A stretch of 64,000 nucleotides of DNA from Gemmatimonadales bacterium. Its GTDB lineage: Bacteria; Gemmatimonadota; Gemmatimonadetes; Gemmatimonadales; GWC2-71-9. Below are positions 1 to 64,000 of this stretch, one piece after another. Position 1 is the first letter of the stretch. Every line of letters starts with the position of its first letter. A model generated the notes under the pieces. That model ran no database searches and was not told the origin of the DNA. It saw nothing but the letters and a program-made list of their open reading frames with translations. The translations under genes were made by a program, and so were the position numbers. The DNA lies in the NCBI GenBank assembly GCA_033764615.1, contig JANRIU010000061.1:31090-95089 (forward strand), given 5' to 3'.

Positions 1-144
1 CGTCGATCGCACGCTCCAGGCGGTGGAACTGCAGCGGGTCGAGCCGCGCGACGCGCGCCTCGCCGAGCTGTGGCGCGAACGGGTGGGACTCATGGACGCG
101 CTCGTCGACGTGCACGTCACGCGCGCGGGCCGGGTGGGGCTGTA

Positions 145-203
145 GGCGGACGGGCGGACGATCAGGGGGGCAGGGGGACGTTCCGCCCGCCCGCCAGTCC
201 GCC
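145..203. repeat. Family A GC-rich octamer-array inverted repeat
   Basis: G-rich arm ggcggacgggcggacg (145-160) faces C-rich arm ccgcccgcccgccagtccgcc (183-203). It lies just upstream of the PDZ gene start. Confidence 0.6.
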
Positions 204-225
204 CCAACAACGAGGAGTGGTTCGG

Positions 226-1248
226 ATGCGGATGCTGACGGTGGTGGTGGTCGGGGCCGTGATCGCGGGTGTGCCCGCGATGCTGGTGGCGCAGGAGAAG
301 GAGAAGGAGCGCGACACGCGGCGCGAGCGGGTGCGCGTCGAGCGGCGGATGGAGCCGGGCGATGGCCACGCCGAGATGTTCATGTTCGGCGGGCCGGAGG
401 GGCTGCCGCCCGGTGCCGTGCGCATCATGGGGAACTTCCGCCGCCAGCGTCTCGGCGTCGCCGTGAACCTCCGCGCGACCGCCGCCGACTCGATTGGCGC
501 GTCGCTCGACGCGGTCACGCCCGGCAGCCCCGCTGCCAAGGCCGGGCTGCGCGGTGGTGACATCATCACGAAGCTCAATGGCGAGTCGCTCACGAGCGGG
601 CGTACGCGCCGGGACGCCGAGGAGGACGAGTCGGTGCCGGGCCTGCGCCTGGTGGAGCGCGCCGCGCGCCTCAAGCCGGGCGACACGGTGAGCGTCGAGT
701 ACCGGCGTGGCAGCGAAACGCGCACCGCCACGGCGGTGCTCGAGCGTGGCGGCGACCGCGACGTCGACATCGTGATGCGCGATGGCGCCTGGCGGGACGA
801 CGAGGGCGCACGCGTCTTCACATTCGGCGGTCCCGGTGGGCCGAGCCCCGAGGCGCTCCGCAACCGCATCCGCCGCGAGATCCGCGGCCGCGTCATGCCC
901 GGCGGGCCCGGTGCCTTCATGTTCGAGATGGAGGGGCCGCTCGCCGACCTGGAACTCGTGTCGCTGAATTCGGACCTCGGCAAGTACTTCGGCGCGACGG
1001 AGGGCGTGCTCGTCGTCAGCGCGCCGGCCGACAGCCCGCTTGGCCTCAAGGGCGGCGACGTGGTGGTGAGCGTCGATGGCCGGAAGCCGACGGGACCGAG
1101 CCACTTCATGCGCATCCTGCGCACGTACGACAAGGGTGAGAACGTGAAGCTCGAGATCCTCCGCGACCGCCGGAAGCAGACGGTCACGGGGAAGCTCGCC
1201 GCACTCGGCGGCGGGATGCGCGGCGACGGGGACGGGCTGGGGGAGTAG
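226..1248 (+). CDS. Secreted protein with two PDZ domains
   Basis: In-frame ATG at 226 of ORF 70..1248 gives a signal-like N-terminus MRMLTVVVVGAVIAGVPAMLVAQ. Two PDZ-type motifs are present (TPGSPAAKAGLRGGDIITKLNG; SAPADSPLGLKGGDVVVSVDG). The 52 upstream codons are Arg/Gly-rich and run through a family A repeat. Confidence 0.75.
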   Translation: MRMLTVVVVGAVIAGVPAMLVAQEKEKERDTRRERVRVERRMEPGDGHAEMFMFGGPEGLPPGAVRIMGNFRRQRLGVAVNLRATAADSIGASLDAVTPGSPAAKAGLRGGDIITKLNGESLTSGRTRRDAEEDESVPGLRLVERAARLKPGDTVSVEYRRGSETRTATAVLERGGDRDVDIVMRDGAWRDDEGARVFTFGGPGGPSPEALRNRIRREIRGRVMPGGPGAFMFEMEGPLADLELVSLNSDLGKYFGATEGVLVVSAPADSPLGLKGGDVVVSVDGRKPTGPSHFMRILRTYDKGENVKLEILRDRRKQTVTGKLAALGGGMRGDGDGLGE

Positions 1249-1273
1249 CGAAGCAAAGGCGGCATGACGGGCT

Positions 1274-1306
1274 GACGGGCGGCTGCGCGGGGCGCGGCCG
1301 CCCGTC
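1274..1306 (+). terminator. GC-rich hairpin downstream of PDZ gene (possible terminator)
   Basis: gacgggcggc (1274-1283) pairs perfectly with gccgcccgtc (1297-1306) across a 13-nt loop. Only a weak T run (ggctttcgc) follows. Confidence 0.35.
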
Positions 1307-1355
1307 GGCTTTCGCGGCTGGTGCGGCGTGGCGAGGCGGCGTACCAGCGCATGCC

Positions 1356-1394
1356 GGCAAGGTTGCTTCGGCCGCTTCGCGGCCGCGCACTGAC
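1356..1394. repeat. Family B element, degenerate single arm
   Basis: ggcaaggttgcttcggccgcttcgcggccgcgcactgac resembles the right arm consensus aaggttgcttcgctcgctgcgcgagctcgcaatgac. Confidence 0.45.
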
Positions 1395-1608
1395 AAATCA
1401 ATCTCTTGCCGCGCGCGCACGCGGGGCGCTTCATCTGCCGACCGGCGTCGCCGAAAGGTGTGGTGGTGCTGCAATATCTGTTGTGGCTGGAAGCCCGCAC
1501 TGCCACTATCTCGTCAGCCTAACGCTTTGTGATCGATGGCTTTGCCGCAGGCGTGATACTTGCGCGTGAGAAGAGGCAGATTCTCCAAATCCCACACCGA
1601 GGTTCCCA

Positions 1609-2277
1609 ATGAAGCTCCGCCTCCTCTCCGCGACGGCTGCGCTCGCCGGCCTCATCGCCGCGCCGGCGTCGGCGCAGTTCACCATCGGCACGTCGAACGG
1701 CCAGAACTGCTTCCCGTTCGGTTGCCAGAGCGGCACGTCGACGCGCTACCAGCAGGTGTACCGCGCCGGCGCGTTCAGCGGCCCCGTGTCGATCACCAGT
1801 GTCGCGTTCCGCAACCCGTCGGCCGGCACGCTCAACGAGGGCACCTTCCAGATGTACCTGTCGACGACCACGCTCGGTCTCAATGTCGACGGCCCCGCCG
1901 GCATCAGCTCCGTGAGCTTCGATGCGAACCGCGGCGCGGACAACGTGCTCTTCGCGACCCTTGTGATCCCCAGCGGGAGCACCGCCACGCAGGTCTACTT
2001 CTCGGGCGCTGCGTTCTCGTACAACCCGGGCGCGGGGAACCTCCTCGTCGACATCGTCTCCAACATCACGACCGGCGGTAGCGCCTCCCTCGAAGCCATG
2101 AACGGCGGCTCCGCCGACTTCAGCCGAGTGCATGATTTCGGCACCGCGTTCGAGGAGTGGGGTCTCGTGACCGACTTCAATGGTCGGCCCAACACGGTCG
2201 TCCCCGAGCCCGGCACGGTGGTGCTGATGGGGAGCGGCCTCGTGGCGCTCGTCGCGGCAGCGCGGCGCAAGCGGTAG
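1609..2277 (+). CDS. PEP-CTERM sorting-domain protein
   Basis: Signal peptide MKLRLLSATAALAGLIAAPASAQ. The C-terminus VPEPGTVVLMGSGLVALVAAARRKR is a PEP motif, a TM helix and a basic tail. A gagg lies 6 nt upstream of the ATG, and a strong terminator follows. Confidence 0.85.
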   Translation: MKLRLLSATAALAGLIAAPASAQFTIGTSNGQNCFPFGCQSGTSTRYQQVYRAGAFSGPVSITSVAFRNPSAGTLNEGTFQMYLSTTTLGLNVDGPAGISSVSFDANRGADNVLFATLVIPSGSTATQVYFSGAAFSYNPGAGNLLVDIVSNITTGGSASLEAMNGGSADFSRVHDFGTAFEEWGLVTDFNGRPNTVVPEPGTVVLMGSGLVALVAAARRKR

Positions 2278-2298
2278 CTCGCGCGCGCAGTGTGGTGC

Positions 2299-2339
2299 AA
2301 CCGGGCGGAGCCGATCGGCTCCGCCCGGTTTGTTTTTTT
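2299..2339 (+). terminator. Rho-independent terminator
   Basis: Perfect stem ccgggcggagcc (2301-2312) / ggctccgcccgg (2317-2328) with loop gatc, followed by tttgttttttt (2329-2339). Confidence 0.85.
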
Positions 2340-2381
2340 CTGCGGCCGTGCGGGCGAGTGCGCGGGGTACGAGCGCTCGCC

Positions 2382-2469
2382 GGCAAGGTTGCTTCGGCCG
2401 CTGCGCGACCTCGCAATGACGGCGATGGCGGTCATCGCGTTCGGGCGGGCACCGCGGCCTCGCGATGAC
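2382..2469. repeat. Family B right arm plus related gtcatcgcg/cgcgatgac palindrome
   Basis: ggcaaggttgcttcggccgctgcgcgacctcgcaatgac (2382-2420), then gtcatcgcg...cgcgatgac (2431-2469). Confidence 0.55.
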
Positions 2470-2479
2470 GATCGAACCC

Positions 2480-3616
2480 CTACGGCTGCACCGTCGCCGC
2501 GGCACTCGTGTCGGCGACGGGCGCCGCGGCGGGCGGCTTCTTCTTCGGGCGCCAGAGCGGGCCGAGCAGCTGGCGGCCGCGCGGCAGCGGGGCCACGTCC
2601 GGCTCGTCCTTGAGGAACGTGAGCCCGCGCGCGATCACCGCCTGGATCCGGTCGGGGTCGTTCCCCATCGCCTCGCGGTTCTCCGGCGCGTACCAGAACC
2701 GCGCCTCCGACGAGTCGCTGATGATGAGCGACGGATACAGCTCGGAGAAGATCGTCACCACCTCGAGCCTGGTCGGCTCGCGCTTCGGGTCCAGCTTCGT
2801 CAGGCGCCACTCCATCCGCCGCGGCATCGCCGTCGTCGCATCGATGAAGATCACGCCCTCCCAATCGGGGCTCCCGATGCCGACGAGCGGCTCGAACCGC
2901 ACCCGGATCAGCTTCCCCGCCGGCGCGTCCTCCGTGCCGTCATAGCTGAAGCAGTGGTTCCGGTCGAACTCGTCGCTCGCCAGCGAGCCGAGGTCGGGGA
3001 TCGGCGCCGACCAGCCGCCGTTCCCCGTGCGCTTGAGGATGCCGCCGCGCCGGTACGCCGCCCCCTCCAGGCTGTCGGGGATCGACTGGTCGCTGATGAG
3101 CTGGCGGAGCCGCGAGGTGTAGCGCCACGTCGGCCGCTGTGCCGTCACCACCGCCGGGTACGCCTTCACCAGCGACGTGAAGCGCACCGACGCCTCGCGC
3201 ACCTGCTCGAAGATGGAGCGGAGCCGCTCGTCCTGCGTGAGGAGGAATCCGCCCTGCTCGCAGGCGCTCTTGGTCACCAGCTCCGGCAGCACGAACGCGA
3301 CCGGTTCGAGCGCGACGTCCACCGTGCGCACCTTCACCGCGGCATCGGCGGGCAGCGTGACCGGGATGTCGCGGAACTTGAAGCCGACCTGCCGCACCCG
3401 CAGGGTCAGCGGCCCTGACGGCACGTTGCGCAGGGTGTACCGCCCCGCCGCGTCGGTGAACGCCGACCGCTTCCCGTCGAGCGTCCGCACTTCGGCGAGG
3501 GCGATCGGCGCGCTGGTGGCCGACGAGGTGACCCGCCCGGTGACGGTCCAGTCCTGCTGGGCGGGGAGGGCGGCGGGGACGAGCAGCAGCGCGGCGAGGA
3601 GGAGCGAGCGGGGCAT
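2480..3616 (-). CDS. Secreted carboxypeptidase-regulatory-like (CarboxypepD_reg) domain protein
   Basis: Signal peptide MPRSLLLAALLLVPAALPAQ, then TVTGRVTSSATSAPIALAEVRTLDGKRSAFTDAAGRYTLRNVPSGPLTLRVRQVGF, typical of the beta-sandwich domain. The remainder is uncharacterised. Confidence 0.7.
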   Translation of the reverse strand: MPRSLLLAALLLVPAALPAQQDWTVTGRVTSSATSAPIALAEVRTLDGKRSAFTDAAGRYTLRNVPSGPLTLRVRQVGFKFRDIPVTLPADAAVKVRTVDVALEPVAFVLPELVTKSACEQGGFLLTQDERLRSIFEQVREASVRFTSLVKAYPAVVTAQRPTWRYTSRLRQLISDQSIPDSLEGAAYRRGGILKRTGNGGWSAPIPDLGSLASDEFDRNHCFSYDGTEDAPAGKLIRVRFEPLVGIGSPDWEGVIFIDATTAMPRRMEWRLTKLDPKREPTRLEVVTIFSELYPSLIISDSSEARFWYAPENREAMGNDPDRIQAVIARGLTFLKDEPDVAPLPRGRQLLGPLWRPKKKPPAAAPVADTSAAATVQP

Positions 3617-3708
3617 GGCTGGAAGCTAGGCGGCCCATGGGGCCAGCGGGCCGGAGGCCAGGGTCCACCTCGGACCGCACGGCTGCCTGCCCGCCTGCCC
3701 TCATGCCC

Positions 3709-5451
<1,743 letters not shown>

Positions 5452-5521
5452 CGCTGCTCCTCGAAGTGGTGCCGCTCGTGGATCGGTGCGGGGCCGGCGC
5501 CGCCGGACCCCTGGAACACGA

Positions 5522-5608
5522 ACGCCCCGCCGGTGGTGGCGGGGCGTCTCGTTCAGTGCGGGTGGGCTCGGCGACTACACGCTACCGGGCCCGTGGGAGA
5601 CGCCCCGC
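5522..5608 (-). promoter_or_regulatory. Candidate transcription attenuator (alternative antiterminator/terminator hairpins)
   Basis: On the minus-strand RNA, segment A gcggggcgtctc (5608-5597) is perfectly complementary to segment B gagacgccccgc (5549-5538). B also pairs with segment C ggcggggcgt (5531-5522) to form a 10-bp terminator-like stem with loop accacc and tail tcgtgttcc. Confidence 0.4.
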
Positions 5609-5649
5609 GGGTCAGTAAAGAAGTAGCCGTACCACGCCTGTCGCTGCAT
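5575..5649 (-). CDS. Candidate 24-aa aromatic-rich leader peptide
   Basis: atg cag cga cag gcg tgg tac ggc tac ttc ttt act gac ccg cgg ggc gtc tcc cac ggg ccc ggt agc gtg tag translates to MQRQAWYGYFFTDPRGVSHGPGSV. It carries W, Y, Y, F, F within 6 codons and runs through attenuator segment A. I found no clear SD. Confidence 0.35.
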   Translation of the reverse strand: MQRQAWYGYFFTDPRGVSHGPGSV

Positions 5650-5688
5650 TCAGGGAAGGTGCGCGGGGGGCGGGGGGTATGTCAAGGA

Positions 5689-5777
5689 GGGCGGACGAGC
5701 GGACGGGCGGTCGGGCGGACGCGACGGAGCTCCGCCCGTCAGGCGCGTCCGCTCGTCCGCTCGTCCGCCCGTCCGCC
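5689..5777. repeat. Family A inverted repeat
   Basis: G-rich arm gggcggacgagcggacgggcggtcgggcggacg (5689-5722) faces C-rich arm ccgcccgtcaggcgcgtccgctcgtccgctcgtccgcccgtccgcc (5732-5777). It sits in the divergent region between the leader/PDT-DAHPS gene and the OMP gene. Confidence 0.7.
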
Positions 5778-5790
5778 TACCTTCCGCGCC

Positions 5791-6846
5791 ATGCCTCCCC
5801 GCCCGCCTCTCCCCCTCCTCGTCCTCGCCCTCGTCGCCGCGCCGGTCGCCGCGCAGCAGGTGGCGCCGGGGCGCGACTTCACCACGCTCGCCGACGGGCT
5901 GCCGTGGTACGAGCCGACGAACCCGCTGATGCAGGCGCGCTCCGGGCTCGCGTTCATCCCGTACGTCCCCGCGAAGCCCGGCCTGCAGGTCGCGATCTAC
6001 ACCGACTACGCCAGCGCCACCGAGCAGGTGCGCTTCACGGCGCAGAACCGGAACCTGCTCCTCGTCGACGGCGAGTTCCTGCGCCTCGGCGCGCGCCTGA
6101 CCCGCGACCTCTCGCCGCGGGCGTTCCTGCTCGCGGACGTGTCGGTGGGCGGCGCGTACGGCGGCTTCCTCGACGGCTTCCTCACCTGGTACCACGACCT
6201 CTGGGGCTTCCCCACGCCCGACCGCCAGCGCTTCCAGGGCGGGCAGTTCGGCTTCCAGGTCGAGCCGTTCGGCGGCGGCCTCGTCGCCACGGCGCCGACC
6301 AGCGGTCTGCACCTGAACGACGTGCGCCTCGGCGCCGGCTGGCGCCTCGCGCGCGGCGTGCAGCTCGTCGGCTCCGTCACGCTGCCGACGTCCTCCGCGC
6401 CGACCGCCGCGGTCGCGGGCCCGGCCGCCGCGACGGCCGGCACCACGGCGCGCGTCTACTCGCGCGGCACCGTCTCCGTGAACGCGACGCTCACGGGCCG
6501 CACCGCGCTCACGCCCCGCCTGCTGCTCGAGGGCTCGCTCGGCGCGGGCTACACGCCGGCCACGGGCGCCCTCGCCGCCTACCAGGCGACGACGTTCGCG
6601 AGCGCGAGCGCGGGCGGCCGCTGGCGCTTCGCCGGCGCCTTTTCCGCCTTCACCACCTTCTGGTGGCACTCGGCGCCGTACCGCAACACCGCGCTCGCCC
6701 CGCTCGACGACACCGACCTCTCGATCGACGTCGGCTTCCTCGTGCGCCCGCGCCGCGGCCCCGAGTGGACGTTCGCCCTCACCGAGGACCTGAGCCCGAG
6801 CGGCCCCGCCATCGACGCCACGTTCCGGGTCGGCGCGCGCTTCTGA
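5791..6846 (+). CDS. Putative outer-membrane beta-barrel protein
   Basis: In-frame ATG at 5791 gives signal peptide MPPRPPLPLLVLALVAAPVAAQQ. The sequence has alternating beta-strand-like composition and a C-terminal ...FRVGARF ending in Phe. Confidence 0.6.
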   Translation: MPPRPPLPLLVLALVAAPVAAQQVAPGRDFTTLADGLPWYEPTNPLMQARSGLAFIPYVPAKPGLQVAIYTDYASATEQVRFTAQNRNLLLVDGEFLRLGARLTRDLSPRAFLLADVSVGGAYGGFLDGFLTWYHDLWGFPTPDRQRFQGGQFGFQVEPFGGGLVATAPTSGLHLNDVRLGAGWRLARGVQLVGSVTLPTSSAPTAAVAGPAAATAGTTARVYSRGTVSVNATLTGRTALTPRLLLEGSLGAGYTPATGALAAYQATTFASASAGGRWRFAGAFSAFTTFWWHSAPYRNTALAPLDDTDLSIDVGFLVRPRRGPEWTFALTEDLSPSGPAIDATFRVGARF

Positions 6847-8240
6847 GCCGGCTCCTCGCCGACCTGCGCGAGGCGCTGGGCGGCTCCGACCAGGACTTCA
6901 CCGACGGCCCCGTCGGCCGCGCGGTGCTGCTCCTGGCCGTGCCGATGGTGGTCGAGATGATGATGGAGTCGCTGTTCGCGGTCACCGACGCCTTCTTCGT
7001 CGCGAAGCTCGGCGCGGACGCCGTCGCCACGGTCGGCCTCTCGGAGTCGCTCCTCACCATCGTCTACACCGTCGCGATGGGGCTCTCGATCGCCGTCACG
7101 TCCACCGTGGCGCGCCACGTCGGCGCCGGCGACCGGGACGCCGCGGCACGCGCGGCGGTGCAGGGGATCGTGGCGGGCCTCGCCATCGCCATCGTGCTCT
7201 CGGCCCTCGGCATCGCGTACGCGCCGGAGCTGCTCCGGCTCATGGGCGCGAGCGAGGCGGTGATCCGAACGGGCACCGGCTTCACGCGCGTCCTCCTCGG
7301 CGGCGAGGCGACGGTGATCCTGCTGTTCCTCATCAACGCCGCCTTCCGCGGCGCCGGCGACGCCGCGGTGGCGATGCGGGTGCTCATCGTCTCGAACGTG
7401 CTGAACATCGTGCTCGACCCGCTGCTCATCTTCGGCATCGGGCCGTTCCCCGAGCTCGGCGTGACCGGCGCCGCCGTCGCGACGACGACGGGCCGCGGCG
7501 TCGGCGTGCTGCTGCAGCTGTGGGTGCTGCTCCGCGGCGCGGGGCGGCTCCGCGTCCGGCGCGCGCACCTCGTGCCCGACGGCGCGGTGCTCCGCGCCCT
7601 GCTCGCGCTGGCCGGGCCCGCCACGCTGCAGGTGTTCATCGGGACGGCGAGCTGGATCGGGCTCACGCGGGTGCTGGCACCGTTCGGGAGCGCGGCGCTG
7701 GCCGGCTACACGATCGGGATCCGCATCGTGATCTTCGCCATCCTCCCGGCCGTCGGCGTCGCCAACGCGGCGGCGACGATGGTCGGCCAGGCGCTCGGCG
7801 CGCGGAAGCCCGAACGCGCCGAGCAGGCCGCGTGGCTCGCCTGCCGGTACAACCTCGCGTTCCTCGGCGTGCTGGGGCTGGTGTTCGTGCTCGCGGCGCG
7901 GCCGCTCGTCGCGGTCTTCACGCGGGACGATGCGGTCGCGTCGGTGGCGGTCGACACGCTGCGCATCATCGCCGCCGGCTTCCCGTTCTACGCGTTCGGG
8001 ATGGTGCTCACCGAGGCGTTCAACGGCGCCGGCGACACGCTGACGCCGACGCTCATCAACCTCGGCGTCTTCTGGCTGTTCGAGATCCCGTTCGCGTGGG
8101 TCCTCGCCGTGCGCACCCCGCTGGGGCCGCGCGGCGTCTTCCTCGCGATCACGCTGGCGTTCTCGACGCTCGCCGTGGTGAGCGCGCTGCTGTTCCGGCG
8201 GGGCGGGTGGAAGCGGGCCCCGGGGCCCGCCCACCCGTGA
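6843..8240 (+). CDS. MATE family efflux transporter (start uncertain)
   Basis: GRAVLLLAVPMVVEMMMESLFAVTDAFFVAKLG is a typical MATE TM1, and the protein is multi-TM throughout. Candidate starts are CTG 6843 (overlapping the upstream TGA), GTG 6765 and GTG 6924. Confidence 0.8.
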   Translation: MSRLLADLREALGGSDQDFTDGPVGRAVLLLAVPMVVEMMMESLFAVTDAFFVAKLGADAVATVGLSESLLTIVYTVAMGLSIAVTSTVARHVGAGDRDAAARAAVQGIVAGLAIAIVLSALGIAYAPELLRLMGASEAVIRTGTGFTRVLLGGEATVILLFLINAAFRGAGDAAVAMRVLIVSNVLNIVLDPLLIFGIGPFPELGVTGAAVATTTGRGVGVLLQLWVLLRGAGRLRVRRAHLVPDGAVLRALLALAGPATLQVFIGTASWIGLTRVLAPFGSAALAGYTIGIRIVIFAILPAVGVANAAATMVGQALGARKPERAEQAAWLACRYNLAFLGVLGLVFVLAARPLVAVFTRDDAVASVAVDTLRIIAAGFPFYAFGMVLTEAFNGAGDTLTPTLINLGVFWLFEIPFAWVLAVRTPLGPRGVFLAITLAFSTLAVVSALLFRRGGWKRAPGPAHP

Positions 8241-8247
8241 TGCGGGA

Positions 8248-9894
8248 CTACCGCTTGTACTCCGCGACCGACCGCATCGCCTTCGCGCACTCGGGCCACG
8301 CCGGGCTCTTCCCCGTCCGCGGGTCGGCCGGCAGCGGGTCGAGCTTCTCGCGCGGCATCCGCTCCGGGTCCTCGCTCGCGAGGTAGGCGAGCATCGCGAC
8401 GAGCACGGCGTTCCCCCGCAGGTCGTCGAGCACCACCTTGTCGTACGTGTCGCGGTTCGTGTGCCATGTGGTCCACGGGTAGTCCCACGAGAGCGCGCCG
8501 AGCGAGAAGGCGGGCGCGCCGAGGCACTGGAAGCCTGCGTGGTCGCTGCCGCCGCCCGCCGGGCCGCTGGGCGGGCCGAAGCGGATGTACTGCGTCAGCT
8601 CCGCCGGCACCTCGCCGAGGTAGCGCTGCAACACCGGCGCGGCCTTCGGGAACGGCCCGGGGCCCATCCCGGCGATGCGCCCCGTCCCGTTGTCCTGGTT
8701 GAACAGCGCCTGCAGCCCCGCCACCACCTCCGGATGGTCCTCCGCGAACGCGCGTGAGCCGTTGAGCCCCTGCTCCTCGCCGTTCCAGTGCCCCACGAGG
8801 ATCGTGCGCGTCGGGTTGGGCAGCACCGCCTTCAGGATCCGCATCGCCTCCATCATCGTGATGGTGCCGGTGCCGTTGTCCGTGGCACCCGACGCGGCCG
8901 TCCACGAGTCGAAGTGCGCCGAGAGCACCACGTACTCGTCGCGCTTCGCGCCGCCCGGCAGTTCGGCGATCGTGTTCCACACCGGCTGCTCGCCCGTGAG
9001 GCGCGACGTGGCGCGGATCCGCACACGCGGCTTCTCCCCGCGCTCGACGAGGCGGTACAGCAGGCCGTAGTCCTCGCACGACAGGTCCATCGTGGGGACC
9101 TTCTGGCGCGGCGTGCCGAAGATCTTGTTGATGCCGGGGTAGTTGCTGAACTGCATGCTGAAGGCGCCGCGCGCCCGGATGCCGTCGAGCTTCGCGTGGA
9201 TGTCGACGGCGGCCACGAGCCGCTGCGCCCACGAGGCGCGCAGCGTGTCCTGCGCCGCCTTCATCGCCGCCTGCGAGGCGGGCGTCCCGAACTCGGCCCA
9301 CTGCTGCGGCGAGCGGCACGAGAGCTGGGGCGCGCTCGTCAGCACGAACTTCCCCTTCGCCTGCGGCAGCCACGCCTGGAACTGCTCCGGCGTGCCCACC
9401 TCCGGCACCATGATCACCTCGGCCTCGACGTCCTTGCCGTTCGTGCCGGGGCTCCACGCGAGCGTCATCCCCTCCAGCGTCTTCACGCGCGGCGCCACCA
9501 GGTCGATGTGCGAGACGCCGCGCTCCCAGCCGAGCCAGGTGCCGTACCGCTCGGCGCGCGCGGTCACGCCCCAGCCGCGGTACTGCCGCTGCGCCCACTC
9601 GCTCGCCTGCACGCCGGCGGGGGAGCCGGTGAGGCGGCCGCCCACGCCGTCCATCAGCTCCTGCGAAAGCCGCGTGACCTGCGAGCGCTGCATCCCCTCG
9701 TCCCAGATGCGCTGGATCACCGGGTCGGCCGGCGCCGTCTTCCGCACCCACGCGGGGAGCGACTCGGCGGGGATCGGCAGCGCCTGCGGGACCGGCTTCC
9801 ACGCCGGCTCCTGGCCGGGGCGCTGCGCATGCGCGCGCGGGGCGACGAGGGCGAGGGCGGCGAGCGCGAGGGCGGGACGGACGAAGCGGGACAT
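8248..9894 (-). CDS. Secreted M28 family metallopeptidase
   Basis: Signal peptide MSRFVRPALALAALALVAPRAHAQ. Motifs SAHFDSWTAASGATDNGTGTITMMEAMRIL and VGHWNGEEQGLNGSRAF. Confidence 0.85.
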   Translation of the reverse strand: MSRFVRPALALAALALVAPRAHAQRPGQEPAWKPVPQALPIPAESLPAWVRKTAPADPVIQRIWDEGMQRSQVTRLSQELMDGVGGRLTGSPAGVQASEWAQRQYRGWGVTARAERYGTWLGWERGVSHIDLVAPRVKTLEGMTLAWSPGTNGKDVEAEVIMVPEVGTPEQFQAWLPQAKGKFVLTSAPQLSCRSPQQWAEFGTPASQAAMKAAQDTLRASWAQRLVAAVDIHAKLDGIRARGAFSMQFSNYPGINKIFGTPRQKVPTMDLSCEDYGLLYRLVERGEKPRVRIRATSRLTGEQPVWNTIAELPGGAKRDEYVVLSAHFDSWTAASGATDNGTGTITMMEAMRILKAVLPNPTRTILVGHWNGEEQGLNGSRAFAEDHPEVVAGLQALFNQDNGTGRIAGMGPGPFPKAAPVLQRYLGEVPAELTQYIRFGPPSGPAGGGSDHAGFQCLGAPAFSLGALSWDYPWTTWHTNRDTYDKVVLDDLRGNAVLVAMLAYLASEDPERMPREKLDPLPADPRTGKSPAWPECAKAMRSVAEYKR

Positions 9895-9906
9895 GGCGAC
9901 TCCGGG

Positions 9907-11118
9907 TCAGGTCCGGGTGACGAGGCCGTCGGCGAGTGACGTACGATACGCACGCCACGCGGGCCACAGCCCCGCGAGCGTACCGGCGGCGACGATGGCG
10001 GCGAGCGTGGCCAGCGTGCGGAGGTCGGGCGCCGCGACGGCGAGTGGCACGCCGAACGCGCGCTCCACCGCGCCGCCCGCCGCCGCCGCTCCGAGGTAGA
10101 CGACGCCGAGTCCGGCCGCGCTGCCAAGCACCGACACGCAGCACGCCTCGAGCAGCAGCAGGGTGACGATGGTCGCGGGGCGCGCGCCCAGGGCGCGGAA
10201 GACGGCGAGCTCGCGGCGCCGGCCGTCCAGCGCGGTGAGGAGCGCGGCCAGCATGCCCAGCAGCGCGAGCAGCACCGCGGCGGCACCCAGCAGCTCGAGC
10301 GTCCGCTCGAAGACGCCGAGGTCGCGCCAGAACTGGGCGAGCACGAGGCCGGGGAGCGCCGCGGTGAGCGGCTCGGCGATGTCGCGCTCGAGCTCGGCCT
10401 TGAGGCGGAGCGCGTCGCGCCGCGCGCGGAGGCCGACGAGCAGCGCGCTCGCGGTGCCCGGCGCCACCGGTGCGCTGAGCCCGTCCTCATGCGCCTGGGC
10501 GAGGCCGTCGAGCGTGACGAGCACCGTGCGGTCGAGCGGCGTGCCCGTGGGCGCGAGTACGCCCGCCACGCGGAGCGGATGGCCCTCGTGCGCGGCGAGG
10601 TCGCTGTCGAGCAGGCCGTGGGCGAGCGTCAGCGTGTCGCCGACGCCGCGGCCGAGCGTGGCGGCGGCGGTGGCGCCGAGCACGGCGTCGCGCGGGCCGG
10701 CGAGGGTGTCGCCCGCTGTGAGGCGGAGCGTGCGGTCGCCGCGGTAGCGCCAGTGGCGCAGCAGCGCGGGCGTGGTGCCGAGGACGCGGAGGCCGCGCAC
10801 GTTGTCGCCGAGGGCGACGGGCGCGGTCCACGCCACGGCGGGATGCGCGGCGATCCGCGCCTGGGCGGCGGGCGAGAGCGTCCCCTGCGGCTGGCCGATG
10901 CCGTACACGGTGCCGAGCACGAGCGCCTGCGGCGCGCCGCGCGCGCCGACGACGAGGTCGGTGCCGCTCAGCGCGCCATCGAACGCGGCGCGCGCGCCGC
11001 GGCGCACGAGGTCCACCCCCGCGAGCATCGCGACGCCGAGCGCCACGGAGCAGATGGTGAGCGCGGTCGGCACGCGGCGGCTGCCGAGCGAGCGGAGCGC
11101 GAGCGTGACGAGCGTCAC
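9907..11118 (-). CDS. ABC transporter permease, FtsX-like
   Basis: GTG start at 11118 overlaps the ATPase stop (GTGA). N-terminus VTLVTLALRSLGSRRVPTALTICSVALGVAML. The C-terminal FtsX-type helices end ...WPAWRAYRTSLADGLVTRT. Confidence 0.8.
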   Translation of the reverse strand: MTLVTLALRSLGSRRVPTALTICSVALGVAMLAGVDLVRRGARAAFDGALSGTDLVVGARGAPQALVLGTVYGIGQPQGTLSPAAQARIAAHPAVAWTAPVALGDNVRGLRVLGTTPALLRHWRYRGDRTLRLTAGDTLAGPRDAVLGATAAATLGRGVGDTLTLAHGLLDSDLAAHEGHPLRVAGVLAPTGTPLDRTVLVTLDGLAQAHEDGLSAPVAPGTASALLVGLRARRDALRLKAELERDIAEPLTAALPGLVLAQFWRDLGVFERTLELLGAAAVLLALLGMLAALLTALDGRRRELAVFRALGARPATIVTLLLLEACCVSVLGSAAGLGVVYLGAAAAGGAVERAFGVPLAVAAPDLRTLATLAAIVAAGTLAGLWPAWRAYRTSLADGLVTRT

Positions 11119-11795
11119 GCGGCGGGGCGCGCGGCGAGCGCGAGGGTGGCGGTGAAGAGCGGCGCGAGCGCGCGGTCGTGGCTCACGAACACCACGGTGG
11201 CGCCGGCCGTGCCCGCGGCGGCGAAGAGCTGCGCGAGGAACGCCTCGCGCGCGTCGGCGTCGAGCGCGCTGGTCGGCTCGTCGCAGATGAGGAGCTCGGG
11301 CGCGCCGAGGAGCGCGCGCGCGGCGGCGACGCGCTGCTGCTGGCCGACCGAGAGCCGCGGCGCCGGCCGGTCGAGCACGTCGGCGATGCCGAGCGCCTCG
11401 GCGAGCGCGCGCGCGGCGGCCTCCGGGCTCGCGCCGCCGAGCCGCCGCCGGCGCGAGGCGTGCAGCGCGCACGGCAGCGTGATGTTCTCGAGCGCGGTGA
11501 GGTACGGCAGCAGGTTGAAGAGCTGGAAGACGTAGCCGACGTGCTCGGCCCGGAACGCGTCGCGCCCCGCGGGGCCCAGCGCGGCGAGGTCGCGCCCGAG
11601 GACGCGGAGCGTGCCCGCGGTGGGGACGAGCACGCCGGCGAGCAGGCCGAGCAGCGTCGTCTTCCCGCAGCCGCTCGGGCCCACCACGAAGAGCCGCTCG
11701 CCGCGCGCCACGGCGAGCGTGTCGAGCGAGAGGATGTCGCGGCCACCGGGGTAGGCGAAGCGGAGGCCCGCGGCCTCGATCGCCGCGTCGCTCAG
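11115..11795 (-). CDS. ABC transporter ATP-binding protein (non-canonical start)
   Basis: Walker A GPSGCGKTT, signature LSVGQQQRVAAARAL, Walker B LLICDEPTSALD. There is no in-frame ATG/GTG/TTG upstream of GTG 11711, which is too late. CTG 11795 overlaps the upstream TGA. Confidence 0.8.
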   Translation of the reverse strand: MSDAAIEAAGLRFAYPGGRDILSLDTLAVARGERLFVVGPSGCGKTTLLGLLAGVLVPTAGTLRVLGRDLAALGPAGRDAFRAEHVGYVFQLFNLLPYLTALENITLPCALHASRRRRLGGASPEAAARALAEALGIADVLDRPAPRLSVGQQQRVAAARALLGAPELLICDEPTSALDADAREAFLAQLFAAAGTAGATVVFVSHDRALAPLFTATLALAARPAA

Positions 11796-12304
11796 CGCGC
11801 GGCCTTGCCGTACGGCAGCAGCCGCACCGCCTGCAGGTCGTAGCCGACGAGGCCGTAGGGCGAGTCGCTCTCCGTGATCCTGAGCGTCCCCTCGATCGTC
11901 ACCGCCTGGAACAGGTCGAGGGCGACCGGCTTCCGGTCGGCCATCGTGACCATCACCATCTGGTTGGGCGGGGGCGGCGGCGTGTGGATGCACGCGCCGT
12001 AGTACGGCACCAGCAGGAACTCGTTCCCCTCGCGCAGCCCGTCGTCGAGCGGCACGATGAAGCCGGGGATGCGGACCACCTGGCCGTTGAGCTTGCGCAG
12101 CGTGTCGCTCGGCGTGCCCGTCGCGATGTCGAGCCCGGCGAGGAGGCGCCAGGTGAGGGTGGGCGGCTCGCCGTTGGCGAGCCGGGCGGACGGGCGGACA
12201 GGCGGGCTGGCGGACGGGGTGGTCGACGGCGGTGCCCACGCGTGCAGCCGGGCATGGGGTATCGACGTCAAGGCGAGGAGGAGCAGGACGCAGGCATCGC
12301 GCAT
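11792..12304 (-). CDS. DUF3299-type secreted protein
   Basis: ATG 12304 gives MRDACVLLLLALTS. Core motif FLLVPYYGACIHTPPPPPNQMVMV. A family A repeat arm encodes the linker SPPVRPSARL. Confidence 0.75.
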   Translation of the reverse strand: MRDACVLLLLALTSIPHARLHAWAPPSTTPSASPPVRPSARLANGEPPTLTWRLLAGLDIATGTPSDTLRKLNGQVVRIPGFIVPLDDGLREGNEFLLVPYYGACIHTPPPPPNQMVMVTMADRKPVALDLFQAVTIEGTLRITESDSPYGLVGYDLQAVRLLPYGKAAR

Positions 12305-12341
12305 CGACCGGTCCGCCCGTCCGCTCGACCGCCCGTCCGCC
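12184..12341. repeat. Family A inverted repeat flanking a start codon and signal peptide
   Basis: Arms at 12184-12218 (ggcggacgggcggacaggcgggctggcggacgggg) and 12310-12341 (gtccgcccgtccgctcgaccgcccgtccgcc) bracket the DUF3299 ATG (12304) and its signal-peptide codons. Confidence 0.65.
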
Positions 12342-12342
12342 T

Positions 12343-12609
12343 TCATCCCACCGGCCCCTCGCCCTGCACCACCTGCTGCTCCCCCTGGAACAGGAAGCGG
12401 TCCATGTTCTCGAAGAGGAACTGCTTCGACTTGGGCTCGCGCAGGTTGAGGCCGTAGTGGTTGATCAGCTGCTGCTGCAGCCGCAGCCACTCGCCCCAGC
12501 AGGCGGAGCAGATCTCGCGGTAGGCGCGCGCGCCGAGGTCGTTCTGGAAGGGCTGGAACGCGAGCCGCTGCCCCTCGCTGGCGCAGCGGACGCACATCAC
12601 GGTGCTCAT
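12343..12609 (-). CDS. yggX: Fe(2+)-trafficking / oxidative-damage protection protein YggX
   Basis: 88 aa, MSTVMCVRCASEGQRLAFQPFQNDLGARAYREICSACWGEWLRLQQQLINHYGLNL...FLFQGE. It aligns by eye with E. coli YggX. Confidence 0.8.
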   Translation of the reverse strand: MSTVMCVRCASEGQRLAFQPFQNDLGARAYREICSACWGEWLRLQQQLINHYGLNLREPKSKQFLFENMDRFLFQGEQQVVQGEGPVG

Positions 12610-12647
12610 GGCGCGAAACGTAGCCGCCGCGCCGGGGGCGGGGTAGG

Positions 12648-12950
12648 TTAGCGAAGCAGGGGGCGCGACACGATCTCGCCGCGCGCCACGGCGCGCGCGC
12701 CGCTCGCCGTGCCCAGGCCGCACGCGATGCCGAAGGTGATCGCCGTGCCCACCGAGACCAGCGGCAGCGCCGCCACGGGCCACGCGACGAGGAAGGCGCC
12801 GAGCCCCGCGATCCACGGCGCCAGCGGCGAGCGGATCGCATCGACGAAGCGCAGGCGCGTCCGCACGAACGTGCGCGACAGGTTGAAGCCGGCGAGCCCG
12901 GCGGCGACGGTGAGAGCGAAGGCGCCGAGCGCCGCGATGGTACCGAACAT
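12648..12950 (-). CDS. Small membrane protein, unknown function
   Basis: ATG 12950 gives MFGTIAALGAFALTVAAGLAGF. It has three hydrophobic segments and I recognised no family. Confidence 0.5.
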   Translation of the reverse strand: MFGTIAALGAFALTVAAGLAGFNLSRTFVRTRLRFVDAIRSPLAPWIAGLGAFLVAWPVAALPLVSVGTAITFGIACGLGTASGARAVARGEIVSRPLLR

Positions 12951-13018
12951 GCAGGCCCTCCAGGAACGGGTCCATGTTCCACTACGGAACAGGACGCCCC
13001 CCGGATTCACGAGGAGCG

Positions 13019-13447
13019 ATGGCGAAGCATCCGACGGTGGTGGTGCCCAACATCGGTCCGATGGACCACGCCTGGGACCTGCTCGGCGAGTGGCACGCCG
13101 AGTTCGAGCCGGCGGAGGGGGACAAGGTCCTCAAGGCGACGATCGTCTTCGAGGACTGGGCGAGCGGGCGCGCCGACCTGGATCCCGGCGAGGCGCGCGA
13201 CGCCGGCCTCCCCCTCACCATCGGCCTCGAGCGCACGAGCGACGTGCACCTCACCGAGGCCGGCGGGGGCGCGCTGCAGTGGGCGCTCTCGTCGCCGCAC
13301 GTGGAGTGGACCGTGCAGGCGATCCTCTGGCCCGGCGCGCTCAACCTGTTCGTCTACGACGCGCAGGACGAGGAGCAGGAGCTCTTCCGCGCGCGCGCCC
13401 AGCGGTCGCGGGAGTACTACGCGCGGAAGTATCCGGGCGAGGTGTAG
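13019..13447 (+). CDS. Hypothetical protein
   Basis: ATG 13019 is preceded by gaggag. The composition is coding-like (MAKHPTVVVPNIGPMDHAWDLLGEWHAEFEPAEGDK...). I recognised no domain. Confidence 0.5.
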   Translation: MAKHPTVVVPNIGPMDHAWDLLGEWHAEFEPAEGDKVLKATIVFEDWASGRADLDPGEARDAGLPLTIGLERTSDVHLTEAGGGALQWALSSPHVEWTVQAILWPGALNLFVYDAQDEEQELFRARAQRSREYYARKYPGEV

Positions 13448-13506
13448 GGCGTCAGGGGGTCGAGGGTCGCGCGTCCCGACTCGCGACGCTCGATGTGCGA
13501 CCGCTC

Positions 13507-14502
13507 CTACCACCGCACCACGCAGCTCCCCCACATGAACCCCGAGCCGAACGCGGTCAGCACCAGCAGCTGGCCGGGCTGCACGCGGCCGCTGCGGACG
13601 CACTCATCCAGCGCGATCGGGATGGTGCCGGCGGTGGTGTTGCCGTAGCGCATGATGTTGTTGTAGACCTGCCCCTCCGAGAGCCCCAGGCGGCGCGCCA
13701 CCATCTCGGAGATGCGGAGGTTGGCCTGGTGGGGTATCAGCAGGTCGATCTCGGTGGGCTGGTGGCCGGCCTTCGCGAGGGCGGCGAGCGTCGACTCGGG
13801 CATGCGCGAGACGGCGTGCTTGAACACCTCCTGCCCCTCCATCTGCAGGAAGCCGCCGCCGGCGGCGAGGCGATCCTCGGGCATGCGCGGGTGGTACATC
13901 GCGCCCGGGATGTCGACCCAGAGCTTCTCGGCGTGCGCGCCCTCGCTGTGCAGGTCGAACGCGAGGAGGCCGCGGCCGGGCTCGTCGCTCGCGCCGAGGA
14001 TGGCGGCACCCGCGCCGTCGGCGAAGATGACGGCGGTGTTGCGTCCGGCGGTGGAGACGTCCATGCCGGTCGACTGCAGCTCCTGGCCCACGACGAGGAC
14101 GCGCCGGTACAGCCCGACGCGGATCCACGCGTCGGCCACCGAGAGCGCGTAGACGAAGCCGGCGCACTGCGCGCGGATGTCAAGCGCGGGGATCGTGTCG
14201 ACGCCGAGCATGCGCTGCAGGAAGACGCCGTTGCCGGGGGCGAAGTGGTCGGGCGAGCTCGTGGCGTAGACGATGGCGTCGAGGTCGCCGGCGTCGAGCT
14301 TCGCCATCTCGAGCGCATGGCGCGTCGCCTGCAGGCCGAGGCCGGCGCCGGTCTCGCCGGGCACGCACCAGCGGCGCTCCTCGATGCCGGTGCGCTGGCG
14401 GATCCACTCGTCGCTGGTGTCCATCACCTGCGCGAGGTCATCGTTGGTGACGATACGGTCGGGCAGGGCGCGACCGGTGCCGAGGAACACGGACGAGGGC
14501 AT
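13507..14502 (-). CDS. fabH: 3-oxoacyl-ACP synthase III
   Basis: MPSSVFLGTGRALPDRIVTNDDL..., active-site region AQCAGFVYAL, HQANLRI, GNTTAGTIPIAL. Confidence 0.9.
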   Translation of the reverse strand: MPSSVFLGTGRALPDRIVTNDDLAQVMDTSDEWIRQRTGIEERRWCVPGETGAGLGLQATRHALEMAKLDAGDLDAIVYATSSPDHFAPGNGVFLQRMLGVDTIPALDIRAQCAGFVYALSVADAWIRVGLYRRVLVVGQELQSTGMDVSTAGRNTAVIFADGAGAAILGASDEPGRGLLAFDLHSEGAHAEKLWVDIPGAMYHPRMPEDRLAAGGGFLQMEGQEVFKHAVSRMPESTLAALAKAGHQPTEIDLLIPHQANLRISEMVARRLGLSEGQVYNNIMRYGNTTAGTIPIALDECVRSGRVQPGQLLVLTAFGSGFMWGSCVVRW

Positions 14503-14567
14503 GGGAGGGATGGATGAAAGGGCCGCAAAGCTGGGGGCAGGGGGGCGGGGGGGCAAGGGGGGCCAGC

Positions 14568-14675
14568 GGGACGGACGGGCGGTCGGGCGGTCAGGCGGAC
14601 TGGGGGCGCGTCGTGCGGGCGGCCATCGTGCTGCTGGTGCTCCAGTCCGCCGGTCCGCCGGTCCGCCCGCCCGCC
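14568..14675. repeat. Family A inverted repeat enclosing a start codon
   Basis: G arm 14568-14601 (gcgggacggacgggcggtcgggcggtcaggcggac) and C arm 14644-14675 (agtccgccggtccgccggtccgcccgcccgcc). The loop contains GTG 14613. Confidence 0.65.
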
Positions 14676-15305
14676 CCGCTGGCAGCGCAGCTGCCGGCGG
14701 CCGACCGCCCCATCGCCACCATCGTCTCCCCCGAGTGGAGCGACGAGGCCACGCGCGACCGCCAGCGCGAGGCGGCCACCGTGCTCGACCTCCTCGGCGT
14801 CCGCCCCGGCGTGCGCGTCGCCGACCTGGGCGCCGGGCTCGGCTACTACGCGGTGCGCGTCGCGCGCCGCGTCGGGAAGGAGACGCCGGTGTATGCGGAG
14901 GACATCCTGCCGGAGTACCTCGACCGGCTGCGGGCGCGCGTGCGGAAGGAGGGGCTCGCGCAGGTGCAGGTGATCGCGGGGACGCCGGACGACCCGCGGC
15001 TCCCCGCGGCGTCGCTGGACGTGGCGATCCTCTCGCATGTGTACCACGAGATCAGCGAGCCGTACCGCTTCCTGTGGAACCTGGCGCCGGCGTTCGCGGG
15101 GGGCGGGCGCCTCGCGATCCTCGACATGGACCGCCCGACGCAGTGGCACGGCACGCCGCCGGCGCGGCTGCGGTGCGAGCTGGCGGCGGTGGGGTATCGC
15201 GAGGTGTCGTTCCGGGACCTGGCACCGGCCGACGGCTACCTCGCGGTGTTCGAGGCGCCGGCGGAGCGGCCGGCGGCGGGAAGCATCAGGGGGTGCCGGG
15301 GCTGA
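14613..15305 (+). CDS. Class I SAM-dependent methyltransferase with N-terminal hydrophobic segment
   Basis: VADLGAGLGYYAVRVARRV is a SAM-binding motif I. GTG 14613 gives VRAAIVLLVLQ. The ATG at 14514 would add Gly-rich, repeat-derived residues. Confidence 0.7.
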   Translation: MRAAIVLLVLQSAGPPVRPPAPLAAQLPAADRPIATIVSPEWSDEATRDRQREAATVLDLLGVRPGVRVADLGAGLGYYAVRVARRVGKETPVYAEDILPEYLDRLRARVRKEGLAQVQVIAGTPDDPRLPAASLDVAILSHVYHEISEPYRFLWNLAPAFAGGGRLAILDMDRPTQWHGTPPARLRCELAAVGYREVSFRDLAPADGYLAVFEAPAERPAAGSIRGCRG

Positions 15306-15318
15306 CCCCGGCACCCCC
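15289..15318. terminator. Perfect 13-bp hairpin between convergent genes
   Basis: gggggtgccgggg (15289-15301) / ccccggcaccccc (15306-15318). The loop ctga contains the methyltransferase stop codon. There is no T tract. Confidence 0.5.
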
Positions 15319-15346
15319 TGTCCGCGTCCGCATCCGTGCCCGTCGC

Positions 15347-16558
15347 CTACTCGTACCGCAGCGCGACGATCGGGTCGAGCTTCGCGGCCTTCTGCGCGGG
15401 CAGCAGGCCGAAGATGATGCCGACCGCGGCGCTGAAGCCGAACGACACCGCGACGGCCACCGGACTCACGAACGTGTTCCACTTCATGAAGCTCGAGACG
15501 GCGTAGCTCAGCCCCGTGCCGAGCAGGATGCCGACCGCGCCGCCGGTGATGCAGAGCACCATGCTCTCCACGAGGAACTGGAGCATGATGTTCACCTTCG
15601 TGGCGCCGAGCGCCTTGCGGATGCCGATCTCCTTGGTGCGCTCGGTGACCGACACCAGCATGATGTTCATGATGCCGATGCCGCCGACGATGAGCGACAC
15701 GCCGGCGATCGACAGCAGGAGCGCGCCGAGGATCTTCGTCGCCGCCTCCTGCGTGGCGAGGATGTCCTTCGGGTTGCGGATGGAGAAGTCGTTCTCGCCG
15801 CCGGGGCGGATCTTGTGCTCGCGGCGGAGGATCCGCTCCATGTCCACCATCCCCTGCTCGACCGGGATGCCGTCGCGCACCTGGATGCCGATGGTGCGGA
15901 GGCGGTCGGTGCCCATGACGCGGTAGCGCGCGGTGTTGAGCGGGATGAGGATCTGCTCGTCGGGGTTCTGCCATCCCTGCGAGCCCTTCGGCTGGAAGAC
16001 GCCGATCACCTCGAAGGGCACGCCGCGGATGGAGATCTGGGTGCCGATGAGCGCGGCGGGGTTGGCGCCGAGCTGCTCGGGCACCGAGGAGCCGAGCACG
16101 GCGTAGCGCTGGCGCGCGGCGTCCTCGCCGGCGGTGAACATGCGGCCGTGCGCCAGCGTGTAGTTGCGCACCTCGTCGAAGTTGGCCGTCGCGCCGAGGA
16201 TGGAGACGTTCAGGTTCTTGTTGAGGTACTTCACCTGCGCGTTGGTCGACATCTCGGGGACGACGCCGGCGAGGAGCGTGCCGTCCTTCTGGAGGGCGGC
16301 GGCGTCGTCGACGGTGAGGGCGACGCGGTTGTCGCTGGCGACGCCCATGCGGAAGCTCTGGCCCGGGACGACGCTGAACACGTTGGCGCCGAGGGAGTTG
16401 ATCTGCGCCTCGACGGCGCGCTGGGCGCCGGTGCCGAGCGCCACCATCGTGATGACGGCGGCGACGCCGATGATGATGCCGAGCGTGGTGAGCAGCGCGC
16501 GCAGCTTGTTGGCGCGGATGCTGGAGAACGCGACGCGGAACGTCTCGCCGAACTGCAT
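15347..16558 (-). CDS. MacB-type ABC permease (FtsX domain)
   Basis: ATG 16558 gives [40 protein letters not shown]. It has a large periplasmic domain and a C-terminal four-helix FtsX region ending VALRYE. Confidence 0.85.
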
Positions 16559-16560
16559 GG

Positions 16561-18143
16561 TCAGCGCCCTCCCGTCGCGGGCCGGGCGCCGCCGCCCTGG
16601 CCGCCGGCGCCACCGCCCTGCTGGCGCATGCCGGCCGGCATGCCGCCGCCGGTCATCTGGCTGATGCGGTTCTTGAACTCCTGCTGGCTCTGCACGAGGC
16701 TCGCGCTCGGCAGCACCATGACCGAGTCGCCCTCGGCGAGGCCCGTGACCACCTCGGCGTAGTCGAGGTCGGTGAGGCCGGTGCGGATGTTGACCGCCTC
16801 GGGCGCGGGACCGCGCTTGGCGAAGACGATGTACGCGCCGCCGCCGACGGTGCTCCCCTGCGCCTTCTCGCGCCCGCCGCGGCCGCCCGCGCCACCGCGC
16901 CCGCCGCGGAGGTCGCCGTTCAGCGCGCGGAGCGCGTTGAGGATCTTCCGGTCGTCCTCCGACGGCCCCTCGCCCGAGCGGAACTTGGCGAAGATGGCGT
17001 TCACCTGCGCCTCCTTCACGCCCGGCGGCAGCTTCATCACGCGGCCGTCGCTCGTCGTCATCGTGGGGCCCGAGGGCGCGGCGCCACCCGGCGGCGTGGC
17101 ACCGAGGGAGACGGAGCGCGTGCCGGCGGTGTCGCCGCCGGCGGTCGGGCCCTGCGGGGCGGGGGCGCCCCGCGCGAGCTGCTGCTCCACGCTCGCCATG
17201 TCGAGCCCGAGCACCTGCGCCGCCGAGGCGACGTCGCGCCGGGTGCGGAGCGCGGAGGTCGGCACGGCGAGCACGCCCTCGCGGCGGCCGACGGCGATCT
17301 CCACGTCGCAGTTCATCCCCGGCAGCAGCAGCCCGTCCGGGTTCGGGATGCGGATCCGCACCGGGTACATCGTCACGTTCTGGATCGTGGTGTCGTTCGG
17401 CTCGATCTTGAGGACCGTGCCGCGGAACGGCTTGTTCGGGTACGCGTCGACCGTCACGGTCGCCTCGAGGCCCGGCTTCACCTTGCCGATGTCGGTCTCG
17501 TCCACGTAGGTGATCGTCTGCACGAGCGAGAGGTCGGCCATGCGGAGCAGCACGGTGCCGCCGCCGACGTTCTGCGTGGCGGAGGCGATCATCTGCCCGC
17601 GCTCGACCGCCTTCTCGATGACGGTGCCGTTGCCGGAGGCACGGACGTCGGTGTCCTCCAGCGCGATCTTCGCGTTCTCCAGCGCCACGCGCGCGCTCAC
17701 CACCGCGGCCTTCGCGTTGGCGAAGGTGAGCAGCGCCGACTCGTTCTCCTGCTGCGTGATCGTCTGGGCCTTGAGCAGCTCGTCGGAGCGCTTCTTCTGG
17801 CTCTCGGCGATGGAGAGCTGCGCCTGCGCGACCTCGAGCTGGGCGGTCGCCTGCTCGACGTTGTTGCGCGGCGTGCGCGGGTCGATGCGCAGGAGCAGCT
17901 GGCCGCGCTTCACCTGCTGGCCGCTCTCCACGCCGATCTCCAGCACCTCGCCGGACGCGCGCGACTTCACCTCGACGATCGTGTCGGGGACGATGCGGCC
18001 CGAGGCCTGCGCGGAGACGACGATGTCGCGGCGCTCGACGGCGACGGCCTGGTAGACGACCGGCGGCGCCTCCTTCTTGCACGCGGCGGCGACCGCCAGC
18101 AGGGCGGGCAGGGCGGCGAGCGGGCGGCGGATGCGGAACGGGG

Positions 18144-18147
<4 letters not shown>
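16561..18147 (-). CDS. HlyD/MacA-type periplasmic adaptor lipoprotein with Gly/Pro-rich insert
   Basis: GTG start overlaps the ATPase stop (GTGA). Lipobox LLAVAAAC. Lipoyl-like hairpin [12 protein letters not shown] and a coiled coil. There is a low-complexity insert and a Gly-rich tail. Confidence 0.85.
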
Positions 18148-18913
<766 letters not shown>

Positions 18914-18917
<4 letters not shown>

Positions 18918-20272
18918 AGGGACCTCCCGAGCAGGGCCTCGAGCTGCGCCTTCGCGCGCAGGAAGTCGAAGCGGGCGTTGACCTCGTTCACTTCGGCGGT
19001 CGTGAGCGCCTCCTGGCTGGTCAGCACGTCCAGAATGGTGGAGGCACCCAGGCGGTACCGCTCCTGCTGCACGCGCAGGTCCTCGCGCGCGGCCTCGACG
19101 TTCGCGCCGGTGATCGCGACGCGCTCGCTCGCGGCCTCGGCCTGCGCGAGCTGCGCGGCGAGGTTCGCGCGCACCGCGCGCCGCGCGTCCGCCGCCTGCG
19201 CGGACGCCACGTCGGCCGCGGTGCGGTTGACCGCGATCTGCTGCTCGCGCTGGAACCGGTTGAACAGCGGCCACGTGAACTGGAGCGTGAACTGCCGCTG
19301 GTTGAAGAGCTGGTAGTCGTTCAGCCGGCTGTTCCCGTTCCACGAGGTGTTCCCCGTGAGCTGCAGCGTCGGCCAGTACTGCGAGCGCGACGCGGTGAGC
19401 TGCGCCTCGGCGGCGCGCACGTTCGCCTCGGCCGTCAGCACCTGCGGCGCCGACTCCACCGCGCCCGCCACGAAGCGCTCCAGCTCCTCGGGGCTCGGCA
19501 CGCGGTAGTACGCCGAGTCGTCGGCGGCCTTCACCGGCGCGTCCGCGCCGACGAGCTGGCCGAGGATCGCCTCGGCGCCGGCGAGGTTGGCGGTGGCGAC
19601 GGCGCGGTCGGAGCGCGCGGTGCCGAGCTGCACGGTGGCGCGGAGCGAGTCGGAGCGCGTCGCGGAGCCGGCGCGGAGCCGCGCCACGGCGGCGCGCACC
19701 TGCTCGTCCGCGCGCGAGACCGACGCCGCCCGCACGCGGAGCAGCTGCTCCGCCGCGAGCGCCGCGAAGAACTGGTTGGTCGTCTGGAGGCGCGCCTGGA
19801 AGCGCGCGTTGAGCAGCGACGCCTCGGACGCGCTCGCCTGCGCGCCGGCCGCGCGCGTGTTGGCGCCGCGCTGGAAGCCGGTGAACAGCAGCAGCGAGGC
19901 GTTGACGCCGACGTTCACCGAGGTGAGCGAGCTGCCCGCCACCACGGGCACGCCGGTGATCGGGTCGGGGCGCGCGTTCTCGGAGAAGAGGTTGCCGAGC
20001 GACGAGTTGGCGTTCACGTTCGGGAGCCACTGGCCGAACGCGGCGCGCTTCGCGGCGTCGGCGTTGAGCAGCGACGCCCGCGCCTGCGCGATCCCCGGCT
20101 GCACCTTCTCGGTGCGCGCGAGCGCCTCGGCGAGCGTGACGGTGGGCGCGGCGCCGCCGGCGTCTGGCGCCCACGCCGGCGCGGCGCGGAGCGTCGCCCC
20201 CTGCGCGTGGAGCGACGGGGCGGCGGCGAGCAGCAGGAGCGCGGCGATGCCGCGCCGTTCACCGCCCGTCAC
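18914..20272 (-). CDS. TolC-family outer-membrane efflux protein
   Basis: GTG start and signal peptide [24 protein letters not shown]. The sequence is two-fold repeated and helical, typical of OEP proteins. Its operon position is next to MacAB genes. Confidence 0.85.
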
Positions 20273-20681
20273 GCGCCACGCCCGTGGTGTCGCGCGCCAC
20301 GGCGGCCGCGCGGGCGCGCGCGCGCTCCGCGTCGTCGCGCGCGAGGAGCGCCTCGTACTGCTTCAGCTGCACCGGCGAGAGCTGCACGCGGATCTCGGCG
20401 CGGATGCGCTGGCGCACCGCGGTCATCTTCGGGCGCACCTCGTCCCAGACGCGCTCCATCTCGGGGGCATGGCGGTCGAGCACGGCCTTCACCGAGTCGC
20501 GCTGGCCCGCGCTCAGGTCGAGCGCGCCGGTCAGGCGCTGCAGGTAGTAGTCGGGCCCGCGACCCGGCGCGACCGGCGCCTTGCGGCCGTCCGCCATCGC
20601 CATGCCGGCCGCCCCGGTCAGCACCCCCACGCCGAACGCCACGCCCAGCAGCGCCAGCGCCTTGCCCCGCGTCCCCTTCAT
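20259..20681 (-). CDS. Periplasmic Spy/CpxP-like (LTXXQ) protein
   Basis: N-terminal anchor or signal GKALALLGVAFGVGVLTGAAG. Two LTXXQ-like motifs (LSAGQ, LSPVQ). Confidence 0.6.
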   Translation of the reverse strand: MKGTRGKALALLGVAFGVGVLTGAAGMAMADGRKAPVAPGRGPDYYLQRLTGALDLSAGQRDSVKAVLDRHAPEMERVWDEVRPKMTAVRQRIRAEIRVQLSPVQLKQYEALLARDDAERARARAAAVARDTTGVARDGR

Positions 20682-21001
20682 CGCGCCTCCATGACGAACG
20701 CCGCCAGCAGCACGTCCCGTTCGGGCGCCGCCTCCGACGCATAGACGTGCGGCGGCGCCTGCGTGCCGGCCGCCACCTCCGCCGCCCGCGCCCGCGCGAC
20801 CGACCAGCCGATCGCGAAGGCGAGCAACGCCGCCGCCGCGACGCCGGGCCGGAGCCAGCGCGCGAGGATGTCCCAGTCGGTCACCTGCTCCGCGGGGTCG
20901 AGCGCCAGGCGGACGCGCGCGGCGAACGCGGCGTCCCCGCCCAGCGGCATTTCGGCCTTCAGCAGCGACCCGATCAGCGGGTCCCGCTCGTCAGCGTGCA
21001 T
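20678..21001 (-). CDS. Putative anti-sigma factor / membrane protein
   Basis: ATG 21001 overlaps the sigma gene end by 11 nt. It has a single TM (GVAAAALLAFAIGWSVA). The call rests on position immediately after the ECF sigma gene. Confidence 0.45.
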   Translation of the reverse strand: MHADERDPLIGSLLKAEMPLGGDAAFAARVRLALDPAEQVTDWDILARWLRPGVAAAALLAFAIGWSVARARAAEVAAGTQAPPHVYASEAAPERDVLLAAFVMEAR

Positions 21002-21542
21002 CGCGTCCCTCCTCGAGGAACGGGGCCAGCGCCGAGCGCACGGCGCGGCGGGCGTGGAACAGGTCGGCACGCACGGTGCCCTCCGCGACGCCGAGCACCG
21101 TCGCGATCTCCGCGTGCGGATACCCCTCGGCGTCGTACATCGTCAGCGCCACCCGCTGCCGCTCCGGCAGCGCCGCGAGCGCCCGCGCGAACGCCTCGCG
21201 CAGCAGCACCCGGTCGGTCTCGCGGTCCGGACCGAGGCCTGCCGTCGCCACGTCAGGCGCCAGCGGCTCGGCCTCCCGCACCCGGCGGCGGCGGCGCAGG
21301 TCCCGCGCCGCGTTCGCCACGATGCGCAGCAGCCACGGGCGGAACGGGCGGCCGACGTCGAAGTCCCGCATCGCGCGCCACGCCGACAGGAAGCCGTCCT
21401 GCGCCGCATCGTCCGCGTCCTCGCCGTTGAGCAGGATCGCCCGCGCCAGCCGGCGCGCCGTCGCCGCATGCCGCTCGACCAGCACGCCGAACGCGTCCCG
21501 GTCCCCCTCCGCGGCCCAGAGCGCCAACTCGGCGTCCGTCAT
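20991..21542 (-). CDS. ECF-type RNA polymerase sigma-70 factor
   Basis: Region 2 DDAAQDGFLSAWRAMRDFD..FRPWLLRIVANAARD. Region 4 LPERQRVALTMYDAEGYPHAEIATVLGVAEGTVRADLFHARR. Confidence 0.85.
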   Translation of the reverse strand: MTDAELALWAAEGDRDAFGVLVERHAATARRLARAILLNGEDADDAAQDGFLSAWRAMRDFDVGRPFRPWLLRIVANAARDLRRRRRVREAEPLAPDVATAGLGPDRETDRVLLREAFARALAALPERQRVALTMYDAEGYPHAEIATVLGVAEGTVRADLFHARRAVRSALAPFLEEGRDAR

Positions 21543-21613
21543 GGGGGCACTACGCGGTCCGCCCGCCCCCTGTTGCGGCGCGCCCGGCCGCCCGGACCCC
21601 GGCACGCGGCGGA

Positions 21614-22204
21614 TCACGCCGGGCCGCCGAGCCCGAGCGTCCGCTCCGCGGGCCGGAACGCCGCGAGCAGCGTGGCGATGTGGTCGTCCAGCGCCACGCC
21701 CAGCTCCTCCGCGCCCCGGTGCACGTCGTCGCGGTCCACCCCGCGGGCGAACGCCTTGTCCTTGAGCTTCTGCCGCACCGATGCCACCTCCAGGTCGGCC
21801 AGGGAGCGCGACGGCCGGACCAGCGCGCACGCCACGAGGAACCCCGACAGCTCGTCGACCGCGTACAGCACCTTCGCGAGCGGGGTCACGCGGGGTACTC
21901 CGGTATACGCGGCGTGCCCCAGGATCGCTTCGAGCCACGGCTCCGGGACGCCGAGCGACCGGAGGTGGCGCACCCCCTCCGCGGGATGCTCCCGGTCGGC
22001 GGCACGGTCGGCGTTCGGGTACCGCTCGTAGTCGAAGTCGTGCAGGAGACCGACGAGCCCCCACTCCTCGGGGTCGCCACCGTACCGGGGGGCATAGGTG
22101 CGCATCGCCAGCTCCACCGCCAGCATGTGGCGCCGGAGCGGTTCACTCGGCGTCCATTCCTGGACGAGGGCCAGCGCCTCGGCGCGATCCATCCGGGTTT
22201 TCAC
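21614..22204 (-). CDS. HD-domain phosphohydrolase
   Basis: RRHMLAVELAMR...GLLHDFDY...EHPAEG is an HD motif set (H...HD...D). Confidence 0.75.
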   Translation of the reverse strand: MKTRMDRAEALALVQEWTPSEPLRRHMLAVELAMRTYAPRYGGDPEEWGLVGLLHDFDYERYPNADRAADREHPAEGVRHLRSLGVPEPWLEAILGHAAYTGVPRVTPLAKVLYAVDELSGFLVACALVRPSRSLADLEVASVRQKLKDKAFARGVDRDDVHRGAEELGVALDDHIATLLAAFRPAERTLGLGGPA

Positions 22205-22281
22205 GGAGGGGCGAAGGTAATGGGGGGTGCGGGACAGGGCGATGGGGGGCCAGCGGGCCGGGGGCCGGGGGCCGGGGAGAC

Positions 22282-22392
22282 GTCATCGCGAGGTCGCGAA
22301 GCGACCGAAGCGACCCTGGCGGCCGCCGCCGGTGGGCCGTCCCCCGCAGTGCCGGCAAGGTTGCTTCGCGCGCTCTGCGCGCTCGCAATGAC
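22282..22392. repeat. Family B element, complete solo copy (variant)
   Basis: Left arm gtcatcgcgaggtcgcgaagcgaccgaagcgaccctgg and right arm ggcaaggttgcttcgcgcgctctgcgcgctcgcaatgac. Confidence 0.6.
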
Positions 22393-22470
22393 GGCCCCCA
22401 GTCCCCGGCCCTCCGCCCCTGGCCCCAAAAAAAGAGGCCCGGCCACCCCGCACCGGACCTCCGTTCTGAC

Positions 22471-22499
22471 CGCTCGTCCGCCCGTCCGCCCGTCCGCCC
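22471..22499. repeat. Family A C-rich arm only
   Basis: cgctcgtccgcccgtccgcccgtccgccc lies immediately before the SGNH gene stop. Confidence 0.5.
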
Positions 22500-22501
22500 C
22501 C

Positions 22502-23761
22502 CTACGGCGTCTGCCCGATGAACCCGATCGTCCGCCCGTACCGGCGGTTGACGAGCGAGATCAGCGAGTCGGCGAAGATGCGGTGCGCGAGCGAACTCGG
22601 GTGCACGCCATCGAGCGAGAACCAGGTGCCGAACAGCAGGTTGCCACCGGTCTGGGGGCTCGGGAGCGCGGGGAACGGCAGCACCGCGCCGGCGATGGTG
22701 CGCCCCTGCTGCAGGATCGGGTTCGGGTCCATGAACGGCCAGGCGCGCGCCGTCGCCTCGCTCGACAGGTAGGCGTTGTACGCGGCGACGGTGGTCCGCA
22801 GGAAGCGGAACTCGGCGGGCGTCACCACCTGGGCGGTGTTGTTGCAGTCGAGCGTGACGGGGATGTTCCCCGCCGCCGCATTGACGAGCCCGATGCCGAT
22901 CGGCCACGGCACGAGCACCGAGTCCGCGCGGGGCGGCAGGCAGTTCGTCACCGTGAGCGCGGGCGGCAGCGCGGGCGTGATGCCGGGGCAGCCGCCGTTG
23001 CGGAGGCAGTGGTAGAGCGTGCCGGTCGAGGCGTACGGGAGGCTCGAGATGTCGCCGACGCCGATGATCACCGCCTGGGCGCCGAGGATCTGGATCGTGT
23101 CGAGCACCGCCTTCGCCTGCGCCTGGAACGTGGCGACGGGGACGACGAGGGTCGAGTCGCCGGGCTGGGACGCCGCCGGGTTCGCCGTGTTGACGTTCGT
23201 CAGCGAGCCGAGGATCTCGTTGTTGCCGAGCCAGAGCGAGACGAGCGTCGGGTTCGCGGCGCGGAGCGCCTGCAGCTGCGTGCGCCCGCCCAGGATGAAC
23301 TGGGTGAGCTGGTTGGCCGCGGAGGTCGGCGCGAAGTTGTTCGCGGCGTCCAGCATGCGCGCGCCCGGCACCGCGAGGTTGCTGAGGTACGGGAACGCGT
23401 TCGGGCTGCGGAGGCCGCACGTCGTCGCGGCGCCGCCGCCGACGCGCGCCTGCGTCACGTTGATCGTGAACGGCGGCGGGCAGCCGATGCCGGCGAGCGA
23501 CGGGTAGTAGAACGGGATCCGCGCCGCGCGGGCGAAGAGCACGGGGTAGGCGCGCTGCTGCGTCGAGTCGTTGATGCCGCTCGACTGGAAGCCCGCGGTG
23601 ATCGAGTTGCCGAGCGCGACGTAGCGCGTCAGCACGCCGGTGTTGGCCGTGAACTGCGGGTTCGTGATGCCGCTGGGCGCCACCTCGTCGGAGGCGCAGG
23701 CGGCCGCGAGCGCGAGCGCCGCGGGGGCGGCGAAGCGCGGGAACAGCGTCGGGAATCGCAT
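22502..23761 (-). CDS. SGNH/GDSL-family hydrolase lipoprotein
   Basis: ATG 23761 gives MRFPTLFPRFAAPAALALAAACASD (lipobox). Block I is YVALGNSITAGF. The C-terminal GVHPS is a block V-like His. Confidence 0.7.
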   Translation of the reverse strand: MRFPTLFPRFAAPAALALAAACASDEVAPSGITNPQFTANTGVLTRYVALGNSITAGFQSSGINDSTQQRAYPVLFARAARIPFYYPSLAGIGCPPPFTINVTQARVGGGAATTCGLRSPNAFPYLSNLAVPGARMLDAANNFAPTSAANQLTQFILGGRTQLQALRAANPTLVSLWLGNNEILGSLTNVNTANPAASQPGDSTLVVPVATFQAQAKAVLDTIQILGAQAVIIGVGDISSLPYASTGTLYHCLRNGGCPGITPALPPALTVTNCLPPRADSVLVPWPIGIGLVNAAAGNIPVTLDCNNTAQVVTPAEFRFLRTTVAAYNAYLSSEATARAWPFMDPNPILQQGRTIAGAVLPFPALPSPQTGGNLLFGTWFSLDGVHPSSLAHRIFADSLISLVNRRYGRTIGFIGQTP

Positions 23762-23772
23762 GGTCGCCTCGA

Positions 23773-25182
23773 TCAGTACGCGAACGCGAGCGTCGCGGCG
23801 AAGAGGTGCGTCTGGTAGCGGAAGAGGCCGTCGTTCTGCGCGGTCGTCGGGACGGGGAGGTTGCCGTCGCCGGCGCGGCCGATCCGGTCGGGCTGGCGCA
23901 GGTAGGTGTACCCGACGTCCAGCTTGACGCCCTTGCTCACCTGGTAGCCGACGCCCGCCGAGAAGAGCTGGCGCGACGCCTCGGGGAGTTCGGTGGTGAC
24001 GTTCTGCGCCGGCACTGCCGCGTCGAGCCAGGCGTAGCCGAGGCGGAACGCGATGTCCTTCACGGCGGTGCACTCCACCGCGCCGCGCCACGCCCACGTG
24101 TTCGCGAAGCGCTGCTGCACCGTGAAGTCGGGGGTGAGCGCGTTCGCGAAGTCGTACCGCACGCTGTCCACCTTCGACCACCACGTGTACTGCGCATCGG
24201 CCAGCACGCGGACCGACTTCGTCGGCACGAGGGCGAGGCCGACCGTCACCTGGTCGGGGGTGCGGGCGCGGTAGGCGACGGCGCCGTCGGTGTAGGCGCC
24301 GGTGCCGATGAAGTTGGGGCCGAGGATCGCGTCCACCGACGCGCCGCGCGGGATCGCCGTCTGCGCGGGGTTGGTGGGGCTCGGGATGTTCGCGGGGACG
24401 ACGAGGCCGGTGCGCACCGCCGTGAAGTCGGCGGTGCCGGTGATGTCGACCGACTGGCTCGACTGGTACCGCGCGCCGAGCGACGCCCACTTGACCGGCT
24501 CGAGGAGCAGGCCGACGGTGCCGCCGATGCCGACGCCGTTGCCGCCGATGTCCTGGTCCGCGAAGTCCGTGTTCGCCGCGACGCCCGCCTGCCCGAAGGT
24601 GATCGGGCCGCCGGGCGTCACGAGGGCGGGCACGCGCGCGAGGTCCAGCCGTTCGCGCAGTCGCGTCGAGAAGAAGCCGACGTTCGCCCCGACGCCGAGC
24701 GTGATCCCCTTCGCCAGCTGGTAGGCGATGGTGGGCGTCAGGTCGGTGCGGCGGAAGCCGGACTGGAACGCGACGAACCGCCCCGCCGCGTTGTCGGCCC
24801 ACTCGACCGAGCTGCTGAACGGCAGGCTCACGCCGACGCCGAACGTCGCGCGGTCGGTCAGCCGCCGCGTGAGGTAGACGGTCGGGATGCCGTTCGCCGC
24901 GCCGCGGAGGTCGTCCGTGACGCCGGTCGACGGCCGCGTGAACGAGCCCCCGGGCGCCGTGCCGATCCCGCTCACCGAGAGCTGGTTCCCGGCGGCGCCG
25001 ATCGCGGCGGGGTTGTAGACGATGGCGGAGCCGTCCGCGCACGGGGAGGCGACGCCGGCGCCGGCGCGCGCCTGCGCGCAGGCGGACTGCTCGGCGATCG
25101 CCGTCGCCTGCGCGAGGAGCGCGGACGGCACGAACGCGCCCGCGCCGAGAGCGAGGGCACAGCGGGAAACGAGTCGCACCAT
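23773..25182 (-). CDS. FadL/OmpP1-type outer-membrane transport protein
   Basis: ATG 25182 gives MVRLVSRCALALGAGAFVPSALLAQA. The sequence has beta-barrel composition and ends ...ATLAFAY. Confidence 0.7.
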   Translation of the reverse strand: MVRLVSRCALALGAGAFVPSALLAQATAIAEQSACAQARAGAGVASPCADGSAIVYNPAAIGAAGNQLSVSGIGTAPGGSFTRPSTGVTDDLRGAANGIPTVYLTRRLTDRATFGVGVSLPFSSSVEWADNAAGRFVAFQSGFRRTDLTPTIAYQLAKGITLGVGANVGFFSTRLRERLDLARVPALVTPGGPITFGQAGVAANTDFADQDIGGNGVGIGGTVGLLLEPVKWASLGARYQSSQSVDITGTADFTAVRTGLVVPANIPSPTNPAQTAIPRGASVDAILGPNFIGTGAYTDGAVAYRARTPDQVTVGLALVPTKSVRVLADAQYTWWSKVDSVRYDFANALTPDFTVQQRFANTWAWRGAVECTAVKDIAFRLGYAWLDAAVPAQNVTTELPEASRQLFSAGVGYQVSKGVKLDVGYTYLRQPDRIGRAGDGNLPVPTTAQNDGLFRYQTHLFAATLAFAY

Positions 25183-25284
25183 GCGGGCTCCCGAGGGAGG
25201 ACGGTGACGGACGTCCGGATTGTCGTAGGACACAGGGGTGGGCAAAGGGACGCAGATGTTACGAGACGGGGAAGGGGAGGGCAA

Positions 25285-25446
25285 GGGGGGGCGGACGGGC
25301 GGAAGGGCGGACTGGCGGACGAGCGGACGAGCGGACAGGCGGACGCGATGGCGCGGGGCGTTCCGCCGTTGGCCTTCCAGGAGAGGCGGGACAGCCGGCA
25401 TCACCGGTCCGCCCGTCCGCCCGTCCGCCCGTCCGCTCGTCCGCCC
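25285..25446. repeat. Family A inverted repeat
   Basis: G arm 25285-25346 (ggggggcggacgggcggaagggcggactggcggacgagcggacgagcggacaggcggacg) and C arm 25407-25446 (gtccgcccgtccgcccgtccgcccgtccgctcgtccgccc). Confidence 0.7.
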
Positions 25447-25842
25447 CTACTGGGTCGCCGCCGTCAGCGGCAGCCGCGTCACCAGCGCGCCGTCGACGCT
25501 GATCTCGAAGTGGTAGGCGCCGGCCTTCGGGAGCGGGATGTCGAACATCAGCACCGCGCCCGCCTCCACGTCGGTCACGCCGGCGGGTGGCTCGCCGATC
25601 TGCACCTGTCCCTCGCCGTGCAGGAGCTCCGTCCCCTGGTCGTCGACGAAGCGGATGCCGATCGTGTGCGCACCGATCTCGGTGCGCCGGCCCCGCACCC
25701 GCAGCACGAGGTGCGTGCGCGGGTGCACCGTCGGGAACTGCGCCACCCAGACGTGCCCGAAGATGCCGAGCACGCTCAGCTTGCCCTGCTGGTCGATGAG
25801 GGCGTAGTCGCTGAGGACCGCGAAGTCGAGCTGCAGGCTCAG
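25447..25842 (-). CDS. Hypothetical protein (start uncertain, possible CTG)
   Basis: Coding-like sequence [47 protein letters not shown]... CTG 25842 overlaps the PPIase TGA. The next canonical in-frame start is a GTG about 22 codons in. Confidence 0.5.
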
Positions 25843-26285
25843 CTGACGCGGATCGAGGTGATGAGGTCGTCCTTGCGGATCTGGTCGACCACGTCGAGGC
25901 CGTCGGTCACCTGGCCGAACACGGTGTGCTTGCGGTCGAGGTGCGGCTGCGGCCCGTGGCAGATGAAGAACTGGCTGCCGCCCGTGTCCTTGCCGGCGTG
26001 CGCCATCGAGAGCGTCCCGCGCACGTGCTGGTGCGTGTTGAGGTGCGTCTCGCACTTGATCGTCCAGCCCGGCCCGCCCGTGCCGACGCGCGGGTTCGCC
26101 GGATCCTTCGAGAGCGGATCGCCGCCCTGGATCATGAAGTCGGCGATGACGCGGTGGAAGCGCGTGCCATCGTAGAAGCCGCTGTTGGCGAGCTTCTCGA
26201 AGTTCGCCACCGTGTTCGGCGTCTCGGCGTCGAAGAGCTCGGCGGTCATGGTGCCACGGGCGGTGATGATGGTGGCGGTCTTCAT
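25839..26285 (-). CDS. Cyclophilin-type peptidyl-prolyl cis-trans isomerase
   Basis: [24 protein letters not shown]...GSQFFI, HTVFGQV. Confidence 0.9.
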
Positions 26286-26370
26286 GGTCGGGGGTCGAGG
26301 GTCGAGGGTCGTGCGTCAGGGAAGGGCTGCACGGAACGCCCGGAAGCTACACCTTCACGACCCGCGACCC

Positions 26371-27093
26371 TCACCCCACCTGCACCGACGGACAGATCTC
26401 CGCCAGCACGCACGCCCCGCACTGCGGCCGCCGGGCGATGCAGACCTGGCGGCCGTGGAAGATCAGCAGGTGCGAGACGAGCGCCCAGTCGGCCTGCGGC
26501 ACCAGCGGCATCAGGTCGCGCTCGATCTTCTCCGCGTCGGTGTGGCGCGTCAGCTTGAGCAGCCGCGCCAGCCGGGTCACGTGCGTGTCGACGGTGATGC
26601 CGACGTTCAGGCAATACCAGTTGCCGAGCACGACGTTGGCCGTCTTCCGTCCGACGCCCGGCAGCACGCGCAGCGCCTCCATGTCGGCCGGCACCTCGCC
26701 GCGGTGGTCGGCGACGAGCGCCTGCGCCATCGCAATGAGGTTCCTCGCCTTGTTGCGGAAGAACCCGGTCGAGCGCACGAGCGCCTCGACGTCGTCCTGC
26801 CGCGCCGCCGCGAGCGCCGCCGCGTCCGGGTACCGCGCGAAGAGCGCCGGCGTCACCATGTTCACCCGCGCATCGGTGCACTGCGCCGACAGGATGGTGG
26901 CGCAGAGGAGCTCGAAGGCGTCGCGGTGCACGAGCGCGCAGTGCGCATCGGGGTAGGCGGCCTTCAGGCGCTCGAGCGCGCGGCCCGCGCGCTCGGCGCG
27001 GGCGGACAGGCGGGCTGGCGGACGGGCGGAAGCTGCCACGGCCTGCCGACGGTCCGCCCGTCCGCCCGACCGCCCGTCCGCCGCGTTAGCCAC
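26371..27093 (-). CDS. nth: Endonuclease III
   Basis: HhH-GPD motif LRVLPGVGRKTANVVL. 4Fe-4S cluster loop CIARRPQCGACVLAEIC. The N-terminal 30 codons run through a family A repeat. Confidence 0.85.
   Translation of the reverse strand: MANAADGRSGGRADRRQAVAASARPPARLSARAERAGRALERLKAAYPDAHCALVHRDAFELLCATILSAQCTDARVNMVTPALFARYPDAAALAAARQDDVEALVRSTGFFRNKARNLIAMAQALVADHRGEVPADMEALRVLPGVGRKTANVVLGNWYCLNVGITVDTHVTRLARLLKLTRHTDAEKIERDLMPLVPQADWALVSHLLIFHGRQVCIARRPQCGACVLAEICPSVQVG
27001..27082. repeat. Family A inverted repeat inside nth 5' end
   Basis: ggcggacaggcgggctggcggacgggcgg (27001-27029) faces gtccgcccgtccgcccgaccgcccgtccgcc (27052-27082). Confidence 0.65.
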
Positions 27094-28816
27094 GCCGCCT
27101 GGCCACCGCCAGGAACCCCGCCACGTCGCGCGTGTTCAGCACGTCCTCCGGGCGGAGCCACCCCTTCCGCGCGATGCCGACGCCGTACGGCACGTTGGCG
27201 ATGCCGGCGGTGTTGTGCGCGTCGGCGCCGATGGAGACGAGCGCGCCCGCGGCACGCGCCGCACGCACCATGCGCCAGTCGAGGTCGAGCCGGTGGGGGT
27301 CGGCGTTGATCTCGAGCGCGACGCCGGTCTCCGCGGCCTTCGCGATCACGGCGTCGAGGTCGATGGCGTACGGCTCGCGGCTCAGCAGCAGCCGCCCCGT
27401 CGGGTGCCCGAGGATCGTGAGCCGCGGGTGCTCCAGCGCGCGCAGCACGCGCGCCGTCATCTCCGCCTTCGGCAGGTTGAAGCGGCCGTGGATCGAGCCG
27501 ATCACGAAGTCGAGCCGCGCCAGCACCTCGTCCGGGTAGTCGAGCGCGCCATCGACGAGGATGTCCGACTCGATCCCCTTCAGCACGCGGAAGCCGGGGC
27601 CGAGCCGCGCGTTCACCGCGTCCACCTCGTCGGCCTGCCGCTGCAGGTCGTCGATGGAGAGGCCGCCCGCGTACGCCGCGGTGCGCGAGTGGTCGGTGAG
27701 GCCGAGGTACTCGTACCCCGCCGCCTGCGCCGCGCGCGCCATCTCCTCCACCGTGTTCGCGCCGTCGGAGAAGGTGGAGTGGCAGTGGAGGAAGCCGCGG
27801 ATGTCGCCCCGCTCCAGCAGGCGCGGGAGCGCGCCCGCGGCGGCGGCGGCGACCTCGTCCTGCCCCTCGCGCAGCTCGGGGGCGATGCACGGCAGGCCGA
27901 GTGCCGCGTAGAAGGCGGTCTCGTCGGGCGTCGGCACGAACACCGAGCCGCGCCAGAGCGCCGCGCCGGTCAGGGCGAGCCCGCGCGAGGCGGCGTGCGC
28001 CGCGAGCTGCTCCAGGTGCCGCGCGCAGCCCGTCGCCTGCGCGAGCACCGCGCCCGCGTTCACCGGCGTCGTGACGATCACCTGCGCGCGGTCGCCCGCG
28101 GCGGTGCGGAGCGTCACCGAGCGCTCGTCGCGCCCCGCGAACTCGGAGACGCCGGGCAGCTGCGCGAGCCGCTCGAACAGCTCGGACGGCGCCACGTCCG
28201 CCACCACCACGAGCGACACCTCCTGCACCACCTCCAGCCGCCGCCGCACCTCGCCGGCCACGTGCACGGCGAGCACGCCCGGCAGCGTCGCGAGCGCCGC
28301 GGCGAGCATCTCCGCCTCCTCCGCGGCATGGTGGAAGAGGCGGAACGCGCTCGCCTTCCGGCGGAAGGCGATCCCCTTCAGGATGTTCTCGGCGGTCTTC
28401 TGGCCGAAGCGGGGGAGGGCGGCGAGGCGGCCGTCCTGCGCCGCGGCCTCCAGCTCGGGGATCGAGTCGATGCCGAGCGTCTCGTGGATCTGGCGGATCT
28501 TGGCGACGCCGAGGCCGGAGATGTCGAGCATCTCGACGAGGCCGGGCGGCACCTGGCCGCGCAGCTCCTCCAGCAGCGACGAGCGGCCGGTGCGGACGAG
28601 CTCGGTGATGACCTGCAGCGTGGCGGGGCCGATGCCGCGGGTCCCCGCGAGCTGGCCGTCGGCGAGGGCGGCGTCGAGGTCGACGGCGAGCCCCTCGATG
28701 GTGCGGGCGGCGGTGCGCACCGCGCGGACGCGGAACGGGTTGTCGCCCTTGAGCTCCATGAAGCTCGCGACCTGCTCGAGGACGCTCGCGACCGCCTTCT
28801 TGTCCATCATCGCCAT
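27086..28816 (-). CDS. Family X DNA polymerase with PHP domain (PolX)
   Basis: N-terminal HhH polymerase beta-like region (FMELKGDNPFRVRAVRTAARTI; GIGPATLQVI). C-terminal PHP domain (GFLHCHSTFSDGANTVEEM; LTDHS). Confidence 0.9.
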   Translation of the reverse strand: MAMMDKKAVASVLEQVASFMELKGDNPFRVRAVRTAARTIEGLAVDLDAALADGQLAGTRGIGPATLQVITELVRTGRSSLLEELRGQVPPGLVEMLDISGLGVAKIRQIHETLGIDSIPELEAAAQDGRLAALPRFGQKTAENILKGIAFRRKASAFRLFHHAAEEAEMLAAALATLPGVLAVHVAGEVRRRLEVVQEVSLVVVADVAPSELFERLAQLPGVSEFAGRDERSVTLRTAAGDRAQVIVTTPVNAGAVLAQATGCARHLEQLAAHAASRGLALTGAALWRGSVFVPTPDETAFYAALGLPCIAPELREGQDEVAAAAAGALPRLLERGDIRGFLHCHSTFSDGANTVEEMARAAQAAGYEYLGLTDHSRTAAYAGGLSIDDLQRQADEVDAVNARLGPGFRVLKGIESDILVDGALDYPDEVLARLDFVIGSIHGRFNLPKAEMTARVLRALEHPRLTILGHPTGRLLLSREPYAIDLDAVIAKAAETGVALEINADPHRLDLDWRMVRAARAAGALVSIGADAHNTAGIANVPYGVGIARKGWLRPEDVLNTRDVAGFLAVARRRG

Positions 28817-28833
28817 GCCGTCTCCCGCGGCCC

Positions 28834-29490
28834 TCAGGCGACCGTCGCGCCGGCGAGGAGGTGCGCCCGCCAGCCGAACTCGAGCAGCTCCTCCTCGCCC
28901 ACGATGGACGAGAGGCCCGCCTCCGCACCCCCCGGCAGCACCGGCTCGAACAGCTCGGCGCCGCGCGCGAGCGCCGCCGGCCGCGCGCCCGCGGCCTCCG
29001 CGAGGCTGAACCCCGCGCGCCCCGGCCGCACGCCGAACACGCCCAGCACGCTGAGCGCGCCGTCCGGCCGATGGCTGAGGAAGCAGCCGTCGAGCGGCTC
29101 GTGCGGCGCCTCCGGCACCACCTGCGACCAGACCTGCCGCTCGGGCACCTCAATGTAGTACGCGCTCGGCGCGTGCCCCTCGCCGCCGTGCGGCAGCGCG
29201 CCGCCGAGCACGCGCCCCAGCATGTCGGGCGAGAGGCGGAACGTCGGCCGCCCCTCCGCCCAGTAGAGGTAGGCGTGGTGGACGAGCGCCACGAGCCCGT
29301 CCACGGCGTCGCCGACGCCGCCGGCGGGTCGGAGCTCGTGCAGCAGCTGGACCACGGGGCGCAGCATCAGGAACCGGTCGCGGTCGGCGGCATCGGCCGC
29401 CGCGCGCTCGAGCGCCTGCGTGATGCCGGGGAAGCGCTCCGGCGCGAGCTCGCGGAAGACCAGGTCCCACGGAGTGAGGCGGTTCGTCAT
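28834..29490 (-). CDS. Hypothetical protein
   Basis: ATG 29490 overlaps the upstream stop (ATGA). The composition is coding-like. I recognised no domain. Confidence 0.55.
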   Translation of the reverse strand: MTNRLTPWDLVFRELAPERFPGITQALERAAADAADRDRFLMLRPVVQLLHELRPAGGVGDAVDGLVALVHHAYLYWAEGRPTFRLSPDMLGRVLGGALPHGGEGHAPSAYYIEVPERQVWSQVVPEAPHEPLDGCFLSHRPDGALSVLGVFGVRPGRAGFSLAEAAGARPAALARGAELFEPVLPGGAEAGLSSIVGEEELLEFGWRAHLLAGATVA

Positions 29491-30347
29491 GCGTGCCGGG
29501 GCAGGAAGGGATCGAGCGCGGCCCGGACGGCGTCCGGCGCCTCGACGTACGGTACATGCCCGCAGGCGGGGATCGCCACGAGCGGGGCGCCAAGCAGCCC
29601 GGCGACGGCGCGGGCGCTCTCCAGCGGGATCGGGTCGTCCTCGCCATGCACGACGCGCGCGGCGACCGGGTGCCGCGCGGCCGCCTCCGCGAGCGCGGGG
29701 CGGAGGTCGAAGTCGCCGAGCCCCTCCCACACCGCCTTCTGCACGCGCTCCACCACGCGGAACGGCACGAGGTCGCGCGCGCGCGCGGGGTCGTGGAAGT
29801 AGCCGGCCACCGCGAGCTCGAACAGCCGCTGCTGGTACGCCGCGAGGTCGCGCTCGCGGAGCCCGCTCGCGCGGAGCTCCGCGCGCGCCGCCTGCAGCGC
29901 CGGCGCGAGCGAGCGCTCGGCGAAGCGCGCCTCGAACGCGTCGCGCGCCGTGCGCCAGGCGGGCGCGGGTGCCAGCAGCGCGAGGCGCGCCACGCGGGCG
30001 GGATGCGCGAGCCAGTACAGCAGCGCGAGCAGCCCGCCCCACGAGTAGCCGAGCAGCGCGAGCTGCTCGAGCCCCCACGCCTCGCGCAGCGCCTCCAGGT
30101 CGGCGACCTGCTCGGCCCAGCCGGCCGCGACGTCGCGGCCCACCGCCGAGCGGCCGCCGCCACGCTGGTCGTAGTACACCAGTGTCCGGCCCTCGGCGAG
30201 CACGTCGAGGCCGGGGCGCAGGTAGTCGTGCGAGGCGCCGGGGCCGCCGTGCAGCACGACCACCGGCGGCCCCTCGCCGACGCGCCGCTCGAACAGCGTC
30301 ACGCCCCGCACGTGGCGCTCCGCGTCCGCCACGCGCGGCTCACCCAT
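29487..30347 (-). CDS. Alpha/beta hydrolase (proline iminopeptidase-like)
   Basis: VVVLHGGPGASHDY and the nucleophile elbow GYSWGG. Confidence 0.8.
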   Translation of the reverse strand: MGEPRVADAERHVRGVTLFERRVGEGPPVVVLHGGPGASHDYLRPGLDVLAEGRTLVYYDQRGGGRSAVGRDVAAGWAEQVADLEALREAWGLEQLALLGYSWGGLLALLYWLAHPARVARLALLAPAPAWRTARDAFEARFAERSLAPALQAARAELRASGLRERDLAAYQQRLFELAVAGYFHDPARARDLVPFRVVERVQKAVWEGLGDFDLRPALAEAAARHPVAARVVHGEDDPIPLESARAVAGLLGAPLVAIPACGHVPYVEAPDAVRAALDPFLPRHA

Positions 30348-31239
30348 GCGAGCGCCGCAGCTCCTCCACGCTCGCGGCGTGGATCGCGACGACGTCGTCG
30401 AGGTCGCGCGCGTAGCCGCCGGCGAGCGTGAGCACGACCGGCAGCCCGCGGCGCCGGCACGCGGCGAACACCGCGCGGTCGCGCGCGCGCAGCCCCGCCT
30501 GCGACAGCGCGAGGCGGCCCAGCCGGTCGTCCACGTACGGGTCGGCGCCGGCGAGGAAGAAGACGAGCGCGGGCGCGGCGCGGTCGAGCACCGCGTCGAG
30601 GTGGCGGTCGAGCGCGGCGAGGTACGCGGCGTCGCCCGTGCCGTCGGGGAGCTCCACGTCCAGGTCGCTCCGCTCGCGCACGAACGGGTAGTTCCCCGCG
30701 CCGTGCATCGAGAACGTGAACGTGTCGGCGTCGTCGGCGAAGAGGCGCGCGGTGCCGTTCCCCTGGTGCACGTCGAGGTCGACCACCGCCACGCGGCCGA
30801 GCCGCCCCTCGCGGCGGAGGACGCGCACGGCGAGCGCCACGTCGTTGAAGCAGCAGAAGCCCTCGCCTCGGTCGGCGAAGGCGTGGTGCGTGCCGCCGGC
30901 GAGGTTGATGCCGGCGCCGGTCGCGAGCGCGTCGCGCGCGGCCTCGACGGTGCCCTGCGCGGTGCGGCGCGAGCGCTCGAGCAGCTCGGGCGACCAGGGG
31001 AAGCCGAGCCGGCGCTGCGCGGCGGCCGGCAGCGTGCCGCCGAACATGTCGCCGATGTAGGCGTCGGTGTGGACGAGGCGGAGGTCGTCGGCCGCGGCGG
31101 CGGGGGGCTCCAGCAGGTCGGCGGGGGCGATCAGCCCGCGCGCGAGGATGCCGTCGCGGATGCGCGGGTACTTCCCGGCGGGGAAGCGGTGGCCCTCGGG
31201 GAGCGGGATCGTGAAGCGCGCGGACGTCCAGGCCCGCAC
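30340..31239 (-). CDS. Histone deacetylase-family (HDAC/AcuC-like) deacetylase
   Basis: GGTHHAFADRGEGFCCFNDVA and VDLDVHQGNGT. GTG 31239 lies just after the GAF gene stop. The ATG at 31263 would overlap it. Confidence 0.8.
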   Translation of the reverse strand: MRAWTSARFTIPLPEGHRFPAGKYPRIRDGILARGLIAPADLLEPPAAAADDLRLVHTDAYIGDMFGGTLPAAAQRRLGFPWSPELLERSRRTAQGTVEAARDALATGAGINLAGGTHHAFADRGEGFCCFNDVALAVRVLRREGRLGRVAVVDLDVHQGNGTARLFADDADTFTFSMHGAGNYPFVRERSDLDVELPDGTGDAAYLAALDRHLDAVLDRAAPALVFFLAGADPYVDDRLGRLALSQAGLRARDRAVFAACRRRGLPVVLTLAGGYARDLDDVVAIHAASVEELRRSHG

Positions 31240-31240
31240 G

Positions 31241-31699
31241 TCAGAGCAGCACCGCCAGCGCATCCGCGACCACCTTCACCGCCGCCTGCTCGTCGGGGGT
31301 GAACGGGTCGGGCACGTCGGAGTCGACGTCGATCTGGCCGAGGATCAGGTCGCCGCGGCGGATGAGCACCACGAGCTCCGACTTCGTCCAGATGTTGCAC
31401 GCGATGTAGTTGCCGATGGCGCGCACGTCGGGGACGTTCTGGTCGGTCTTCGTCGCCACCGCGGTGCCGCAGACGCCCTTGCCGACGGGGATGCGCGTGT
31501 GGTCGGTGTCGCGGCCGCTGTACGCCTCGAGCACGAGCTCGTCGCCGTGCAGCATGTACATGTAGACGGAGGTGTACGGCGCGCCGCTCTCGCGCATCCG
31601 CTCGGCGGCGAGCTCGAGCAGGGCCTGGCGGCCGACGTCGCGGCAGAAGGCGCCGCGCAGCGCGGCGACGAGCCGCTCGGTGTCGATGACGGACGGCAT
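31241..31699 (-). CDS. GAF-domain protein, free methionine-(R)-sulfoxide reductase-like
   Basis: GKGVCGTAVATKTDQNVPDV...YIACNIWTKSELVVLI..GQIDVDSDVPDPF resembles the YebR/MsrC-type GAF domain. Confidence 0.7.
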   Translation of the reverse strand: MPSVIDTERLVAALRGAFCRDVGRQALLELAAERMRESGAPYTSVYMYMLHGDELVLEAYSGRDTDHTRIPVGKGVCGTAVATKTDQNVPDVRAIGNYIACNIWTKSELVVLIRRGDLILGQIDVDSDVPDPFTPDEQAAVKVVADALAVLL

Positions 31700-32958
31700 C
31701 AGCGCCCCCGCGGCGCGCCGAGCGTCGCCTTGAGCGTCACGGGCTTCCCCTCGCGGAGCACCACCACCTCCACCTCGGCGCCGGCGTCGAGCCCGCGCAG
31801 CACGTCGGTCATCGCCTGCAGGTCGGCGATCTCGAGGCCGGCGACCTTCACCAGCACGTCGCCCGCCCGCATCCCCGCCGCGTCGGCGGGGCCGCCGGGC
31901 CGCACGCCCGAGAGCGTCACGCCGGGGCCGCCGGCCGCCATGTCGGGCACGGTGCCGAGCGACGCGCCCTTCGCGCCCGTCGCGGCGACGGGGCGCGGCG
32001 CGGGCGGCGGGATGTCCACGAAGGTCAGCGGCGCCGCCCGGTTCGCGAGCGCGAGCACCACGTCCGCGGTGTAGGCGGTCACGCGCGCGAGGCCGTCGGC
32101 GTTGATCTTCTGCCAGTCGTCCGTGGCGCGGTGGTAGTCCTCGTGCAGGTCGGTGAAGACGTGCAGCACCGGCTTCCTCGCCGCGTAGAAGCTGCTGTGG
32201 TCGCTCGGGCCGAAGCCGTCGCCCTGCGCCTTGAGGTCGAACTTGTAGGTGGCGTTCAGCGAGTCGAGCAGCGGCCGGAACTCGCGCGCCGTCTCCACGC
32301 CGTAGACGATCAGCCGCTCGTTCTTGAGCCGGCCGATCATGTCCATGTTGACCATCGCCGTCGTCGAGTCCCAAGGCCACGCCGAATGCTTCACGTACCA
32401 CGACGAGCCGAGCACGCCGAGCTCCTCGCCGCTGAACGCGATGAAGACGACGGTGCGCTTCGGCTTCGCCTTGCGGAGGCGCTCGGCGATGGCGATCAGC
32501 GCGGAGGTGCCGGAGGCGTTGTCGTCGGCGCCGTTGTGCGGGCGGCCGGTCGAGTCGGGGTCGAGCGCGCCGAACGGGCCGGGGCCGAGGTGGTCGTAGT
32601 GCGCGCCGACGATCACGGCCTCGCCGCGCAGCCGCTTGTCGCTGCCGGGCAGCACGCCGATGACGTTCCGCCCCTGCACGCCGGCGAGCGGCGTCCCCTT
32701 CACCGCGGGCGCATCGGGGTTCACCGTGAACGGCTGGAACCAGCCCTCCTTCGGCGCGCGGAGCCCGGCCTGGCGGAAGCGGCGCGCGAGGAACTCGGCG
32801 GCCGAGTCGGCGCCGGCGGAGCCGGTGAGGCGGCCGCCCCACGCATCGCTCGCGAGGGTCTTCAGGTCGTCGAGCTGGGCGGAGGACTGGGCGCGGAGCG
32901 GCGCGGCGAGGCCGGCGGCGGCGACGAGCGCCAGCGCCAGCGGGGTGCGGCATGTCAT
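31699..32958 (-). CDS. Secreted M28 peptidase with C-terminal PDZ domain
   Basis: VGAHYDHLGPG, GADDNASGTSALIAIAERL and FIAFSGEELGVLGSSWY. PDZ domain: LSGVRPGGPADAAGMRAGDVLVKVAG. Confidence 0.85.
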   Translation of the reverse strand: MTCRTPLALALVAAAGLAAPLRAQSSAQLDDLKTLASDAWGGRLTGSAGADSAAEFLARRFRQAGLRAPKEGWFQPFTVNPDAPAVKGTPLAGVQGRNVIGVLPGSDKRLRGEAVIVGAHYDHLGPGPFGALDPDSTGRPHNGADDNASGTSALIAIAERLRKAKPKRTVVFIAFSGEELGVLGSSWYVKHSAWPWDSTTAMVNMDMIGRLKNERLIVYGVETAREFRPLLDSLNATYKFDLKAQGDGFGPSDHSSFYAARKPVLHVFTDLHEDYHRATDDWQKINADGLARVTAYTADVVLALANRAAPLTFVDIPPPAPRPVAATGAKGASLGTVPDMAAGGPGVTLSGVRPGGPADAAGMRAGDVLVKVAGLEIADLQAMTDVLRGLDAGAEVEVVVLREGKPVTLKATLGAPRGR

Positions 32959-32990
32959 GGCCCCAAGTCTAGCCTATCCTTTCGGGCCGC

Positions 32991-34427
32991 ATGCCCCCCG
33001 AGAAGCCCCCCGGCGCGCCCGCCGACACGCCCACCGGCGCGCCGCCGCCGCCGCTGCGCGAGCTCGCGTTCATCCCGCTCGCCGTCGCGCTCAACGTGGC
33101 GATGGGCGTGCTCGCGAGCCAGCTCGGCCTCCCCGTCTTCCTCGACACGCTCGGCACGCTCCTCGGCGCGGCGCTCCTCGGCGCGCGCGTCGGCATGGCG
33201 GCGGGGCTCGTGAGCCAGCTCATCACCGCTCTGCAGGTCGGCGCGTTCATGCTGGCGTTCGCGCCGCTCCAGCTGCTCATCGCGGCGTGCGGCGCGCTGG
33301 CCGCGCGCGCGGGCGCGTTCCGCCGCCTGCCGACCGCGCTGCTGGCCGGCGCGCTCACGGGCGCGCTCGCGGGGGCCGTGTCGAGCCGGATCGCGTACAC
33401 GCTGTTCGGCGGCGTCACCGCGCCCGGTGTCTCGATGGTGACCGCCACGCTCCGCGCCCTCGGCCTCCCCCTCGACCTCGCCGTCGCCGCCGCGTCGATC
33501 AGCACGGACGTGCTCGACAAGGTGGTGGTGTTCGGCCTGGTGGCGGGGGTGCTGGCGGGCGGACGGGCGGACGGGCGGTCGGGCGGACGGGCGCTCCTCG
33601 CGGCAGCCGGCGAATCCGTGTGGGACCTTGGCTCCGCCCGCTCGCCCTTCCTTCCGCCCGTCGGCTCGTCGGCCCTACCGCCCGCGCAGCGTCCGCCCGA
33701 CCGCTCGTCCGCCCGTCCGCCCGCGCAGCGTCCGCCCGTCCGCTCGTCCGCCTCCAGCGCCGGCGCGACGGCGCTCGCCCTCACCCTCGCCGTCCTCCTG
33801 CTCGCGTACCTGCTGCCGCCGCCGTGGGGGCCGGTGGGGCTCGCGGGCGTCGTGGCGGTGGCGCTCGCGGGCGCGGGGCAGGCGCGCGCGCTCGGGCGCG
33901 CGACGGCGTTCTGCATACTGCCGTGGGGCTTCCTCGTCGTCATCCACGTGGTGCTCGGCGCGGCGGACGGCTGGACGGTGGCACTGGCGCAGGGGGCGCG
34001 GCTCTACGCGATCCTCGCGGCATCGGCCGCGCTGCTCGCGACGTTCGATGGCAACGCCTTCCTCGAGGCGGCGGCGGCGCGCGGATGGCCGTACCAGCTC
34101 GCGTACCTCGTCGTCGCCGCGCTGCAGGCGATCCCGCGGCTCGCGGCCCGCGCCGAGCGGATCCTCGAGGCGCAGCGGCTGCGCGGGCTCCGCGTGCGCG
34201 GCGGTCCGCTCGTGCGCGCGCGCGCGCTGCTGCCGCTCGCGGTGCCGCTCGCCGTCGGCGCGCTGCAGGAGGTGGACGCGCGCGCCATGGCGCTGGAGCT
34301 CCGTGGCCTCGGCGTCGCGCGCCGCACCGCGATCGCGCCGCCGCCCGACACCGCGCGCGACCGGCTGCTCCGCTGGGGCGCGCTCGCGCTCGTGCTGGCG
34401 GCGCTCGCGTGGCGGGTGCGCGGATGA
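32991..34427 (+). CDS. ECF-type transporter, S-component-like and T-component (EcfT/CbiQ-like) halves in one ORF
   Basis: The N-terminal half is a multi-TM S-like region (FIPLAVALNVAMGVLASQLGLPVFLDTLGT). The C-terminal half is EcfT-like (AQRLRGLRV). The two are joined by about 65 codons of family A repeat with no stop and no canonical restart. Confidence 0.6.
   Translation: MPPEKPPGAPADTPTGAPPPPLRELAFIPLAVALNVAMGVLASQLGLPVFLDTLGTLLGAALLGARVGMAAGLVSQLITALQVGAFMLAFAPLQLLIAACGALAARAGAFRRLPTALLAGALTGALAGAVSSRIAYTLFGGVTAPGVSMVTATLRALGLPLDLAVAAASISTDVLDKVVVFGLVAGVLAGGRADGRSGGRALLAAAGESVWDLGSARSPFLPPVGSSALPPAQRPPDRSSARPPAQRPPVRSSASSAGATALALTLAVLLLAYLLPPPWGPVGLAGVVAVALAGAGQARALGRATAFCILPWGFLVVIHVVLGAADGWTVALAQGARLYAILAASAALLATFDGNAFLEAAAARGWPYQLAYLVVAALQAIPRLAARAERILEAQRLRGLRVRGGPLVRARALLPLAVPLAVGALQEVDARAMALELRGLGVARRTAIAPPPDTARDRLLRWGALALVLAALAWRVRG
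33557..33752. repeat. Family A inverted repeat inside CDS; exact G3N5 periodic tract
   Basis: GGG tracts occur at 33557, 33565, 33573, 33581 and 33589, an exact 8-nt period. The C-rich side (33654-33752) contains a 39-bp direct duplication starting at 33678 and 33717. Confidence 0.8.
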
Positions 34428-35800
34428 GCGGGCTCAGGCTGGACGGCGTGACGTTCACGTACCCGGGCGCCCCCGCACCCGCGCTCCGCGACTGCGACCT
34501 CGCGGTCGAGCCGGGGACGCTCACCTGGCTCCGCGGCGAGGTGGGCGCGGGGTGCAGCACGCTGCTCCTCGTCGCGGCCGGGCTCGCGCCGCGGCACACG
34601 GGCGGGACGCTCACCGGGCGCGTCACGCGCGCGGGCACGCTCGGCTACGTCGGCGCGGAGCCGCGCACGCAGCTCTCGGGCGTCGCCGACACGGTCTTCG
34701 CCGAGGTGGCGTTCGCGCCGCAGAACCTCGGCTGGCCCGCCGACGACATCGTGCGCGCGACGTGGGCCTCGCTCGACCGGTTCGGCCTCGTGCCGCTCGC
34801 CGGCCGGCACCCCGAGCAGCTCTCGGGCGGCGAGCAGCAGCGGCTCCTGCTCGCCGCGCTCGACGTGCTCGCACCGGACGTCTGGCTGCTCGACGAGCCG
34901 ACCGCCGCGCTCGACGCCGAGTGGCGCGAGCGGGTGGAGCAGTGGATGCGGGACGAGGCGGGACGGGGGGCGGCGGTGCTCGTGGCGGACGGGCGGACGG
35001 GCGGACAGGCGGACGGGGATGCGGCGAGCGGTCCGCCAGCGAGGGAGGTGATGCTGGAGGCGGGTCGTGTCTGGCAGCCCCACCCCGCCGCGGCGTCCCC
35101 GCGGGCGTCCAGCCCGCGGGCAGCCGTCCCTGTCCGCCCGTCCGCTCGTCCGCCCGTCCGCCTGAAGCTGGCGGACGCCAGCTTCCGCTACGCCCCCGAC
35201 CGCCCCGTCCTCGACGCGCTCTCGCTGGAGGTGCTGGCGGGCGAGGTGCTGCTCGTGCTCGGGCCGAACGGCGCGGGGAAGAGCACGCTCCTCCGGCTCG
35301 TCACCGCTCTCGCGCATCCCGTGTCAGGCAGCGTGACGAGCGCGGGGCGCGACACGCGGGGGCGCGGGCCGGAGGACCTGGCGGACGTGGTGGGGACGGC
35401 GGTGCAGGACCCCGGCGTGCAGCTCTTCGAGCGCACGGTGCGGCGCGAGCTCGCGTGGGGGCCGCGCGTGCTCGGCTGGCCGCGCGAACGGGCGGCGGCA
35501 CGCGCGGAGGAGGTGCTGGCGCGGCTCGGCCTCGAGGCGGCCGCCGAGTCGCACCCGCTCGACCTCCCGCTCCCGCTCCGCAAGCGCGTCGCGCTCGGCA
35601 CCGCGCTGATGGTCACGCCGCAGCTCCTCGTGCTCGACGAGCCGACCGCCGGCACCGACCCCGCCACGCGCGACCTCGTGGCGCAGGCGATCCATGAGGA
35701 AGCCTCCCGCGGCGCCGCGGTCATCTGCGTGACGCACGACGCGTGGCTGCGGGAGGTGGTGGGGGGGAGGGAGCTGGTGCTGGGGCGTCGCGAGTCGTGA
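34424..35800 (+). CDS. Tandem (A-A') ABC ATPase of the ECF-type transporter
   Basis: ATGA overlap with the upstream gene. Domain 1: GEVGAGCST, LSGGEQQR, WLLDEPTAALD. Domain 2: GPNGAGKST, LPLPLRKRV, LVLDEPTAGTD, VTHD. Confidence 0.8.
   Translation: MSGLRLDGVTFTYPGAPAPALRDCDLAVEPGTLTWLRGEVGAGCSTLLLVAAGLAPRHTGGTLTGRVTRAGTLGYVGAEPRTQLSGVADTVFAEVAFAPQNLGWPADDIVRATWASLDRFGLVPLAGRHPEQLSGGEQQRLLLAALDVLAPDVWLLDEPTAALDAEWRERVEQWMRDEAGRGAAVLVADGRTGGQADGDAASGPPAREVMLEAGRVWQPHPAAASPRASSPRAAVPVRPSARPPVRLKLADASFRYAPDRPVLDALSLEVLAGEVLLVLGPNGAGKSTLLRLVTALAHPVSGSVTSAGRDTRGRGPEDLADVVGTAVQDPGVQLFERTVRRELAWGPRVLGWPRERAAARAEEVLARLGLEAAAESHPLDLPLPLRKRVALGTALMVTPQLLVLDEPTAGTDPATRDLVAQAIHEEASRGAAVICVTHDAWLREVVGGRELVLGRRES
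34984..35162. repeat. Family A inverted repeat inside the tandem ATPase CDS
   Basis: ggcggacgggcggacgggcggacaggcggacgggg (34984-35018) faces ccctgtccgcccgtccgctcgtccgcccgtccgcc (35128-35162). Confidence 0.7.
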
Positions 35801-35860
35801 GTCGCGGGTCGTCGGTCGCGTGGCAGGGGGCGCCGGTGCGTCGTGCCCCCCGCCGGTCAG

Positions 35861-35924
35861 GCCGCTCGCCCGCTCGTCTGCTCGCTCGTCAGACCGCCTG
35901 TCCGCCCGTCCGCTCGTCCGCCCG
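35861..35924. repeat. Family A C-rich arm array
   Basis: gccgctcgcccgctcgtctgctcgctcgtcagaccgcctgtccgcccgtccgctcgtccgccc. It overlaps the 3' end of the PEP-CTERM gene. Confidence 0.5.
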
Positions 35925-36659
35925 AGCACGCCTCGCCACCAGCGCCAGCCCGAGCATGCCCGTGCCGAACAGCACCATCGTCGCCGGCTCGGGGACGACG
36001 GAGCCGCCCGTGGTGCCGTTCATCAGCAGGCCGTCGGTCTGGCCGTCGCCGCGAAGGACGAACGTGAGGGTGTTGAACCCCGCGTCCAGGTTGAACGCGT
36101 ACGCCTTCGTGCAGTTCGGGAACGCGCTGCCGGCGAACATCCCGTCGCCGTTGCGGCAGAAGCCGAAGCGGTTCTCGTTGCCCGCGCCCAGCAGCGTCGT
36201 CGGCGAGAGCACCATCGTGCCGCCGGAGAAGACGAAGCCGGGCGACACCGTGCCGCCCACGTACGCGCCGAGGAAGCGGTTGTCGAAGCCGATGAGGCCC
36301 GAGACCGTGCCCGCCGTCGGCATGAAGACCGTCGTGCGGAACAGGTACTCGAAGCGCATCACGTTGTCGCCGCTCACGCCCGCGAGCGGCAGGGTGCCGT
36401 TCGAGCGCAGGCCGATCCAGCTGAAGCTCGGTGCGCTGTTCGGGTTCCAGGGCGCCGACGGGATGGTGGTGATGCGGGTCGCGTTCGGCTGGAACTCGGT
36501 GTACGTGCCACCGACCAGACGCCGGACCGAGACGGACCAGTCCGGGTCGGTCGCGGCGAGCGTGGCGCCCGTGTTCTTGAAGGGCTGCGCCTCGGCGGGG
36601 GAGCCGGACGCCGCAAGTGCGACGATGGAGAGACCAGCGATGGCGTAGTTGCGGAACAT
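35889..36659 (-). CDS. PEP-CTERM sorting-domain protein
   Basis: ATG 36659 gives MFRNYAIAGLSIVALAASGSPAEAQ. C-terminus VPEPATMVLFGTGMLGLALVARRAR. GGAGG lies upstream. Confidence 0.8.
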   Translation of the reverse strand: MFRNYAIAGLSIVALAASGSPAEAQPFKNTGATLAATDPDWSVSVRRLVGGTYTEFQPNATRITTIPSAPWNPNSAPSFSWIGLRSNGTLPLAGVSGDNVMRFEYLFRTTVFMPTAGTVSGLIGFDNRFLGAYVGGTVSPGFVFSGGTMVLSPTTLLGAGNENRFGFCRNGDGMFAGSAFPNCTKAYAFNLDAGFNTLTFVLRGDGQTDGLLMNGTTGGSVVPEPATMVLFGTGMLGLALVARRARADERTGGQAV

Positions 36660-36726
36660 ACTGCGTCGCCTCCGGATGACGTTTGACCTGCCAACGCCAT
36701 CCGTGGCGACTCGAAGCAGCGGATGA

Positions 36727-36755
36727 AGGATAGCTTCATGTGTGGCGAAAAGCAA
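36727..36755 (-). promoter_or_regulatory. Sigma-70-like promoter candidate for the PEP-CTERM gene
   Basis: On the minus strand, TTGCTT (36755-36750), a 17-nt spacer, then TATCCT (36732-36727), in an unusually AT-rich patch. Confidence 0.3.
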
Positions 36756-36854
36756 CAGTTTGTTTGTATCGCATTGGTTATGGGGCTGCCGGGGGCCGGG
36801 AGCTGGGCGCCTCGGAGAGGTGACAGGAAGGGGGGCGGGCCACCGGCGGGGGCC

Positions 36855-36893
36855 GGCAAGGTCGCTTCGGGCCCTGCGGGCCCTCGCGATGAC
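36855..36893. repeat. Family B right arm (variant)
   Basis: ggcaaggtcgcttcgggccctgcgggccctcgcgatgac. Confidence 0.5.
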
Positions 36894-36905
36894 GGCGCTT
36901 GAGAT

Positions 36906-37170
36906 CTGTCATTGCGAGCTCGCGCAGCGCACCCCGCGACTCCACCCACCTGTCATTGCGAGCTCGCGCAGCGCACGCCGCGACTCCACCCACCTGTCAT
37001 TGCAGGCTCGCGCAGCGCACGCCGCGACTCCACCCACCTGTCATTGCAGGCTCGCGCAGCGCACCCCGCGACTCCACCCACCTGTCATTGCAGGCTCGCG
37101 CAGCGCACCCCGCGACTCCACCCACCTGTCATTGCGAGCTCGCGCAGCGAGCGAAGCAACCTTGCCGGCG
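36906..37170. repeat. 44-bp head-to-tail tandem repeat (6 units) derived from the family B left arm
   Basis: Units start at 36906, 36950, 36994, 37038, 37082 and 37126. The unit is ctgtcattgcgagctcgcgcagcgcaccccgcgactccacccac. The last unit continues as a full left arm ...agcgagcgaagcaaccttgccggcg. Confidence 0.9.
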
Positions 37171-37203
37171 CGGCTGGTAGTGCGCCATGGCGCGCGGCAC
37201 CGG

Positions 37204-37878
37204 CTACATCGTCGTCGGCACTGCCACGAGCGCCACGGCCGCGAGCCACGCTGCGGAGAGCAGCGCCCACCCACCCGCCGCGGCGAGGCCGGCGAGGAGC
37301 AGGCGGTCGGCGATGGTCGGGATGAGCGGCAACGGTGGCTCGGCCGACACCGGCTCGGTGCCGCCGCGCGGAATCGCGAGCGCGCGCGAGGCAGGCAGCA
37401 TGAACAGCAGCAGGAACGAGGGCGTGATGGCACCGAGCGTCGCGGCGAGCGCGCCGATGCGCCCGGCGCGATGCTCGGCGAGCACCAGCGCCACCGCCGG
37501 CAGCAGCGTGAGCGCGGCCGCGCCGGCGAGGATCGCGGCGACCACGCGGGCGAGCCGGGCCTGCCGCCGGACCCGTGCCGCCACCCGCTCGTAGGGCGGC
37601 GCACCCGTCGCGAGCGCGCCGCTGTCGCCGCGCCAGTCGGCGAGGCTCTCGGTCGCGGCGAGCGGTGGCGCCACCTCGCGCGCGAGCGCCTGGAGCGCCG
37701 TCGCGATCGCCGCGAGCCCGCCCGCCGCGTGCACCACGAGCCCCGCCGCCATCACCCACCACCCGGCCGACATCGGCGCCGGCACCGCGAAAGCCGGCTG
37801 CGCCACGAGCACCGGCGTCGCCGCCATCGCCGCACCCACACCAAGCAGCAGGTGCACCCCCCATGCACGTCCCGTCAT
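37204..37878 (-). CDS. Integral membrane protein, unknown function
   Basis: ATG 37878 gives MTGRAWGVHLLLGVGAAMAATPVLVAQ. The protein has about 6 hydrophobic segments. Confidence 0.55.
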   Translation of the reverse strand: MTGRAWGVHLLLGVGAAMAATPVLVAQPAFAVPAPMSAGWWVMAAGLVVHAAGGLAAIATALQALAREVAPPLAATESLADWRGDSGALATGAPPYERVAARVRRQARLARVVAAILAGAAALTLLPAVALVLAEHRAGRIGALAATLGAITPSFLLLFMLPASRALAIPRGGTEPVSAEPPLPLIPTIADRLLLAGLAAAGGWALLSAAWLAAVALVAVPTTM

Positions 37879-37885
37879 CAACGCT

Positions 37886-37920
37886 CCCGTCCGCTCCTCC
37901 GCTTGTCCGCCCGTCCGCCG
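37886..37920. repeat. Family A C-rich arm
   Basis: cccgtccgctcctccgcttgtccgcccgtccgccg lies between two minus-strand genes. Confidence 0.45.
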
Positions 37921-37922
37921 CG

Positions 37923-38984
37923 TCAGCGGGGCACGAAATCGGTGTCCGGCAGCAGCCGGGCGCAGAACTCCGCGAGCAGCTCCGCCGTGCGCGTCAGGTC
38001 CTCGAGCGCCATCATCTCGTTGGGGCTGTGCATGTACCGGTTCGGGACGCTCACGAGCCCGGTGGCGACGCCGCGGTGCGCGTTGAACACCGCCTCCGCG
38101 TCGGTGTGCGTGTCGCGCCCGATCGCCTCGATGGTGAACGGCATCCCCGCCCCCTCGGCGGCCTCGATCAGCGCGTCGCTCACGAGCGTGCTCACCGACG
38201 CACCGCGGGCGATCACCGGGCCCGAGCCGAGCTTGTGGTCGCCGTGCTTGCGCTTGTCGAGGCCGGGGTAGTCGGTCGCGTGGGTGACGTCGACGACGAT
38301 CGCCACCTGCGCGCCGGTGATCGCCGCCGAGGGGCGCGCGCCGCCGCCCGTCGCCGAGATCTCCTCGCGCGTGCTGGCGACGGCGGTGACGCACGGCTGC
38401 CGGATCGCGCGCGACTTGAGGATCCGCGTCGCCTCGAGCACGACCCAGGCGCCGATCCGGTTGTCGAGCGAGCGGCTGACGATGCGGCCGTTCGGGAAGT
38501 CGAGCACCTGGCTCGCGATCACGCCGGGGTCGCCGACGCGCACGCGCGACTCGGCCTCGCCCCGGTCCTTCGCGCCGATGTCGATCCACAGGTCGGTGAT
38601 GCGGGAGACCTTCGTCCGGTCGTCGGCGTCCATCAGGTGGATCGCCTTCTTGCCGATGACGCCGACCACGGGCCCGTCGCGCCCGAGCAGCTGGACGCGC
38701 TGGCCCACGAAGACCTGGCTGTCCCAGCCGCCGATCCCGTCGAACGAGAGGAAACCGTCCTCGTCGATGTGGCGGATGATGACGCCGATCTCGTCGATGT
38801 GGCCGATCAGGATCACCCGCGGCGTCCCCTGCGGATTGACGGTGGCGTAGCTGTTCCCCGACGCGTCGACATCGACGTGGTCGGCGAAGCGCGACGCCTC
38901 GCGGCGCCACACCCGTGCCGCCGGCGCCTCGAAGGCGGACGGGGCGGGGGTGTCGAGGAGGGTCTTGAGGAAGTCGAAGCTCAT
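37923..38984 (-). CDS. M42 family aminopeptidase (FrvX-like)
   Basis: MSFDFLKTLLDTPAPSAFE... and ILIGHIDEIGVIIRHIDEDGFLSF, typical of M42. Confidence 0.85.
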   Translation of the reverse strand: MSFDFLKTLLDTPAPSAFEAPAARVWRREASRFADHVDVDASGNSYATVNPQGTPRVILIGHIDEIGVIIRHIDEDGFLSFDGIGGWDSQVFVGQRVQLLGRDGPVVGVIGKKAIHLMDADDRTKVSRITDLWIDIGAKDRGEAESRVRVGDPGVIASQVLDFPNGRIVSRSLDNRIGAWVVLEATRILKSRAIRQPCVTAVASTREEISATGGGARPSAAITGAQVAIVVDVTHATDYPGLDKRKHGDHKLGSGPVIARGASVSTLVSDALIEAAEGAGMPFTIEAIGRDTHTDAEAVFNAHRGVATGLVSVPNRYMHSPNEMMALEDLTRTAELLAEFCARLLPDTDFVPR

Positions 38985-38987
38985 CGG

Positions 38988-39154
38988 AGGCGGACGGGCG
39001 GAAGGGCGGACGAGCGGACGGGCACCGTGGGCGGACGGGCGGACCGGCGGACTGACCGCGCGGCCCGGCCTCCGAAGCTAGCCTCCCGCCCCGATACAGT
39101 CCGCCCGTCCGCCGGTCCGCTCGTCCGCCCATGCAGCCCGTCCGCCCGTCCGCC
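38988..39154. repeat. Family A inverted repeat in a divergent promoter region
   Basis: G arm 38988-39054 and C arm 39099-39154, between the M42 start (38984) and the antiporter start (39166). Confidence 0.7.
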
Positions 39155-39165
39155 ATCTTCATCGG

Positions 39166-40764
39166 ATGCATCCCGAACTCCTCCAGCTCCTCCTCGCCGT
39201 CGGCATCGGTGCCACGGTGCTCGCGGTGAGCGCCCTGGCGCGGCGGCTGCCGGTGCCGGTGCCGATCCTCCAGCTGCTCGCGGGGCTCGCGCTCGGCTTC
39301 GTGCCGGGGCTCGCGGTACCGTCGCTCGACCCCGACGTGGTCTTCCTCGTCTTCCTCCCGCCCGTGCTCTGGGCGGCGGCGTACTTCACCTCGCTGCGCG
39401 ACTTCCGCCGGAACCTCCGCCCGATCGGCCTGCTCGCGATCGGGCTCGTCATCGTGACGACGGTCGCGGTGGCGGTCGCGGCGCGGGCGCTCTTCCCCGG
39501 CATGCCCTGGGCGGCGGCCGTGGCGCTCGGCGCCATCGTCTCGCCGCCGGATGCCGTCGCCGCCGAGGCGATCATCAAGCGGCTGCCGGTGCCGCACCGC
39601 GTCGTCACGGTGCTCGAGGGGGAGTCGCTCGTGAACGACGCCTCCGCGCTCACGCTCTACCGCACCGCGGTCGCGGCGGCGGTGACGGGCAGCTTCTCCG
39701 CCGGCGAGGCGACGGTGCGCTTCTTCATCGATGCGGGGGTCGGCGTGCTGGTGGGCGTCGCGGTCGGCTGGCTGCTCGTGGCCGTGAGCCGCCGCACCGA
39801 CGACACGCTCGCCGAGGTGCTGCTCACGCTGCTCGGGCCGTACCTCGCGTGGGTGATCGCCGAGCTGCTGCACGCGTCGGCGGTGCTCGCGGCGGTGGCG
39901 GGCGGGCTGTATGTGCGGCAGCACTTCAGCACGGTGGTGTCGGCGGCGTCGCGGCTGCAGGCGCGCGCGGTGTGGCAGATGCTCGTCTTCGTGCTGAACG
40001 CGCTGATCTTCCTGCTGCTTGGCCTCTCCGCGGGCGACCTCGTCCGCTCGCTCGAGCCCGGCACCGGGTCGCGCGTGCTCGGCGCGGGGCTCGCCATCAG
40101 TGCGGTCTGCATCGTGACGCGGCTCGCCTGGGTGCCGCTCGCGACGCTGCTGCCGCGCTGGCTCTCCCCGTCGCTCGCCCGGCGGGACCCGCTGCCGCCT
40201 GCGAAGCACACCTTCCTCGTCGCGTGGACGAGCATGCGCGGCATCGTCTCGCTCGCGTCGGCGCTCGCGCTGCCGCTCGCCCTCGCCGACGGGACGCCGT
40301 TCCCGTTCCGCACCGAGATCCTGCTCGTGACGATGCTGGTGATCCTGGTCACGCTGGTGGCGCAGGGGCTCACGCTCGCGCCGATCATCCGCGCGTTCGC
40401 GTTCCCGCCCGAGACGGCGCATCACGAGGAGGAGCGCGTGGCGCGCGCGGAGGCGGTGCGCCACGCGCTCGACCGGCTGGAGGACCTCCGGCACGAGCCG
40501 TGGGTGCATGCCGAGCACGTGGAGACGCTGGGCGCGCAGTACCGGCGCAAGGTGCAGGTCGTCTCCGAGCTCGCCCACACGGAGGGTGCCGCCGCCGAGG
40601 ACGCCGCCGCGCGCCGCCGCCTCCGCTGGGAGACGATCGACGCCGAGCGCCGCGCCCTCGTGCGCCTCCGGAACGAGGGCGTCATCGGCGACGAGGTCCT
40701 GCACGAGCTGGAGCGCGAGCTGGACGTGGAGGCGATGCGGATCGGGATGGGGGAGGCCCGATAG
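39166..40764 (+). CDS. CPA1-family Na+/H+ antiporter
   Basis: 532 aa, about 12 TM segments, with a C-terminal cytoplasmic helical domain. N-terminus MHPELLQLLLAVGIGATVLAVSALARRLPVPVPILQLLAG. Confidence 0.85.
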   Translation: MHPELLQLLLAVGIGATVLAVSALARRLPVPVPILQLLAGLALGFVPGLAVPSLDPDVVFLVFLPPVLWAAAYFTSLRDFRRNLRPIGLLAIGLVIVTTVAVAVAARALFPGMPWAAAVALGAIVSPPDAVAAEAIIKRLPVPHRVVTVLEGESLVNDASALTLYRTAVAAAVTGSFSAGEATVRFFIDAGVGVLVGVAVGWLLVAVSRRTDDTLAEVLLTLLGPYLAWVIAELLHASAVLAAVAGGLYVRQHFSTVVSAASRLQARAVWQMLVFVLNALIFLLLGLSAGDLVRSLEPGTGSRVLGAGLAISAVCIVTRLAWVPLATLLPRWLSPSLARRDPLPPAKHTFLVAWTSMRGIVSLASALALPLALADGTPFPFRTEILLVTMLVILVTLVAQGLTLAPIIRAFAFPPETAHHEEERVARAEAVRHALDRLEDLRHEPWVHAEHVETLGAQYRRKVQVVSELAHTEGAAAEDAAARRRLRWETIDAERRALVRLRNEGVIGDEVLHELERELDVEAMRIGMGEAR

Positions 40765-40866
40765 GCGGACGAGCGGACGGGCGGACTGGCGGACGGGCAT
40801 AGCGCTCCAGACGCCGCACCGGCGCGGGACCACCGTCCGCCCGTCCGCCTGACCGCCCGTCCGCCC
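40764..40866. repeat. Family A inverted repeat between convergent genes
   Basis: ggcggacgagcggacgggcggactggcggacgggc (40764-40798) faces gtccgcccgtccgcctgaccgcccgtccgccc (40845-40866). A further 8-bp hairpin agcgggcc/ggcccgct at 40871-40890 spans the Kir-like gene stop. Confidence 0.7.
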
Positions 40867-40879
40867 ACCGAGCGGGCCC

Positions 40880-41827
40880 TCAGGCCCGCTCGGTACGATC
40901 CAGCCGCTCCACGTCCACCGTCACCACGCCGTCCGGGGTGGGGACGAACATGTCGGCGAACTTCGCGTCGAAGCGCACGTCCTCGGCGCGGTAGCTGGTG
41001 CGGGCGTGCACCATCGTCGAGAACATCTCCTCCAGCCCCGTCACCAGCACGAAGAACTCCGTGTCGCCGTCGCGCAGGGTGTCGGGCGTGAGGTCGCGCA
41101 GCGGGCTCCGCTCGTCGAGCGGGTGGACGATCACCCAGTGGAGCGTGAAGAACTCCACCTTCGACCGCTCGAGCGCGAGGTTGTGGAAGCGGCGCACGCG
41201 CTGGCCGTCGAGCATCTCGAAGAGGCCGACGTTGAGCCGCACCTCGACGTCGATCATCTCGCTCGGGCGCGTGTTGATCATCCGGAACATCAGCGCCCGC
41301 CCGCCGCGGTACGGCGCCACCACCATCGAGAGGCTGAAGCGCACCTGCGCGCGCGGGCGCGTGAGCCGCGCGAGCATGAGCGCACCGAGCGTGACGAGCA
41401 CGAACACGCCCGCGAGCGTCTCCAGTGCCGCGACCCAGTGCGCGGTGAGCCCCACCGGATGCATCGCCCCCGTGCTGGCCGTGGTGAACGTGGCGATGGA
41501 GAAGAAGAGCGCGCGCAGGAACGGGTCGGCGAGCCCGGTCGCCTCGCCACCCGCGAGCGCCGCGGGGCCGAGCGCGATCCAGGCGAGGGCGAAGACGCCG
41601 TTCGCGAGGAGCAGCAGCGCCGCGACCCACGTGAGGAAGCGCGGCCACTCGGCGTCGAGCGCGCGCTGGTACGCGCGATGCCACGCCTGGCCCGCGAGGC
41701 CGATCTTCCGGCTGTTGACCGTGCCGTCACGGTTCAGGAGGCGCTGCCGCCGCGTGTTGGCGAGCACGCGGCCGAGGCCGAGGTCGCCGCGGTCCTCGCG
41801 GAGCTGGAGCGGGTCGTTCACCGCCAT
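40880..41827 (-). CDS. Inward-rectifier (KirBac-like) channel homologue with non-canonical filter
   Basis: It has a slide helix and 2 TM segments plus an Ig-like cytoplasmic domain (RPRAQVRFSLSMVVAPYRGGRALMFRM...). The pore region is FFSIATFTTASTGAMHP where Kir channels carry T-x-G-Y-G. Confidence 0.8.
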   Translation of the reverse strand: MAVNDPLQLREDRGDLGLGRVLANTRRQRLLNRDGTVNSRKIGLAGQAWHRAYQRALDAEWPRFLTWVAALLLLANGVFALAWIALGPAALAGGEATGLADPFLRALFFSIATFTTASTGAMHPVGLTAHWVAALETLAGVFVLVTLGALMLARLTRPRAQVRFSLSMVVAPYRGGRALMFRMINTRPSEMIDVEVRLNVGLFEMLDGQRVRRFHNLALERSKVEFFTLHWVIVHPLDERSPLRDLTPDTLRDGDTEFFVLVTGLEEMFSTMVHARTSYRAEDVRFDAKFADMFVPTPDGVVTVDVERLDRTERA

Positions 41828-42690
41828 CGCGCGAGACCCTCCTGGTCGGGGCCCCCCTCGAGCGCCGCGCGCAGCAGCCGCGCGCCGTGCGCGAGCCGGG
41901 GCCCGGGGCGGGACGTGTAGGCGTTGGCATCGACGATCCAGACCGGCGGCCCCTCGGGCAGCGTGCCGGCCGGGAGCCGGTCGAGCTCCTGCCGCGACCG
42001 CGCGACGTCGAAGCCGCACAGCATCACCACGATCACGTCCGGCGTGAGCGCCGCGAGCTCGGCCCAGGTGCGGCGCGCCGAGTGGTCGCCCGGCTGCGCG
42101 GCGACGTCGACGCCGCCGGCGGCATGCACCAGGTCGGGCACCCAGTGCCCCGCGGTGAACGGCGGGTCGACCCATTCGAGGCAGAGCACGCGCGGCCTCG
42201 GCCGCTTCCCCGAGAGCGCGAGCTGCTCGATCTCGCGGAGGAAGCGGTCGGCGGCGCGCGCGGCGCCGTCGGCGTGGCCCGTGGCGGCGCCGACGGCGCG
42301 GAGGTCGTCGGCGACGCCGGGGACGGTGCGGCCGCCCAGCACCAGCACCTTGGGCGGGCGCGGCAGCGCCGCCGCGAGCGCCTGCACGGCGCCGTCGCCG
42401 ACGGCGCAGACGTCGCAGAGCGCCTGCGTGATCACGAGGTCGGGGGCCAGCGCCTGCAGCTGCGCCGCGTCGACGCCGATCACCGCCCGGCCCGCGTCGC
42501 GCGCGGCGCGCACCTGCGCGTCGATCGCCCCGCTCGCCTGCGACGGGTCGATCGGCGTCACGGTCACGCGCGGCAGCGCCGCGACGCTGGCCGGATGGTC
42601 GCACTCGTGGGAGACGCCCACGAGCGATGCCTCCGCGCCGACCGCGCAGACCATCTCGGTGGCGCCGGGGAGGAGGGAGAGGATGCGCAT
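41818..42690 (-). CDS. BtuF/TroA-like periplasmic-binding-fold protein without signal peptide
   Basis: MRILSLLPGATEMVCAVGAEASLVGVSHECDHP is typical of cobalamin/siderophore-binding-type proteins. It overlaps the channel gene by 10 nt. Confidence 0.7.
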   Translation of the reverse strand: MRILSLLPGATEMVCAVGAEASLVGVSHECDHPASVAALPRVTVTPIDPSQASGAIDAQVRAARDAGRAVIGVDAAQLQALAPDLVITQALCDVCAVGDGAVQALAAALPRPPKVLVLGGRTVPGVADDLRAVGAATGHADGAARAADRFLREIEQLALSGKRPRPRVLCLEWVDPPFTAGHWVPDLVHAAGGVDVAAQPGDHSARRTWAELAALTPDVIVVMLCGFDVARSRQELDRLPAGTLPEGPPVWIVDANAYTSRPGPRLAHGARLLRAALEGGPDQEGLARWR

Positions 42691-42712
42691 TGGCGAAGCC
42701 TAAGGGCTTCGC

Positions 42713-42895
42713 AGGCGGACGAGCGGACGGGCGGACGGGCGGACTGGCGGACGGGGCTTCGCAGGCGGACGAGCGGACGGGCGGACTGGCGGACGAGGTC
42801 GCGCAGGGATAGTGTACCGAGCGGTAAAGAACAGTCCGCTCGTCCGCCCGACCGCCCGTCCGCCTCATGCGGTCCGCCCGACCGCCCGTCCGCCC
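42713..42895. repeat. Family A inverted repeat with duplicated arms
   Basis: The G side carries two copies of cttcgcaggcggacgagcggacgggcgga (about 42706 and 42757). The C side carries two copies of gtccgcccgaccgcccgtccgcc (42835-42895). It sits in the divergent region with the TetR gene. Confidence 0.7.
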
Positions 42896-42898
42896 AGG

Positions 42899-43486
42899 AT
42901 GCCCCGCCCCCGCCTCTTCCTCGAATCCGACGCCGTGGCCGCCGTGCTGGAGGTGTTCTGGCGCGACGGGTACGAGGGGGCGTCCGTGCAGGCGCTGTGC
43001 GAGGCGGCGGGGGTGCAGAAGGGGTCGCTGTACGCCGCGTTCGGCGACAAGCGGGCGCTCTTCCTGCGGGCCCTCGCGGCGTACCAGGCGACGATGCTGG
43101 ACGCGGTGCGGGCGCGGCTCGCGGGGGAGGCGCCGGCGGCGGAGCGGCTGGCGCGCTGGCTGGGCGGGGTGGTGCGCGGCCAGTGCGAGGCGGGGGAGCG
43201 GCGCGGCTGCCTGGTCGTGAACACCGCCATCGAGCTGGCCCCGCGCGATGCGGAGGTGGCCGCACTCGTCCGCGCGCACGACTCGGCGCTCGAGGCGGTG
43301 CTGCGCGAGGTGGTGCAGGCCGGCATTGCCGACGGCTCGCTCCGCGCCGGCCTCGACGCGCGACAGTCGGCGCGCTTCCTCCTCACCACGCTGCACGGCC
43401 TCGCGGTCGGCGCGCGCGCGGGGCACGGGCGCGCGTGGCTCGACGGCGGCGTCACCCTGGCGCTCGCGGCGCTGCGCGCCCCCTGA
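42899..43486 (+). CDS. TetR-family transcriptional regulator
   Basis: ATG 42899. HTH motif SVQALCEAAGVQKGSLYAAFGDKRALF. Confidence 0.8.
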   Translation: MPRPRLFLESDAVAAVLEVFWRDGYEGASVQALCEAAGVQKGSLYAAFGDKRALFLRALAAYQATMLDAVRARLAGEAPAAERLARWLGGVVRGQCEAGERRGCLVVNTAIELAPRDAEVAALVRAHDSALEAVLREVVQAGIADGSLRAGLDARQSARFLLTTLHGLAVGARAGHGRAWLDGGVTLALAALRAP

Positions 43487-43531
43487 TCCGACATCATCCC
43501 TCCCGACCCTCACACCCGAACGAGACCTGCC

Positions 43532-44434
43532 ATGCCTCCCATCGCCCTGCTCGGTGCCACCGGCAACGTCGGCTCCGTCATCGCCACCGCGCTGCTCGAC
43601 CGCGGGATCGCCGTGCGCGTCATCGGCCGGAGCGCCGAGAAGCTGCGCCCCTTCACCGACCGTGGCGCGGAGTTCCGCGCGTCGGACGTGAACGACCTCG
43701 GCGCGCTCGCGCGCGCGTTTGAGGGGGCGAGCGCCGCGTTCGCGCTGATGCCGCCCAACTACACCGCGCCCGACGCGCGCGCCTACATCGGCGGGACGGC
43801 GGCGGTGATCGCGCGCGCGCTCCGCATCGCGAAGGTGCCGCGCGCGGCGCTGCTCTCGTCGCTCGGCGCCGACCGCGAGGAGGGGAACGGCGTCGTGAGC
43901 GCGCTGTACGACGCGGAGGCCGCGTTCCGCGACGTGCCGGGGCTGCACCTCGCCATCCTGCGGCCGACGTTCTTCATGGAGAACCTGCTCTCGTCGATCG
44001 GCACTATCCGCGGGATGGGCGTGGCGGGCGGGCCGTGGTCGGCGACGCGGCCGGTGCCGATGGTGGCGACGCGCGACATCGGCGCGTACGCCGCGCGGCT
44101 GCTCGCGGAGGAGGCGTTCGAGGGGGTGACGGTGCACGAGATCCTCGGGCCGCGCGACTACACGCAGGTCGAGGCGGCGCGCATCGTGGGCGCGGCGATC
44201 GGGAAGCCGGAGCTCCAGTACGTGCAGTTCCCCGCCGCCGACGCGCAGGCGGCGATGGTGGGGATGGGGATGTCGCCGAGCATGGCGGCGGGGCTCGTGG
44301 AGCTGGCGACGGGGCACGAGGCGGGGAACCTGGTGAGCCTCGCGGGGCGGAGTGCCGCGAACACGACGCCGACGACGCTGGAGCAGTTCGCGGCGGAGGT
44401 GTTCGCGCCGGCGTTCCGCGGGGCGGGGGGGTGA
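43532..44434 (+). CDS. NmrA-like NAD(P)-binding protein
   Basis: Rossmann motif LLGATGNVGSVIATALLDRG. 300 aa. Confidence 0.8.
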   Translation: MPPIALLGATGNVGSVIATALLDRGIAVRVIGRSAEKLRPFTDRGAEFRASDVNDLGALARAFEGASAAFALMPPNYTAPDARAYIGGTAAVIARALRIAKVPRAALLSSLGADREEGNGVVSALYDAEAAFRDVPGLHLAILRPTFFMENLLSSIGTIRGMGVAGGPWSATRPVPMVATRDIGAYAARLLAEEAFEGVTVHEILGPRDYTQVEAARIVGAAIGKPELQYVQFPAADAQAAMVGMGMSPSMAAGLVELATGHEAGNLVSLAGRSAANTTPTTLEQFAAEVFAPAFRGAGG

Positions 44435-44484
44435 GGGCTGCTGGCGGCGGGTGAGCGCTGCTGGCGGGGGTGGGCACTACTCCT

Positions 44485-44940
44485 GTCATTGCGAGGCCGC
44501 GGAGCGGCCGAAGCAACCTTGTCCGTGTGCGCTGGGACGGCGCTGGTGCGCGACCCACCAGTGCGCTTGGAGAAGGTTGCTTCGCTCGCTGCGCGAGCTC
44601 GCAATGACAGATGGTTGAGCGCTGCGCGTGCGCAGCTCCCCCACCGCGCTGTCATTGCGAGGCCGCGGAGCGGCCGAAGCAACCTTGTTGGTGTGCGCTG
44701 GGACTGCGCTGGTTCGCGACCAACCGGTGCGCTTGGAGAAGGTTGCTTCGCTCGCTGCGCGAGCTCGCAATGACAGCTGGTTGAGCGCTGCGCGGGCGCA
44801 GCTCCCCCACCGCGCTGTCATTGCGAGGCCGCGGAGCGGTCGAAGCAACCTTGTTGGTGTGCGCTGGGACCGCGCTGGCACGCGACCCACCAGTGTGCTC
44901 GGAGAAGGTTGCTTCGCTCGCTGCGCGAGCTCGCAATGAC
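44485..44940. repeat. Family B: three tandem copies of a 124-bp inverted-repeat element, 166-bp period
   Basis: Elements lie at 44485-44608, 44651-44774 and 44817-44940. Left arm gtcattgcgaggccgcggagcggccgaagcaacctt. Right arm aaggttgcttcgctcgctgcgcgagctcgcaatgac. The 42-bp linkers are near-identical to each other. Confidence 0.9.
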
Positions 44941-44992
44941 GCTCGTCGGGCGCAGCGCGGGCGAGGACTCCGCCCGCACCCAGCGCTCGCCC

Positions 44993-46510
44993 TCAGGGCC
45001 GCCCCGCCTCCCCGCTTGCCCGCCGGCCCGCCTCCTTCGCCGGCACGCGCACGTCCGGCTCCACCCCACCCGACGGCTGATCCGCACCCCAGTCGTACGC
45101 GATGAGCGGCAGGTCCACCTCGAAGCCGGTGCCGGGCAGCCTCATGAAAAAGAGGTTGCCGCCGGTGTGCGCGCGGAGACTGCCGCCGGTCGGGTCGCCG
45201 ACGAGGGTGATGCCGGGGCGCCGGGCGAGGAGGCGCAGGAGGAGGTGCGACGCGGAGCTGTTCACGTAGCTCGTGAGCAGCGTGATGCGGCCGGTGAAGG
45301 CGTCGGGTGCGACGGGGATCGTCGCGGGCCAGTCGCCCTTCTCCCTGAGGTCGAAGGTGCCGTCGCCCTTCGGCGTCACGCGGCCGCGCCGGTCGTAGAA
45401 GCCGCGATCCCACGTCGAGAGCAGCGGCCGGAGCGCCGCGGGCACGGTGTCGTACACGGTGAAGCGGCGGAGCGGCGGCAGGGTCACCGGGGTGCGGATG
45501 AGGTGCTGCAGCAGCAGCGCGGCGCCCTCGTCGGAGCCCCCCTCGTTCTCGCGCAGGTCCACCACCAGGTGCGTCACGCCGTCCTGCCGGAGCGCGCGGA
45601 ACGTCCGCCGCACGAACGGCGCCCACTGGTCGCTCCCCTCGCCGTACTCGAAGCCGTCCACGCGCAGCAGCGCCGAGCCGTCGGGCAGGCGCGTGAGCTC
45701 GTACGCCGGCCGCACGGGCGGCACGGGCCGCGCCTCCGCCATGCGCTTCGCCGCCGGCATCGCCGCCACCGTCACGGTGCGCGTCTCCCCGCCGCGGCGC
45801 CGCGTGACCGTGTAGCGCCCCGCCTCCGGCGGATGAACCAGCGGCAGGAAGACGTCGATCGCCTCGTACTGCTTGCGGTGGCGGAAGTCGAGCAGCGCTC
45901 GGCGCTTGCCGTCGTTGTCGCCATCGGCGCGGAGGAGGGGGAGCAGCTCGCGCACGAGCGCGGCCGTGGCGACGCCGTTCACGGCGGTCACCGTGTCGCC
46001 CGGCAGGATGGCGAGCGAGTCTCCGGCGAGGAACGTCGCCGAGCGGGTCACGACCCAGACGTCGCCGGGGGCGAGGTCGTACTCGAACGGGAGCTTGTCG
46101 GCGCCGTCGGTGAGCCAGCGGTGCACGGCGGCGGGCTGGTTCCAGAAGCTGAGGTAGGTGTGCCCGCAGCGGAGCGACGCGACGAGCCGCGAGAACGCGA
46201 CGAACGCCTCCCCCGTCGGCCGCGGCACGCCGGCCCACGCGCGCGCTTCGGCGAGCGCGGCGCGCCACGAGGCGTCGGTGTGGTACCGGAAGAGGCCGGG
46301 GTGGAGCGCGCGGAACGCGGCGTCGATCCGGTCGAGGTCGGCCCGCATCGCCTCCGGGGTCAGGGGGGCCTGGCGGAGCGCCGCCACCGAGTCGGCCGGG
46401 AGCGGCGGCGGCGGGGCCGGCTTCTGGGCGGCGCACGGCCCGGTGGCGAGGGCGGCGGCGAGGGTGGCGCCCAGGGGGATGAGGGCGAGCAGCGGACGGC
46501 GGACGGGCAT
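44993..46510 (-). CDS. Secreted S41-family peptidase
   Basis: ATG 46510 gives MPVRRPLLALIPLGATLAAALATGPCAAQ. Motif VVDLRENEGGSDEGAALLL. Confidence 0.75.
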   Translation of the reverse strand: MPVRRPLLALIPLGATLAAALATGPCAAQKPAPPPPLPADSVAALRQAPLTPEAMRADLDRIDAAFRALHPGLFRYHTDASWRAALAEARAWAGVPRPTGEAFVAFSRLVASLRCGHTYLSFWNQPAAVHRWLTDGADKLPFEYDLAPGDVWVVTRSATFLAGDSLAILPGDTVTAVNGVATAALVRELLPLLRADGDNDGKRRALLDFRHRKQYEAIDVFLPLVHPPEAGRYTVTRRRGGETRTVTVAAMPAAKRMAEARPVPPVRPAYELTRLPDGSALLRVDGFEYGEGSDQWAPFVRRTFRALRQDGVTHLVVDLRENEGGSDEGAALLLQHLIRTPVTLPPLRRFTVYDTVPAALRPLLSTWDRGFYDRRGRVTPKGDGTFDLREKGDWPATIPVAPDAFTGRITLLTSYVNSSASHLLLRLLARRPGITLVGDPTGGSLRAHTGGNLFFMRLPGTGFEVDLPLIAYDWGADQPSGGVEPDVRVPAKEAGRRASGEAGRP

Positions 46511-46611
46511 GCGGTGCTCCGGTGAGCGGGACGGCGACACGGTACGGCGCCGAGGGGCTCGGCGGGTCGCAACGCATGGATTGATGGGGGTTTGCCGGAA
46601 GTCGGGACGTC

Positions 46612-47796
46612 TCAGCGGGCGGGTTCGGCGGGCTGCGACGTGGCGGCGGCGCGGACGGCGTCGCGATAGGCGCTCGGTGTCTGGTTCATGTACAGCACGA
46701 AGGCGCGCTGGAACGATGCCTTGGAGTTGAAGCCGCTGTCGAAGCCGATCTGGACCAGGTCGAGCGTGCTGCCGGCGCGGATGGCGGCGGCGACCGCCTC
46801 GACGCGGAGGCGGTTGATGCACTCGTTGAAGCCCTGGCCGAGCCCCTGGTTGAGCGCTTTCGACACATACGACTCGTTGGTGGCGAGGTGCCGGGCGAGG
46901 CGGGCGAGGGTGAGCTGCGGGTCGCGCCACCACTCGTGCTGGCGGAGGGCGGCGAGGTAGGTGGCGCCGAGGGCGGGCCAGTCGGGGCCGCGCGGGCGGT
47001 CGGGGGCCTGGGGCTCGGGGCTTGGCGGCGGCTCTCCGGCTGCGATCGGTTGCTCGGCGTCGGGCTCATCGGCACGGCTGGGGTACCGGAGCTCGGCGTC
47101 GCGCCAGGCGGCGAGGCCGAGGAGCCAGACGATGGTGGCCTGGGCGAGGTAGAACGGGAACTCGTCGAAGTACGAGAGCGGGCGGATGAAGCGGTCGGTG
47201 AGCGCGACGGCGATCCAGAGCGCGGTGAGTGCCGCCATCACGCGGAGCAGCGTGCGGAGCCATGGGAGGCGGAACTCCTCGCGGTTGGACAGGTGGTCGT
47301 CGAGCCACTGCTGGTAGGCGCGGTGGGCGGCGAGCGCGTGCCAGCCGTAGGTGGCGAGGCCGGCGAGCGTCGCGGCCGTGATGGCGGGGGCGACGACGGG
47401 GTCGATGAGCGTCCGGACGAGCTCGTGCCGCGTCTCGAGCGGGACGAAGGCGAAGAGCGTGAAGTAGGTGGTGAAGTGCGCGGCGGCGGGGAGCAGGTGC
47501 GCCCACCAGCGCGGGGGGAGCGTGCCGCGTGTCAGGCGGATCACGTGCAGCCAGAGCAGCGGCCCGATCGCGAGCGGCAGGTCGAACGGGGCGAACGAGA
47601 GCCAGGGGTACGCGTCGTAGGCGCCGGCGTACCCGATGATGTAGGGGACGAGGCGGAGGACCAGCACGCCGAGGAGCGCGGCGAGGAGCCGGTTGGCGGC
47701 GTGGTTGTGCGTGGTGCGGAGCAGCAGTGCCGCGACGGCGGCGCCGTTGAGGGCGCCGAAGGCGAGGGCGGCGCTGAGGGGGTTGAGGTGGAGCAC
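46612..47796 (-). CDS. Membrane-anchored AraC-family transcriptional regulator
   Basis: The N-terminal half has about 6 TM helices. The C-terminal half has an AraC HTH (LARLARHLATNESYVSKALN...GFNSKASFQRAF). Confidence 0.8.
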   Translation of the reverse strand: MLHLNPLSAALAFGALNGAAVAALLLRTTHNHAANRLLAALLGVLVLRLVPYIIGYAGAYDAYPWLSFAPFDLPLAIGPLLWLHVIRLTRGTLPPRWWAHLLPAAAHFTTYFTLFAFVPLETRHELVRTLIDPVVAPAITAATLAGLATYGWHALAAHRAYQQWLDDHLSNREEFRLPWLRTLLRVMAALTALWIAVALTDRFIRPLSYFDEFPFYLAQATIVWLLGLAAWRDAELRYPSRADEPDAEQPIAAGEPPPSPEPQAPDRPRGPDWPALGATYLAALRQHEWWRDPQLTLARLARHLATNESYVSKALNQGLGQGFNECINRLRVEAVAAAIRAGSTLDLVQIGFDSGFNSKASFQRAFVLYMNQTPSAYRDAVRAAATSQPAEPAR

Positions 47797-47825
47797 GGGG
47801 TGGAAGGTAGGGGGTGCTGACCCCT

Positions 47826-48102
47826 GTCATTGCGAGGCCCGGAGCGGTCCCTGGAGCCGCTGTCATTGCGAGGCCGCGGAGCGGCCGAAGCAACCTTGCT
47901 GGCGTCGGCGAGATGCGCGTTCTTCAGTGGCTGTCATTGCGAGGCTGCGGAGCGGCCGAAGCAACCTTGCCGGCGAGCGCCGGGACCGCGGCAGCACGCG
48001 ACCCACCGGTGCGCGCGAAGAAGGTTGCTTCGCTCGCTGCGCGAGCTCGCAATGACAGCTCTTGGAAGGTCATTGCGAGGCCGCGGAGCGGCCGAAGCAA
48101 CC
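47826..48102. repeat. Family B cluster (four left arms, one right arm)
   Basis: Left arms start at 47826 (truncated), 47862, 47933 and 48069. The right arm is at 48021-48056. The cluster sits at the GC and content transition into the defence island. Confidence 0.85.
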
Positions 48103-48150
48103 ATGCTGGCGTGCGCCAGGAAAGCGCTCCAGGACGGGCAGGGGTCGCCG

Positions 48151-48179
48151 TTGCCTGTGGCCGCTGACGTAAGTACGAT
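48151..48179 (+). promoter_or_regulatory. Sigma-70-like promoter candidate for mazEF
   Basis: TTGCCT (48151-48156), a 17-nt spacer, then TACGAT (48174-48179). AGGAG at 48196-48200 lies 6 nt before GTG 48207. Confidence 0.4.
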
Positions 48180-48206
48180 GTGATTACCCTAGGACAGGAG
48201 CGGCAC

Positions 48207-48446
48207 GTGAGGACCCGCCTCATCCGCATTGGCAATTCGAGAGGCGTCCGGCTCCCGAAGCCGGTACTCCAGCAGGCGGGGCTCGTGGACGAGGTCGAGA
48301 TCCGCGTCGAGCCTGGTGCCATTACCATCGCCGCCGTGGGGTCGCCGCGTGCCGGCTGGGCGGCTGCGGCAGCGGGCGTCGAGCCCGCCGGCCTGCTCGA
48401 TGCGGCGACCGCCACGACGTTCGACGAGCGCGACTGGACGTGGTAG
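48207..48446 (+). CDS. mazE: AbrB/MazE/SpoVT-family antitoxin
   Basis: VRTRLIRIGNSRGVRLPKPVLQQAGLVDEVEIRVEPGAITI is a swapped-hairpin motif. It overlaps the toxin gene start. Confidence 0.75.
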   Translation: MRTRLIRIGNSRGVRLPKPVLQQAGLVDEVEIRVEPGAITIAAVGSPRAGWAAAAAGVEPAGLLDAATATTFDERDWTW

Positions 48447-48772
48447 GCGCAGCGGTCCGGCGGGGCGACGTGTGGCTGGTCGAGCTCAACCCGACCCGCG
48501 GCCGCGAGATCCGCAAGACGCGGCCCTGCGTGGTGGTGTCACCTGATGAGCTCAACGCGCACATGGGCACCTTCATCGTCGCCCCGCTGACGACGGGCAG
48601 CCATCGTTATCCGTTCCGCGTGCCTGTCCGCTTCCGCGGCAAGGACGGCCACGTCGTGCTCGACCAGCTGCGCACCGTGGACCGGGAGCGGCTGCTGGAG
48701 CGGCTGGGCTCGCTGACTGCCACGACGCTTGGCAAGGTCCTGGCGGTACTGGGAGAGATGTTCGCGCCGTGA
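48440..48772 (+). CDS. mazF: MazF/PemK-family endoribonuclease toxin
   Basis: RRGDVWLVELNPTRGREIRKTRPCVVVSPDELN...FIVAPLTT...VVLDQLRTVDRERL. Confidence 0.85.
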   Translation: MVGAAVRRGDVWLVELNPTRGREIRKTRPCVVVSPDELNAHMGTFIVAPLTTGSHRYPFRVPVRFRGKDGHVVLDQLRTVDRERLLERLGSLTATTLGKVLAVLGEMFAP

Positions 48773-49161
48773 GGGGGGCGGGCCTCGTCAAGTGGCCCGC
48801 TCGCCGCATAACACGGTCAGGTTGACGCGGGTGAGCTGTCGTTCGCGCGGCGGTGGTTCTGCCCCGCCCCCCGGCCAGCTGCGTCGATGTCGACGCGGAA
48901 ACCCGAAGATGGTGGTAGCGGCCAGCGCCGCCAGAGCTTCAATGGAGCCGGGTGTCAACGCCGGTCGATGTTGCCCACTTTCGCCGGTTGATCTTGCACA
49001 CTCGGCGGGCGGCCAGCCCGGGCGTCAGGTGCCGGGCGCGGGCCTGCGATTGCTGTAACGTCACCGTCGGCCGCCGCAGCGCGCGTCCTGCCTGCGGCAT
49101 CGGCAGTTCGGCGCTGGGCCGGTGACGCTGTGCCGATACCCTTGTTCGTGGAGGAATCCGC

Positions 49162-49896
49162 GTGACCTCGCGCCTCGCCCCTGCCAGTGCCTACAAGGCC
49201 GCCTTCGCCGCCCTCGCCGAGCGCGGCCTCGCCGAGAGCTGCCGTACGATGCTCGCGGCGCACTACGCCATGTCAGGGCATGTGGCGACGATGCGGTATC
49301 TGTGTGCGGCCATCGGGCGGCCCGCCGAGTATCGGGCGGGGAACCTCATCTACGGTGGACTGGCGAAGCGCGTGCGGCTGGAGCTCGGCCTGCCGTTCCT
49401 CGGCCTCGAGCTCGGTACCTTGGCGACCTACCCTGAGGACCCGATCGACGCGCTCGGTGAGTTCTCGTTCCGGATGCGTCCCGAGGTCTGCAGGGCGCTC
49501 GAGTCGCTTGGCTGGGTGCGCAGCGGCGCCCGGACCCCGCGGCCCCGGCGCGACCTGCCCCGTACGGCGGTCGAAGGCGCACGGCGGGAGCAGCTCGTGG
49601 CGCATCGCCGCCGCGAGCGCGGGCTTCGCGAGGCCAAGATCGCGGAGGCGTTGACGCGATCGCGCGATGGCCGCCTGCGCTGCGAAGTGCCAGGCTGCGG
49701 CTTCGACTTCGAGAGGACTTACGGCGCGGCCAGGCGCGGATACATCCAGATCCATCACATGAAGCCGCTGGGCGACTGGGCGAAGGGGGAGCGGCCCCGC
49801 CTGGAGGAGCTCGCGCTGGTGTGCGCGAACTGCCATGCGATGATCCACGCGGGGGGAAGGTCGCGCAGGTTGGAGACGCTCATTGTGCGGTGGTAG
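49162..49896 (+). CDS. HNH endonuclease with uncharacterised N-terminal domain (McrA/COG3183-like)
   Basis: GTG start with GGAGGA upstream. The C-terminus CEVPGCGFDF...IQIHHMKPL...LALVCANCHAMIH is a CxxC...HH...N...CxxC H (HNH) motif. Confidence 0.8.
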   Translation: MTSRLAPASAYKAAFAALAERGLAESCRTMLAAHYAMSGHVATMRYLCAAIGRPAEYRAGNLIYGGLAKRVRLELGLPFLGLELGTLATYPEDPIDALGEFSFRMRPEVCRALESLGWVRSGARTPRPRRDLPRTAVEGARREQLVAHRRRERGLREAKIAEALTRSRDGRLRCEVPGCGFDFERTYGAARRGYIQIHHMKPLGDWAKGERPRLEELALVCANCHAMIHAGGRSRRLETLIVRW

Positions 49897-50064
49897 ACGG
49901 GGCGTGAGGAAAAGGCTGCGCCTGCGAAGGTCTGCTGCAGCGGACTCGTCGCAGGCCTTTGCCGCGATCCCCTCGATATCTGCCAGATTCGAGCTGCATG
50001 AAGAATGAGGCTCGCACATGGACTGCCACAGAGGCACCAGCACCACGGCGCGTCAGAAGGAAGC

Positions 50065-53000
50065 TCAGACGACTTCAGATTGCTGACGCAGCTCCTCGAT
50101 GCGACGGACGAGCCGCTCCATCTGCCCGTCAGGGTCCTTGAACCAGTCGGTCGACCAGATCCGGTGCAGCGTCCAGCCGAGTGACTCGAGCTGCCGCTGC
50201 CGCAGCCGGTCGCGGTCCCGGGCGCTCTTCGCACTGTGGTATGTCGCGCCATCGCACTCGATGCCCAGCAGGAAGTCTCCGGGCTTGGAGGGATCCACTA
50301 CTGCGAGGTCGATGAAGTAGCCAGCCACGCCCACTTGCGCGCGCGCCTCGTAGCCCCGAGCCTGCAGCGCCATCGCCACCGCGATCTCGAAGTCAGAGTC
50401 CGGCGCGCGACCAGTCTCGGTGCCCCGGGCCCACCAGAGCTCGCCGCTCGCGTACCGCAGGTAGTCGCGCAGAACGCGTAGACCCCTCGGACTGGACTCG
50501 CTCACACGAAGGTTGTTCGGGTCGAACGAGTGGAAGACGTCGAGGCGATGCTTGGCGCGGGTGAAGAGCACGTTCAGGCGGCGCTCGCCGCCGGCCTGGT
50601 TGATGGGGCCGAAGTTCTGGCGCAGCTGCCCTGCCTCGTTGGGTCCGAACGTGACAGAGACCATGATCCGGTCTCGCTCGTCTCCCTGTACATTCTCAAG
50701 GTTCTTGACAGTGAACGGCTCCTGCGTGCCCGCGTGGTGGGCGCAGAAGTCCTTGAAGGCAGGGTCGTTCTTCTCTAGGATCTGCGCCAGCCCGTCGATC
50801 AGATCTGCCTGCTCGGCGTTCAGCGTCGCTACGAGCAGCGATTGCTCAGGGCACTCGCGCACATGACGGCGAACCTCGGCGATCACCCCTTCTGCTTCGC
50901 GCATGTTGCGTCGCCCCACGTAGACTGCGTCATCGAAGAGGTGTCGCACCACTCCAGCGCTCGCTCTCCCATTGGTCGGCGTCGGGAAGATGATCAGTCG
51001 ATCATGGTAGAACTCGCGATTGGAGAACGCGATGAGGCGTGGATGGCGGGAGCGGTAATGCCAGCGGAGCATGCGGACCGGGAAGCACGCAGCTGCCGCC
51101 AGCAGGATGCTCTCGGACCGCTCCAGCACCGTGACGCCGCTGGCGACCGGCGTCGGGCCCTGCTCGCAAACGGGCTGAGCATCGCTGTCCTCGGGCCCGT
51201 CCGGGCTGTCCTCCGGGATCTCATTCTCGTCGCCGGCATCCAGCCGGTCGAAGAACCGGGTCGGGCCGAGCTGCATGGGGTCCCCGACGATGAGAATCTG
51301 CTGGCCGCGCGCGATGGCACCCAGCGCATCCTCCGGGCGCATCTGTGAAGCCTCGTCCATCACGACGAGATCGAAATCGAACTGACCGACCGGCAGGTAC
51401 TGTGCGACAGCCTGGGGCCCCATGAGAAAGCACGGCTTCAGCGACTGAATCGCGCGCCCCGCGCGAACGAACAGCTCCCGGATGGCGAGATGGCGCTTCT
51501 GCAGCCCTGCCTGGTGGAGGATGAGCGGCTCGTTGGTCATGTCCCTCACGAGCGGACCCTTGCAGCCCGGGACCGCCGGCGTGCGGGCGAGCTCTGCCGC
51601 GATGGCGGCACGGGTGAGGATCTCACGATCGGCGTCAAGGCGGGCGAAGCGGCGACGTACCTCGGCGTGGGTGCCGCTGTCGAACGCGTCCAGGACCCGG
51701 ATCTCCCGCAGGGCAGCCGAGGAAAGATTGCGGAAGAAGGCTGCCTCGTAAGCATCGCCGGCACGATCTCGTGCGAGGCGCTCTGATTCGACGAGCGCGA
51801 CGATTTCACCAAGTCCCTCGGCCACGGCTTCGGCACGGGAGCGGCGGTAGATTGCCCACGGATAGAGCGCACTCTCCCGACTCAGCGCCAAGTCGAGTCG
51901 ACGCTTCAGCAGGTGGACAGGTACCTCGTGCAGCGGGTCATCTGCTTCCCGCCAGGCAGCAGCCTCGGCGCCAAGCGCGCCGATCCACGCTGCGTCGTCG
52001 AGCATGCCACGGGTCCGCAGCGGCGCGGCACTCTCCTGGCACCGTGCTAGGGCCGAGGCCAGCCGAGTCGTGCGCTCCCGCATGGCGTGGAGGCGATCTG
52101 GAGCCTCCGGACCGAGGAGCCATGCCTCGATTGCAGGCGGAAGGTCTGCCGCCTCCACCCGGGTGATGTACAGCAGCGCGTCCTCGAGCGCGTCGATCTC
52201 GGTGCTGGCACCCGCGACGCCCACGTCGAGCATCTGGAGGACCGAGGCACTCGCGACAACCCGGTCTTCAGCATCCCACGCTGCCTGCACTCGGGCGAAG
52301 CGCTCACTGATCGCTTGAAGGGTGGCCTCATGTCCGAGTCCGGTCGAGTCCGCCACGGCGAGGAACGCTTGGCAGCGATTCAGGAGGGCCTCCAGCTGCT
52401 CGGCGATCTCCGCAAGCGACTGCGCTGCCAGAGTCGACAACGGCTGCCGCAGCGCGACGGCACACCGGTCGAATAGAGACGGCAGCGCAATCGCTGCCTC
52501 CCAGCGCGCCCCCGCGCCCTTCGCGCGCTCCACCGCACCTTGCCACTGCACCGGAGAGGCAGCCGAAAGGAAGGACGTCAGATCGCGCCCGGCGCTGCCA
52601 AGCGGCTGACATGCCCGACGGACGGCAGCGTGCCAGTCCGCTGCGGCGAGCGCCGCATCGAATGGGGAGTCCACGCCAGAGGCCTGAGCACCGAACATGT
52701 CCGTGAGCAGCGGGTCGGTCCCAAACTCCCGTGTGGCATCATGGTTCACGACGAGCGCCCGCACGTCGCGCAGCATCGTTTCGCGATCCTCGCGGAGCCC
52801 CCCGCTCATGTCGCGGTAAAGCTTCACCGCGCTTCTGTAGCTGCCGGAGAGAAGCCACGAGAGAAGGCGCGGCGCGGTCGCAAGCACCGTCGCCGTGAGC
52901 CGAAGCTGTTCCATTGGGGGGCGGAAGCTCGGCTGAAAGCGGGCTCGCAGGGCGTCGCGGGTTTCGCGCAGTGCCGCTGCGCGCGCGCCCAGGACCTCGA

Positions 53001-55362
53001 GGCGGGCACGGGCCTGAACATCGGCGGTCTGGGTTTGGAGGAGGGCAAGTGCTCGCGGATCCAGCTCCATGCCCTCCCGGACGCTGGCAGCCAACGCCGC
53101 AGCGAGGGCTGCGCCCAAAGGGGCGCTGCCGTCGCCAACGGCAGCAGAACGACTCGCTCCGACACCGCCGAGTGCTTCGACAAGGTCGCGGACGACGGAA
53201 TCGGCATGCGTCACGAGCGCGTACAGCTGCGGCAACTCTGATGCGACCTCCCGGACCGTACGGATGAGGTCCGTAGCACCAAAGCGGTCCTCGATCGCCG
53301 ATAGTGCGGCCTGCACCTTGCCCGCCTCGTGGCGTGCCACCGCTCCGGGCACTCCCCACGGACCATCAATGGCGAGCCAGCGCTCACGTGCGGTTCGCAC
53401 CGCATCGATCGCGGCACGTACGTTGGGCACTTCAGTCGAGGAGAGTATCCGGTGGGGCAGATTGCCGGGCACGTGACTTGGCAGCTGGACGAGCTGCTGC
53501 ACCCCCTCCGCGATGCACCGCAAATCAGCGACCGGCGGAGCCGTCGCCTGCCCCAGCATCGTGTTCAGCGCGAAGACCTCGGCCTCGAGCTCCCGCAGCG
53601 CCGTGCGCCACGAATGAGCCGCCTCGAGCAGGTCGTCGACCTCGGCGTGGGGAATGTCCTCGTTCGTGATGCCAGCCCACGGGTGCTGGTCCAGAGTCGG
53701 CCCCTCCGAACGCACATTCTCGAAGGCACCCGCGAAGTTGTCCACGAGGTCACGGCGCGCAGCGACCGTCTGCTGTGAGGCCTGCGTCACCCTCTGGATC
53801 CGCAGTTCCTGAACTTCGCTCAGCACGTCAGGCGGGATGGCCGAAGCGAGTCGACGGGCTCGCCAAAAGATGTCGTACGGGGTCATCTTGACCGCGCCAA
53901 ACGGCTCGTGCAGCGCCTTGAGTGGCCGGGCAAGCTCGCTTCGCGCCGCCAGGAGGCGCTCTGTGAGAATCTCAAGGTCCTTGGGGCGGCTCGGGGGCTC
54001 GTCGCGCAAGGCGAGCCGGCGCCCGAGGGCCGCGACGAACTCGCGCTTCGCCGACGAGTGGCTGTGCAGAGGCAGGCAGAACTCCGCGAGGCCGGCTGCC
54101 TCGAGGCGGGTGAAGACCACGTCGAGCGCGGCCTTCTTTTCGGCGACGAAGAGCACCTTGCGGCCCTGCTTGATGGCGGCAGCAATGAGATTCGTGATCG
54201 TCTGAGACTTCCCGGTGCCCGGCGGTCCCTGGAGCACCAGATTAAGGCCGCGCTCGACGTCAACCAGCGCGCTGTGCTGCGAGCTGTCCGCCTCGATGAC
54301 GGTCGGTGGAAGGCTCCCGGGGCTCTCGTCGAGCTGGTCGAGCGGATACTCCTCTCCCGTCGCCTTCGCCGCCGCGCCTTCGTGGTCGACTTCGCGGCTC
54401 GCCCCAAGCAGTTCTCGGAGCGGAGTGCTGCTGAAGATGGGGCGTGCGGCGGGCCACTTGGCGGGATCGAGGTCCCGCCACATGAGGACCTTGCCGAACG
54501 AGACGAGTCCTAACGTGAGATACCGGCGCAGGCGCCAGGACGGCTGCGCGCGCTTGAGCAGGCTCTCGACCCGGCCGAAGTAGTGCTCGAGTGACTTGTC
54601 CTCATCAACCATGTCGGGAAGCTGGAAGCCGAAGTCGACACGGCACTTCTCCTGGAGGGTGACGTTCGCGCTCCAGTCCTCCCCGGTACGCTCGAGCGTA
54701 TAGCGGTAGGTGTTCGTATCGCGGTCCAGATCCCGGCGCTGCAGGGCGACGGGCACGAGTACCAAGGGGGCGAGGCGGACGATACGCTCCGAGTCACAAT
54801 AGCCCGCTTCCGACCATTCGATGAAGCCACAGAGCAAGTGCAGGCGATTGGCGCCCGTCTCCTCGAGTGACGTGGTCGCGGTCCGATGAATCTTGCGGAG
54901 CTGCTCCTCCAGTTCGTCTGGGAAGAACAGTGTCTGCAGTTTCCTGTCTTGATGCTTGGTGTGCGAGCTGGTCACCACCTTCGGAAGCTCGAAGTCGACT
55001 GAGACGCCCATTTCGGCGGCGCTCGCCGTGCGGCGAGCGTCGCGCCGGGCCTGGCTTGCGCGACGCTCTTCGCGCGCGCGCATCCGAGGGTCGACGTTGG
55101 ACTCGAGGGCGAGCTGCGCCGCATCGCGCTGGTCCGCTGTACGAACGCGGGGGCCCCCGGAGGGCTCGTCCAGCGATGCGAAGGAGAGCTTGTCGTTCTC
55201 CAGCAGGCGCTCGAATACCTGAGCAGGTACCTCATCCACGATCCGAAGAGAGGTCGCCTTGGGGTGCCGGTAGTTGAGCAGGGCGTTGTTGCCGGTGAGG
55301 TCCAGCAGGCGCCGCCGCAGTCTCTCCAGCAAAGGAGAAAGCTGGGCTGCGTCGTCGTTCAT
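50065..55362 (-). CDS. Giant DUF4011-like / UPF1-like SF1 helicase with C-terminal Vsr/DUF559-like endonuclease domain
   Basis: The N-terminus from ATG 55362 is MNDDAAQLSPLLERLRRRLLDLTGNNALLNYRHPKATSLRIVDE. Motif I LQGPPGTGKSQT (about 54.20-54.23 kb). Motif II VVMDEASQ (51343-51366). LNVLFTRAKHRL. Nuclease region GYFIDLAV..LGIECDGATYH (about 50.24-50.32 kb). Alternative starts are at 55389 and 55491. Confidence 0.85.
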   Translation of the reverse strand: MNDDAAQLSPLLERLRRRLLDLTGNNALLNYRHPKATSLRIVDEVPAQVFERLLENDKLSFASLDEPSGGPRVRTADQRDAAQLALESNVDPRMRAREERRASQARRDARRTASAAEMGVSVDFELPKVVTSSHTKHQDRKLQTLFFPDELEEQLRKIHRTATTSLEETGANRLHLLCGFIEWSEAGYCDSERIVRLAPLVLVPVALQRRDLDRDTNTYRYTLERTGEDWSANVTLQEKCRVDFGFQLPDMVDEDKSLEHYFGRVESLLKRAQPSWRLRRYLTLGLVSFGKVLMWRDLDPAKWPAARPIFSSTPLRELLGASREVDHEGAAAKATGEEYPLDQLDESPGSLPPTVIEADSSQHSALVDVERGLNLVLQGPPGTGKSQTITNLIAAAIKQGRKVLFVAEKKAALDVVFTRLEAAGLAEFCLPLHSHSSAKREFVAALGRRLALRDEPPSRPKDLEILTERLLAARSELARPLKALHEPFGAVKMTPYDIFWRARRLASAIPPDVLSEVQELRIQRVTQASQQTVAARRDLVDNFAGAFENVRSEGPTLDQHPWAGITNEDIPHAEVDDLLEAAHSWRTALRELEAEVFALNTMLGQATAPPVADLRCIAEGVQQLVQLPSHVPGNLPHRILSSTEVPNVRAAIDAVRTARERWLAIDGPWGVPGAVARHEAGKVQAALSAIEDRFGATDLIRTVREVASELPQLYALVTHADSVVRDLVEALGGVGASRSAAVGDGSAPLGAALAAALAASVREGMELDPRALALLQTQTADVQARARLEVLGARAAALRETRDALRARFQPSFRPPMEQLRLTATVLATAPRLLSWLLSGSYRSAVKLYRDMSGGLREDRETMLRDVRALVVNHDATREFGTDPLLTDMFGAQASGVDSPFDAALAAADWHAAVRRACQPLGSAGRDLTSFLSAASPVQWQGAVERAKGAGARWEAAIALPSLFDRCAVALRQPLSTLAAQSLAEIAEQLEALLNRCQAFLAVADSTGLGHEATLQAISERFARVQAAWDAEDRVVASASVLQMLDVGVAGASTEIDALEDALLYITRVEAADLPPAIEAWLLGPEAPDRLHAMRERTTRLASALARCQESAAPLRTRGMLDDAAWIGALGAEAAAWREADDPLHEVPVHLLKRRLDLALSRESALYPWAIYRRSRAEAVAEGLGEIVALVESERLARDRAGDAYEAAFFRNLSSAALREIRVLDAFDSGTHAEVRRRFARLDADREILTRAAIAAELARTPAVPGCKGPLVRDMTNEPLILHQAGLQKRHLAIRELFVRAGRAIQSLKPCFLMGPQAVAQYLPVGQFDFDLVVMDEASQMRPEDALGAIARGQQILIVGDPMQLGPTRFFDRLDAGDENEIPEDSPDGPEDSDAQPVCEQGPTPVASGVTVLERSESILLAAAACFPVRMLRWHYRSRHPRLIAFSNREFYHDRLIIFPTPTNGRASAGVVRHLFDDAVYVGRRNMREAEGVIAEVRRHVRECPEQSLLVATLNAEQADLIDGLAQILEKNDPAFKDFCAHHAGTQEPFTVKNLENVQGDERDRIMVSVTFGPNEAGQLRQNFGPINQAGGERRLNVLFTRAKHRLDVFHSFDPNNLRVSESSPRGLRVLRDYLRYASGELWWARGTETGRAPDSDFEIAVAMALQARGYEARAQVGVAGYFIDLAVVDPSKPGDFLLGIECDGATYHSAKSARDRDRLRQRQLESLGWTLHRIWSTDWFKDPDGQMERLVRRIEELRQQSEVV

Positions 55363-55782
55363 GCCGCTGGGGCTCGAGGCAGGTCGCATCGGCTGAGTAG
55401 CGAGAGGAAACGGCGGCGCGACTGAACGCTGGCGTGCTGCAAGAGCGCCGCACCGTCGAGGTGAACACGCCACGGGGGTCCACCAAGCCACTGACCCGTC
55501 AGCGATCCTCCGCCACAGGGCAGATGCGGCCGGTCACGCACATCGGTGGCAATCTAGCAAGCCGTGCGTCAACGAGGGTGGCCCTCGGGCGAAGTCGTCA
55601 GCGAGTCGGTAGCATGCCGAGCCAAGAGCGCCTTCGTAGGCGACAGCGAACGGGTGCAGCCAGCCGCCTCTGTCGAGCCGATTGACCCTGCCGCTGGTTG
55701 GCCAACGCCCAAGACCAGCTCTCGAGATGCATAGTCCCCTCCCAATCCCCAGGCCGGTTCAACACCAAGGCCCGTTGTTCCC

Positions 55783-58413
55783 TCATTGGCCGGCGGGCTC
55801 CCGCACCCACCCCAACGTCGTGTAAGCGAAGCGGCTCCGGCCGATCCGGATCGTGTAGGGACCTTCTTCCTGCACGATCGTCGCCTGGGGCGGTGCGTCG
55901 GAGGCCTTCTGGAGCCGCAGCTTGCGCCACTCGATCGCCAGCTCCTTCGCGGGCGGGGCATCGCTGAAGTGATGCCTCACGGGGATCGGCAGCGGAATCA
56001 CCACCCGATCGTCCCCGAGGCGCGTCCGCACCTTGAGCTCCTCGTCCGCCGCCATCCGGAATGCCTCGCACATCTCGCGACTTCCGTAGCGGTGCCGTGT
56101 GAGCGGAAGGCGCAGCCTGGCAGCCAATGAACGCTCTCCGCTCTCCTTTCCGTCCTGCTGTAGGAGGTAGCGCTCCCACCGTGGATCGGAGGCGGCAAGC
56201 GCCTCGCGTGCCTCGTGGTGATACACCCGCTCGATGAGCCGGCGGCTGGCCTCGGGTATGTCGAACTCGGGATCGCGATCGAGAAGGCTGAGCGTCAGCT
56301 CGAGCGTGACCAGGTCTTCGTACACGGATCCCAAACCTGCCGCTGCCAGCGAAGCAACTCGCCCCTGAGCGGCTTCCAGCAGCGGCACTTCGGGCGCGAT
56401 GACGATGGCGGCAGGCTCGGTACTGCAACCCGGCCGCTGGCGGGCATGCCGATGGACTCGGCCCAGCCGCTGCACCAGCACGTCGATGGGGCAGAGGTCC
56501 GTCATGAGCACGTCGAAGTCAACGTCGAGGCTCTGCTCGACGACCTGCGTGGCCACGAGGATGCCCGCGCCCGCTGTGCCGCCCAGGCCGAAGCCTGCCC
56601 TCACTGCCTCGTCCATGGCGACGCGGTCAGCGTCCGTGTACCGGGCATGGTATGGTGCCGGTGGACGCCTGGGCACGCCGAACAGCGCGGTTCCGCCACG
56701 CGCTGCAAGGTGGGCAAAGGTATCCGTGGCCTTCTGGACGGTGTTCCTCAGCACGAGGACGCGAGCGCCCTCCGCAGCAAGCTGGGCAGCTCGGTCGAGC
56801 GCGGCAGCCTCACCCATGCGTTCGGTTCGATAGTGCCGACAGCGTGACGGGCTGGACGACAAGGCCACGCGCCGACGGGCATCATTCCGCGCCACGACGG
56901 TCACGCTGGGAAACGGCTCAGTACTGGCTTCCATGAGGGATCGCCGCGAGTCGAGGCGAGCGATGCGTCCCAGCGCTCCATCGGACAGGGTCGCGGACAT
57001 CGTGATCACGATGCCGCCGGCTTGGCGAATGAATGCGACAAGCTCCTGGAGGATGAAGAGCATGTAGGTGTCGAACGAGTGTAGCTCGTCAACCACAACG
57101 AGAAGTCGTCCGAGCGAGGCAAGCCTCAGGTGGGCATGGCGGACGGGGAGTGCCGCCAGCAGCGCCTGATCGATGGTCCCGACCACCAGCTCCCCTGCGA
57201 GCGCCCGCGTAAGTGACTCTGAGGCCCATCGCGTGAGGGACTCGCCCTGCTGTGCATCAGCGTCAGTGGGAATCTCGGATAGGCCCGGCAGCCTCGAGGG
57301 AATGCCGCCTGCCGCGAGGACGACGCTTGCCGCTGCCTCGGGGCTGACGTGGCGGGCGAACGCCTCGATCCTGTCGCGCATCGCGGAGGCTGTGGCACGA
57401 GTGGGAAGCGCAAAGAAGACGCCATCCACGACGCCAGCGTCCCGGAGCCGGGCGTACAGGGCGAGCGCAGCCTCCGTCTTGCCGCTCCCTGTGTCCGACT
57501 CGATGACCCAGAGCTCTCCCGGCAGGGGGAGCGGTCCTTCGGTCACGTGGTGCTGCAAGGCCGTCGGTCTCATGGCAAGTCTCGGGAACAGCGAGCGCCA
57601 ACGGCAGTCGATCCGTCTCGGCAGGGGGCGTCGTGTTCCGGTCGTGGCCAGGCCCCATGCGGCTCGTCGCTGTGCCTCTGCCCAGTATGCGTCGGGGTCG
57701 TCGACGGTCCGACAAAGCGGGGGGAAGATCTCGGCCGTGGAGCCGAGCCAGTCCGCGAGCGATCGGACACCAGCGAGGAGCTGGGTGAGCGGCCCCGATG
57801 GCGTAGGAGTGGCATCCTCGATCTGCGATAATCTGAGGGCCTGGGTGACGAGCCGAAGCGCTTCGGCGCGCGGGTCTCGTCCACCCGAGGGGAGCCAGTC
57901 GGTCCTCCATGCCTCGGGGGGCATCACGGTGCCAGGCGCGAATGGTCGTCCGTGATGCGCGATGACCTCGTAGATCCACTGCTCGGGAGTCGGCGCCTCT
58001 GGCTCTCCCGGCGCAAGAGGGCTGACCAGGGCGCTGCGCAACTCCTGCAGGGCGATCCGCGCTTGACCAAGATCGCGGGCCAAGTGAAGTTCGACGATGA
58101 GACGTTGCACGTGGCTCGTGCGCGGAAAGTTGCGGAATCCGTCGCGCTGCTCTTGGAAGCCGGCGTGCACCTTGCCGACGTCGTGTACGAGGGCGGCATA
58201 CACTGCCAGGCGCCTGACCGCTTCCGCACGAGCCGGATGGCCGGTCAGCGAGTCCAGCCGATGACCGAGTGCGGTACCAGGCGCCAGAAGAACGCGGGTC
58301 ACCGCAGCGACATCCATAAGGTGAGCGTCGAGCGGATGCCAGCCGCCACCTCGCGCCTTCGCCCAGAAGGCGCCGTGCGGGATGTTCGAGACGGGAGGCG
58401 CGATGGGTGTCAT
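55783..58413 (-). CDS. cas3: CRISPR-associated helicase/nuclease Cas3 (type I)
   Basis: ATG 58413. HD domain HLMDVAAV...LVHDVGKVHAGFQ. DEAD-box helicase motifs DTGSGKTEAAL and VVVDELHSFD. It is divergent from the cse1 operon. Confidence 0.9.
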   Translation of the reverse strand: MTPIAPPVSNIPHGAFWAKARGGGWHPLDAHLMDVAAVTRVLLAPGTALGHRLDSLTGHPARAEAVRRLAVYAALVHDVGKVHAGFQEQRDGFRNFPRTSHVQRLIVELHLARDLGQARIALQELRSALVSPLAPGEPEAPTPEQWIYEVIAHHGRPFAPGTVMPPEAWRTDWLPSGGRDPRAEALRLVTQALRLSQIEDATPTPSGPLTQLLAGVRSLADWLGSTAEIFPPLCRTVDDPDAYWAEAQRRAAWGLATTGTRRPLPRRIDCRWRSLFPRLAMRPTALQHHVTEGPLPLPGELWVIESDTGSGKTEAALALYARLRDAGVVDGVFFALPTRATASAMRDRIEAFARHVSPEAAASVVLAAGGIPSRLPGLSEIPTDADAQQGESLTRWASESLTRALAGELVVGTIDQALLAALPVRHAHLRLASLGRLLVVVDELHSFDTYMLFILQELVAFIRQAGGIVITMSATLSDGALGRIARLDSRRSLMEASTEPFPSVTVVARNDARRRVALSSSPSRCRHYRTERMGEAAALDRAAQLAAEGARVLVLRNTVQKATDTFAHLAARGGTALFGVPRRPPAPYHARYTDADRVAMDEAVRAGFGLGGTAGAGILVATQVVEQSLDVDFDVLMTDLCPIDVLVQRLGRVHRHARQRPGCSTEPAAIVIAPEVPLLEAAQGRVASLAAAGLGSVYEDLVTLELTLSLLDRDPEFDIPEASRRLIERVYHHEAREALAASDPRWERYLLQQDGKESGERSLAARLRLPLTRHRYGSREMCEAFRMAADEELKVRTRLGDDRVVIPLPIPVRHHFSDAPPAKELAIEWRKLRLQKASDAPPQATIVQEEGPYTIRIGRSRFAYTTLGWVREPAGQ

Positions 58414-58438
58414 GTTCGGTCCTGGGTTGTCACAGGAG

Positions 58439-58450
58439 CAAGGTACCTTG
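58439..58450. promoter_or_regulatory. Perfect 12-bp palindrome in the cas3/cse1 divergent promoter region
   Basis: CAAGGTACCTTG, centred in the 84-nt gap between cas3 ATG (58413) and cse1 ATG (58498). Confidence 0.3.
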
Positions 58451-58497
58451 TCTTGGTGGTCGCGGGGCAGTCTCTTGCCTGCAAACTTGGGGGTGAC

Positions 58498-60051
58498 ATG
58501 AATCTGCTCACAGATGCCCTCTTCCCCGTTCAGCGAGGAGAGGGGGAAGCGCACCTTCCCCTGCCCGAGCTGCTCGTGGCCCTCTGGCGAGGCGATCTGC
58601 AGGCGCTGCTCGGTGTCTCGTCGATCCAGCGGCAGTACCTCTGGCGCTTTCTCGTGCGCGTCGCCGCGCACGCTTCGGAAGCCGAGCGAGGGTGCTTGGA
58701 GCACGCAGACCGGCTGCGCGAGATTCTGGTCGAGGCGGCGGGGGCGCCGGGTGCATGGGACCTTTACCGTCCCGACGGCGGCGCGGCTTTTCTCCAGCCT
58801 CCGGCTCAGATGGAGGAAGGGGCCCCCGTGGACTTCAAGCCCGAGGCAACATCCCGCTTGACCGTGGTGCCCGGGGACAAGAACCATGAGTTCAAGCGAG
58901 GCGCCCTTGTGAGCCTCTCGGCGACGGATGTGTTGCTATCGCTGCTCGAGTACCAGTTTGGCTCCGTGTATACCAAGATGAACTACGCATCGCAGATCAT
59001 GGGTTCGAGCAGTGGGAAGGGCAGTGGTTCACCATTCATGGCACCGTGGTGGCCTGATCTGGGCCGTACGTTCCGCGCTCATCTTGCCGCGTCGCTTGCG
59101 AGGGCCGATTACACCAGGGACGTCCTCGGGCTGACTGGCTCGGTGTGGGCGCTCTGGACGCTGCCGTGGGACTCGGGCGATCCCCCACTGCCCGCAGAGT
59201 TACTGTCACCACATTTCGTGCCCTTGGCACGCAAGGTTCGCCTCGCTTCACCGGATGCCTCTGGTGCGTTCTCGCGCATCTGGTTCAAACCGACGACCGC
59301 CGCCCGGGTGGCGGATCACACCGAAGGCTCCGGCCTCGGCGATCCGTTCACGCCCTTCGTTGCGGATGGGACCAGGCAGAAGGTGCGAGGGGTGATGAGC
59401 AATGGCTTCGACTACCGTGAGGTCGCGCGCCTGCTGCTACGAGTCCAAGTTACAGGGCGGGCCGGTGCGCCTTCATTCGCCGTCGAGCATGCGGCGCAGT
59501 CGTCGTACGAGCCGACCGTGCCGGTTCTCCTCGAGGGCATGGCGTTCGATCAGGGAAAGACCCTCGGTTTCCATCGGCGCGTCGTTCAGCTCCCCTCCGA
59601 GGTCGCCGCCGACCCCGCGCCAATCGCGGTCTTCGTGGCGAGTCTGCTCGATGCGGCGAAGGAAGCGGAGAGTGCACTCGAGGCCGCGATACGCACCTGG
59701 CTATCTGGTACGCCCAAGCCCCGCAGCGGAGATCTGGCGCGCATCCAGCGACTGCGCGGTGATCTCACGTCGCGCGTGGATCGCGCCTTCATCGAGTTGC
59801 TCCCCCGCATGCATGGTCGTCAGGGCGATGAGTGGATTGAGCGTATGCTCGAGGATTGGCGCCGGCGCCTCGTGAAGGAGTGTCGAGGGGCATTGGAGCG
59901 GGTGATGCGCGCGACGCCAACCCGAGTCTCAATAAGCCATGAGCGGCGCGTGGGTGCAAACTCAGTGCTTTCCGCACGACTTCGACGCGCCGGTCTGCTG
60001 GGTGATCAGCCCGAGGTGGTGCCAGTGTTCGAGGAGATTGCGCATGTCTGA
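58498..60051 (+). CDS. cas8e: Cascade large subunit Cse1/Cas8e (CasA)
   Basis: The N-terminus MNLLTDALFPV resembles the E. coli CasA start (MNLLIDNWIPV, from memory). 517 aa, and the first gene of a I-E-ordered operon. Confidence 0.8.
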   Translation: MNLLTDALFPVQRGEGEAHLPLPELLVALWRGDLQALLGVSSIQRQYLWRFLVRVAAHASEAERGCLEHADRLREILVEAAGAPGAWDLYRPDGGAAFLQPPAQMEEGAPVDFKPEATSRLTVVPGDKNHEFKRGALVSLSATDVLLSLLEYQFGSVYTKMNYASQIMGSSSGKGSGSPFMAPWWPDLGRTFRAHLAASLARADYTRDVLGLTGSVWALWTLPWDSGDPPLPAELLSPHFVPLARKVRLASPDASGAFSRIWFKPTTAARVADHTEGSGLGDPFTPFVADGTRQKVRGVMSNGFDYREVARLLLRVQVTGRAGAPSFAVEHAAQSSYEPTVPVLLEGMAFDQGKTLGFHRRVVQLPSEVAADPAPIAVFVASLLDAAKEAESALEAAIRTWLSGTPKPRSGDLARIQRLRGDLTSRVDRAFIELLPRMHGRQGDEWIERMLEDWRRRLVKECRGALERVMRATPTRVSISHERRVGANSVLSARLRRAGLLGDQPEVVPVFEEIAHV

Positions 60052-60547
60052 CAAGGGTGTCGTCGCGGTCGGCGTGCTTCCGGCGCTTGAGCGCGCCGTG
60101 CGACTCGTGGAGCGCTGGCGCGCGAACGCGGATCGAGGGCGGCTTGCGGAACTGCGCCGGCTTGGCAAGGGGGTCATGCCCGGCGAATCCTTCTTCGTCA
60201 TCGCCGACGCCATGCAGGCAACGCGGCATGAGGAGGAGTTCCTGCTGAGGTTCCTTCCGCTCGCGGCCATGGCGAGACATCGTCCCGGACTGAGGCCCGG
60301 CGTCGCCTTCAAGGCGGCGGAGATCTCGTCGACACGCTTCGAGCGCTGGCTCCGCTCCCCCGCACATGTAGCCGTTGAGCAGTCGCGCGCCCTGATTCGT
60401 CGCTGCGAGGCGCTCGATGTGGTCCGACTCGGGCGGCTGCTGTATCGCTGGAGTGATTCGGACCGACTCACGCTCGCACGAGAGTTCTATCGTCAGGCGC
60501 CGACGAAGACGGGGGCGCCTGTTCCCACCATCATGACGTCGGAGTGA
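60044..60547 (+). CDS. cse2: Cascade small subunit Cse2/Cas11 (CasB)
   Basis: 167 aa, helical, Arg-rich. The call rests on its position between cse1 and cas7e, with an ATG..TGA overlap with cse1. Confidence 0.7.
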   Translation: MSDKGVVAVGVLPALERAVRLVERWRANADRGRLAELRRLGKGVMPGESFFVIADAMQATRHEEEFLLRFLPLAAMARHRPGLRPGVAFKAAEISSTRFERWLRSPAHVAVEQSRALIRRCEALDVVRLGRLLYRWSDSDRLTLAREFYRQAPTKTGAPVPTIMTSE

Positions 60548-61740
60548 CCATGGGTGACTTTCTGCAGATCCACAGTCTCGTTTCCTACCCCGGCGTCCTC
60601 TTGAATCGTGACGACGTCGGGCTGGCCAAGCGGCTGCCATTCGGTGATGCCGTACGTATCCGTGTGTCGTCCCAGTGCCTGAAGAAGCACTGGCGTGAGG
60701 CCGTGGCGGCGCGTCATCCCGAGCTGCCGGCTGCGGTCCGCAGCCGCGAAATCCTCACGAGGGAGATACGGGACTGGCTGGAGCAGCAGGAAGGCGTCTC
60801 GCCCGCGGCAGCCGATAGCGCGGTGCGGCGGCTCGCTGATGTCGTCCTGAAGTCGAAGGAGAAGCAGGAGGACAAGCCGGCCGCGGATGATGAGGGTCAG
60901 GACGGCGATGGCGAGGCCGCCGACGAGCTGAAGACGGGGCAGGTCATCGTGCTCAGCCGCGCCGAGATCGATCGCCTGCGGACTGTGGCGCTCCGGCTTG
61001 CGAAGTCCGAAGGGTCGGGCGAGGAGCGCCCGGACGCGCCGAAGAAGGCCAAGGGTGCCAAGGGCAAGGCAAAGACGGGTGCCGAAGTCCTGAGCAAAGA
61101 GGATCAGGAAGAACTCCGATCCATCGGCGGCTCCTTCGACATGGCACTGTTCGGGCGCTTCGTCACCAGCGAGCTCCTCGCCCGGGTGGACGCGGCTGCC
61201 AGCGTTGCTCACGCCTTCACGGTGCACGGCGAGCAGGCGGAGACCGACTACTTCACCGCGGTGGACATGCTCGATGCCAGAGGCGCGGCGATGGTGGGCG
61301 ATGCCGAGCTGACGTCCGGTGTCTTCTACGTCTACGTCGTCATCGACCTCGACCAGTTGCGCGACAACCTTCCCGGGCGGCAGGAACTGGCGGAGCCGCT
61401 GGCGGCGTGGCTGGTCGAGGCCATCGCGACGGTCAGCCCGGGCGCCAAGAGGGGCTCCACCGCTCCGTACGCCTGGTCCGAGTTCGTCCTGCTCGAGCGG
61501 GGCTCTGCCCAGCCTCGGACTTTGGCGAACGCCTTTCGGAGCGCGCTCCCCCTCAACTCGGGCCAGGATGTGCTTGCGGATGCGGTGCAGGCATTGCTAG
61601 GGGAGCGGAAGCGCCTCGAGGCGATGTACGGAGAGCTGGTGTCGAGCGAGCGCGTGGTCGTCGCATCGACCCACCCGGCGAGCGAAGAGCTGCCCCGCCA
61701 GCCGCTGCACGCGGCGATCAAGGCCGTGCTTGCCGTATGA
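60544..61740 (+). CDS. cas7: Cascade backbone subunit Cas7e (CasC/Cse4)
   Basis: FLQIHSLVSYPGVLLNRDDVGLAKRLPFGDAVRIRVSSQCLKKHWR matches the E. coli CasC pattern FINIHVL...LNRDD...RVRISSQSLKR. The start is GTG 60544 (GTGA overlap) or ATG 60550. Confidence 0.9.
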   Translation: MTMGDFLQIHSLVSYPGVLLNRDDVGLAKRLPFGDAVRIRVSSQCLKKHWREAVAARHPELPAAVRSREILTREIRDWLEQQEGVSPAAADSAVRRLADVVLKSKEKQEDKPAADDEGQDGDGEAADELKTGQVIVLSRAEIDRLRTVALRLAKSEGSGEERPDAPKKAKGAKGKAKTGAEVLSKEDQEELRSIGGSFDMALFGRFVTSELLARVDAAASVAHAFTVHGEQAETDYFTAVDMLDARGAAMVGDAELTSGVFYVYVVIDLDQLRDNLPGRQELAEPLAAWLVEAIATVSPGAKRGSTAPYAWSEFVLLERGSAQPRTLANAFRSALPLNSGQDVLADAVQALLGERKRLEAMYGELVSSERVVVASTHPASEELPRQPLHAAIKAVLAV

Positions 61741-62423
61741 GCGAAGCCGCATTCCTGCTGCTCCACCTCGACGGCCCCATGCTGGGCTGGGGCGGGACCG
61801 CTCGCGACGGGCGCCGGCCTTCCGCCGAGGTGCCGGGCGTCTCGGCGATCACCGGCCTTCTGGCCAACGCAGTGGGTTGGCGCTACGAAGATGCCGAGCG
61901 GACGGAGGCCCTCAAGCGCTCGCTACGGCTCGCGTGCTGTCGCCTCGAGCTGCCGGGAGCTGAGCTGTTCGACGATTACCAGACCGCACGGTTGCGCATC
62001 ACCGACCGGGGCTGGACGAGGCGTGGCTCCGAAGGCCGCACCGGGGATAACTCGGACGGCACCACCATTCTCCGCAAGCAGTATCGCGCAAATGTGAGCT
62101 GCCGTGCGGCTGTTGGACTGCGCGCCAACGCACCGGTAACGGTGCAAGAACTCGAGGATGCCCTACGCAGGCCTGCGCGGACGCTGTTTCTCGGACGCCG
62201 TTCCTGCCTTCCGAGCATGCCGATCCTCGGTGCGCGAGTGTCGGCGGTCTCGGCCTACGTTGCCCTGCGGGCGTGGGTCGCGGACGCGATCGCGATCTGG
62301 CACAACGACGGCGAGCAGGGCGATGTCGTCGAGACTGACGATCGGGATTTCCGAACGGATCGTTGGGCGGCGGGAAGTCGAGCCTGGCGTTTGGTGCTTG
62401 GCGGAGGTGGCTCGCGTGAATGA
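61737..62423 (+). CDS. cas5: Cas5e (CasD)
   Basis: LLLHLDGPMLGWGG matches the CasD pattern L.GPMQ.WG. ATGA overlap with cas7. Confidence 0.85.
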   Translation: MSEAAFLLLHLDGPMLGWGGTARDGRRPSAEVPGVSAITGLLANAVGWRYEDAERTEALKRSLRLACCRLELPGAELFDDYQTARLRITDRGWTRRGSEGRTGDNSDGTTILRKQYRANVSCRAAVGLRANAPVTVQELEDALRRPARTLFLGRRSCLPSMPILGARVSAVSAYVALRAWVADAIAIWHNDGEQGDVVETDDRDFRTDRWAAGSRAWRLVLGGGGSRE

Positions 62424-63090
62424 TGCGCTGCTTTCCCGGGTGCGCGTTCAGGTTCCGTCGAGGCCCGGTGAACGCACCTCTGCGGAGTACCTCCGCCATC
62501 AGGCCGTCGCTTCCCTGTTCCTCGGTCAGGATGAGGCGCGGCCGCTCTATCGGGTATTGGAGGAGAGCGGGGGCGCATCGACCCTTCTCGTCCTGAGTTC
62601 GGTGCCCCCACGGCGGACGTCGGAGATCGCGCCGGGGCGTTGGGTTGGTGAAGTTGTGACGAAGCGGTTCGCGCCACCGCTCAAGCCCGGACAAGGCGTG
62701 GACTTCGATCTGGTCGTGAACGCTGCCTCGGTGGTGACGGACGGGGCAGGCCGCAAGCGACGCGTGGACGTATGGGACGTCGTCTTCGCGAGCAAGGATC
62801 ACGAGGACGTCGATCGGGCAGACGTGTACGCTGCTTGGCTGTCGCGCCAGCTCAATGGCGCGGCGGAGCTGGTGTCGGGGCAGGTGGCCGAGCGCGGCTT
62901 GATGCGCGTGCGCCGGCCGGGTCGGGAGGCGCCGATGGTTTTCGTCCGGACCCGCATCATCGGCGCCCTGACAGTCAGGCAGCCAGCAGAGCTTACCGCG
63001 TTGCTTGTGCGGGGCATCGGGCGAGCACGGGCATTCGGCTGCGGGCTCATGTGCCTGCTGCCGGCGGGGCGTCTTCATCGCAGACCGTGA
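62416..63090 (+). CDS. cas6e: Cas6e (CasE) crRNA endoribonuclease
   Basis: EYLRHQAVASLF matches the E. coli pattern LYQLHQGLWHLF with the catalytic His. The C-terminal GIGRARAFGCGLMCLLP matches GIGPAKSMGCGLLSL. GTG 62416 or GTG 62407. Confidence 0.85.
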   Translation: MNDALLSRVRVQVPSRPGERTSAEYLRHQAVASLFLGQDEARPLYRVLEESGGASTLLVLSSVPPRRTSEIAPGRWVGEVVTKRFAPPLKPGQGVDFDLVVNAASVVTDGAGRKRRVDVWDVVFASKDHEDVDRADVYAAWLSRQLNGAAELVSGQVAERGLMRVRRPGREAPMVFVRTRIIGALTVRQPAELTALLVRGIGRARAFGCGLMCLLPAGRLHRRP

Positions 63091-63926
63091 TGCTGCAGGT
63101 CCGGCATCGGCTCTCGTTCTTCTACGTCGAGCGCGGTACCCTCGCCGTCATCGACGCATGTCTCGTGCTCGCCGACGGCGTCAACGGCGCACGCTTCGAA
63201 GTGCCTGCGCGCGCGACCACCGTGATCATGATCGGCCCGGGAACCTCGGTAACGACCGAGGCGGTCCGTCTCGCGGCGGCGTACGGGGTTCAGCTCATCT
63301 GGACGGGAGAGCACGGAGTCCGCTGCTACTCGGCGGGGCGAGCGTGGACCGAGCTGTCCCGCTGGCTTGAGCGGCAGGTGACACTCTGGAGCGACCCTGT
63401 CTCGCGCCTCGGCGTCGCTCGCAAGATGTTCGGGATGCGGTTCCACGACTCCGTGGAGCGCCGTTCGCTGGAACAACTCCGCGGGATCGAGGGCGCGCGT
63501 GTGCGGGAGTTCTACAAGCAGGCCGCCACTGCCTTCGGCATTCGGTGGACCGGGCGGAGGTATCCTGGTGGCGGCCCGTCCAGCGACTTTGACGCGCCCA
63601 ATCGCGCGCTCAATGTCGCGAACACCTGCCTCTACGGCATTGCCGAGGTGGCCGTTCAGGCCCTGGGCGCCAGTCCGGGACTCGGCTTCATCCACTCGGG
63701 GAGCGCCGTAGCCTTCGTGCTCGATGTGGCTGACCTCTACAAGACCGAACTCGCGATTCCAGCGTGCTTCGGCCTGGTCTCCCGCAAGGCGCCGGATGGA
63801 GAGCCCTGGGCCACTCTCGAGAGCGATGTACGGCGCCTGATGCGGGACGAGTTCCGCGAGGGCAAGCTCGTGGAGCGCATCGTCGCTGACGTGGAGAAGC
63901 TTCTGGATGCTGGTGATAGTGGTTGA
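63090..63926 (+). CDS. cas1: Cas1 integrase (I-E type)
   Basis: MLQVRHRLSFFYVERGTL..., GIEGARVREFY, GLGFIHSGSAVAFVLDVADLYK (metal-binding His/Asp region). Confidence 0.9.
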   Translation: MLQVRHRLSFFYVERGTLAVIDACLVLADGVNGARFEVPARATTVIMIGPGTSVTTEAVRLAAAYGVQLIWTGEHGVRCYSAGRAWTELSRWLERQVTLWSDPVSRLGVARKMFGMRFHDSVERRSLEQLRGIEGARVREFYKQAATAFGIRWTGRRYPGGGPSSDFDAPNRALNVANTCLYGIAEVAVQALGASPGLGFIHSGSAVAFVLDVADLYKTELAIPACFGLVSRKAPDGEPWATLESDVRRLMRDEFREGKLVERIVADVEKLLDAGDSG

Positions 63927-64000
63927 ACGGGCGAGCCAACGCATCCGGGGATACCTCTCCTCGTGGTGCCTGCAGGTGGCCACCGGCGTCTACGTCGCCA
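63907..64000 (+). CDS. cas2: Cas2 (I-E type), 5' partial, cut by the window end
   Basis: MLVIVVERASQRIRGYLSSWCLQVATGVYVA compares with E. coli [33 protein letters not shown]. It overlaps the cas1 end. Confidence 0.85.
   Translation, partial: MLVIVVERASQRIRGYLSSWCLQVATGVYVA

Follow-up and report, generated by a model that had tools for sequence, protein, structure and literature searches.

A likely leader-peptide attenuator upstream of the prephenate dehydratase-DAHP synthase fusion gene of Gemmatimonadales

In a Gemmatimonadales bacterium, the gene for a prephenate dehydratase (PDT)-ACT-DAHP synthase fusion protein is preceded by a short reading frame with a run of aromatic codons, and by RNA segments that can pair in mutually exclusive ways. 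Together these are likely to form a ribosome-mediated leader-peptide transcription attenuator, sensing charged tRNA-Phe, tRNA-Tyr, and tRNA-Trp; the fusion gene would then very probably be turned down when aromatic amino acids are plentiful. An attenuator had been proposed at this site in a preliminary description, made from the one sequence, and that interpretation is supported here by comparison of orthologous loci and by computed RNA folds. The same element is found upstream of the fusion gene in all of the orthologous loci with upstream DNA (78/78). Conservation of the short frame and covariation of the stems had been named as a check on the proposal, and both were found: 75 of 79 leaders retain the frame, and compensatory changes are seen in the antiterminator and at the top of the terminator stem. 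Two structural features are added to the earlier account: the leader stop codon lies inside an inner hairpin (H) of the antiterminator, and there is an anti-antiterminator-like fold.

Sequences and searches

The DNA analysed is a stretch of 64,000 nt, here called the window (GCA_033764615.1 JANRIU010000061.1:31090-95089); the element studied lies on its minus strand, and positions are counted from the first nucleotide of the window. Relatives of the fusion protein (337 loci) came from a scan using one genome per species, and the best 80 of the 337 were kept. All of these 80 are from Gemmatimonadales metagenome-assembled genomes (MAGs), and 78 include the upstream DNA. Leader counts given below are over 79 sequences, with the window copy among them.

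A covariance model built from the leader alignment (R1) has a single match in each locus, and in every case the fusion gene follows directly. The window copy is the most diverged of the 79, with an R1 score of 49.5 bits vs. 69-150 for the rest. A model search found no second R1 match in the 64-kb window, so that no regulon is visible within it. A pattern scan of metagenomes with TTTACCNNNNCCGGCGNGGC gave mostly chance matches among the matches listed, and is thus a poor guide to how widely the element occurs among taxa or whether it has other target genes; among the matches listed, real copies account for three of the first 100 loci, all upstream of the same fusion gene.

No Rfam leader family matched window positions 5300-5900 at E values up to 10, and with E values up to 1 allowed, 10 diverse orthologous loci gave no relevant family. 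The same scans gave no covariance-model match to Phe_leader, Trp_leader, or other curated amino-acid leader families, and none to a riboswitch aptamer or T-box; tRNA-like or specifier features were not seen either. A literature search on attenuation or leader peptides in Gemmatimonadetes or Gemmatimonas found nothing relevant.

The fusion gene and its surroundings

3709..5451, minus strand: gene for the prephenate dehydratase - ACT - DAHP synthase (type I) fusion, 580 aa, assigned by Pfam
5457..5462, minus strand: Shine-Dalgarno (SD) sequence GAGGAG of the fusion gene, read from the sequence
5791-6846, plus strand: divergent DUF3187 gene (ATG at 5791), on the other side of the leader intergenic region

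The downstream gene had been taken for a PDT-DAHP synthase fusion with its ATG at 5451, and a Pfam search bears this out, with E values of 1.1e-52 for PDT, 2.5e-08 for ACT, and 3.2e-77 for DAHP_synth_1. Its closest relatives (70-74% identity) have the same architecture and are from Gemmatimonadales, and the combination of PDT and DAHP synthase is common to the best 120 database matches (70-100% identity), Gemmatimonadales-named sequences included. There is no chorismate mutase domain; PDT and ACT run straight into a type-I DAHP synthase. The position of ACT in the fusion protein is one at which a regulatory domain is found in some DAHP synthases, and this ACT domain might exert feedback control over both activities. 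An SD-like motif precedes the fusion ATG in 79/79 loci.

The divergent DUF3187 gene is syntenic across Gemmatimonadales. Adjoining the -35 hexamer of the putative leader promoter (see below) is a near-perfect hairpin of ~100 nt (5684-5785), made up of tandem 8-nt units of GGACGRGC and its complement. The unit has 87 matches in the window, vs. 14.7 +/- 4.3 expected, clustered as inverted arrays. This pattern suggests a REP/MITE-like family of palindromic repeats dispersed through this genome. Further copies lie near the following positions:

12188-12338, 22467-22541, and 25293-25442
27020-27079, 33561-33749, and 34987-35159
35867-35919, 37888-37916, and 38992-39151
40767-40846 and 42717-42891

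The sole hits of the Rfam scans, miRNA matches that fall on the 5684-5785 hairpin, were rejected as spurious products of this repeat. Two other leaders also have tandem repeats just upstream of the -35 hexamer (CCAATGG x4 in L078 and CTGTCGC x3 in L080), and with repeats at the same spot in all three, the site appears prone to repeat insertion.

The leader reading frame

5575..5649, minus strand: leader reading frame of 24 codons and TAG (ATG 5649-5647, TAG 5577-5575), MQRQAWYGYFFTDPRGVSHGPGSV
5617..5634, minus strand: putative regulatory run TGG TAC GGC TAC TTC TTT (W Y G Y F F)

The 24-codon frame at 5649-5575 and its W-Y-G-Y-F-F run (tgg tac ggc tac ttc ttt) were recovered on the minus-strand sequence as first described. 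The run is unique in its surroundings: five or more aromatic codons occur at 5634-5617 and in no other of the 127,968 six-codon windows that the six frames of the 64 kb provide. Homologous leader frames have 23-30 codons, and at least four aromatic residues within six are found in 76 of the 79, with a mean per leader of 2.9 Phe, 1.25 Tyr, and 0.73 Trp. Aromatic residues make up 17.9% of the leaders vs. 6.0% of the fusion protein.

Several features point to a coding element that has been kept across relatives, with drift in its non-regulatory codons. A TTT codon, the last Phe codon of the run, is in frame with the ATG in 75/79 leaders, where chance would give one third, and in 66/79 the stop codons share one alignment column. 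N-terminal residues vary freely, and insertions and deletions come in multiples of three. Of the four leaders that are out of frame, one (L041) differs by a single base from a near-identical, in-frame metagenome copy (L139), and its loss of frame looks like a 1-nt assembly difference.

The last Phe codon itself is invariantly TTT across the 79 leaders; by comparison, the fusion gene in the window has TTT 0 times and TTC 18 times. This invariance would fit either a slow, rare codon or a requirement for the UUUACC:GGUAG pairing described below. Runs of Phe only (e.g., GFFFFT) are seen in the deep-branching leaders L062, L072, L074, L077, L078, and L080, while the window copy and most other leaders have mixed Trp/Tyr/Phe runs; this distribution suggests that the amino acids sensed have been retuned clade by clade.

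The promoter and a probable leaderless start

5680..5685, minus strand: candidate -35 hexamer TTGACA of the leader promoter, read from the sequence
5656..5661, minus strand: -10-like hexamer CACCTT, 18 nt after the -35 hexamer and 6 nt before the leader ATG

TTGAC is found at the same position in 79/79 leaders, with the full TTGACA in about 73, and TTGACA and the ATG are exactly 36 nt apart in 64/79. Most orthologues have a -10-like hexamer of TAnnTT type (TAGGTT, TACGTT, TAGCTT, or TACCTT), which accounts for the failure of a simple sigma-70 scan to call this conserved site. Conservation of the pair argues for its function as the leader promoter.

The preliminary description had counted the lack of an obvious SD sequence before the leader as a weakness. 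The lack is real, with an SD-like motif preceding the leader ATG in just 1/79, but as an objection it is largely answered by the promoter geometry: since 6 nt separate a conserved -10-like hexamer from the ATG, the start is predicted to be leaderless, and hence to lack an SD. Judged by this spacing, the leader is probably translated from a leaderless 5'-AUG. Such a start fits with the rarity of SD use in Gemmatimonadota, Gemmatimonadetes being among the classes with low SD usage (22 in the table; PMC10783764). There are also precedents for leaderless leader peptides, in Sinorhizobium (S. meliloti) trpL (PMC7298713), in C. glutamicum ilvB (PMC11857589), and in the polycysteine short ORFs of mycobacteria (10.1101/834739).

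The divergent DUF3187 gene has a comparable arrangement. A TATCTT hexamer is found upstream of it in 52/75 loci, usually 5-6 nt before its ATG or GTG, and in the orthologous loci this hexamer is about 10 nt upstream of the leader -35; in the window (5778-5793, plus strand) the order is TACCTT, 7 nt, and the DUF3187 ATG. This start geometry suggests that leaderless transcripts are common in the Gemmatimonadales lineage.

The terminator

5514..5554, minus strand: predicted terminator hairpin, -29.6 kcal/mol, with a core formed by 5547-5538 and 5531-5522 and the loop ACCACC at 5537-5532
5531-5522, minus strand: segment C, ggcggggcgt, followed by tcgtgttcc
5512..5521, minus strand: degenerate U tract tcgtgttcca

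The 10-bp stem between segments B and C in the preliminary description proves to be the core of a longer one, extending over 5554-5514. The homologous stem is 89% paired, with an invariant core and covarying pairs near the loop. From its end to the fusion ATG there is a median of 31 nt (25-39 nt in 69/79 loci), and in these 69 loci the space is mostly taken up by the U tract and the SD sequence. No separate promoter would fit there, so that the fusion gene should be expressed only by read-through; on this reading of the sequences, the predicted terminator must be conditional.

The poor U tract that had been noted as a second weakness is a property of the window copy, while the orthologues have canonical tracts. 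Of the 12 nt that follow the GGCGGG core, 5 are U in the window, the lowest of the 79 (tied with L057 and L067), as against 8-10 in 53/79 leaders; the tail reads UUCGUGUUCC in the window and UUUUUGUUUU in the consensus. A terminator scan calls intrinsic terminators in the orthologues and makes no call for the window copy. The gap between terminator and gene is also longest in the window, at 74 nt, and this spacer holds an extra GC palindrome. With its CACCTT -10 hexamer, its 5 U in 12, and the lack of a call, the window copy may terminate inefficiently.

This raises one alternative, that the attenuator family is genuine and the window copy a decayed member of it, with poor termination and constitutive read-through, or with control passing to Rho, mRNA stability, or translation. 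The outlying gap, U count, and scan result are the main reason to entertain it, and the window copy has the lowest R1 score as well. We nonetheless think it unlikely. The other parts of the window copy are intact, including the in-frame ORF, the five aromatic codons, the 12-bp A:B duplex, a compensated H, and the -29.6 kcal/mol stem; and tails of the same GUCGUG type occur in L057, L066, and L067, which suggests that this form is tolerated in very GC-rich lineages.

The antiterminator and competing folds

5597..5608, minus strand: segment A, 5' arm of the antiterminator, gcggggcgtctc, forming a perfect 12-bp duplex with 5550-5539
5539..5550, minus strand: segment B, gagacgccccgc, the strand that pairs with A in the antiterminator and with C in the terminator
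5564..5592, minus strand: hairpin H, predicted by folding inside the antiterminator rod and carrying the stop codon of the leader (5577-5575) at the apex
5572..5629, minus strand: anti-antiterminator-like fold, in which the aromatic codons pair with the stop-codon region, enclosing a hairpin (5611-5590) that sequesters A

Segments A (5608-5597) and C (5531-5522) are where they were originally placed, while B is at 5550-5539 and not at 5549-5538. The perfect 12-bp complementarity of A and B was confirmed. Since B is common to both helices, A:B and B:C are mutually exclusive, as had been proposed, and A:B covaries. In dinucleotide shuffles of 5512-5649, a perfect inverted repeat of at least 12 bp arose in 1 of 1000, and a three-segment switch (one segment able to pair with an upstream partner and with a downstream one) in 0 of 1000.

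The homologous A:B helix is 85% paired across the 79 sequences. When the RNA is ended just before C and each sequence is folded separately, a long A:B rod enclosing H forms in 73/79. The rod was derived from these individual folds, and then tested for covariation. In a MAFFT alignment, not fitted to structure, 82.8% of its cells are paired, vs. 28-47% with slid partners, and 65 cells are compensatory, vs. 38.6 +/- 4.2 in shuffles, of which 0/500 reach 65. A model-fitted alignment, which leans towards the structure, has compensatory change in 14 of the 28 rod pairs, vs. 8.9 +/- 1.5. RNAalifold on the raw MAFFT alignment returned just the terminator core, which is invariant, and a hairpin of A with the 5' half of H (A:H5'), with no covariation. 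The homologous H helix covaries, exchanging CG with GC and UA with CG pairs; in the window H differs in sequence and the hairpin is kept.

Extended by the pairing UUUACC:GGUAG, the A:H5' fold is 90% paired in the orthologues. This anti-antiterminator is present in the full-length minimum-free-energy fold of about 56/79 sequences. It shows no covariation in the 79-sequence alignment, where its columns are near-invariant and thus give no covariation for or against it.

Folding had also been suggested as a means of comparing the two conformers, and in the window this gave -40.7 kcal/mol for the antiterminator rod (5608 to 5539) vs. -29.6 kcal/mol for the terminator; the anti-antiterminator-like fold comes to -28.0 kcal/mol. 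The full window leader prefers the anti-antiterminator together with the terminator (-71.9 kcal/mol), so that an untranslated leader should terminate.

The position of the ribosome was represented by masking part of the leader. With the mask extending to 9 nt past the aromatic codon in the A site, A:B is preferred in the nascent RNA in 74-77/79 sequences, the window included; with the mask extending to the stop codon, A:B forms in 0/79. These computed folds agree with the earlier proposal that a ribosome finishing the leader would mask A. The same description had listed as a weakness that the last Phe codon is only 9 nt from A; the 9-nt mask still allows A:B, which answers this concern. When a generous 12-nt footprint is placed on the final Phe codon, however, A:B persists in only 47/79 and is lost in the window. 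Since a footprint of this size often blocks A:B, the effective sensors are probably the earlier codons of the run. At equilibrium, the terminator remains the preferred fold of the full-length RNA even when the ribosome is stalled, so the attenuator model needs kinetic trapping, as classic attenuators do.

From A through to C, conservation covers every codon position, synonymous sites included, which argues for a constraint at the RNA level. A constraint of this kind would also be consistent with a switch that binds a ligand or protein (riboswitch-like or TRAP-like), the short ORF being incidental, and riboswitches too typically use terminator/antiterminator platforms. Against this, conservation extends to the frame, the position of the start relative to the promoter, the position of the stop, and the aromatic character of the run, with drift in the flanking codons. 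The codon run is the most conserved unpaired feature, no pocket-like conserved unpaired region was found apart from the helices, and neither the window region nor the 10 loci searched matched an Rfam family. A switch of this type thus seems very improbable.

Slimmer still are the prospects of a functional small protein encoded by the ORF, followed by a constitutive terminator and a fusion gene transcribed independently. The C-terminal half of the peptide (xAGAARCPSGVGSV) does look conserved, but this conservation falls on helices A and H5' and is seen at synonymous positions as well; the 25-39 nt between terminator and ATG in 69/79 loci leave no room for a promoter, and in the longer window spacer a simple scan found no promoter-like site. 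As for chance coincidence of an ORF and hairpins in GC-rich intergenic DNA, the folding z-score of the window region is by itself modest (-2.5), but the single occurrence among 127,968 codon windows, the shuffling results for the repeat and the three-segment switch, and above all conservation of the element in all orthologous loci already refute it, and we give it next to no credence.

Proposed mechanism

Returning to a ribosome-mediated attenuator, for the start of transcription, translation of the leader, folding kinetics, and the response to amino acids we infer the following course of events. Transcription from the TTGACA/CACCTT pair would begin at the A of the leader ATG or directly beside it, and the leaderless mRNA would be translated. 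With aromatic aminoacyl-tRNAs plentiful, the ribosome would cross A and the 5' half of H and halt at the stop codon in the H apex; A would then be masked, B would pair with C, and the terminator would halt RNA polymerase before the fusion gene. With one of the aromatic tRNAs poorly charged, the ribosome would stall within W-Y-G-Y-F-F and leave A free, and A, H, and B could zip into the antiterminator rod before C is made, letting the polymerase read through. With no ribosome, the aromatic codons and A would fold onto the stop-codon region as the anti-antiterminator and the terminator would form, making off the default state.

The element may thus be a three-state switch (anti-antiterminator, antiterminator rod, and terminator) in which transcription start itself loads the sensing ribosome. 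Its W/Y/F run may allow a single element to integrate three end products, for a bifunctional enzyme of the first step and the Phe branch. By analogy with rnTrpL and peTrpL of S. meliloti, the terminated leader RNA, which would be abundant, or the peptide may act in trans as well. That all of these hold, so that this would be the first attenuator family defined for Gemmatimonadota, a leaderless three-state switch with a clade-retuned codon mix and a leader RNA or peptide also acting in trans, is a proposition for and against which we see about equal weight.

Comparison with known attenuators

The closest precedents are pheL-pheA of E. coli and aroR-aroF of C. glutamicum (PMC11802643, PMC4046766). 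Like the Gemmatimonadales element, pheL-pheA (found in E. coli and other Gammaproteobacteria, and represented in Rfam by Phe_leader) has a short, Phe-rich leader ORF before a prephenate dehydratase gene, and alternative antiterminator and terminator hairpins, with the choice of fold set by the position of the ribosome (PMC11802643, PMC3082878). The Gemmatimonadales element differs in that it does not match the Rfam model, its run mixes Trp, Tyr, and Phe, its target carries a DAHP synthase and lacks chorismate mutase, its leader has no SD sequence and is probably leaderless, and its antiterminator takes the form of a long rod, inside which a hairpin holds the stop codon.

In aroR-aroF, a DAHP synthase operon is likewise controlled through stalling of the ribosome on a leader peptide with aromatic codons, there Phe-Tyr-Phe (PMC11802643, PMC4046766), and C. 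glutamicum also uses leaderless leader peptides (ilvB; PMC11857589). Compared by its published description, aroR-aroF belongs to Actinomycetota, has a shorter run (three codons, with no Trp), and its target is not a PDT fusion.

S. meliloti trpL and the mycobacterial polycysteine ORFs share with the proposed leader a transcript that begins with AUG, and in these systems translation of the small ORF sets the expression of downstream biosynthetic genes (PMC7298713; 10.1101/834739). They sense Trp only, or Cys, and their RNA structures are unrelated to the Gemmatimonadales element, for which, unlike these ORFs, the leaderless start is predicted from promoter spacing.

What sets the Gemmatimonadales element apart is thus its combination of probable leaderless initiation, a mixed Trp/Tyr/Phe run, a rod that holds the stop codon, and a PDT-DAHP synthase target. 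Given the lack of an Rfam match, and with no paper found on attenuation in Gemmatimonadota, it appears to be an undescribed family of a classic control device.

Significance

Gemmatimonadota are an abundant but barely studied phylum of soil bacteria. The element described here would give them a well-defined cis-regulatory RNA, and would extend classic attenuation of the Yanofsky type to a lineage within this phylum. No concept is overturned by it; it would be a new RNA family, not a new principle. The 79-sequence alignment and R1 could seed such a family, and annotation would gain as well, as ORFs of 23-30 codons are probably too short for routine gene calling. For the organisms themselves, the leader would be a natural case in which one attenuator reads three amino acids on behalf of a fused DAHP synthase/prephenate dehydratase.

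Follow-up and report, generated by a model that had tools for sequence, protein, structure and literature searches.

Octamer hairpin repeats dispersed through a Gemmatimonadales genome and their probable kinship with S23p (PF05635) cassettes

Described systems with inverted tandem-unit arms

PF05635, the S23p/Avd-like family of four-helix-bundle proteins, is known from the intervening sequences (IVSs) of 23S rRNA. To our knowledge, no enzymatic or mobility activity has been described for this family. In Coxiella burnetii, Leptospira, and Xanthomonas, the IVS with an S23p ORF is, like the repeats described here, a hairpin bounded by terminal inverted repeats with tandem units at the arm; the PF05635 ORF lies inside it, as it does in an Azospirillum IVS and in a cassette on contig C47 of the genome studied here (G000). 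The helix-45 IVS of C. burnetii is built from tandem heptamers (GACAGAT) whose copy number differs among strains, has a 28-bp terminal stem, and undergoes RNase III excision (PMC4990558). The structure 2GSC is described as a homopentameric toroid, and the Coxiella PF05635 protein is probably not even made (PMC4990558). In contrast to these IVSs, the copies found in the window (the whole 64-kb stretch of DNA that was analyzed) lie outside rRNA, lack an ORF, are built from octamers, belong to a family of about 134 loci in this genome, and are placed next to stop codons or read in frame within protein genes; by analogy, they might also be processed by RNase III.

Two further systems are comparable in layout. 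The class 1 sites of Geobacter metallireducens (PMC2700814) likewise comprise four tandem octanucleotides per site and occur as opposite-strand pairs at a variable distance in tens of copies. The Geobacter unit is GTTGCTYN versus GGCGGACN here, and no protein partner has been proposed for it past IHF/HU; the two share an architecture and are different families. The REP/REPIN-RAYT systems likewise combine multicopy extragenic palindromes scattered over a genome with one cognate gene, which lies between copies of the repeat. Here, however, there is no Y1 transposase, each arm is built from tandem units and not from a single conserved 20- to 40-mer, the centers are not conserved, and the candidate partner protein is a four-helix bundle without known catalytic activity.

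The cyanobacterial STRRs (PMC2670836) are likewise tandem 7-bp units with hairpin-forming capacity located between genes, but they come from a different phylum and differ in unit length and composition. On Anabaena and Calothrix plasmids, we found genes for four-helix-bundle proteins flanked by inverted heptamer arrays. The link between STRRs and PF05635 is our observation on four loci, for which we found no published result; nor did we find, in the literature consulted, a paper linking PF05635 genes to dispersed gene-less tandem-unit hairpins. Finally, the Rickettsia palindromic elements (RPEs) are an example of palindromes that persist within protein genes without disrupting the reading frame. 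Five in-frame copies of the present repeat, all in interdomain linkers, resemble them in this regard, whereas RPE sequences are, as generally understood, conserved over their full length and lack tandem-unit arms.

Anatomy and placement of the elements

The host is a Gemmatimonadales genome of 3.3 Mb that is 97.7% complete. The repeat that drew attention to the family lies at positions 33557 to 33591, where the plus strand reads GGGCGGACGGGCGGACGGGCGGTCGGGCGGACGGG, with five G3 tracts at a spacing of 8 nt, and can be written as (GGGCGGAC)x4.4. Tandem Repeats Finder (TRF) reports a period of 8, 4.8 copies, and 93% matches for 33556 to 33593, in agreement with the direct reading of tandem 8-nt units in the original prediction. 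We found that this repeat forms a single arm within one member of a family of dispersed hairpin repeats. When up to two mismatches are allowed, GGCGGACNGGCGGAC has 92 matches in the window versus 5.8 ± 2.6 (maximum, 15) in dinucleotide shuffles, and arms are present at all 14 loci that had been listed (145, 5689, 12184, 14568, 22471, 25285, 27001, 33557, 34984, 35861, 37886, 38988, 40764, and 42713). The features are as follows, those without a strand being unstranded.

145 to 203, element: G-arm 145-159, C-arm 181-203; the upstream gene's TAG overlaps the arm's first G
5690 to 5777, element: 4+4 units; between a leader-peptide region and a start at 5791
12185 to 12341, element: 4+4 units, center of 95 nt; C-arm abuts the TGA of minus-strand gene 12343-12609
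14570 to 14675, element: 4+4 units; overlaps the called 5' end of ORF 14514-15305
22468 to 22498, minus strand, single arm: directly 3' of the TAG of minus-strand gene 22502-23761; followed by a hairpin and T-run
25290 to 25445, element: 7+5 units; abuts the TAG of minus-strand gene 25447-25773
27001 to 27082, element: 4+4 units, center of 20 nt; 3 nt from the TAA of minus-strand gene 27086-28816
32991 to 34427, plus strand, 478-aa ORF: ECF S-like membrane part, element-encoded linker, and CbiQ/EcfT domain
33556 to 33593, plus strand, flagship G-arm: 4.8 GGCGGACN units; the frame reads ...AGGRADGRSGGRA... within ORF 32991-34427
33653 to 33752, plus strand, flagship C-rich partner arms: period of 39 nt x2.6, built from GTCCGCCN units
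34984 to 35162, plus strand, element: G-arm 34984-35014, C-arm 35132-35162; read in frame within ORF 34424-35800, where it separates two ABC ATPase halves
35856 to 35922, minus strand, single arm: strict 35892-35922 plus degenerate units; C-terminal tail of PEP-CTERM protein 35889-36659 (minus strand)
37886 to 37924, minus strand, arm: 3 nt past the TGA of M42 peptidase gene 37923-38984 (minus strand)
38989 to 39154, doubled element: arms 38989-39019 and 39030-39052, then 39099-39129 and 39140-39154; fills a divergent gap with start codons at 38984 and 39166
40764 to 40865, element: 4+4 units, between convergent genes; the Na/H exchanger gene's TAG overlaps the arm's first G
42714 to 42894, doubled element: 5+4 then 4+3 units; divergent gap from 42690 (minus strand) to a TetR gene start at 42899

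The predicted paired-arm layout holds at most of these loci, but single arms occur at 22476, 35892, and 37886 and doubled arms at 38989 and 42714. The copies at 33557 and 34984 are inside open reading frames rather than between genes. There are no arms past 45 kb, matching the earlier remark that the 48- to 64-kb island is free of them; this stretch has a lower GC content (66 to 70% versus 72 to 78% elsewhere). The genes flanking the window loci are housekeeping genes in both orientations. None of the 14 loci has a PF05635 (S23p) ORF between its arms, and their locations are intergenic or in protein ORFs instead of helix 25 or 45 of 23S rRNA, the location typical of an IVS. They are gene-less relatives of the IVS-type PF05635 cassette and not full members of that class. 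The window has no Rfam family match at the gathering score, and no integron attC core-site consensus (RYYYAAC/GTTRRRY) is visible in the arms.

Across the genome, we identified 198 arms at about 134 loci, with 146 of the arms paired. Each element consists of two inverted arms, each with about four tandem GGCGGACN units (exactly four in 138 of the 198 arms), around a unique center. The original prediction placed a C-rich arm 20 to 110 nt after the G-rich one; this order was recovered in 56 of 57 adjacent pairs, the gap ranging from 11 to 182 nt (median, 47 nt). With arms of 31 nt, a complementarity of about 88%, the capacity to form a stem of about 25 to 35 bp, and whole elements that fold at -87 kcal/mol on average (minimum free energy), the description of inverted pairs with hairpin potential is borne out, as is their REP-like character: they are dispersed, mostly extragenic palindromes at high copy number, as in REP/REPIN systems.

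In ORF 32991-34427, the S-like part spans residues 1 to 190, the element-encoded linker about residues 190 to 258, and the CbiQ/EcfT domain residues 259 to 439; among the flagship's C-rich partner arms, strict arms lie at 33707-33721 and 33730-33752. In most relatives searched, ECF S and T are two genes in different frames, whereas here the flagship copy sits in frame between them and yields one fused ORF. In the element at 34984 to 35162, the 117-nt center still codes for the native ABC strand, so the two arms here did not arrive together as a preformed hairpin. Five copies are in frame inside interdomain linkers, including that of the essential gene polA (DNA polymerase I); the units are free of stop codons in every frame, which would explain how such copies can survive.

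The element positions beside orthologous genes are not conserved in the relatives checked: the ECF locus of relatives lacks arrays, as does the surrounding of the M42 peptidase orthologue, these relatives being only genus level or more distant, with no true empty sites alignable at the DNA level. Within the unit, in contrast to the variable positions 1, 6, and 8, positions 2 to 5 and 7 are about 99% invariant. Partner arms show no covariation; they differ by 3.54 mismatches versus 3.30 for arms from different loci and are thus slightly less alike than random partners. An invariant core among varying positions is like a recognition motif, and arms that do not covary to preserve pairing would likewise suit double-stranded DNA operator arrays, in which each arm offers four sites for a global regulator or nucleoid protein, a reading put forward for the paired G. 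metallireducens octamers, and the elements act as insulators or roadblocks between genes. The bracketing of whole intergenic gaps by arms and the layout shared with the Geobacter class 1 sites (PMC2700814) point in the same direction, as does a 7-mer core of the unit that is common to several genera. Nevertheless, we consider such operator arrays improbable, given that positions beside orthologous genes are not kept in other genera, which would be surprising in a regulon, that copies lie in frame inside essential genes such as polA, and that no candidate regulator was found besides the PF05635 protein. For the last reason, the operator reading would merge with our main explanation if the PF05635 protein binds the arms.

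The most distinctive aspect of placement is the relationship to stop codons. The median stop-to-arm distance is 2 nt, and in 65 of the 198 arms, the stop of a coding ORF lies within 8 nt of the outer edge, with a TAG overlapping the first G in 17. TAG accounts for 57% of arm-adjacent stops versus 23% of stops genome-wide. In tail-to-head gaps (n = 25), arms lie at a median distance of 2 nt on the stop side and 48 nt on the start side, the former being shorter in 24 of 25; in convergent gaps (n = 6), both arms abut stops. Only 3 of 38 assignable pairs are in divergent regions, which make up 23% of intergenic regions, and 9 of 38 are in convergent gaps, which make up 11%. Hence, the divergent promoters, convergent genes, and gene 5' ends named in the original prediction do occur as sites, but stop-codon abutment dominates and divergent regions are underrepresented.

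This anchoring, together with the convergent enrichment, the high stability of the stems, and the roles in transcript stability or translational coupling suggested for STRRs (PMC2670836), could be read as pointing to transcript-end devices evolved by the host independently of any PF05635 cassette, i.e., terminators lacking a U-tract or 3' stabilizing hairpins comparable to E. coli REP/BIME or the proposed STRR hairpins. We view this as a doubtful account. At least five T's in the 10 nt past the C-arm are seen in only 5 of the 198 arms and TTTT in 2; a structural device would not need the 7-mer that is conserved across genera; and copies are also present in some divergent gaps and ORFs.

Several established classes were tried as matches and set aside. 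As an intrinsic terminator, the element has the hairpin and lacks the U-tract. A MITE is disfavored by the unique interiors and by target-site duplications (2 to 5 nt), which are no more frequent than in shuffles; the outer and inner flanks likewise show no excess complementarity, and the centers of gene-less copies show no similarity among themselves or to the cassette interior. A RAYT/Y1 transposase (PF01797) was not found in this 97.7%-complete genome and is thus rejected as the repeat's partner, and no reverse transcriptase was found in it from which the arrays could have originated in a DGR-like or telomerase-like manner.

G-quadruplex motifs in the arms

The arms had been described as textbook G-quadruplex motifs, with the G-arms folding into G4 and the C-arms into i-motifs and with polymerase pausing or the binding of G4 proteins as a possible outcome. 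The flagship arm itself fits this picture: it satisfies the canonical rule and has a G4Hunter score of 1.51. As a property of the family, the description is not supported. The pattern (G3+N1-7)x3G3+ is matched by the flagship and 28 other arms (29 of 198) and unmatched by 85% of arms, the mean G4Hunter score is 1.04, and 1.5 is reached by the flagship only (1 of 198). The two unit positions that make up the G3 run, 8 and 1, are among the three least conserved, with G in 71% and 88% of cases, respectively, and in G061, only about half of the listed units have G as the spacer base. Related cassettes elsewhere use units without G runs, e.g., TCAGAAT, AGCCATC, and TTAGCTG. The G-quadruplex motif is therefore a chance by-product of the unit sequence that arises in a few copies.

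Energetic considerations lean the same way. A small G4 stabilizes the isolated G-arm by about 3 kcal/mol in 47 of 56 cases, but with the complementary arm 11 to 182 nt off, the hairpin is about 75 kcal/mol more stable than any fold of an arm alone, and in ViennaRNA with the G4 option, a quadruplex enters the minimum-energy fold of only 3 of 56 whole elements. There is some asymmetry that a quadruplex function might exploit, as the G-arm is 5' on both strands, so that transcription from either side meets the G-rich non-template strand first, and G exceeds C in the upstream arms of 33 of 37 cassettes. Given the fold energies and the weak conservation of the G tracts, we regard quadruplex folding as the basis of the family as very improbable. 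Cruciform extrusion with unpaired centers of 11 to 182 nt likewise appears unlikely. More generally, G4 motif scans in very GC-rich genomes may flag repeats that are conserved for another feature.

The PF05635 cassette and a candidate mechanism

The sole PF05635 gene in the genome (C47:2245-2652; 135 aa), recovered by a profile hit and with an E value of 5e-20 to PDB 2GSC, is bracketed by the same arms, with a G-arm at 2096-2130 and a C-arm at 2627-2649. Given the arm density, the chance of arms bracketing this one gene is about 1e-4, which also counts against transcript-end devices unrelated to the cassette. Comparable arrangements are common: flanking tandem arrays with a period of 7 to 10 were found at 59 of 60 PF05635 loci of related genomes in the order, on both sides in 52. 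Reverse-complementing the downstream unit in most cases gives a rotation of the upstream one. The same architecture is seen on Anabaena variabilis plasmid C, in Calothrix PCC 7716, and in the Azospirillum 23S rRNA IVS, a control locus at which LSU rRNA is the only Rfam match.

The heptamer-flanked PF05635 proteins form one clade; on the protein tree, the period-7 label requires 4 changes versus 18.9 in shuffles, none of which (n = 500) reached so low a number. Both protein clades occur in 14 genomes, each with its own repeat period. That the period follows the protein clade is our basis for proposing that the PF05635 protein recognizes the tandem units. The cassette unit equals the dispersed unit within the same genome only: GGCGGTAN is found 124 times in G062, 54 times in G012, and not at all in three other genomes, and GTCGGATN has 24 hits in G105 and 0 in four others. 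PF05635 is present in 105 of 121 genomes, which makes a comparison of its presence or absence with that of GGCGGAC arrays uninformative. In G007, G111, G015, G125, and G068, there are 49 to 183 GGCGGAC-array hits, and GGCGGACN octamer arms are found at 0 of the 30 PF05635 loci fetched from these genomes (all four matches in the case of G068).

On the basis of these observations, the best explanation, to which we assign a probability of roughly 0.6, is a dispersed hairpin repeat that is kin to the IVS-type PF05635 cassette, with a putative function and mobility. The elements are probably the gene-less counterparts of such a cassette; the association is strong, and its direction is inferred. Several observations weigh against this explanation: the lack of similarity of gene-less centers to one another and to the cassette interior, the lack of target-site duplications, partner arms that match no better than arms from different loci, the native coding center at 34984 to 35162, the lack of a known activity of PF05635 together with the Coxiella protein that is probably not produced, and the absence of GGCGGACN arms from the 30 loci fetched from five array-rich genomes. 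Under this explanation, the PF05635 protein would recognize the tandem units, and base pairing between the arms of a transcript would give a stem of about 30 bp that is rich in GC. Such stems are cleaved by RNase III in rRNA IVSs, and the same cut can be envisaged for these elements by analogy. Anchored at a stop codon, the stem might define the 3' end of the preceding transcript or serve in its processing, or might merely be tolerated there. The flagship occupies the ECF S-T boundary in frame and joins both genes into one ORF.

A more specific and tentative proposal is that the S23p/Avd-like homopentamer reads tandem 7- to 12-nt units, about one per subunit (the arrays having about 4 to 5 units), and forms with the inverted arrays a transposase-free, REPIN/RAYT-like system in which arms are gained at gene boundaries around native DNA and not as ready-made hairpins. 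If true, one mechanism would lie behind 23S rRNA IVSs, cyanobacterial STRR repeats, the "global regulator" sites of Geobacter, and the Gemmatimonadales octamer hairpins. The role of the S23p protein, the origin of rRNA IVSs, and the meaning of the STRR and Geobacter paired sites are questions that are decades old. The present genome offers a clean case, with one protein gene, one unit type, about 134 gene-less copies, and a sharp stop-codon rule, so that the relation of protein and repeat is directly testable. The family also illustrates that stop-free repeats are able to fuse neighboring genes (ECF S-T and EcfA1-A2) or extend linkers, e.g., that of DNA polymerase I.

Octamer arms and their anchoring at stop codons

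The plus strand at 33557-33591 reads GGGCGGACGGGCGGACGGGCGGTCGGGCGGACGGG, a tandem array of 8-nt units as originally predicted (TRF: period 8, 4.8 copies, 93% matches), and all 14 loci listed in that prediction bear such arms. The two-unit motif, allowing up to two mismatches, has 92 matches in the window versus 5.8 ± 2.6 in dinucleotide shuffles. Across the source genome, a 3.28-Mb draft of 103 contigs with 74% GC in which the window corresponds to contig C41, 31090-95089, we counted 198 arms of at least three units, 138 of which have exactly four. The order of a G-rich arm followed by a C-rich arm holds in 56 of 57 neighboring arm pairs genome-wide, with a median gap of 47 nt (range, 11 to 182 nt); a relaxed criterion pairs 146 arms and leaves 52 solo. 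The approximately 134 loci are moderately clustered: three 20-kb bins hold 5 to 7 loci (mean per bin, 0.88), and the first 43 kb of the window belongs to these dense stretches. As noted earlier, the elements are missing from 48000-64000, a lower-GC island (66 to 70% versus 72 to 78%) where confident gene calls are sparse and octamer arms absent and which is probably foreign DNA.

The elements are anchored at stop codons: the median stop-to-arm distance in 25 tail-to-head gaps is 2 nt, versus 48 nt from arm to start. A coding-ORF stop lies within 8 nt of the outer edge of 65 of the 198 arms, and in 17 of these the G of a TAG stop is also part of the arm; TAG makes up 57% of arm-adjoining stops versus 23% genome-wide. 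In six convergent gaps, each stop is abutted by one arm, with both arms engaged. Among 38 assignable pairs, 26 are codirectional, 9 convergent, and 3 divergent, compared with 66%, 11%, and 23% of all intergenic regions. The convergent and divergent sites of the original prediction thus exist, but abutment to stop codons is the sharpest rule, and divergent sites fall below their background frequency.

The centers are unique, with essentially zero loop-to-loop similarity, and partner arms show no extra complementarity relative to arms from different loci (3.54 versus 3.30 mismatches over ~29 nt). Neither target site duplications nor U-tracts were found at the elements of this genome, which also has no RAYT and no reverse transcriptase. 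Element positions are not conserved across genera; no array adjoins M42 peptidase orthologs (60 to 68% identity) in four genera that share the GGCGGAC core.

In the window, that peptidase start faces a Na/H exchanger start across a 180-nt divergent gap filled by a doubled element (38984-39166), leaving only a 46-nt center for two promoters, and a Shine-Dalgarno sequence is absent beside both starts. Another element (5690-5777) lies between an aromatic leader-peptide attenuator (5522-5649) and the downstream biosynthetic gene start (5791), where its stem could interfere with, or be part of, the attenuator switch. Outside the window, a variant unit, GGCGGGCA, forms arrays of 4 to 7 copies on contigs C13, C30, C37, and C57; these are mostly solo, and a TAG stop often forms the array start. 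A 44-nt tandem repeat at 36906-37149 (5.5 copies, 97% identity, unit CTGTCATTGCAAGCTCGCGCAGCGCACCCCGCGACTCCACCCAC) and a related GTCATTGCGAGGC...GCCGAAGCAACC motif, which adjoins solo arms on contigs C18 and C57, probably constitute a second repeat family.

Hairpin and quadruplex potential of the arms

The arms had been described as textbook G-quadruplex motifs, a description that does not extend to the family, as only 29 of the 198 arms satisfy the canonical rule. In the unit logo, positions 2 to 5 (GCGG) and 7 (C) are ~99% invariant, and the positions that make the G3 runs are variable (G at position 8 in 71% and at position 1 in 88%). The mean G4Hunter score is 1.04, and a score of at least 1.5 is reached by the array at 33557-33591 alone (1.51). 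The predicted hairpin potential of the inverted arm pairs is borne out by ViennaRNA, in which whole elements fold as hairpins even with the quadruplex option on (mean, -87 kcal/mol; -134.6 kcal/mol for the element that includes the 33557-33591 array). A quadruplex enters the minimum-energy fold of 3 of 56 whole elements, and a small one stabilizes isolated arms by only ~3 kcal/mol. Among the listed units of a related genome sharing the core (G061), about half have G as the spacer base, and the units of homologous cassettes elsewhere are devoid of G runs. On the basis of the logo, scores, folds, and relatives' units, the array at 33557-33591 marks the most quadruplex-like end of the family, which conserves other features, and quadruplex formation is no more than a side property.

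Arms shared with a PF05635 cassette

These dispersed, stop-codon-anchored inverted octamer repeats have their arms in common with the sole S23p cassette of the genome. A search for PF05635 (S23p/Avd-like, 23S rRNA intervening sequence [IVS] protein) returned exactly one match (contig C47, 2245-2652), bracketed by a GGCGGACN G-arm (2096-2130) and a C-arm (2627-2649), an arrangement with a chance of ~1e-4 given the arm density. Its product matches PDB 2GSC (E = 5e-20), a homopentameric toroid of four-helix bundles (PMC4990558).

Of the 121 genomes of the order, 105 have PF05635, with as many as 13 copies in one genome. Tandem arrays of period 7 to 10 lie beside the gene at 59 of 60 loci fetched, on both sides in 52, and reverse complementing the downstream unit usually gives a rotation of the upstream one. 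In the protein tree, heptamer-flanked members form one supported clade, and the protein from the source genome belongs to the 8- to 10-mer clade; the heptamer label requires 4 changes versus 18.9 in shuffles (none of the 500 shuffles was as low), and 14 genomes have one protein of each clade, each keeping its own period. The dispersed unit is the cassette-side unit, within that genome alone: GGCGGTAN has 124 matches in G062, 54 in G012, and none in three other genomes, and GTCGGATN has 24 in G105 and none in four others. At loci L092 to L118, from five related genomes (G007, G015, G111, G125, and G068), each PF05635 copy within a genome has its own unit sequence, with periods from 7 to ~12, which suggests many coresident, non-cross-reacting protein-repeat pairs.

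The GGCGGAC core has a patchy occurrence across genera. No GGCGGACN octamer arms occur at 30 PF05635 loci fetched from five other array-rich genomes (in G068, all four matches were inspected); hence, arrays can outlive or outrun a recognizable cognate cassette, unless the cassette is missing from the assemblies.

The same layout is found outside the phylum, on Anabaena variabilis plasmid C (TCAGAAT/ATTCTGA arrays) and in Calothrix PCC 7716 (TTAGCTG/AGCTAAA arrays). A 23S rRNA gene (Rfam LSU, 743 bits) on plasmid AZO_p2 of Azospirillum lipoferum 4B (13901-15284) contains an IVS with an unannotated PF05635 ORF flanked by inverted GAGGACG heptamer arrays. The Coxiella IVS likewise has tandem heptamers at its arm and a 28-bp terminal stem and is excised by RNase III (PMC4990558). 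S23p-bearing rRNA IVSs are the closest known system; they have the same protein family, tandem units, and a terminal stem but occupy a different location, and the gene is missing from the window copies. The class 1 paired sites of Geobacter metallireducens have an identical architecture, with their function unexplained (PMC2700814). REPIN/RAYT systems follow a similar logic, but the octamer family lacks their defining Y1 transposase. The Anabaena and Calothrix loci indicate that cyanobacterial STRR repeats (PMC2670836) are probably the same phenomenon. Our literature search found no paper tying PF05635 to dispersed gene-less arrays, and the interest of the octamer family is that it makes the S23p/IVS/STRR question testable.

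The tandem units are probably recognized by an S23p-like pentamer. In RNA, the arms would form a ~30-bp stem like those that RNase III cleaves in IVSs, and this stem would either give the upstream message a defined or processed 3' end or simply be tolerated there. The unit is stop-free in every frame, which is probably why in-frame copies persist.

Elements within open reading frames

Besides the element that begins with the 33557-33591 arm, in-frame copies include the following.

34984-35162: within ORF 34424-35800, separating two ABC ATPase halves
C89, 68842-68950: DNA polymerase I, linker between the 5'-nuclease and Klenow parts
C57, 88523-88685: MBL-fold/rhodanese fusion, interdomain linker
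C30, 18414-18512: two-lobed M16 peptidase, interdomain linker

The element with the 33557-33591 arm encodes residues ~190 to 258 of ORF 32991-34427 (478 aa), in which residues 1 to 190 match an ECF S-like membrane protein of relatives and residues 259 to 439 form a CbiQ/EcfT domain. In most related genomes with the locus, S and T are separate genes, mostly in different frames with an overlap of ~20 nt, and no period-8 arrays occur at these loci; in one genus (G006), the ORF is also fused, with an unrelated linker. No stop codon interrupts the element and no plausible start for T lies inside it, so that a single S-T protein is read.

The counterparts of the ATPase halves of ORF 34424-35800 are likewise two genes in different frames in relatives. 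The G-arm of 34984-35162 is inserted immediately ahead of the H-loop Asp in the first ECF ATPase, and the 117-nt center still encodes the native strand, AREVMLEAGRV, alignable with relatives; hence, the arms there bracket native DNA. Together with the unique centers and lack of target site duplications, this argues against simple insertion of a complete hairpin. The first ATPase lacks the ~50-residue C-terminal extension of its relatives. The arm at 35892-35922 encodes the last ~10 residues, past the sorting motif, of a PEP-CTERM protein (35889-36659, minus strand).

Follow-up and report, generated by a model that had tools for sequence, protein, structure and literature searches.

Gene content of the locus

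The window, which is the whole stretch of 64,000 nucleotides that was analysed, contains on its reverse strand a gene (50065..55362, (-); 1765 amino acids plus the stop codon) to which we refer as the Hhe-like gene. The surrounding open reading frame (50065..55491, (-)) comprises 1808 amino acids when counted from the first GTG and is the largest of the window, as stated in a previous sequence-only reading of this DNA. The second-largest frame (1209 amino acids) is probably spurious because it fails the GC3 filter. Two start codon options lie upstream of the ATG at 55362, namely an ATG at 55389 and the GTG at 55491. The ATG at 55362 is likely to be the start codon; it is used by both the NCBI protein (1765 amino acids) and an independent Logan assembly, which gives the same gene call. 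The ATG at 55389, from which a protein of 1774 amino acids would be synthesised, also fits the N-termini of the relatives. The GC3 pattern of the gene is coding-like, with values of 0.73/0.49/0.79 at the codon positions 1/2/3. The encoded protein is identical to an NCBI entry from a Gemmatimonadales MAG, which has been annotated as 'DUF4011 domain-containing protein'.

The Hhe-like gene is flanked on one side by mazE (48207-48446, (+)), mazF (48440-48772, (+)) and a gene encoding an HNH endonuclease (49162-49896, (+)), the latter being convergent with the Hhe-like gene; none of the three has a PADLOC match. On the other side, the 876-amino-acid Cas3 protein of a type I-E system is encoded (55783..58413, (-)), which carries the Pfam domains Cas3_HD, DEAD and Cas3-like_C_2 and matches the PADLOC model Cas3e with E = 2e-151. 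The cse1-cse2-cas7e-cas5-cas6e-cas1 genes (58453..63926, (+)) are divergent from cas3, and cas2 crosses the end of the window. The neighbours MazE, MazF, HNH, Cas3e, Cse1, Cse2, Cas7e, Cas5, Cas6e and Cas1 are thus confirmed. At about 48 kb and beyond, the GC content of the window drops from 0.72-0.78 to 0.66-0.70, and a separate assembly of 16.2 kb covers exactly the region from MazE to Cas2. The Hhe-like gene is therefore located in an acquired low-GC block that consists of defence and toxin-antitoxin genes only (MazEF, HNH, type I-E CRISPR-Cas). The initial description as a defence-type helicase-nuclease fusion is supported.

Domain organisation and predicted structure

All domains that had been read from the letters, i.e. 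DUF4011, AAA_11, AAA_12, MTES_1575 and DUF559, were matched by Pfam. The N-terminal DUF4011 region (54646..55311, (-); residues 18-239) matches PF13195 with E = 3.4e-33 over the profile positions 1-157 of 158. In the AlphaFold model of this region (pLDDT 84.7, pTM 0.70), the alpha/beta core reaches approximately residue 300, and a Foldseek search of the PDB returned no analogue (TM-scores <= 0.1). An alignment of 41 family members was used to define invariant residues; it includes the window protein, and all invariant residues, among them those of the helicase motifs and of the nuclease core, are therefore present in the window protein by construction. In the DUF4011 region, Q143, E168, G170, N172, W183, P199, P204 and N233 are invariant.

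The DUF4011 region is followed by an SF1 helicase, of which motif I or Walker A, LQGPPGTGKSQT (54199..54234, (-); residues 377-388), lies in an AAA_11 match of Pfam covering the residues 360-421. The residues G379, P380, P381, G382, K385, S386, Q387 and T388 of motif I are invariant in the 41 family members, as are D1336, E1337, A1338, S1339 and Q1340 of motif II or Walker B, VVMDEASQ (51343..51366, (-); residues 1333-1340). Motif III, VGDPMQLGPT, comprises the residues 1359-1368 downstream of motif II. About 950 residues separate motif I (G379-T388) from motif II (D1336-Q1340), which is close to the roughly 940 codons estimated before. The RecA2 domain (AAA_12; 50536..51084, (-); residues 1427-1609; Pfam E = 5.5e-10) also contains invariant columns of the family alignment and carries the motifs WHYRS (1434-1438), motif V VQGDERD (1558-1564) and motif VI RRLNV..R (1594-1602).

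The long distance between the motifs I and II is due to an all-alpha insert of about 850 amino acids (51493..54045, (-); residues ~440-1290), which is situated within RecA1 between the motifs Ia and II. The AlphaFold model of the insert is wholly helical (pLDDT 91.3) and found no match in the PDB (Foldseek TM-scores <= 0.1). An exhaustive search yielded 89 matches, of which the full-length ones are all located at the equivalent position in proteins of ~1650-1880 amino acids. The possibility that the insert also occurs in other architectures was discarded, as the exhaustive search found it in the Hhe-like family only. Judged by these comparisons, the insert is family-specific, and the few conserved columns in the family alignment indicate that it evolves fast. 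The shorter matches to the insert look like fragments.

Upf1-like helicases bear accessory insertions between the motifs Ia and II, and the insert of the window protein lies in the same region. The window protein has the AAA_11/AAA_12 core in common with the Upf1-like SF1B helicases (Upf1, IGHMBP2, Sen1), whereas the latter lack DUF4011 and a nuclease, and its insert is about 850 amino acids long. When solved structures were searched by sequence, Upf1/IGHMBP2 were the sole PDB matches, extending over ~60-95 residues around motif I (best E = 3e-6).

The C-terminus is formed by a Vsr-like/MTES_1575 nuclease of the PD-(D/E)xK type (50098..50391, (-); residues 1658-1755), which matches PF18741 with E = 2e-38 and also DUF559 (Pfam E = 4e-5). 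The nuclease is hence Vsr/MTES_1575-like and not a PLD enzyme, as had been proposed. Its conserved core consists of the invariant residues D1685, E1702, D1704, Y1708, H1709, R1715 and D1718. Moreover, E1702 is part of a GIECDG motif that aligns with the Klebsiella Hhe protein, and it probably corresponds to E1731 of the E. coli Hhe protein.

Relationship to Hhe and other defence systems

Hhe is a single-gene system (Gao et al. 2020). The PADLOC model of Hhe matches the window protein with E = 6.7e-253 over the residues 130-1760, and the top NCBIfam match is 'DUF4011 domain-containing anti-phage protein Hhe' (Hhe_antiphage, NF042953) with 1329 bits, which is below the equivalog cut-off of 2000 bits. 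The controls, i.e. the Klebsiella Hhe protein (2735 bits) and a homologue from Pseudomonas duriflava (2212 bits), exceed the cut-off, whereas the other relatives from Gemmatimonadota and Myxococcota reach 1291-1441 bits and remain below it. Because its score lies under and those of the Klebsiella and P. duriflava homologues lie above the cut-off, the window protein is placed by sequence in a Gemmatimonadota/Myxococcota sister clade of Hhe, and it qualifies as a family-level homologue rather than as an 'equivalog' in the sense of NCBI.

The order of DUF4011, motif I, long helical insert, motifs II-VI and Vsr-like MTES_1575 nuclease is the same as in Hhe (NF042953, PADLOC PDLC02194), e.g. in WP_031944115 from the Klebsiella plasmid pKp848CTX, which has been named Hhe by PGAP and is of similar size (1911 versus 1765 amino acids). 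A BLASTP comparison of the two proteins revealed collinearity over the residues 12-68, 130-926 (31% identity) and 1235-1759 (46% identity) of the window protein. The insert, which aligns across the family, is thus collinear with that of Klebsiella Hhe as far as residue 926. However, the identity in the aligned blocks is only 31-46%, the residues ~926-1235 of the window protein were not aligned by BLASTP, and the window protein stems from a high-GC Gemmatimonadales host. Both Hhe and the gene in the window are stand-alone genes of a kind that resides on mobile elements and within defence islands. The homologue search returned over 6000 proteins; of those listed, nearly all are 1700-1900 amino acids long and contain an identical set of Pfam domains.

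The view that the architecture does not belong to a named and tested system has to be given up, as it is that of Hhe, which has been tested. The supposedly uncharacterised giant helicase-nuclease is a recognisable defence gene of the Hhe family and thus of an already named kind. Profile searches essentially assign it to a named system, although the score is below the NCBI equivalog cut-off. Apart from this sub-threshold score, nothing further speaks for a decayed or inactive remnant, i.e. a pseudo-enzyme lacking a present function. The probability of this explanation is almost negligible: the frame of 5.3 kb is unbroken and has a coding GC3 pattern, the invariant catalytic residues are all kept and the predicted domains fold at high confidence.

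Other models and systems were compared as well. The PADLOC candidate PDC-S37, which also models a large helicase-nuclease of related type, strongly matches the window protein (1179 bits). However, it is uninformative as a true family because it scores true Hhe equally well (1267 bits; Pseudomonas Hhe 1312 bits), the true-Hhe matches being located mainly in the C-terminal half. With true Hhe also scoring ~1200-1300 bits, PDC-S37 fails to define the clade of the window protein. The NCBIfam model 'anti-phage protein ProA' (NF058533) describes a related large helicase-nuclease and likewise gives a strong match, but it was rejected since the window protein scores 1042 bits against a cut-off of 1500 bits and matches the profile positions 355-1711 of 1903, leaving the first ~355 positions unmatched. 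Literature searches returned no papers on PDC-S37 or ProA. The type II Mokosh protein MkoC, MkoA, Nhi and Hachiman HamAB, which are listed in the literature as helicase families of their own, are likewise phage defence systems in which a nuclease effector is paired with a helicase of SF1 or SF2. However, the Mokosh, Nhi and Hachiman systems contain neither DUF4011 nor a giant insert, and their similarity to the window protein is confined to the helicase core; the models of MkoA and MkoC match the RecA-like core with E = 3e-26 and 7e-16, respectively. Moreover, the effector nuclease is a PLD enzyme in Mokosh and the separate subunit HamA in Hachiman, whereas it belongs to MTES_1575 in the window protein. 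Membership in type II Mokosh or Nhi was dismissed on these grounds.

Relation to cas3 and genomic contexts of the homologues

The Hhe-like gene lies downstream of cas3 on the same strand. The stop codon of cas3 is located at 55783, and the gap to the ATG (55363..55782, (-)) measures 420 nt, in agreement with the earlier value. Simple scans of the gap detected neither a terminator-like nor a sigma-70-like consensus site, which is weak evidence in a non-model phylum with a GC content of 70%, and the RNA fold of the gap is not more stable than that of shuffled sequences (z = +2.0). Together with the GC content of the Hhe-like gene, which resembles that of the cas genes, this arrangement would suit a Cas3 accessory that is co-transcribed with cas3 and aids type I-E interference, e.g. 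in DNA processing after nicking by Cas3. The same strand, the spacing of 420 nt and the lack of a recognisable terminator are also the basis for considering a lineage-specific capture into the cas3 transcription unit. In this case, the gene product would act with type I-E interference, e.g. as an additional helicase-nuclease for which Cas3-mediated degradation gives the licence or which backs up this degradation, and the locus would represent two immune systems that have become coupled in this lineage.

The genomic contexts of the homologues do not support cooperation with Cas3 interference, which the sequence-only reading had considered. In 86 homologue loci (~1.5 Mb, flanks of up to 10 kb per side), tblastn and phmmer identified no relatives of Cas3, Cse1, Cse2, Cas7, Cas6e or Cas1, and a scan for repeat arrays found no CRISPR array; homologues beside cas3 were accordingly seen in 0 of the 86 loci. 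Cas families are also absent from the 25 commonest PADLOC families listed in the neighbour census. Furthermore, the relatives with 49-67% identity have wholly different neighbours, and one gene suffices for Hhe activity in E. coli (bioRxiv 10.1101/2024.10.10.617714; bioRxiv 10.1101/2022.06.16.496414). We consider the lineage-specific capture very unlikely and the role as a Cas3 accessory exceedingly so. The adjacency to cas3 is ordinary clustering in a defence island; cas3 is a neighbour and lies outside the Hhe-like module, and no feature of the window protein demands Cas3 or another partner. When the 811 proteins encoded in the flanks of 84 loci were clustered all against all, no family was present in more than four loci, and the Hhe-like protein should therefore act without a conserved partner gene. 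This also applies to mazE, mazF and the HNH gene, none of which is conserved beside the homologues; MazF and HNH gave one weak match each, in one locus.

The closest relatives adjoin other defence genes. A relative with 67% identity is located next to GajA (E = 1.6e-122) and GajB of Gabija, one with 66% identity next to an Avs1b-like NTPase of 2184 amino acids, and one with 49% identity abuts full-length DruE3 of Druantia III (1932 bits) and a type III methyltransferase. Another relative adjoins an IS481-type transposase. In the wider family the census is mixed, comprising cupredoxins (7 of 135), RNase II, RecG and ABC-F genes as well as scattered defence matches. Homologues are present on 501 plasmid records. 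A phage collection yielded only three weak matches, so that phages are not typical carriers of the gene.

As an alternative, the protein could be a housekeeping helicase-nuclease for genome maintenance, i.e. repair or recombination, which some lineages inherit vertically and whose presence in the island of the window would be incidental. Vsr-type nucleases are classically repair enzymes, which counts in favour of this explanation, as do the homologues from Longimicrobium and Gemmatimonadaceae with conserved non-defence neighbours (cupredoxins, RNase II). Moreover, every P. aeruginosa isolate possesses a large DUF4011 gene, which flanks the defence hotspot cDHS1 as a core gene and is not part of the variable cargo (PMC10250203). 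However, synteny is kept only within genus-level groups, the closest relatives adjoin the defence and transposase genes mentioned above, homologues are found on plasmids and the gene in the window belongs to a low-GC acquired block. Phage protection by E. coli Hhe also depends on the nuclease glutamate (bioRxiv 10.1101/2022.06.16.496414). A housekeeping function is thus unlikely. In our opinion, the gene is probably a divergent Hhe member that encodes a stand-alone, single-polypeptide anti-phage helicase-nuclease and that is cargo of an acquired defence island of lower GC content.

Possible mechanism and significance

The E. coli Hhe protein is active against the phages lambda, T3, T7 and PhiV-1, and the E1731A exchange of the nuclease glutamate abolishes defence (bioRxiv 10.1101/2022.06.16.496414). 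Protection has been shown for E. coli Hhe only, and phage defence by the window protein would follow from its homology to Hhe. Triggers and counter-defence genes of Hhe have also been reported (bioRxiv 10.1101/2024.10.10.617714; bioRxiv 10.1101/2024.04.14.589459). Co-expression of E. coli Hhe with a trigger is toxic, and many T7 class II genes score as potential triggers.

Literature and PDB searches returned no published mechanism or structure of Hhe, and we therefore infer the individual steps. The SF1 Upf1-like ATPase core, whose motifs I-VI are intact, may load on nucleic acid and translocate along it. DUF4011 and the helical insert could either restrain the enzyme or serve as a sensor. 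Because many T7 class II genes score as potential triggers, the enzyme might be switched on by activities or intermediates of phage DNA metabolism and not by one particular phage protein. Finally, the Vsr-like nuclease would cut DNA and thereby stop phage replication, possibly at the cost of the cell; this step builds on the requirement of the nuclease glutamate and on the toxicity of trigger co-expression in the case of E. coli Hhe.

The Gemmatimonadota/Myxococcota clade falls below the annotation cut-offs, and NCBI assigns only the label 'DUF4011 domain-containing protein'. As a consequence, censuses of defence systems underestimate the number of Hhe-like genes in soil phyla. With DUF4011 and the insert, the Hhe family contains two confidently folding regions lacking a PDB analogue; the rapidly evolving insert suggests itself as a candidate sensor.

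Family assignment

Three independent libraries place the 1765-aa protein encoded beside cas3 in one named family, Hhe. PADLOC matched its residues 130-1760 to Hhe (E = 6.7e-253), the best match in NCBIfam was NF042953, "DUF4011 domain-containing anti-phage protein Hhe", and a tblastn search against plasmids yielded 501 matching records, with Klebsiella plasmids carrying the PGAP gene name hhe on top. The Klebsiella Hhe reference (WP_031944115, 1911 aa) is encoded on pKp848CTX, where hhe adjoins two DUF262 genes, a type I restriction subunit and an IS66 element. A BLASTP comparison revealed that the window protein is collinear with this reference over residues 12-68, 130-926 (31% identity) and 1235-1759 (46% identity). 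The NCBI equivalog cut-off for NF042953 is 2000 bits, which is passed by the Klebsiella Hhe (2735 bits) and the P. duriflava homologue (2212 bits). With 1329 bits, the window protein is no NCBI equivalog, and its relatives from Gemmatimonadota, Anaeromyxobacter and Corallococcus (1291-1441 bits) are also below the cut-off. In a neighbour-joining tree, the window protein falls within a clade dominated by Gemmatimonadota and Myxococcota, which is separate from, yet continuous with, the Klebsiella/Pseudomonas clade. Judged by these sequence comparisons, it is a divergent member of the Hhe family. The sequence-only reading had stated that no named, tested system has this architecture. This was wrong because Hhe has been tested in published work, and the profile searches essentially lead to a characterised, named system, at a score below the equivalog cut-off.

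The top-scoring PADLOC candidate for the window protein was PDC-S37 (1179 bits). It was rejected as the model defining the clade because true Hhe scores equally well (1267-1312 bits); relatives outside the Hhe clade reach 1179-1260 bits. The related NCBIfam model ProA (NF058533; 1903 positions) was also rejected, as the score is below its cut-off and about 355 N-terminal profile positions have no match; a literature search found no publication on ProA. Among these DUF4011 helicase-nucleases, the limits between families are blurred across current annotation resources.

Hhe is reportedly among the single-gene systems in the 2020 work of Gao et al. It contains a Vsr endonuclease domain and acts against lambda, T3, T7 and PhiV-1; T4 is not restricted, and the E1731A exchange abolishes the activity (bioRxiv 10.1101/2022.06.16.496414). 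Moreover, the PhageMaP preprint describes that Bas63 g40 is toxic in hhe cells only, that seven class II genes of T7 with roles in DNA metabolism act as potential triggers and that several genes serve counter-defence (10.1101/2024.10.10.617714). According to its authors, activation follows the action of the triggers and not the trigger proteins themselves (10.1101/2024.10.10.617714). A third preprint assigns anti-hhe activity to ORF65 of PhiDruSM1. Our literature search found no mechanistic or structural paper on Hhe.

Domain architecture and working model

Each of the domains previously read by eye in the Hhe-like protein was confirmed by Pfam, namely DUF4011 (residues 18-239, E = 3.4e-33), AAA_11 around motif I, AAA_12 (residues 1427-1609) and the MTES_1575 nuclease (residues 1658-1755, E = 2e-38), with a weak match to DUF559. 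An alignment of 41 full-length relatives, including Klebsiella Hhe and Pseudomonas homologues, uncovered invariant residues in motif I (GPPGxGKSQT), motif II (DEASQ), motif III (VGD..QL.P), RecA2 (WHYRS), motif V (VQGDERD) and motif VI (RRLNV..R). In window numbering, D1685, E1702, D1704, Y1708, H1709, R1715 and D1718 are invariant in the nuclease core, and Q143, E168, G170, N172, W183, P199, P204 and N233 in DUF4011. Since these columns are invariant across the alignment, the window protein has every one of them, and by its residues it looks like an intact enzyme.

The insert that separates motif Ia from motif II (residues ~440-1290) is predicted to be an all-alpha multi-domain array (pLDDT 91.3). 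Foldseek gave no meaningful PDB analogue of the insert (TM-scores <= 0.1), the only matches being to long-helix proteins of a generic kind, among them MukB, JetC and dynein. An exhaustive phmmer search with residues 566-1235 against 1.84 billion representatives returned only 89 matches, of which the full-length ones all lie at the equivalent position in proteins of ~1650-1880 aa, and the shorter ones resemble fragments of such proteins. Because the matches are confined to these proteins and few columns of the insert are conserved in the 41-sequence alignment, the insert is family-specific and fast-evolving, as would be expected of a surface used for sensing or regulation. The DUF4011 region is predicted to form an alpha/beta domain (pLDDT 84.7, pTM 0.70), for which Foldseek found no PDB analogue. 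The sole sequence relatives of the window protein in the PDB are the Upf1/IGHMBP2 cores, and this likeness is restricted to the surroundings of motif I. In a working model, the protein would have SF1B-type translocase activity, as its family suggests, and the Vsr-like nuclease would be the effector, by analogy to E. coli Hhe, for which this has been shown. DUF4011 and the insert may control activation upon phage DNA-metabolism intermediates, a role to which the PhageMaP trigger pattern points.

Genomic context

As previously claimed, the longest ORF in the window is 50065..55491 (-), encoding 1808 aa from the first GTG; its codon-position GC (0.73/0.49/0.79) is a coding signature at about 70% genome GC. 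The gene most likely starts with the ATG at 55362 (1765 aa), which is used by the identical NCBI protein P0001 and by an independent Logan assembly; an ATG at 55389 is also compatible with the N-termini of the relatives. Annotation bore out the neighbours as well: the + strand carries MazE, MazF and an HNH gene, the last of which converges on the Hhe-like gene, Cas3e is upstream on the - strand, and cse1-cse2-cas7-cas5-cas6e-cas1-(cas2) diverge from cas3. The HNH gene (49162-49896, +) codes for 244 aa with a C-terminal HNH motif and an N-terminal region of ~170 aa; it has no PADLOC match and is not conserved beside Hhe-like homologues.

The cas3 stop codon at 55783 leaves a 420-nt gap to the Hhe-like start on the same strand. 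Neither a consensus terminator nor a promoter was found in this gap and its RNA structure is not unusual; read-through from cas3 into the Hhe-like gene is possible. A Cas3-accessory role, the alternative in the sequence-only reading, was evaluated with 80 genome and 5 metagenome loci of homologues (~1.5 Mb, <=10 kb flank on each side), to which the window's own region, as assembled independently, was added later. Searches of the homologue loci with the window Cas3, Cse1, Cse2, Cas7, Cas6e and Cas1 by tblastn, and of 811 flanking proteins with the window Cas proteins by phmmer, gave no match, and CRISPR-like arrays were detected in 0/86 loci. A tie to cas3 and a Cas3-accessory role are therefore not supported across these loci, and the adjacency is best read as defence-island clustering. 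A lineage-specific functional coupling with cas3 is considered highly improbable. Clustering of the 811 flanking proteins showed that every neighbour family is common to <=4 loci; thus, there is no conserved partner, which is as expected for a single-gene system.

Among the closest relatives, P0002 (67% identity to the window protein) neighbours GajA (E = 1.6e-122) and GajB, P0004 (66%) an Avs1b-like NTPase of 2184 aa, the homologue at locus L001 (66%) an IS481-type transposase, and P0008 (52%) a ThyA / aGPT-Pplase3 / M78-peptidase region. In a Gemmatimonadetes MAG (L002:3708-23148; 49%), full-length DruE3 (Druantia III, 1932 bits) abuts the homologue, whose start is the exact end of DruE3. 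On the far side of the homologue come genes for a UvrD-like helicase, a type III methyltransferase (925 aa) and a ResIII protein (1021 aa). This downstream trio is also present beside the homologue in two Sphingorhabdus-type genomes (L060 and L063), and the set may be a co-transferred multi-system cassette.

The defence-type reading of the gene is supported. A neighbour census of the wider family (±2 genes, 135 proteins, 45 loci) contained scattered defence-type matches (PD-Lambda-1, GajB, a DRT-type RT-helicase, MADS components and kinases). The census is mixed, with cupredoxins (7/135), RNase II, RecG and ABC-F as housekeeping neighbours, and a large DUF4011 gene at the border of hotspot cDHS1 belongs to the core genes of P. 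aeruginosa (PMC10250203). Both observations speak for a genome-maintenance role in some lineages, which we consider unlikely.

From ~48 kb on (~48000-64000), the GC content drops from 0.72-0.78 to 0.66-0.70, and a 16.2-kb metagenome contig from an independent assembly (L087) extends exactly from MazE to Cas2. Thus, the MazEF-HNH-Hhe-like-CRISPR-Cas I-E block behaves as a single unit, which suggests one acquired island. Its left edge showed neither a tRNA nor an integrase, and no CRISPR array was found inside the 64-kb window.

Repeats elsewhere in the window

Arrays of the octamer GGGCGGAC, followed after a gap of ~10-115 nt by arrays of the reverse complement GTCCGCCC, are spread over the high-GC part of the window (5689-5777, 25289-25446, 34984-35162, 38989-39154, 40764-40866, 42714-42895 and others). 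By their sequence, they could form long hairpins, and they resemble repeat elements of the REP or terminator type. Moreover, there are two tandem repeats, at 36906-37149 (44 nt x 5.5 copies, 97% identity) and at 44483-44963 (166 nt x 2.9, 93%), the units of which both start with CTGTCATTGC; the latter repeat is located ~3 kb ahead of the low-GC island.
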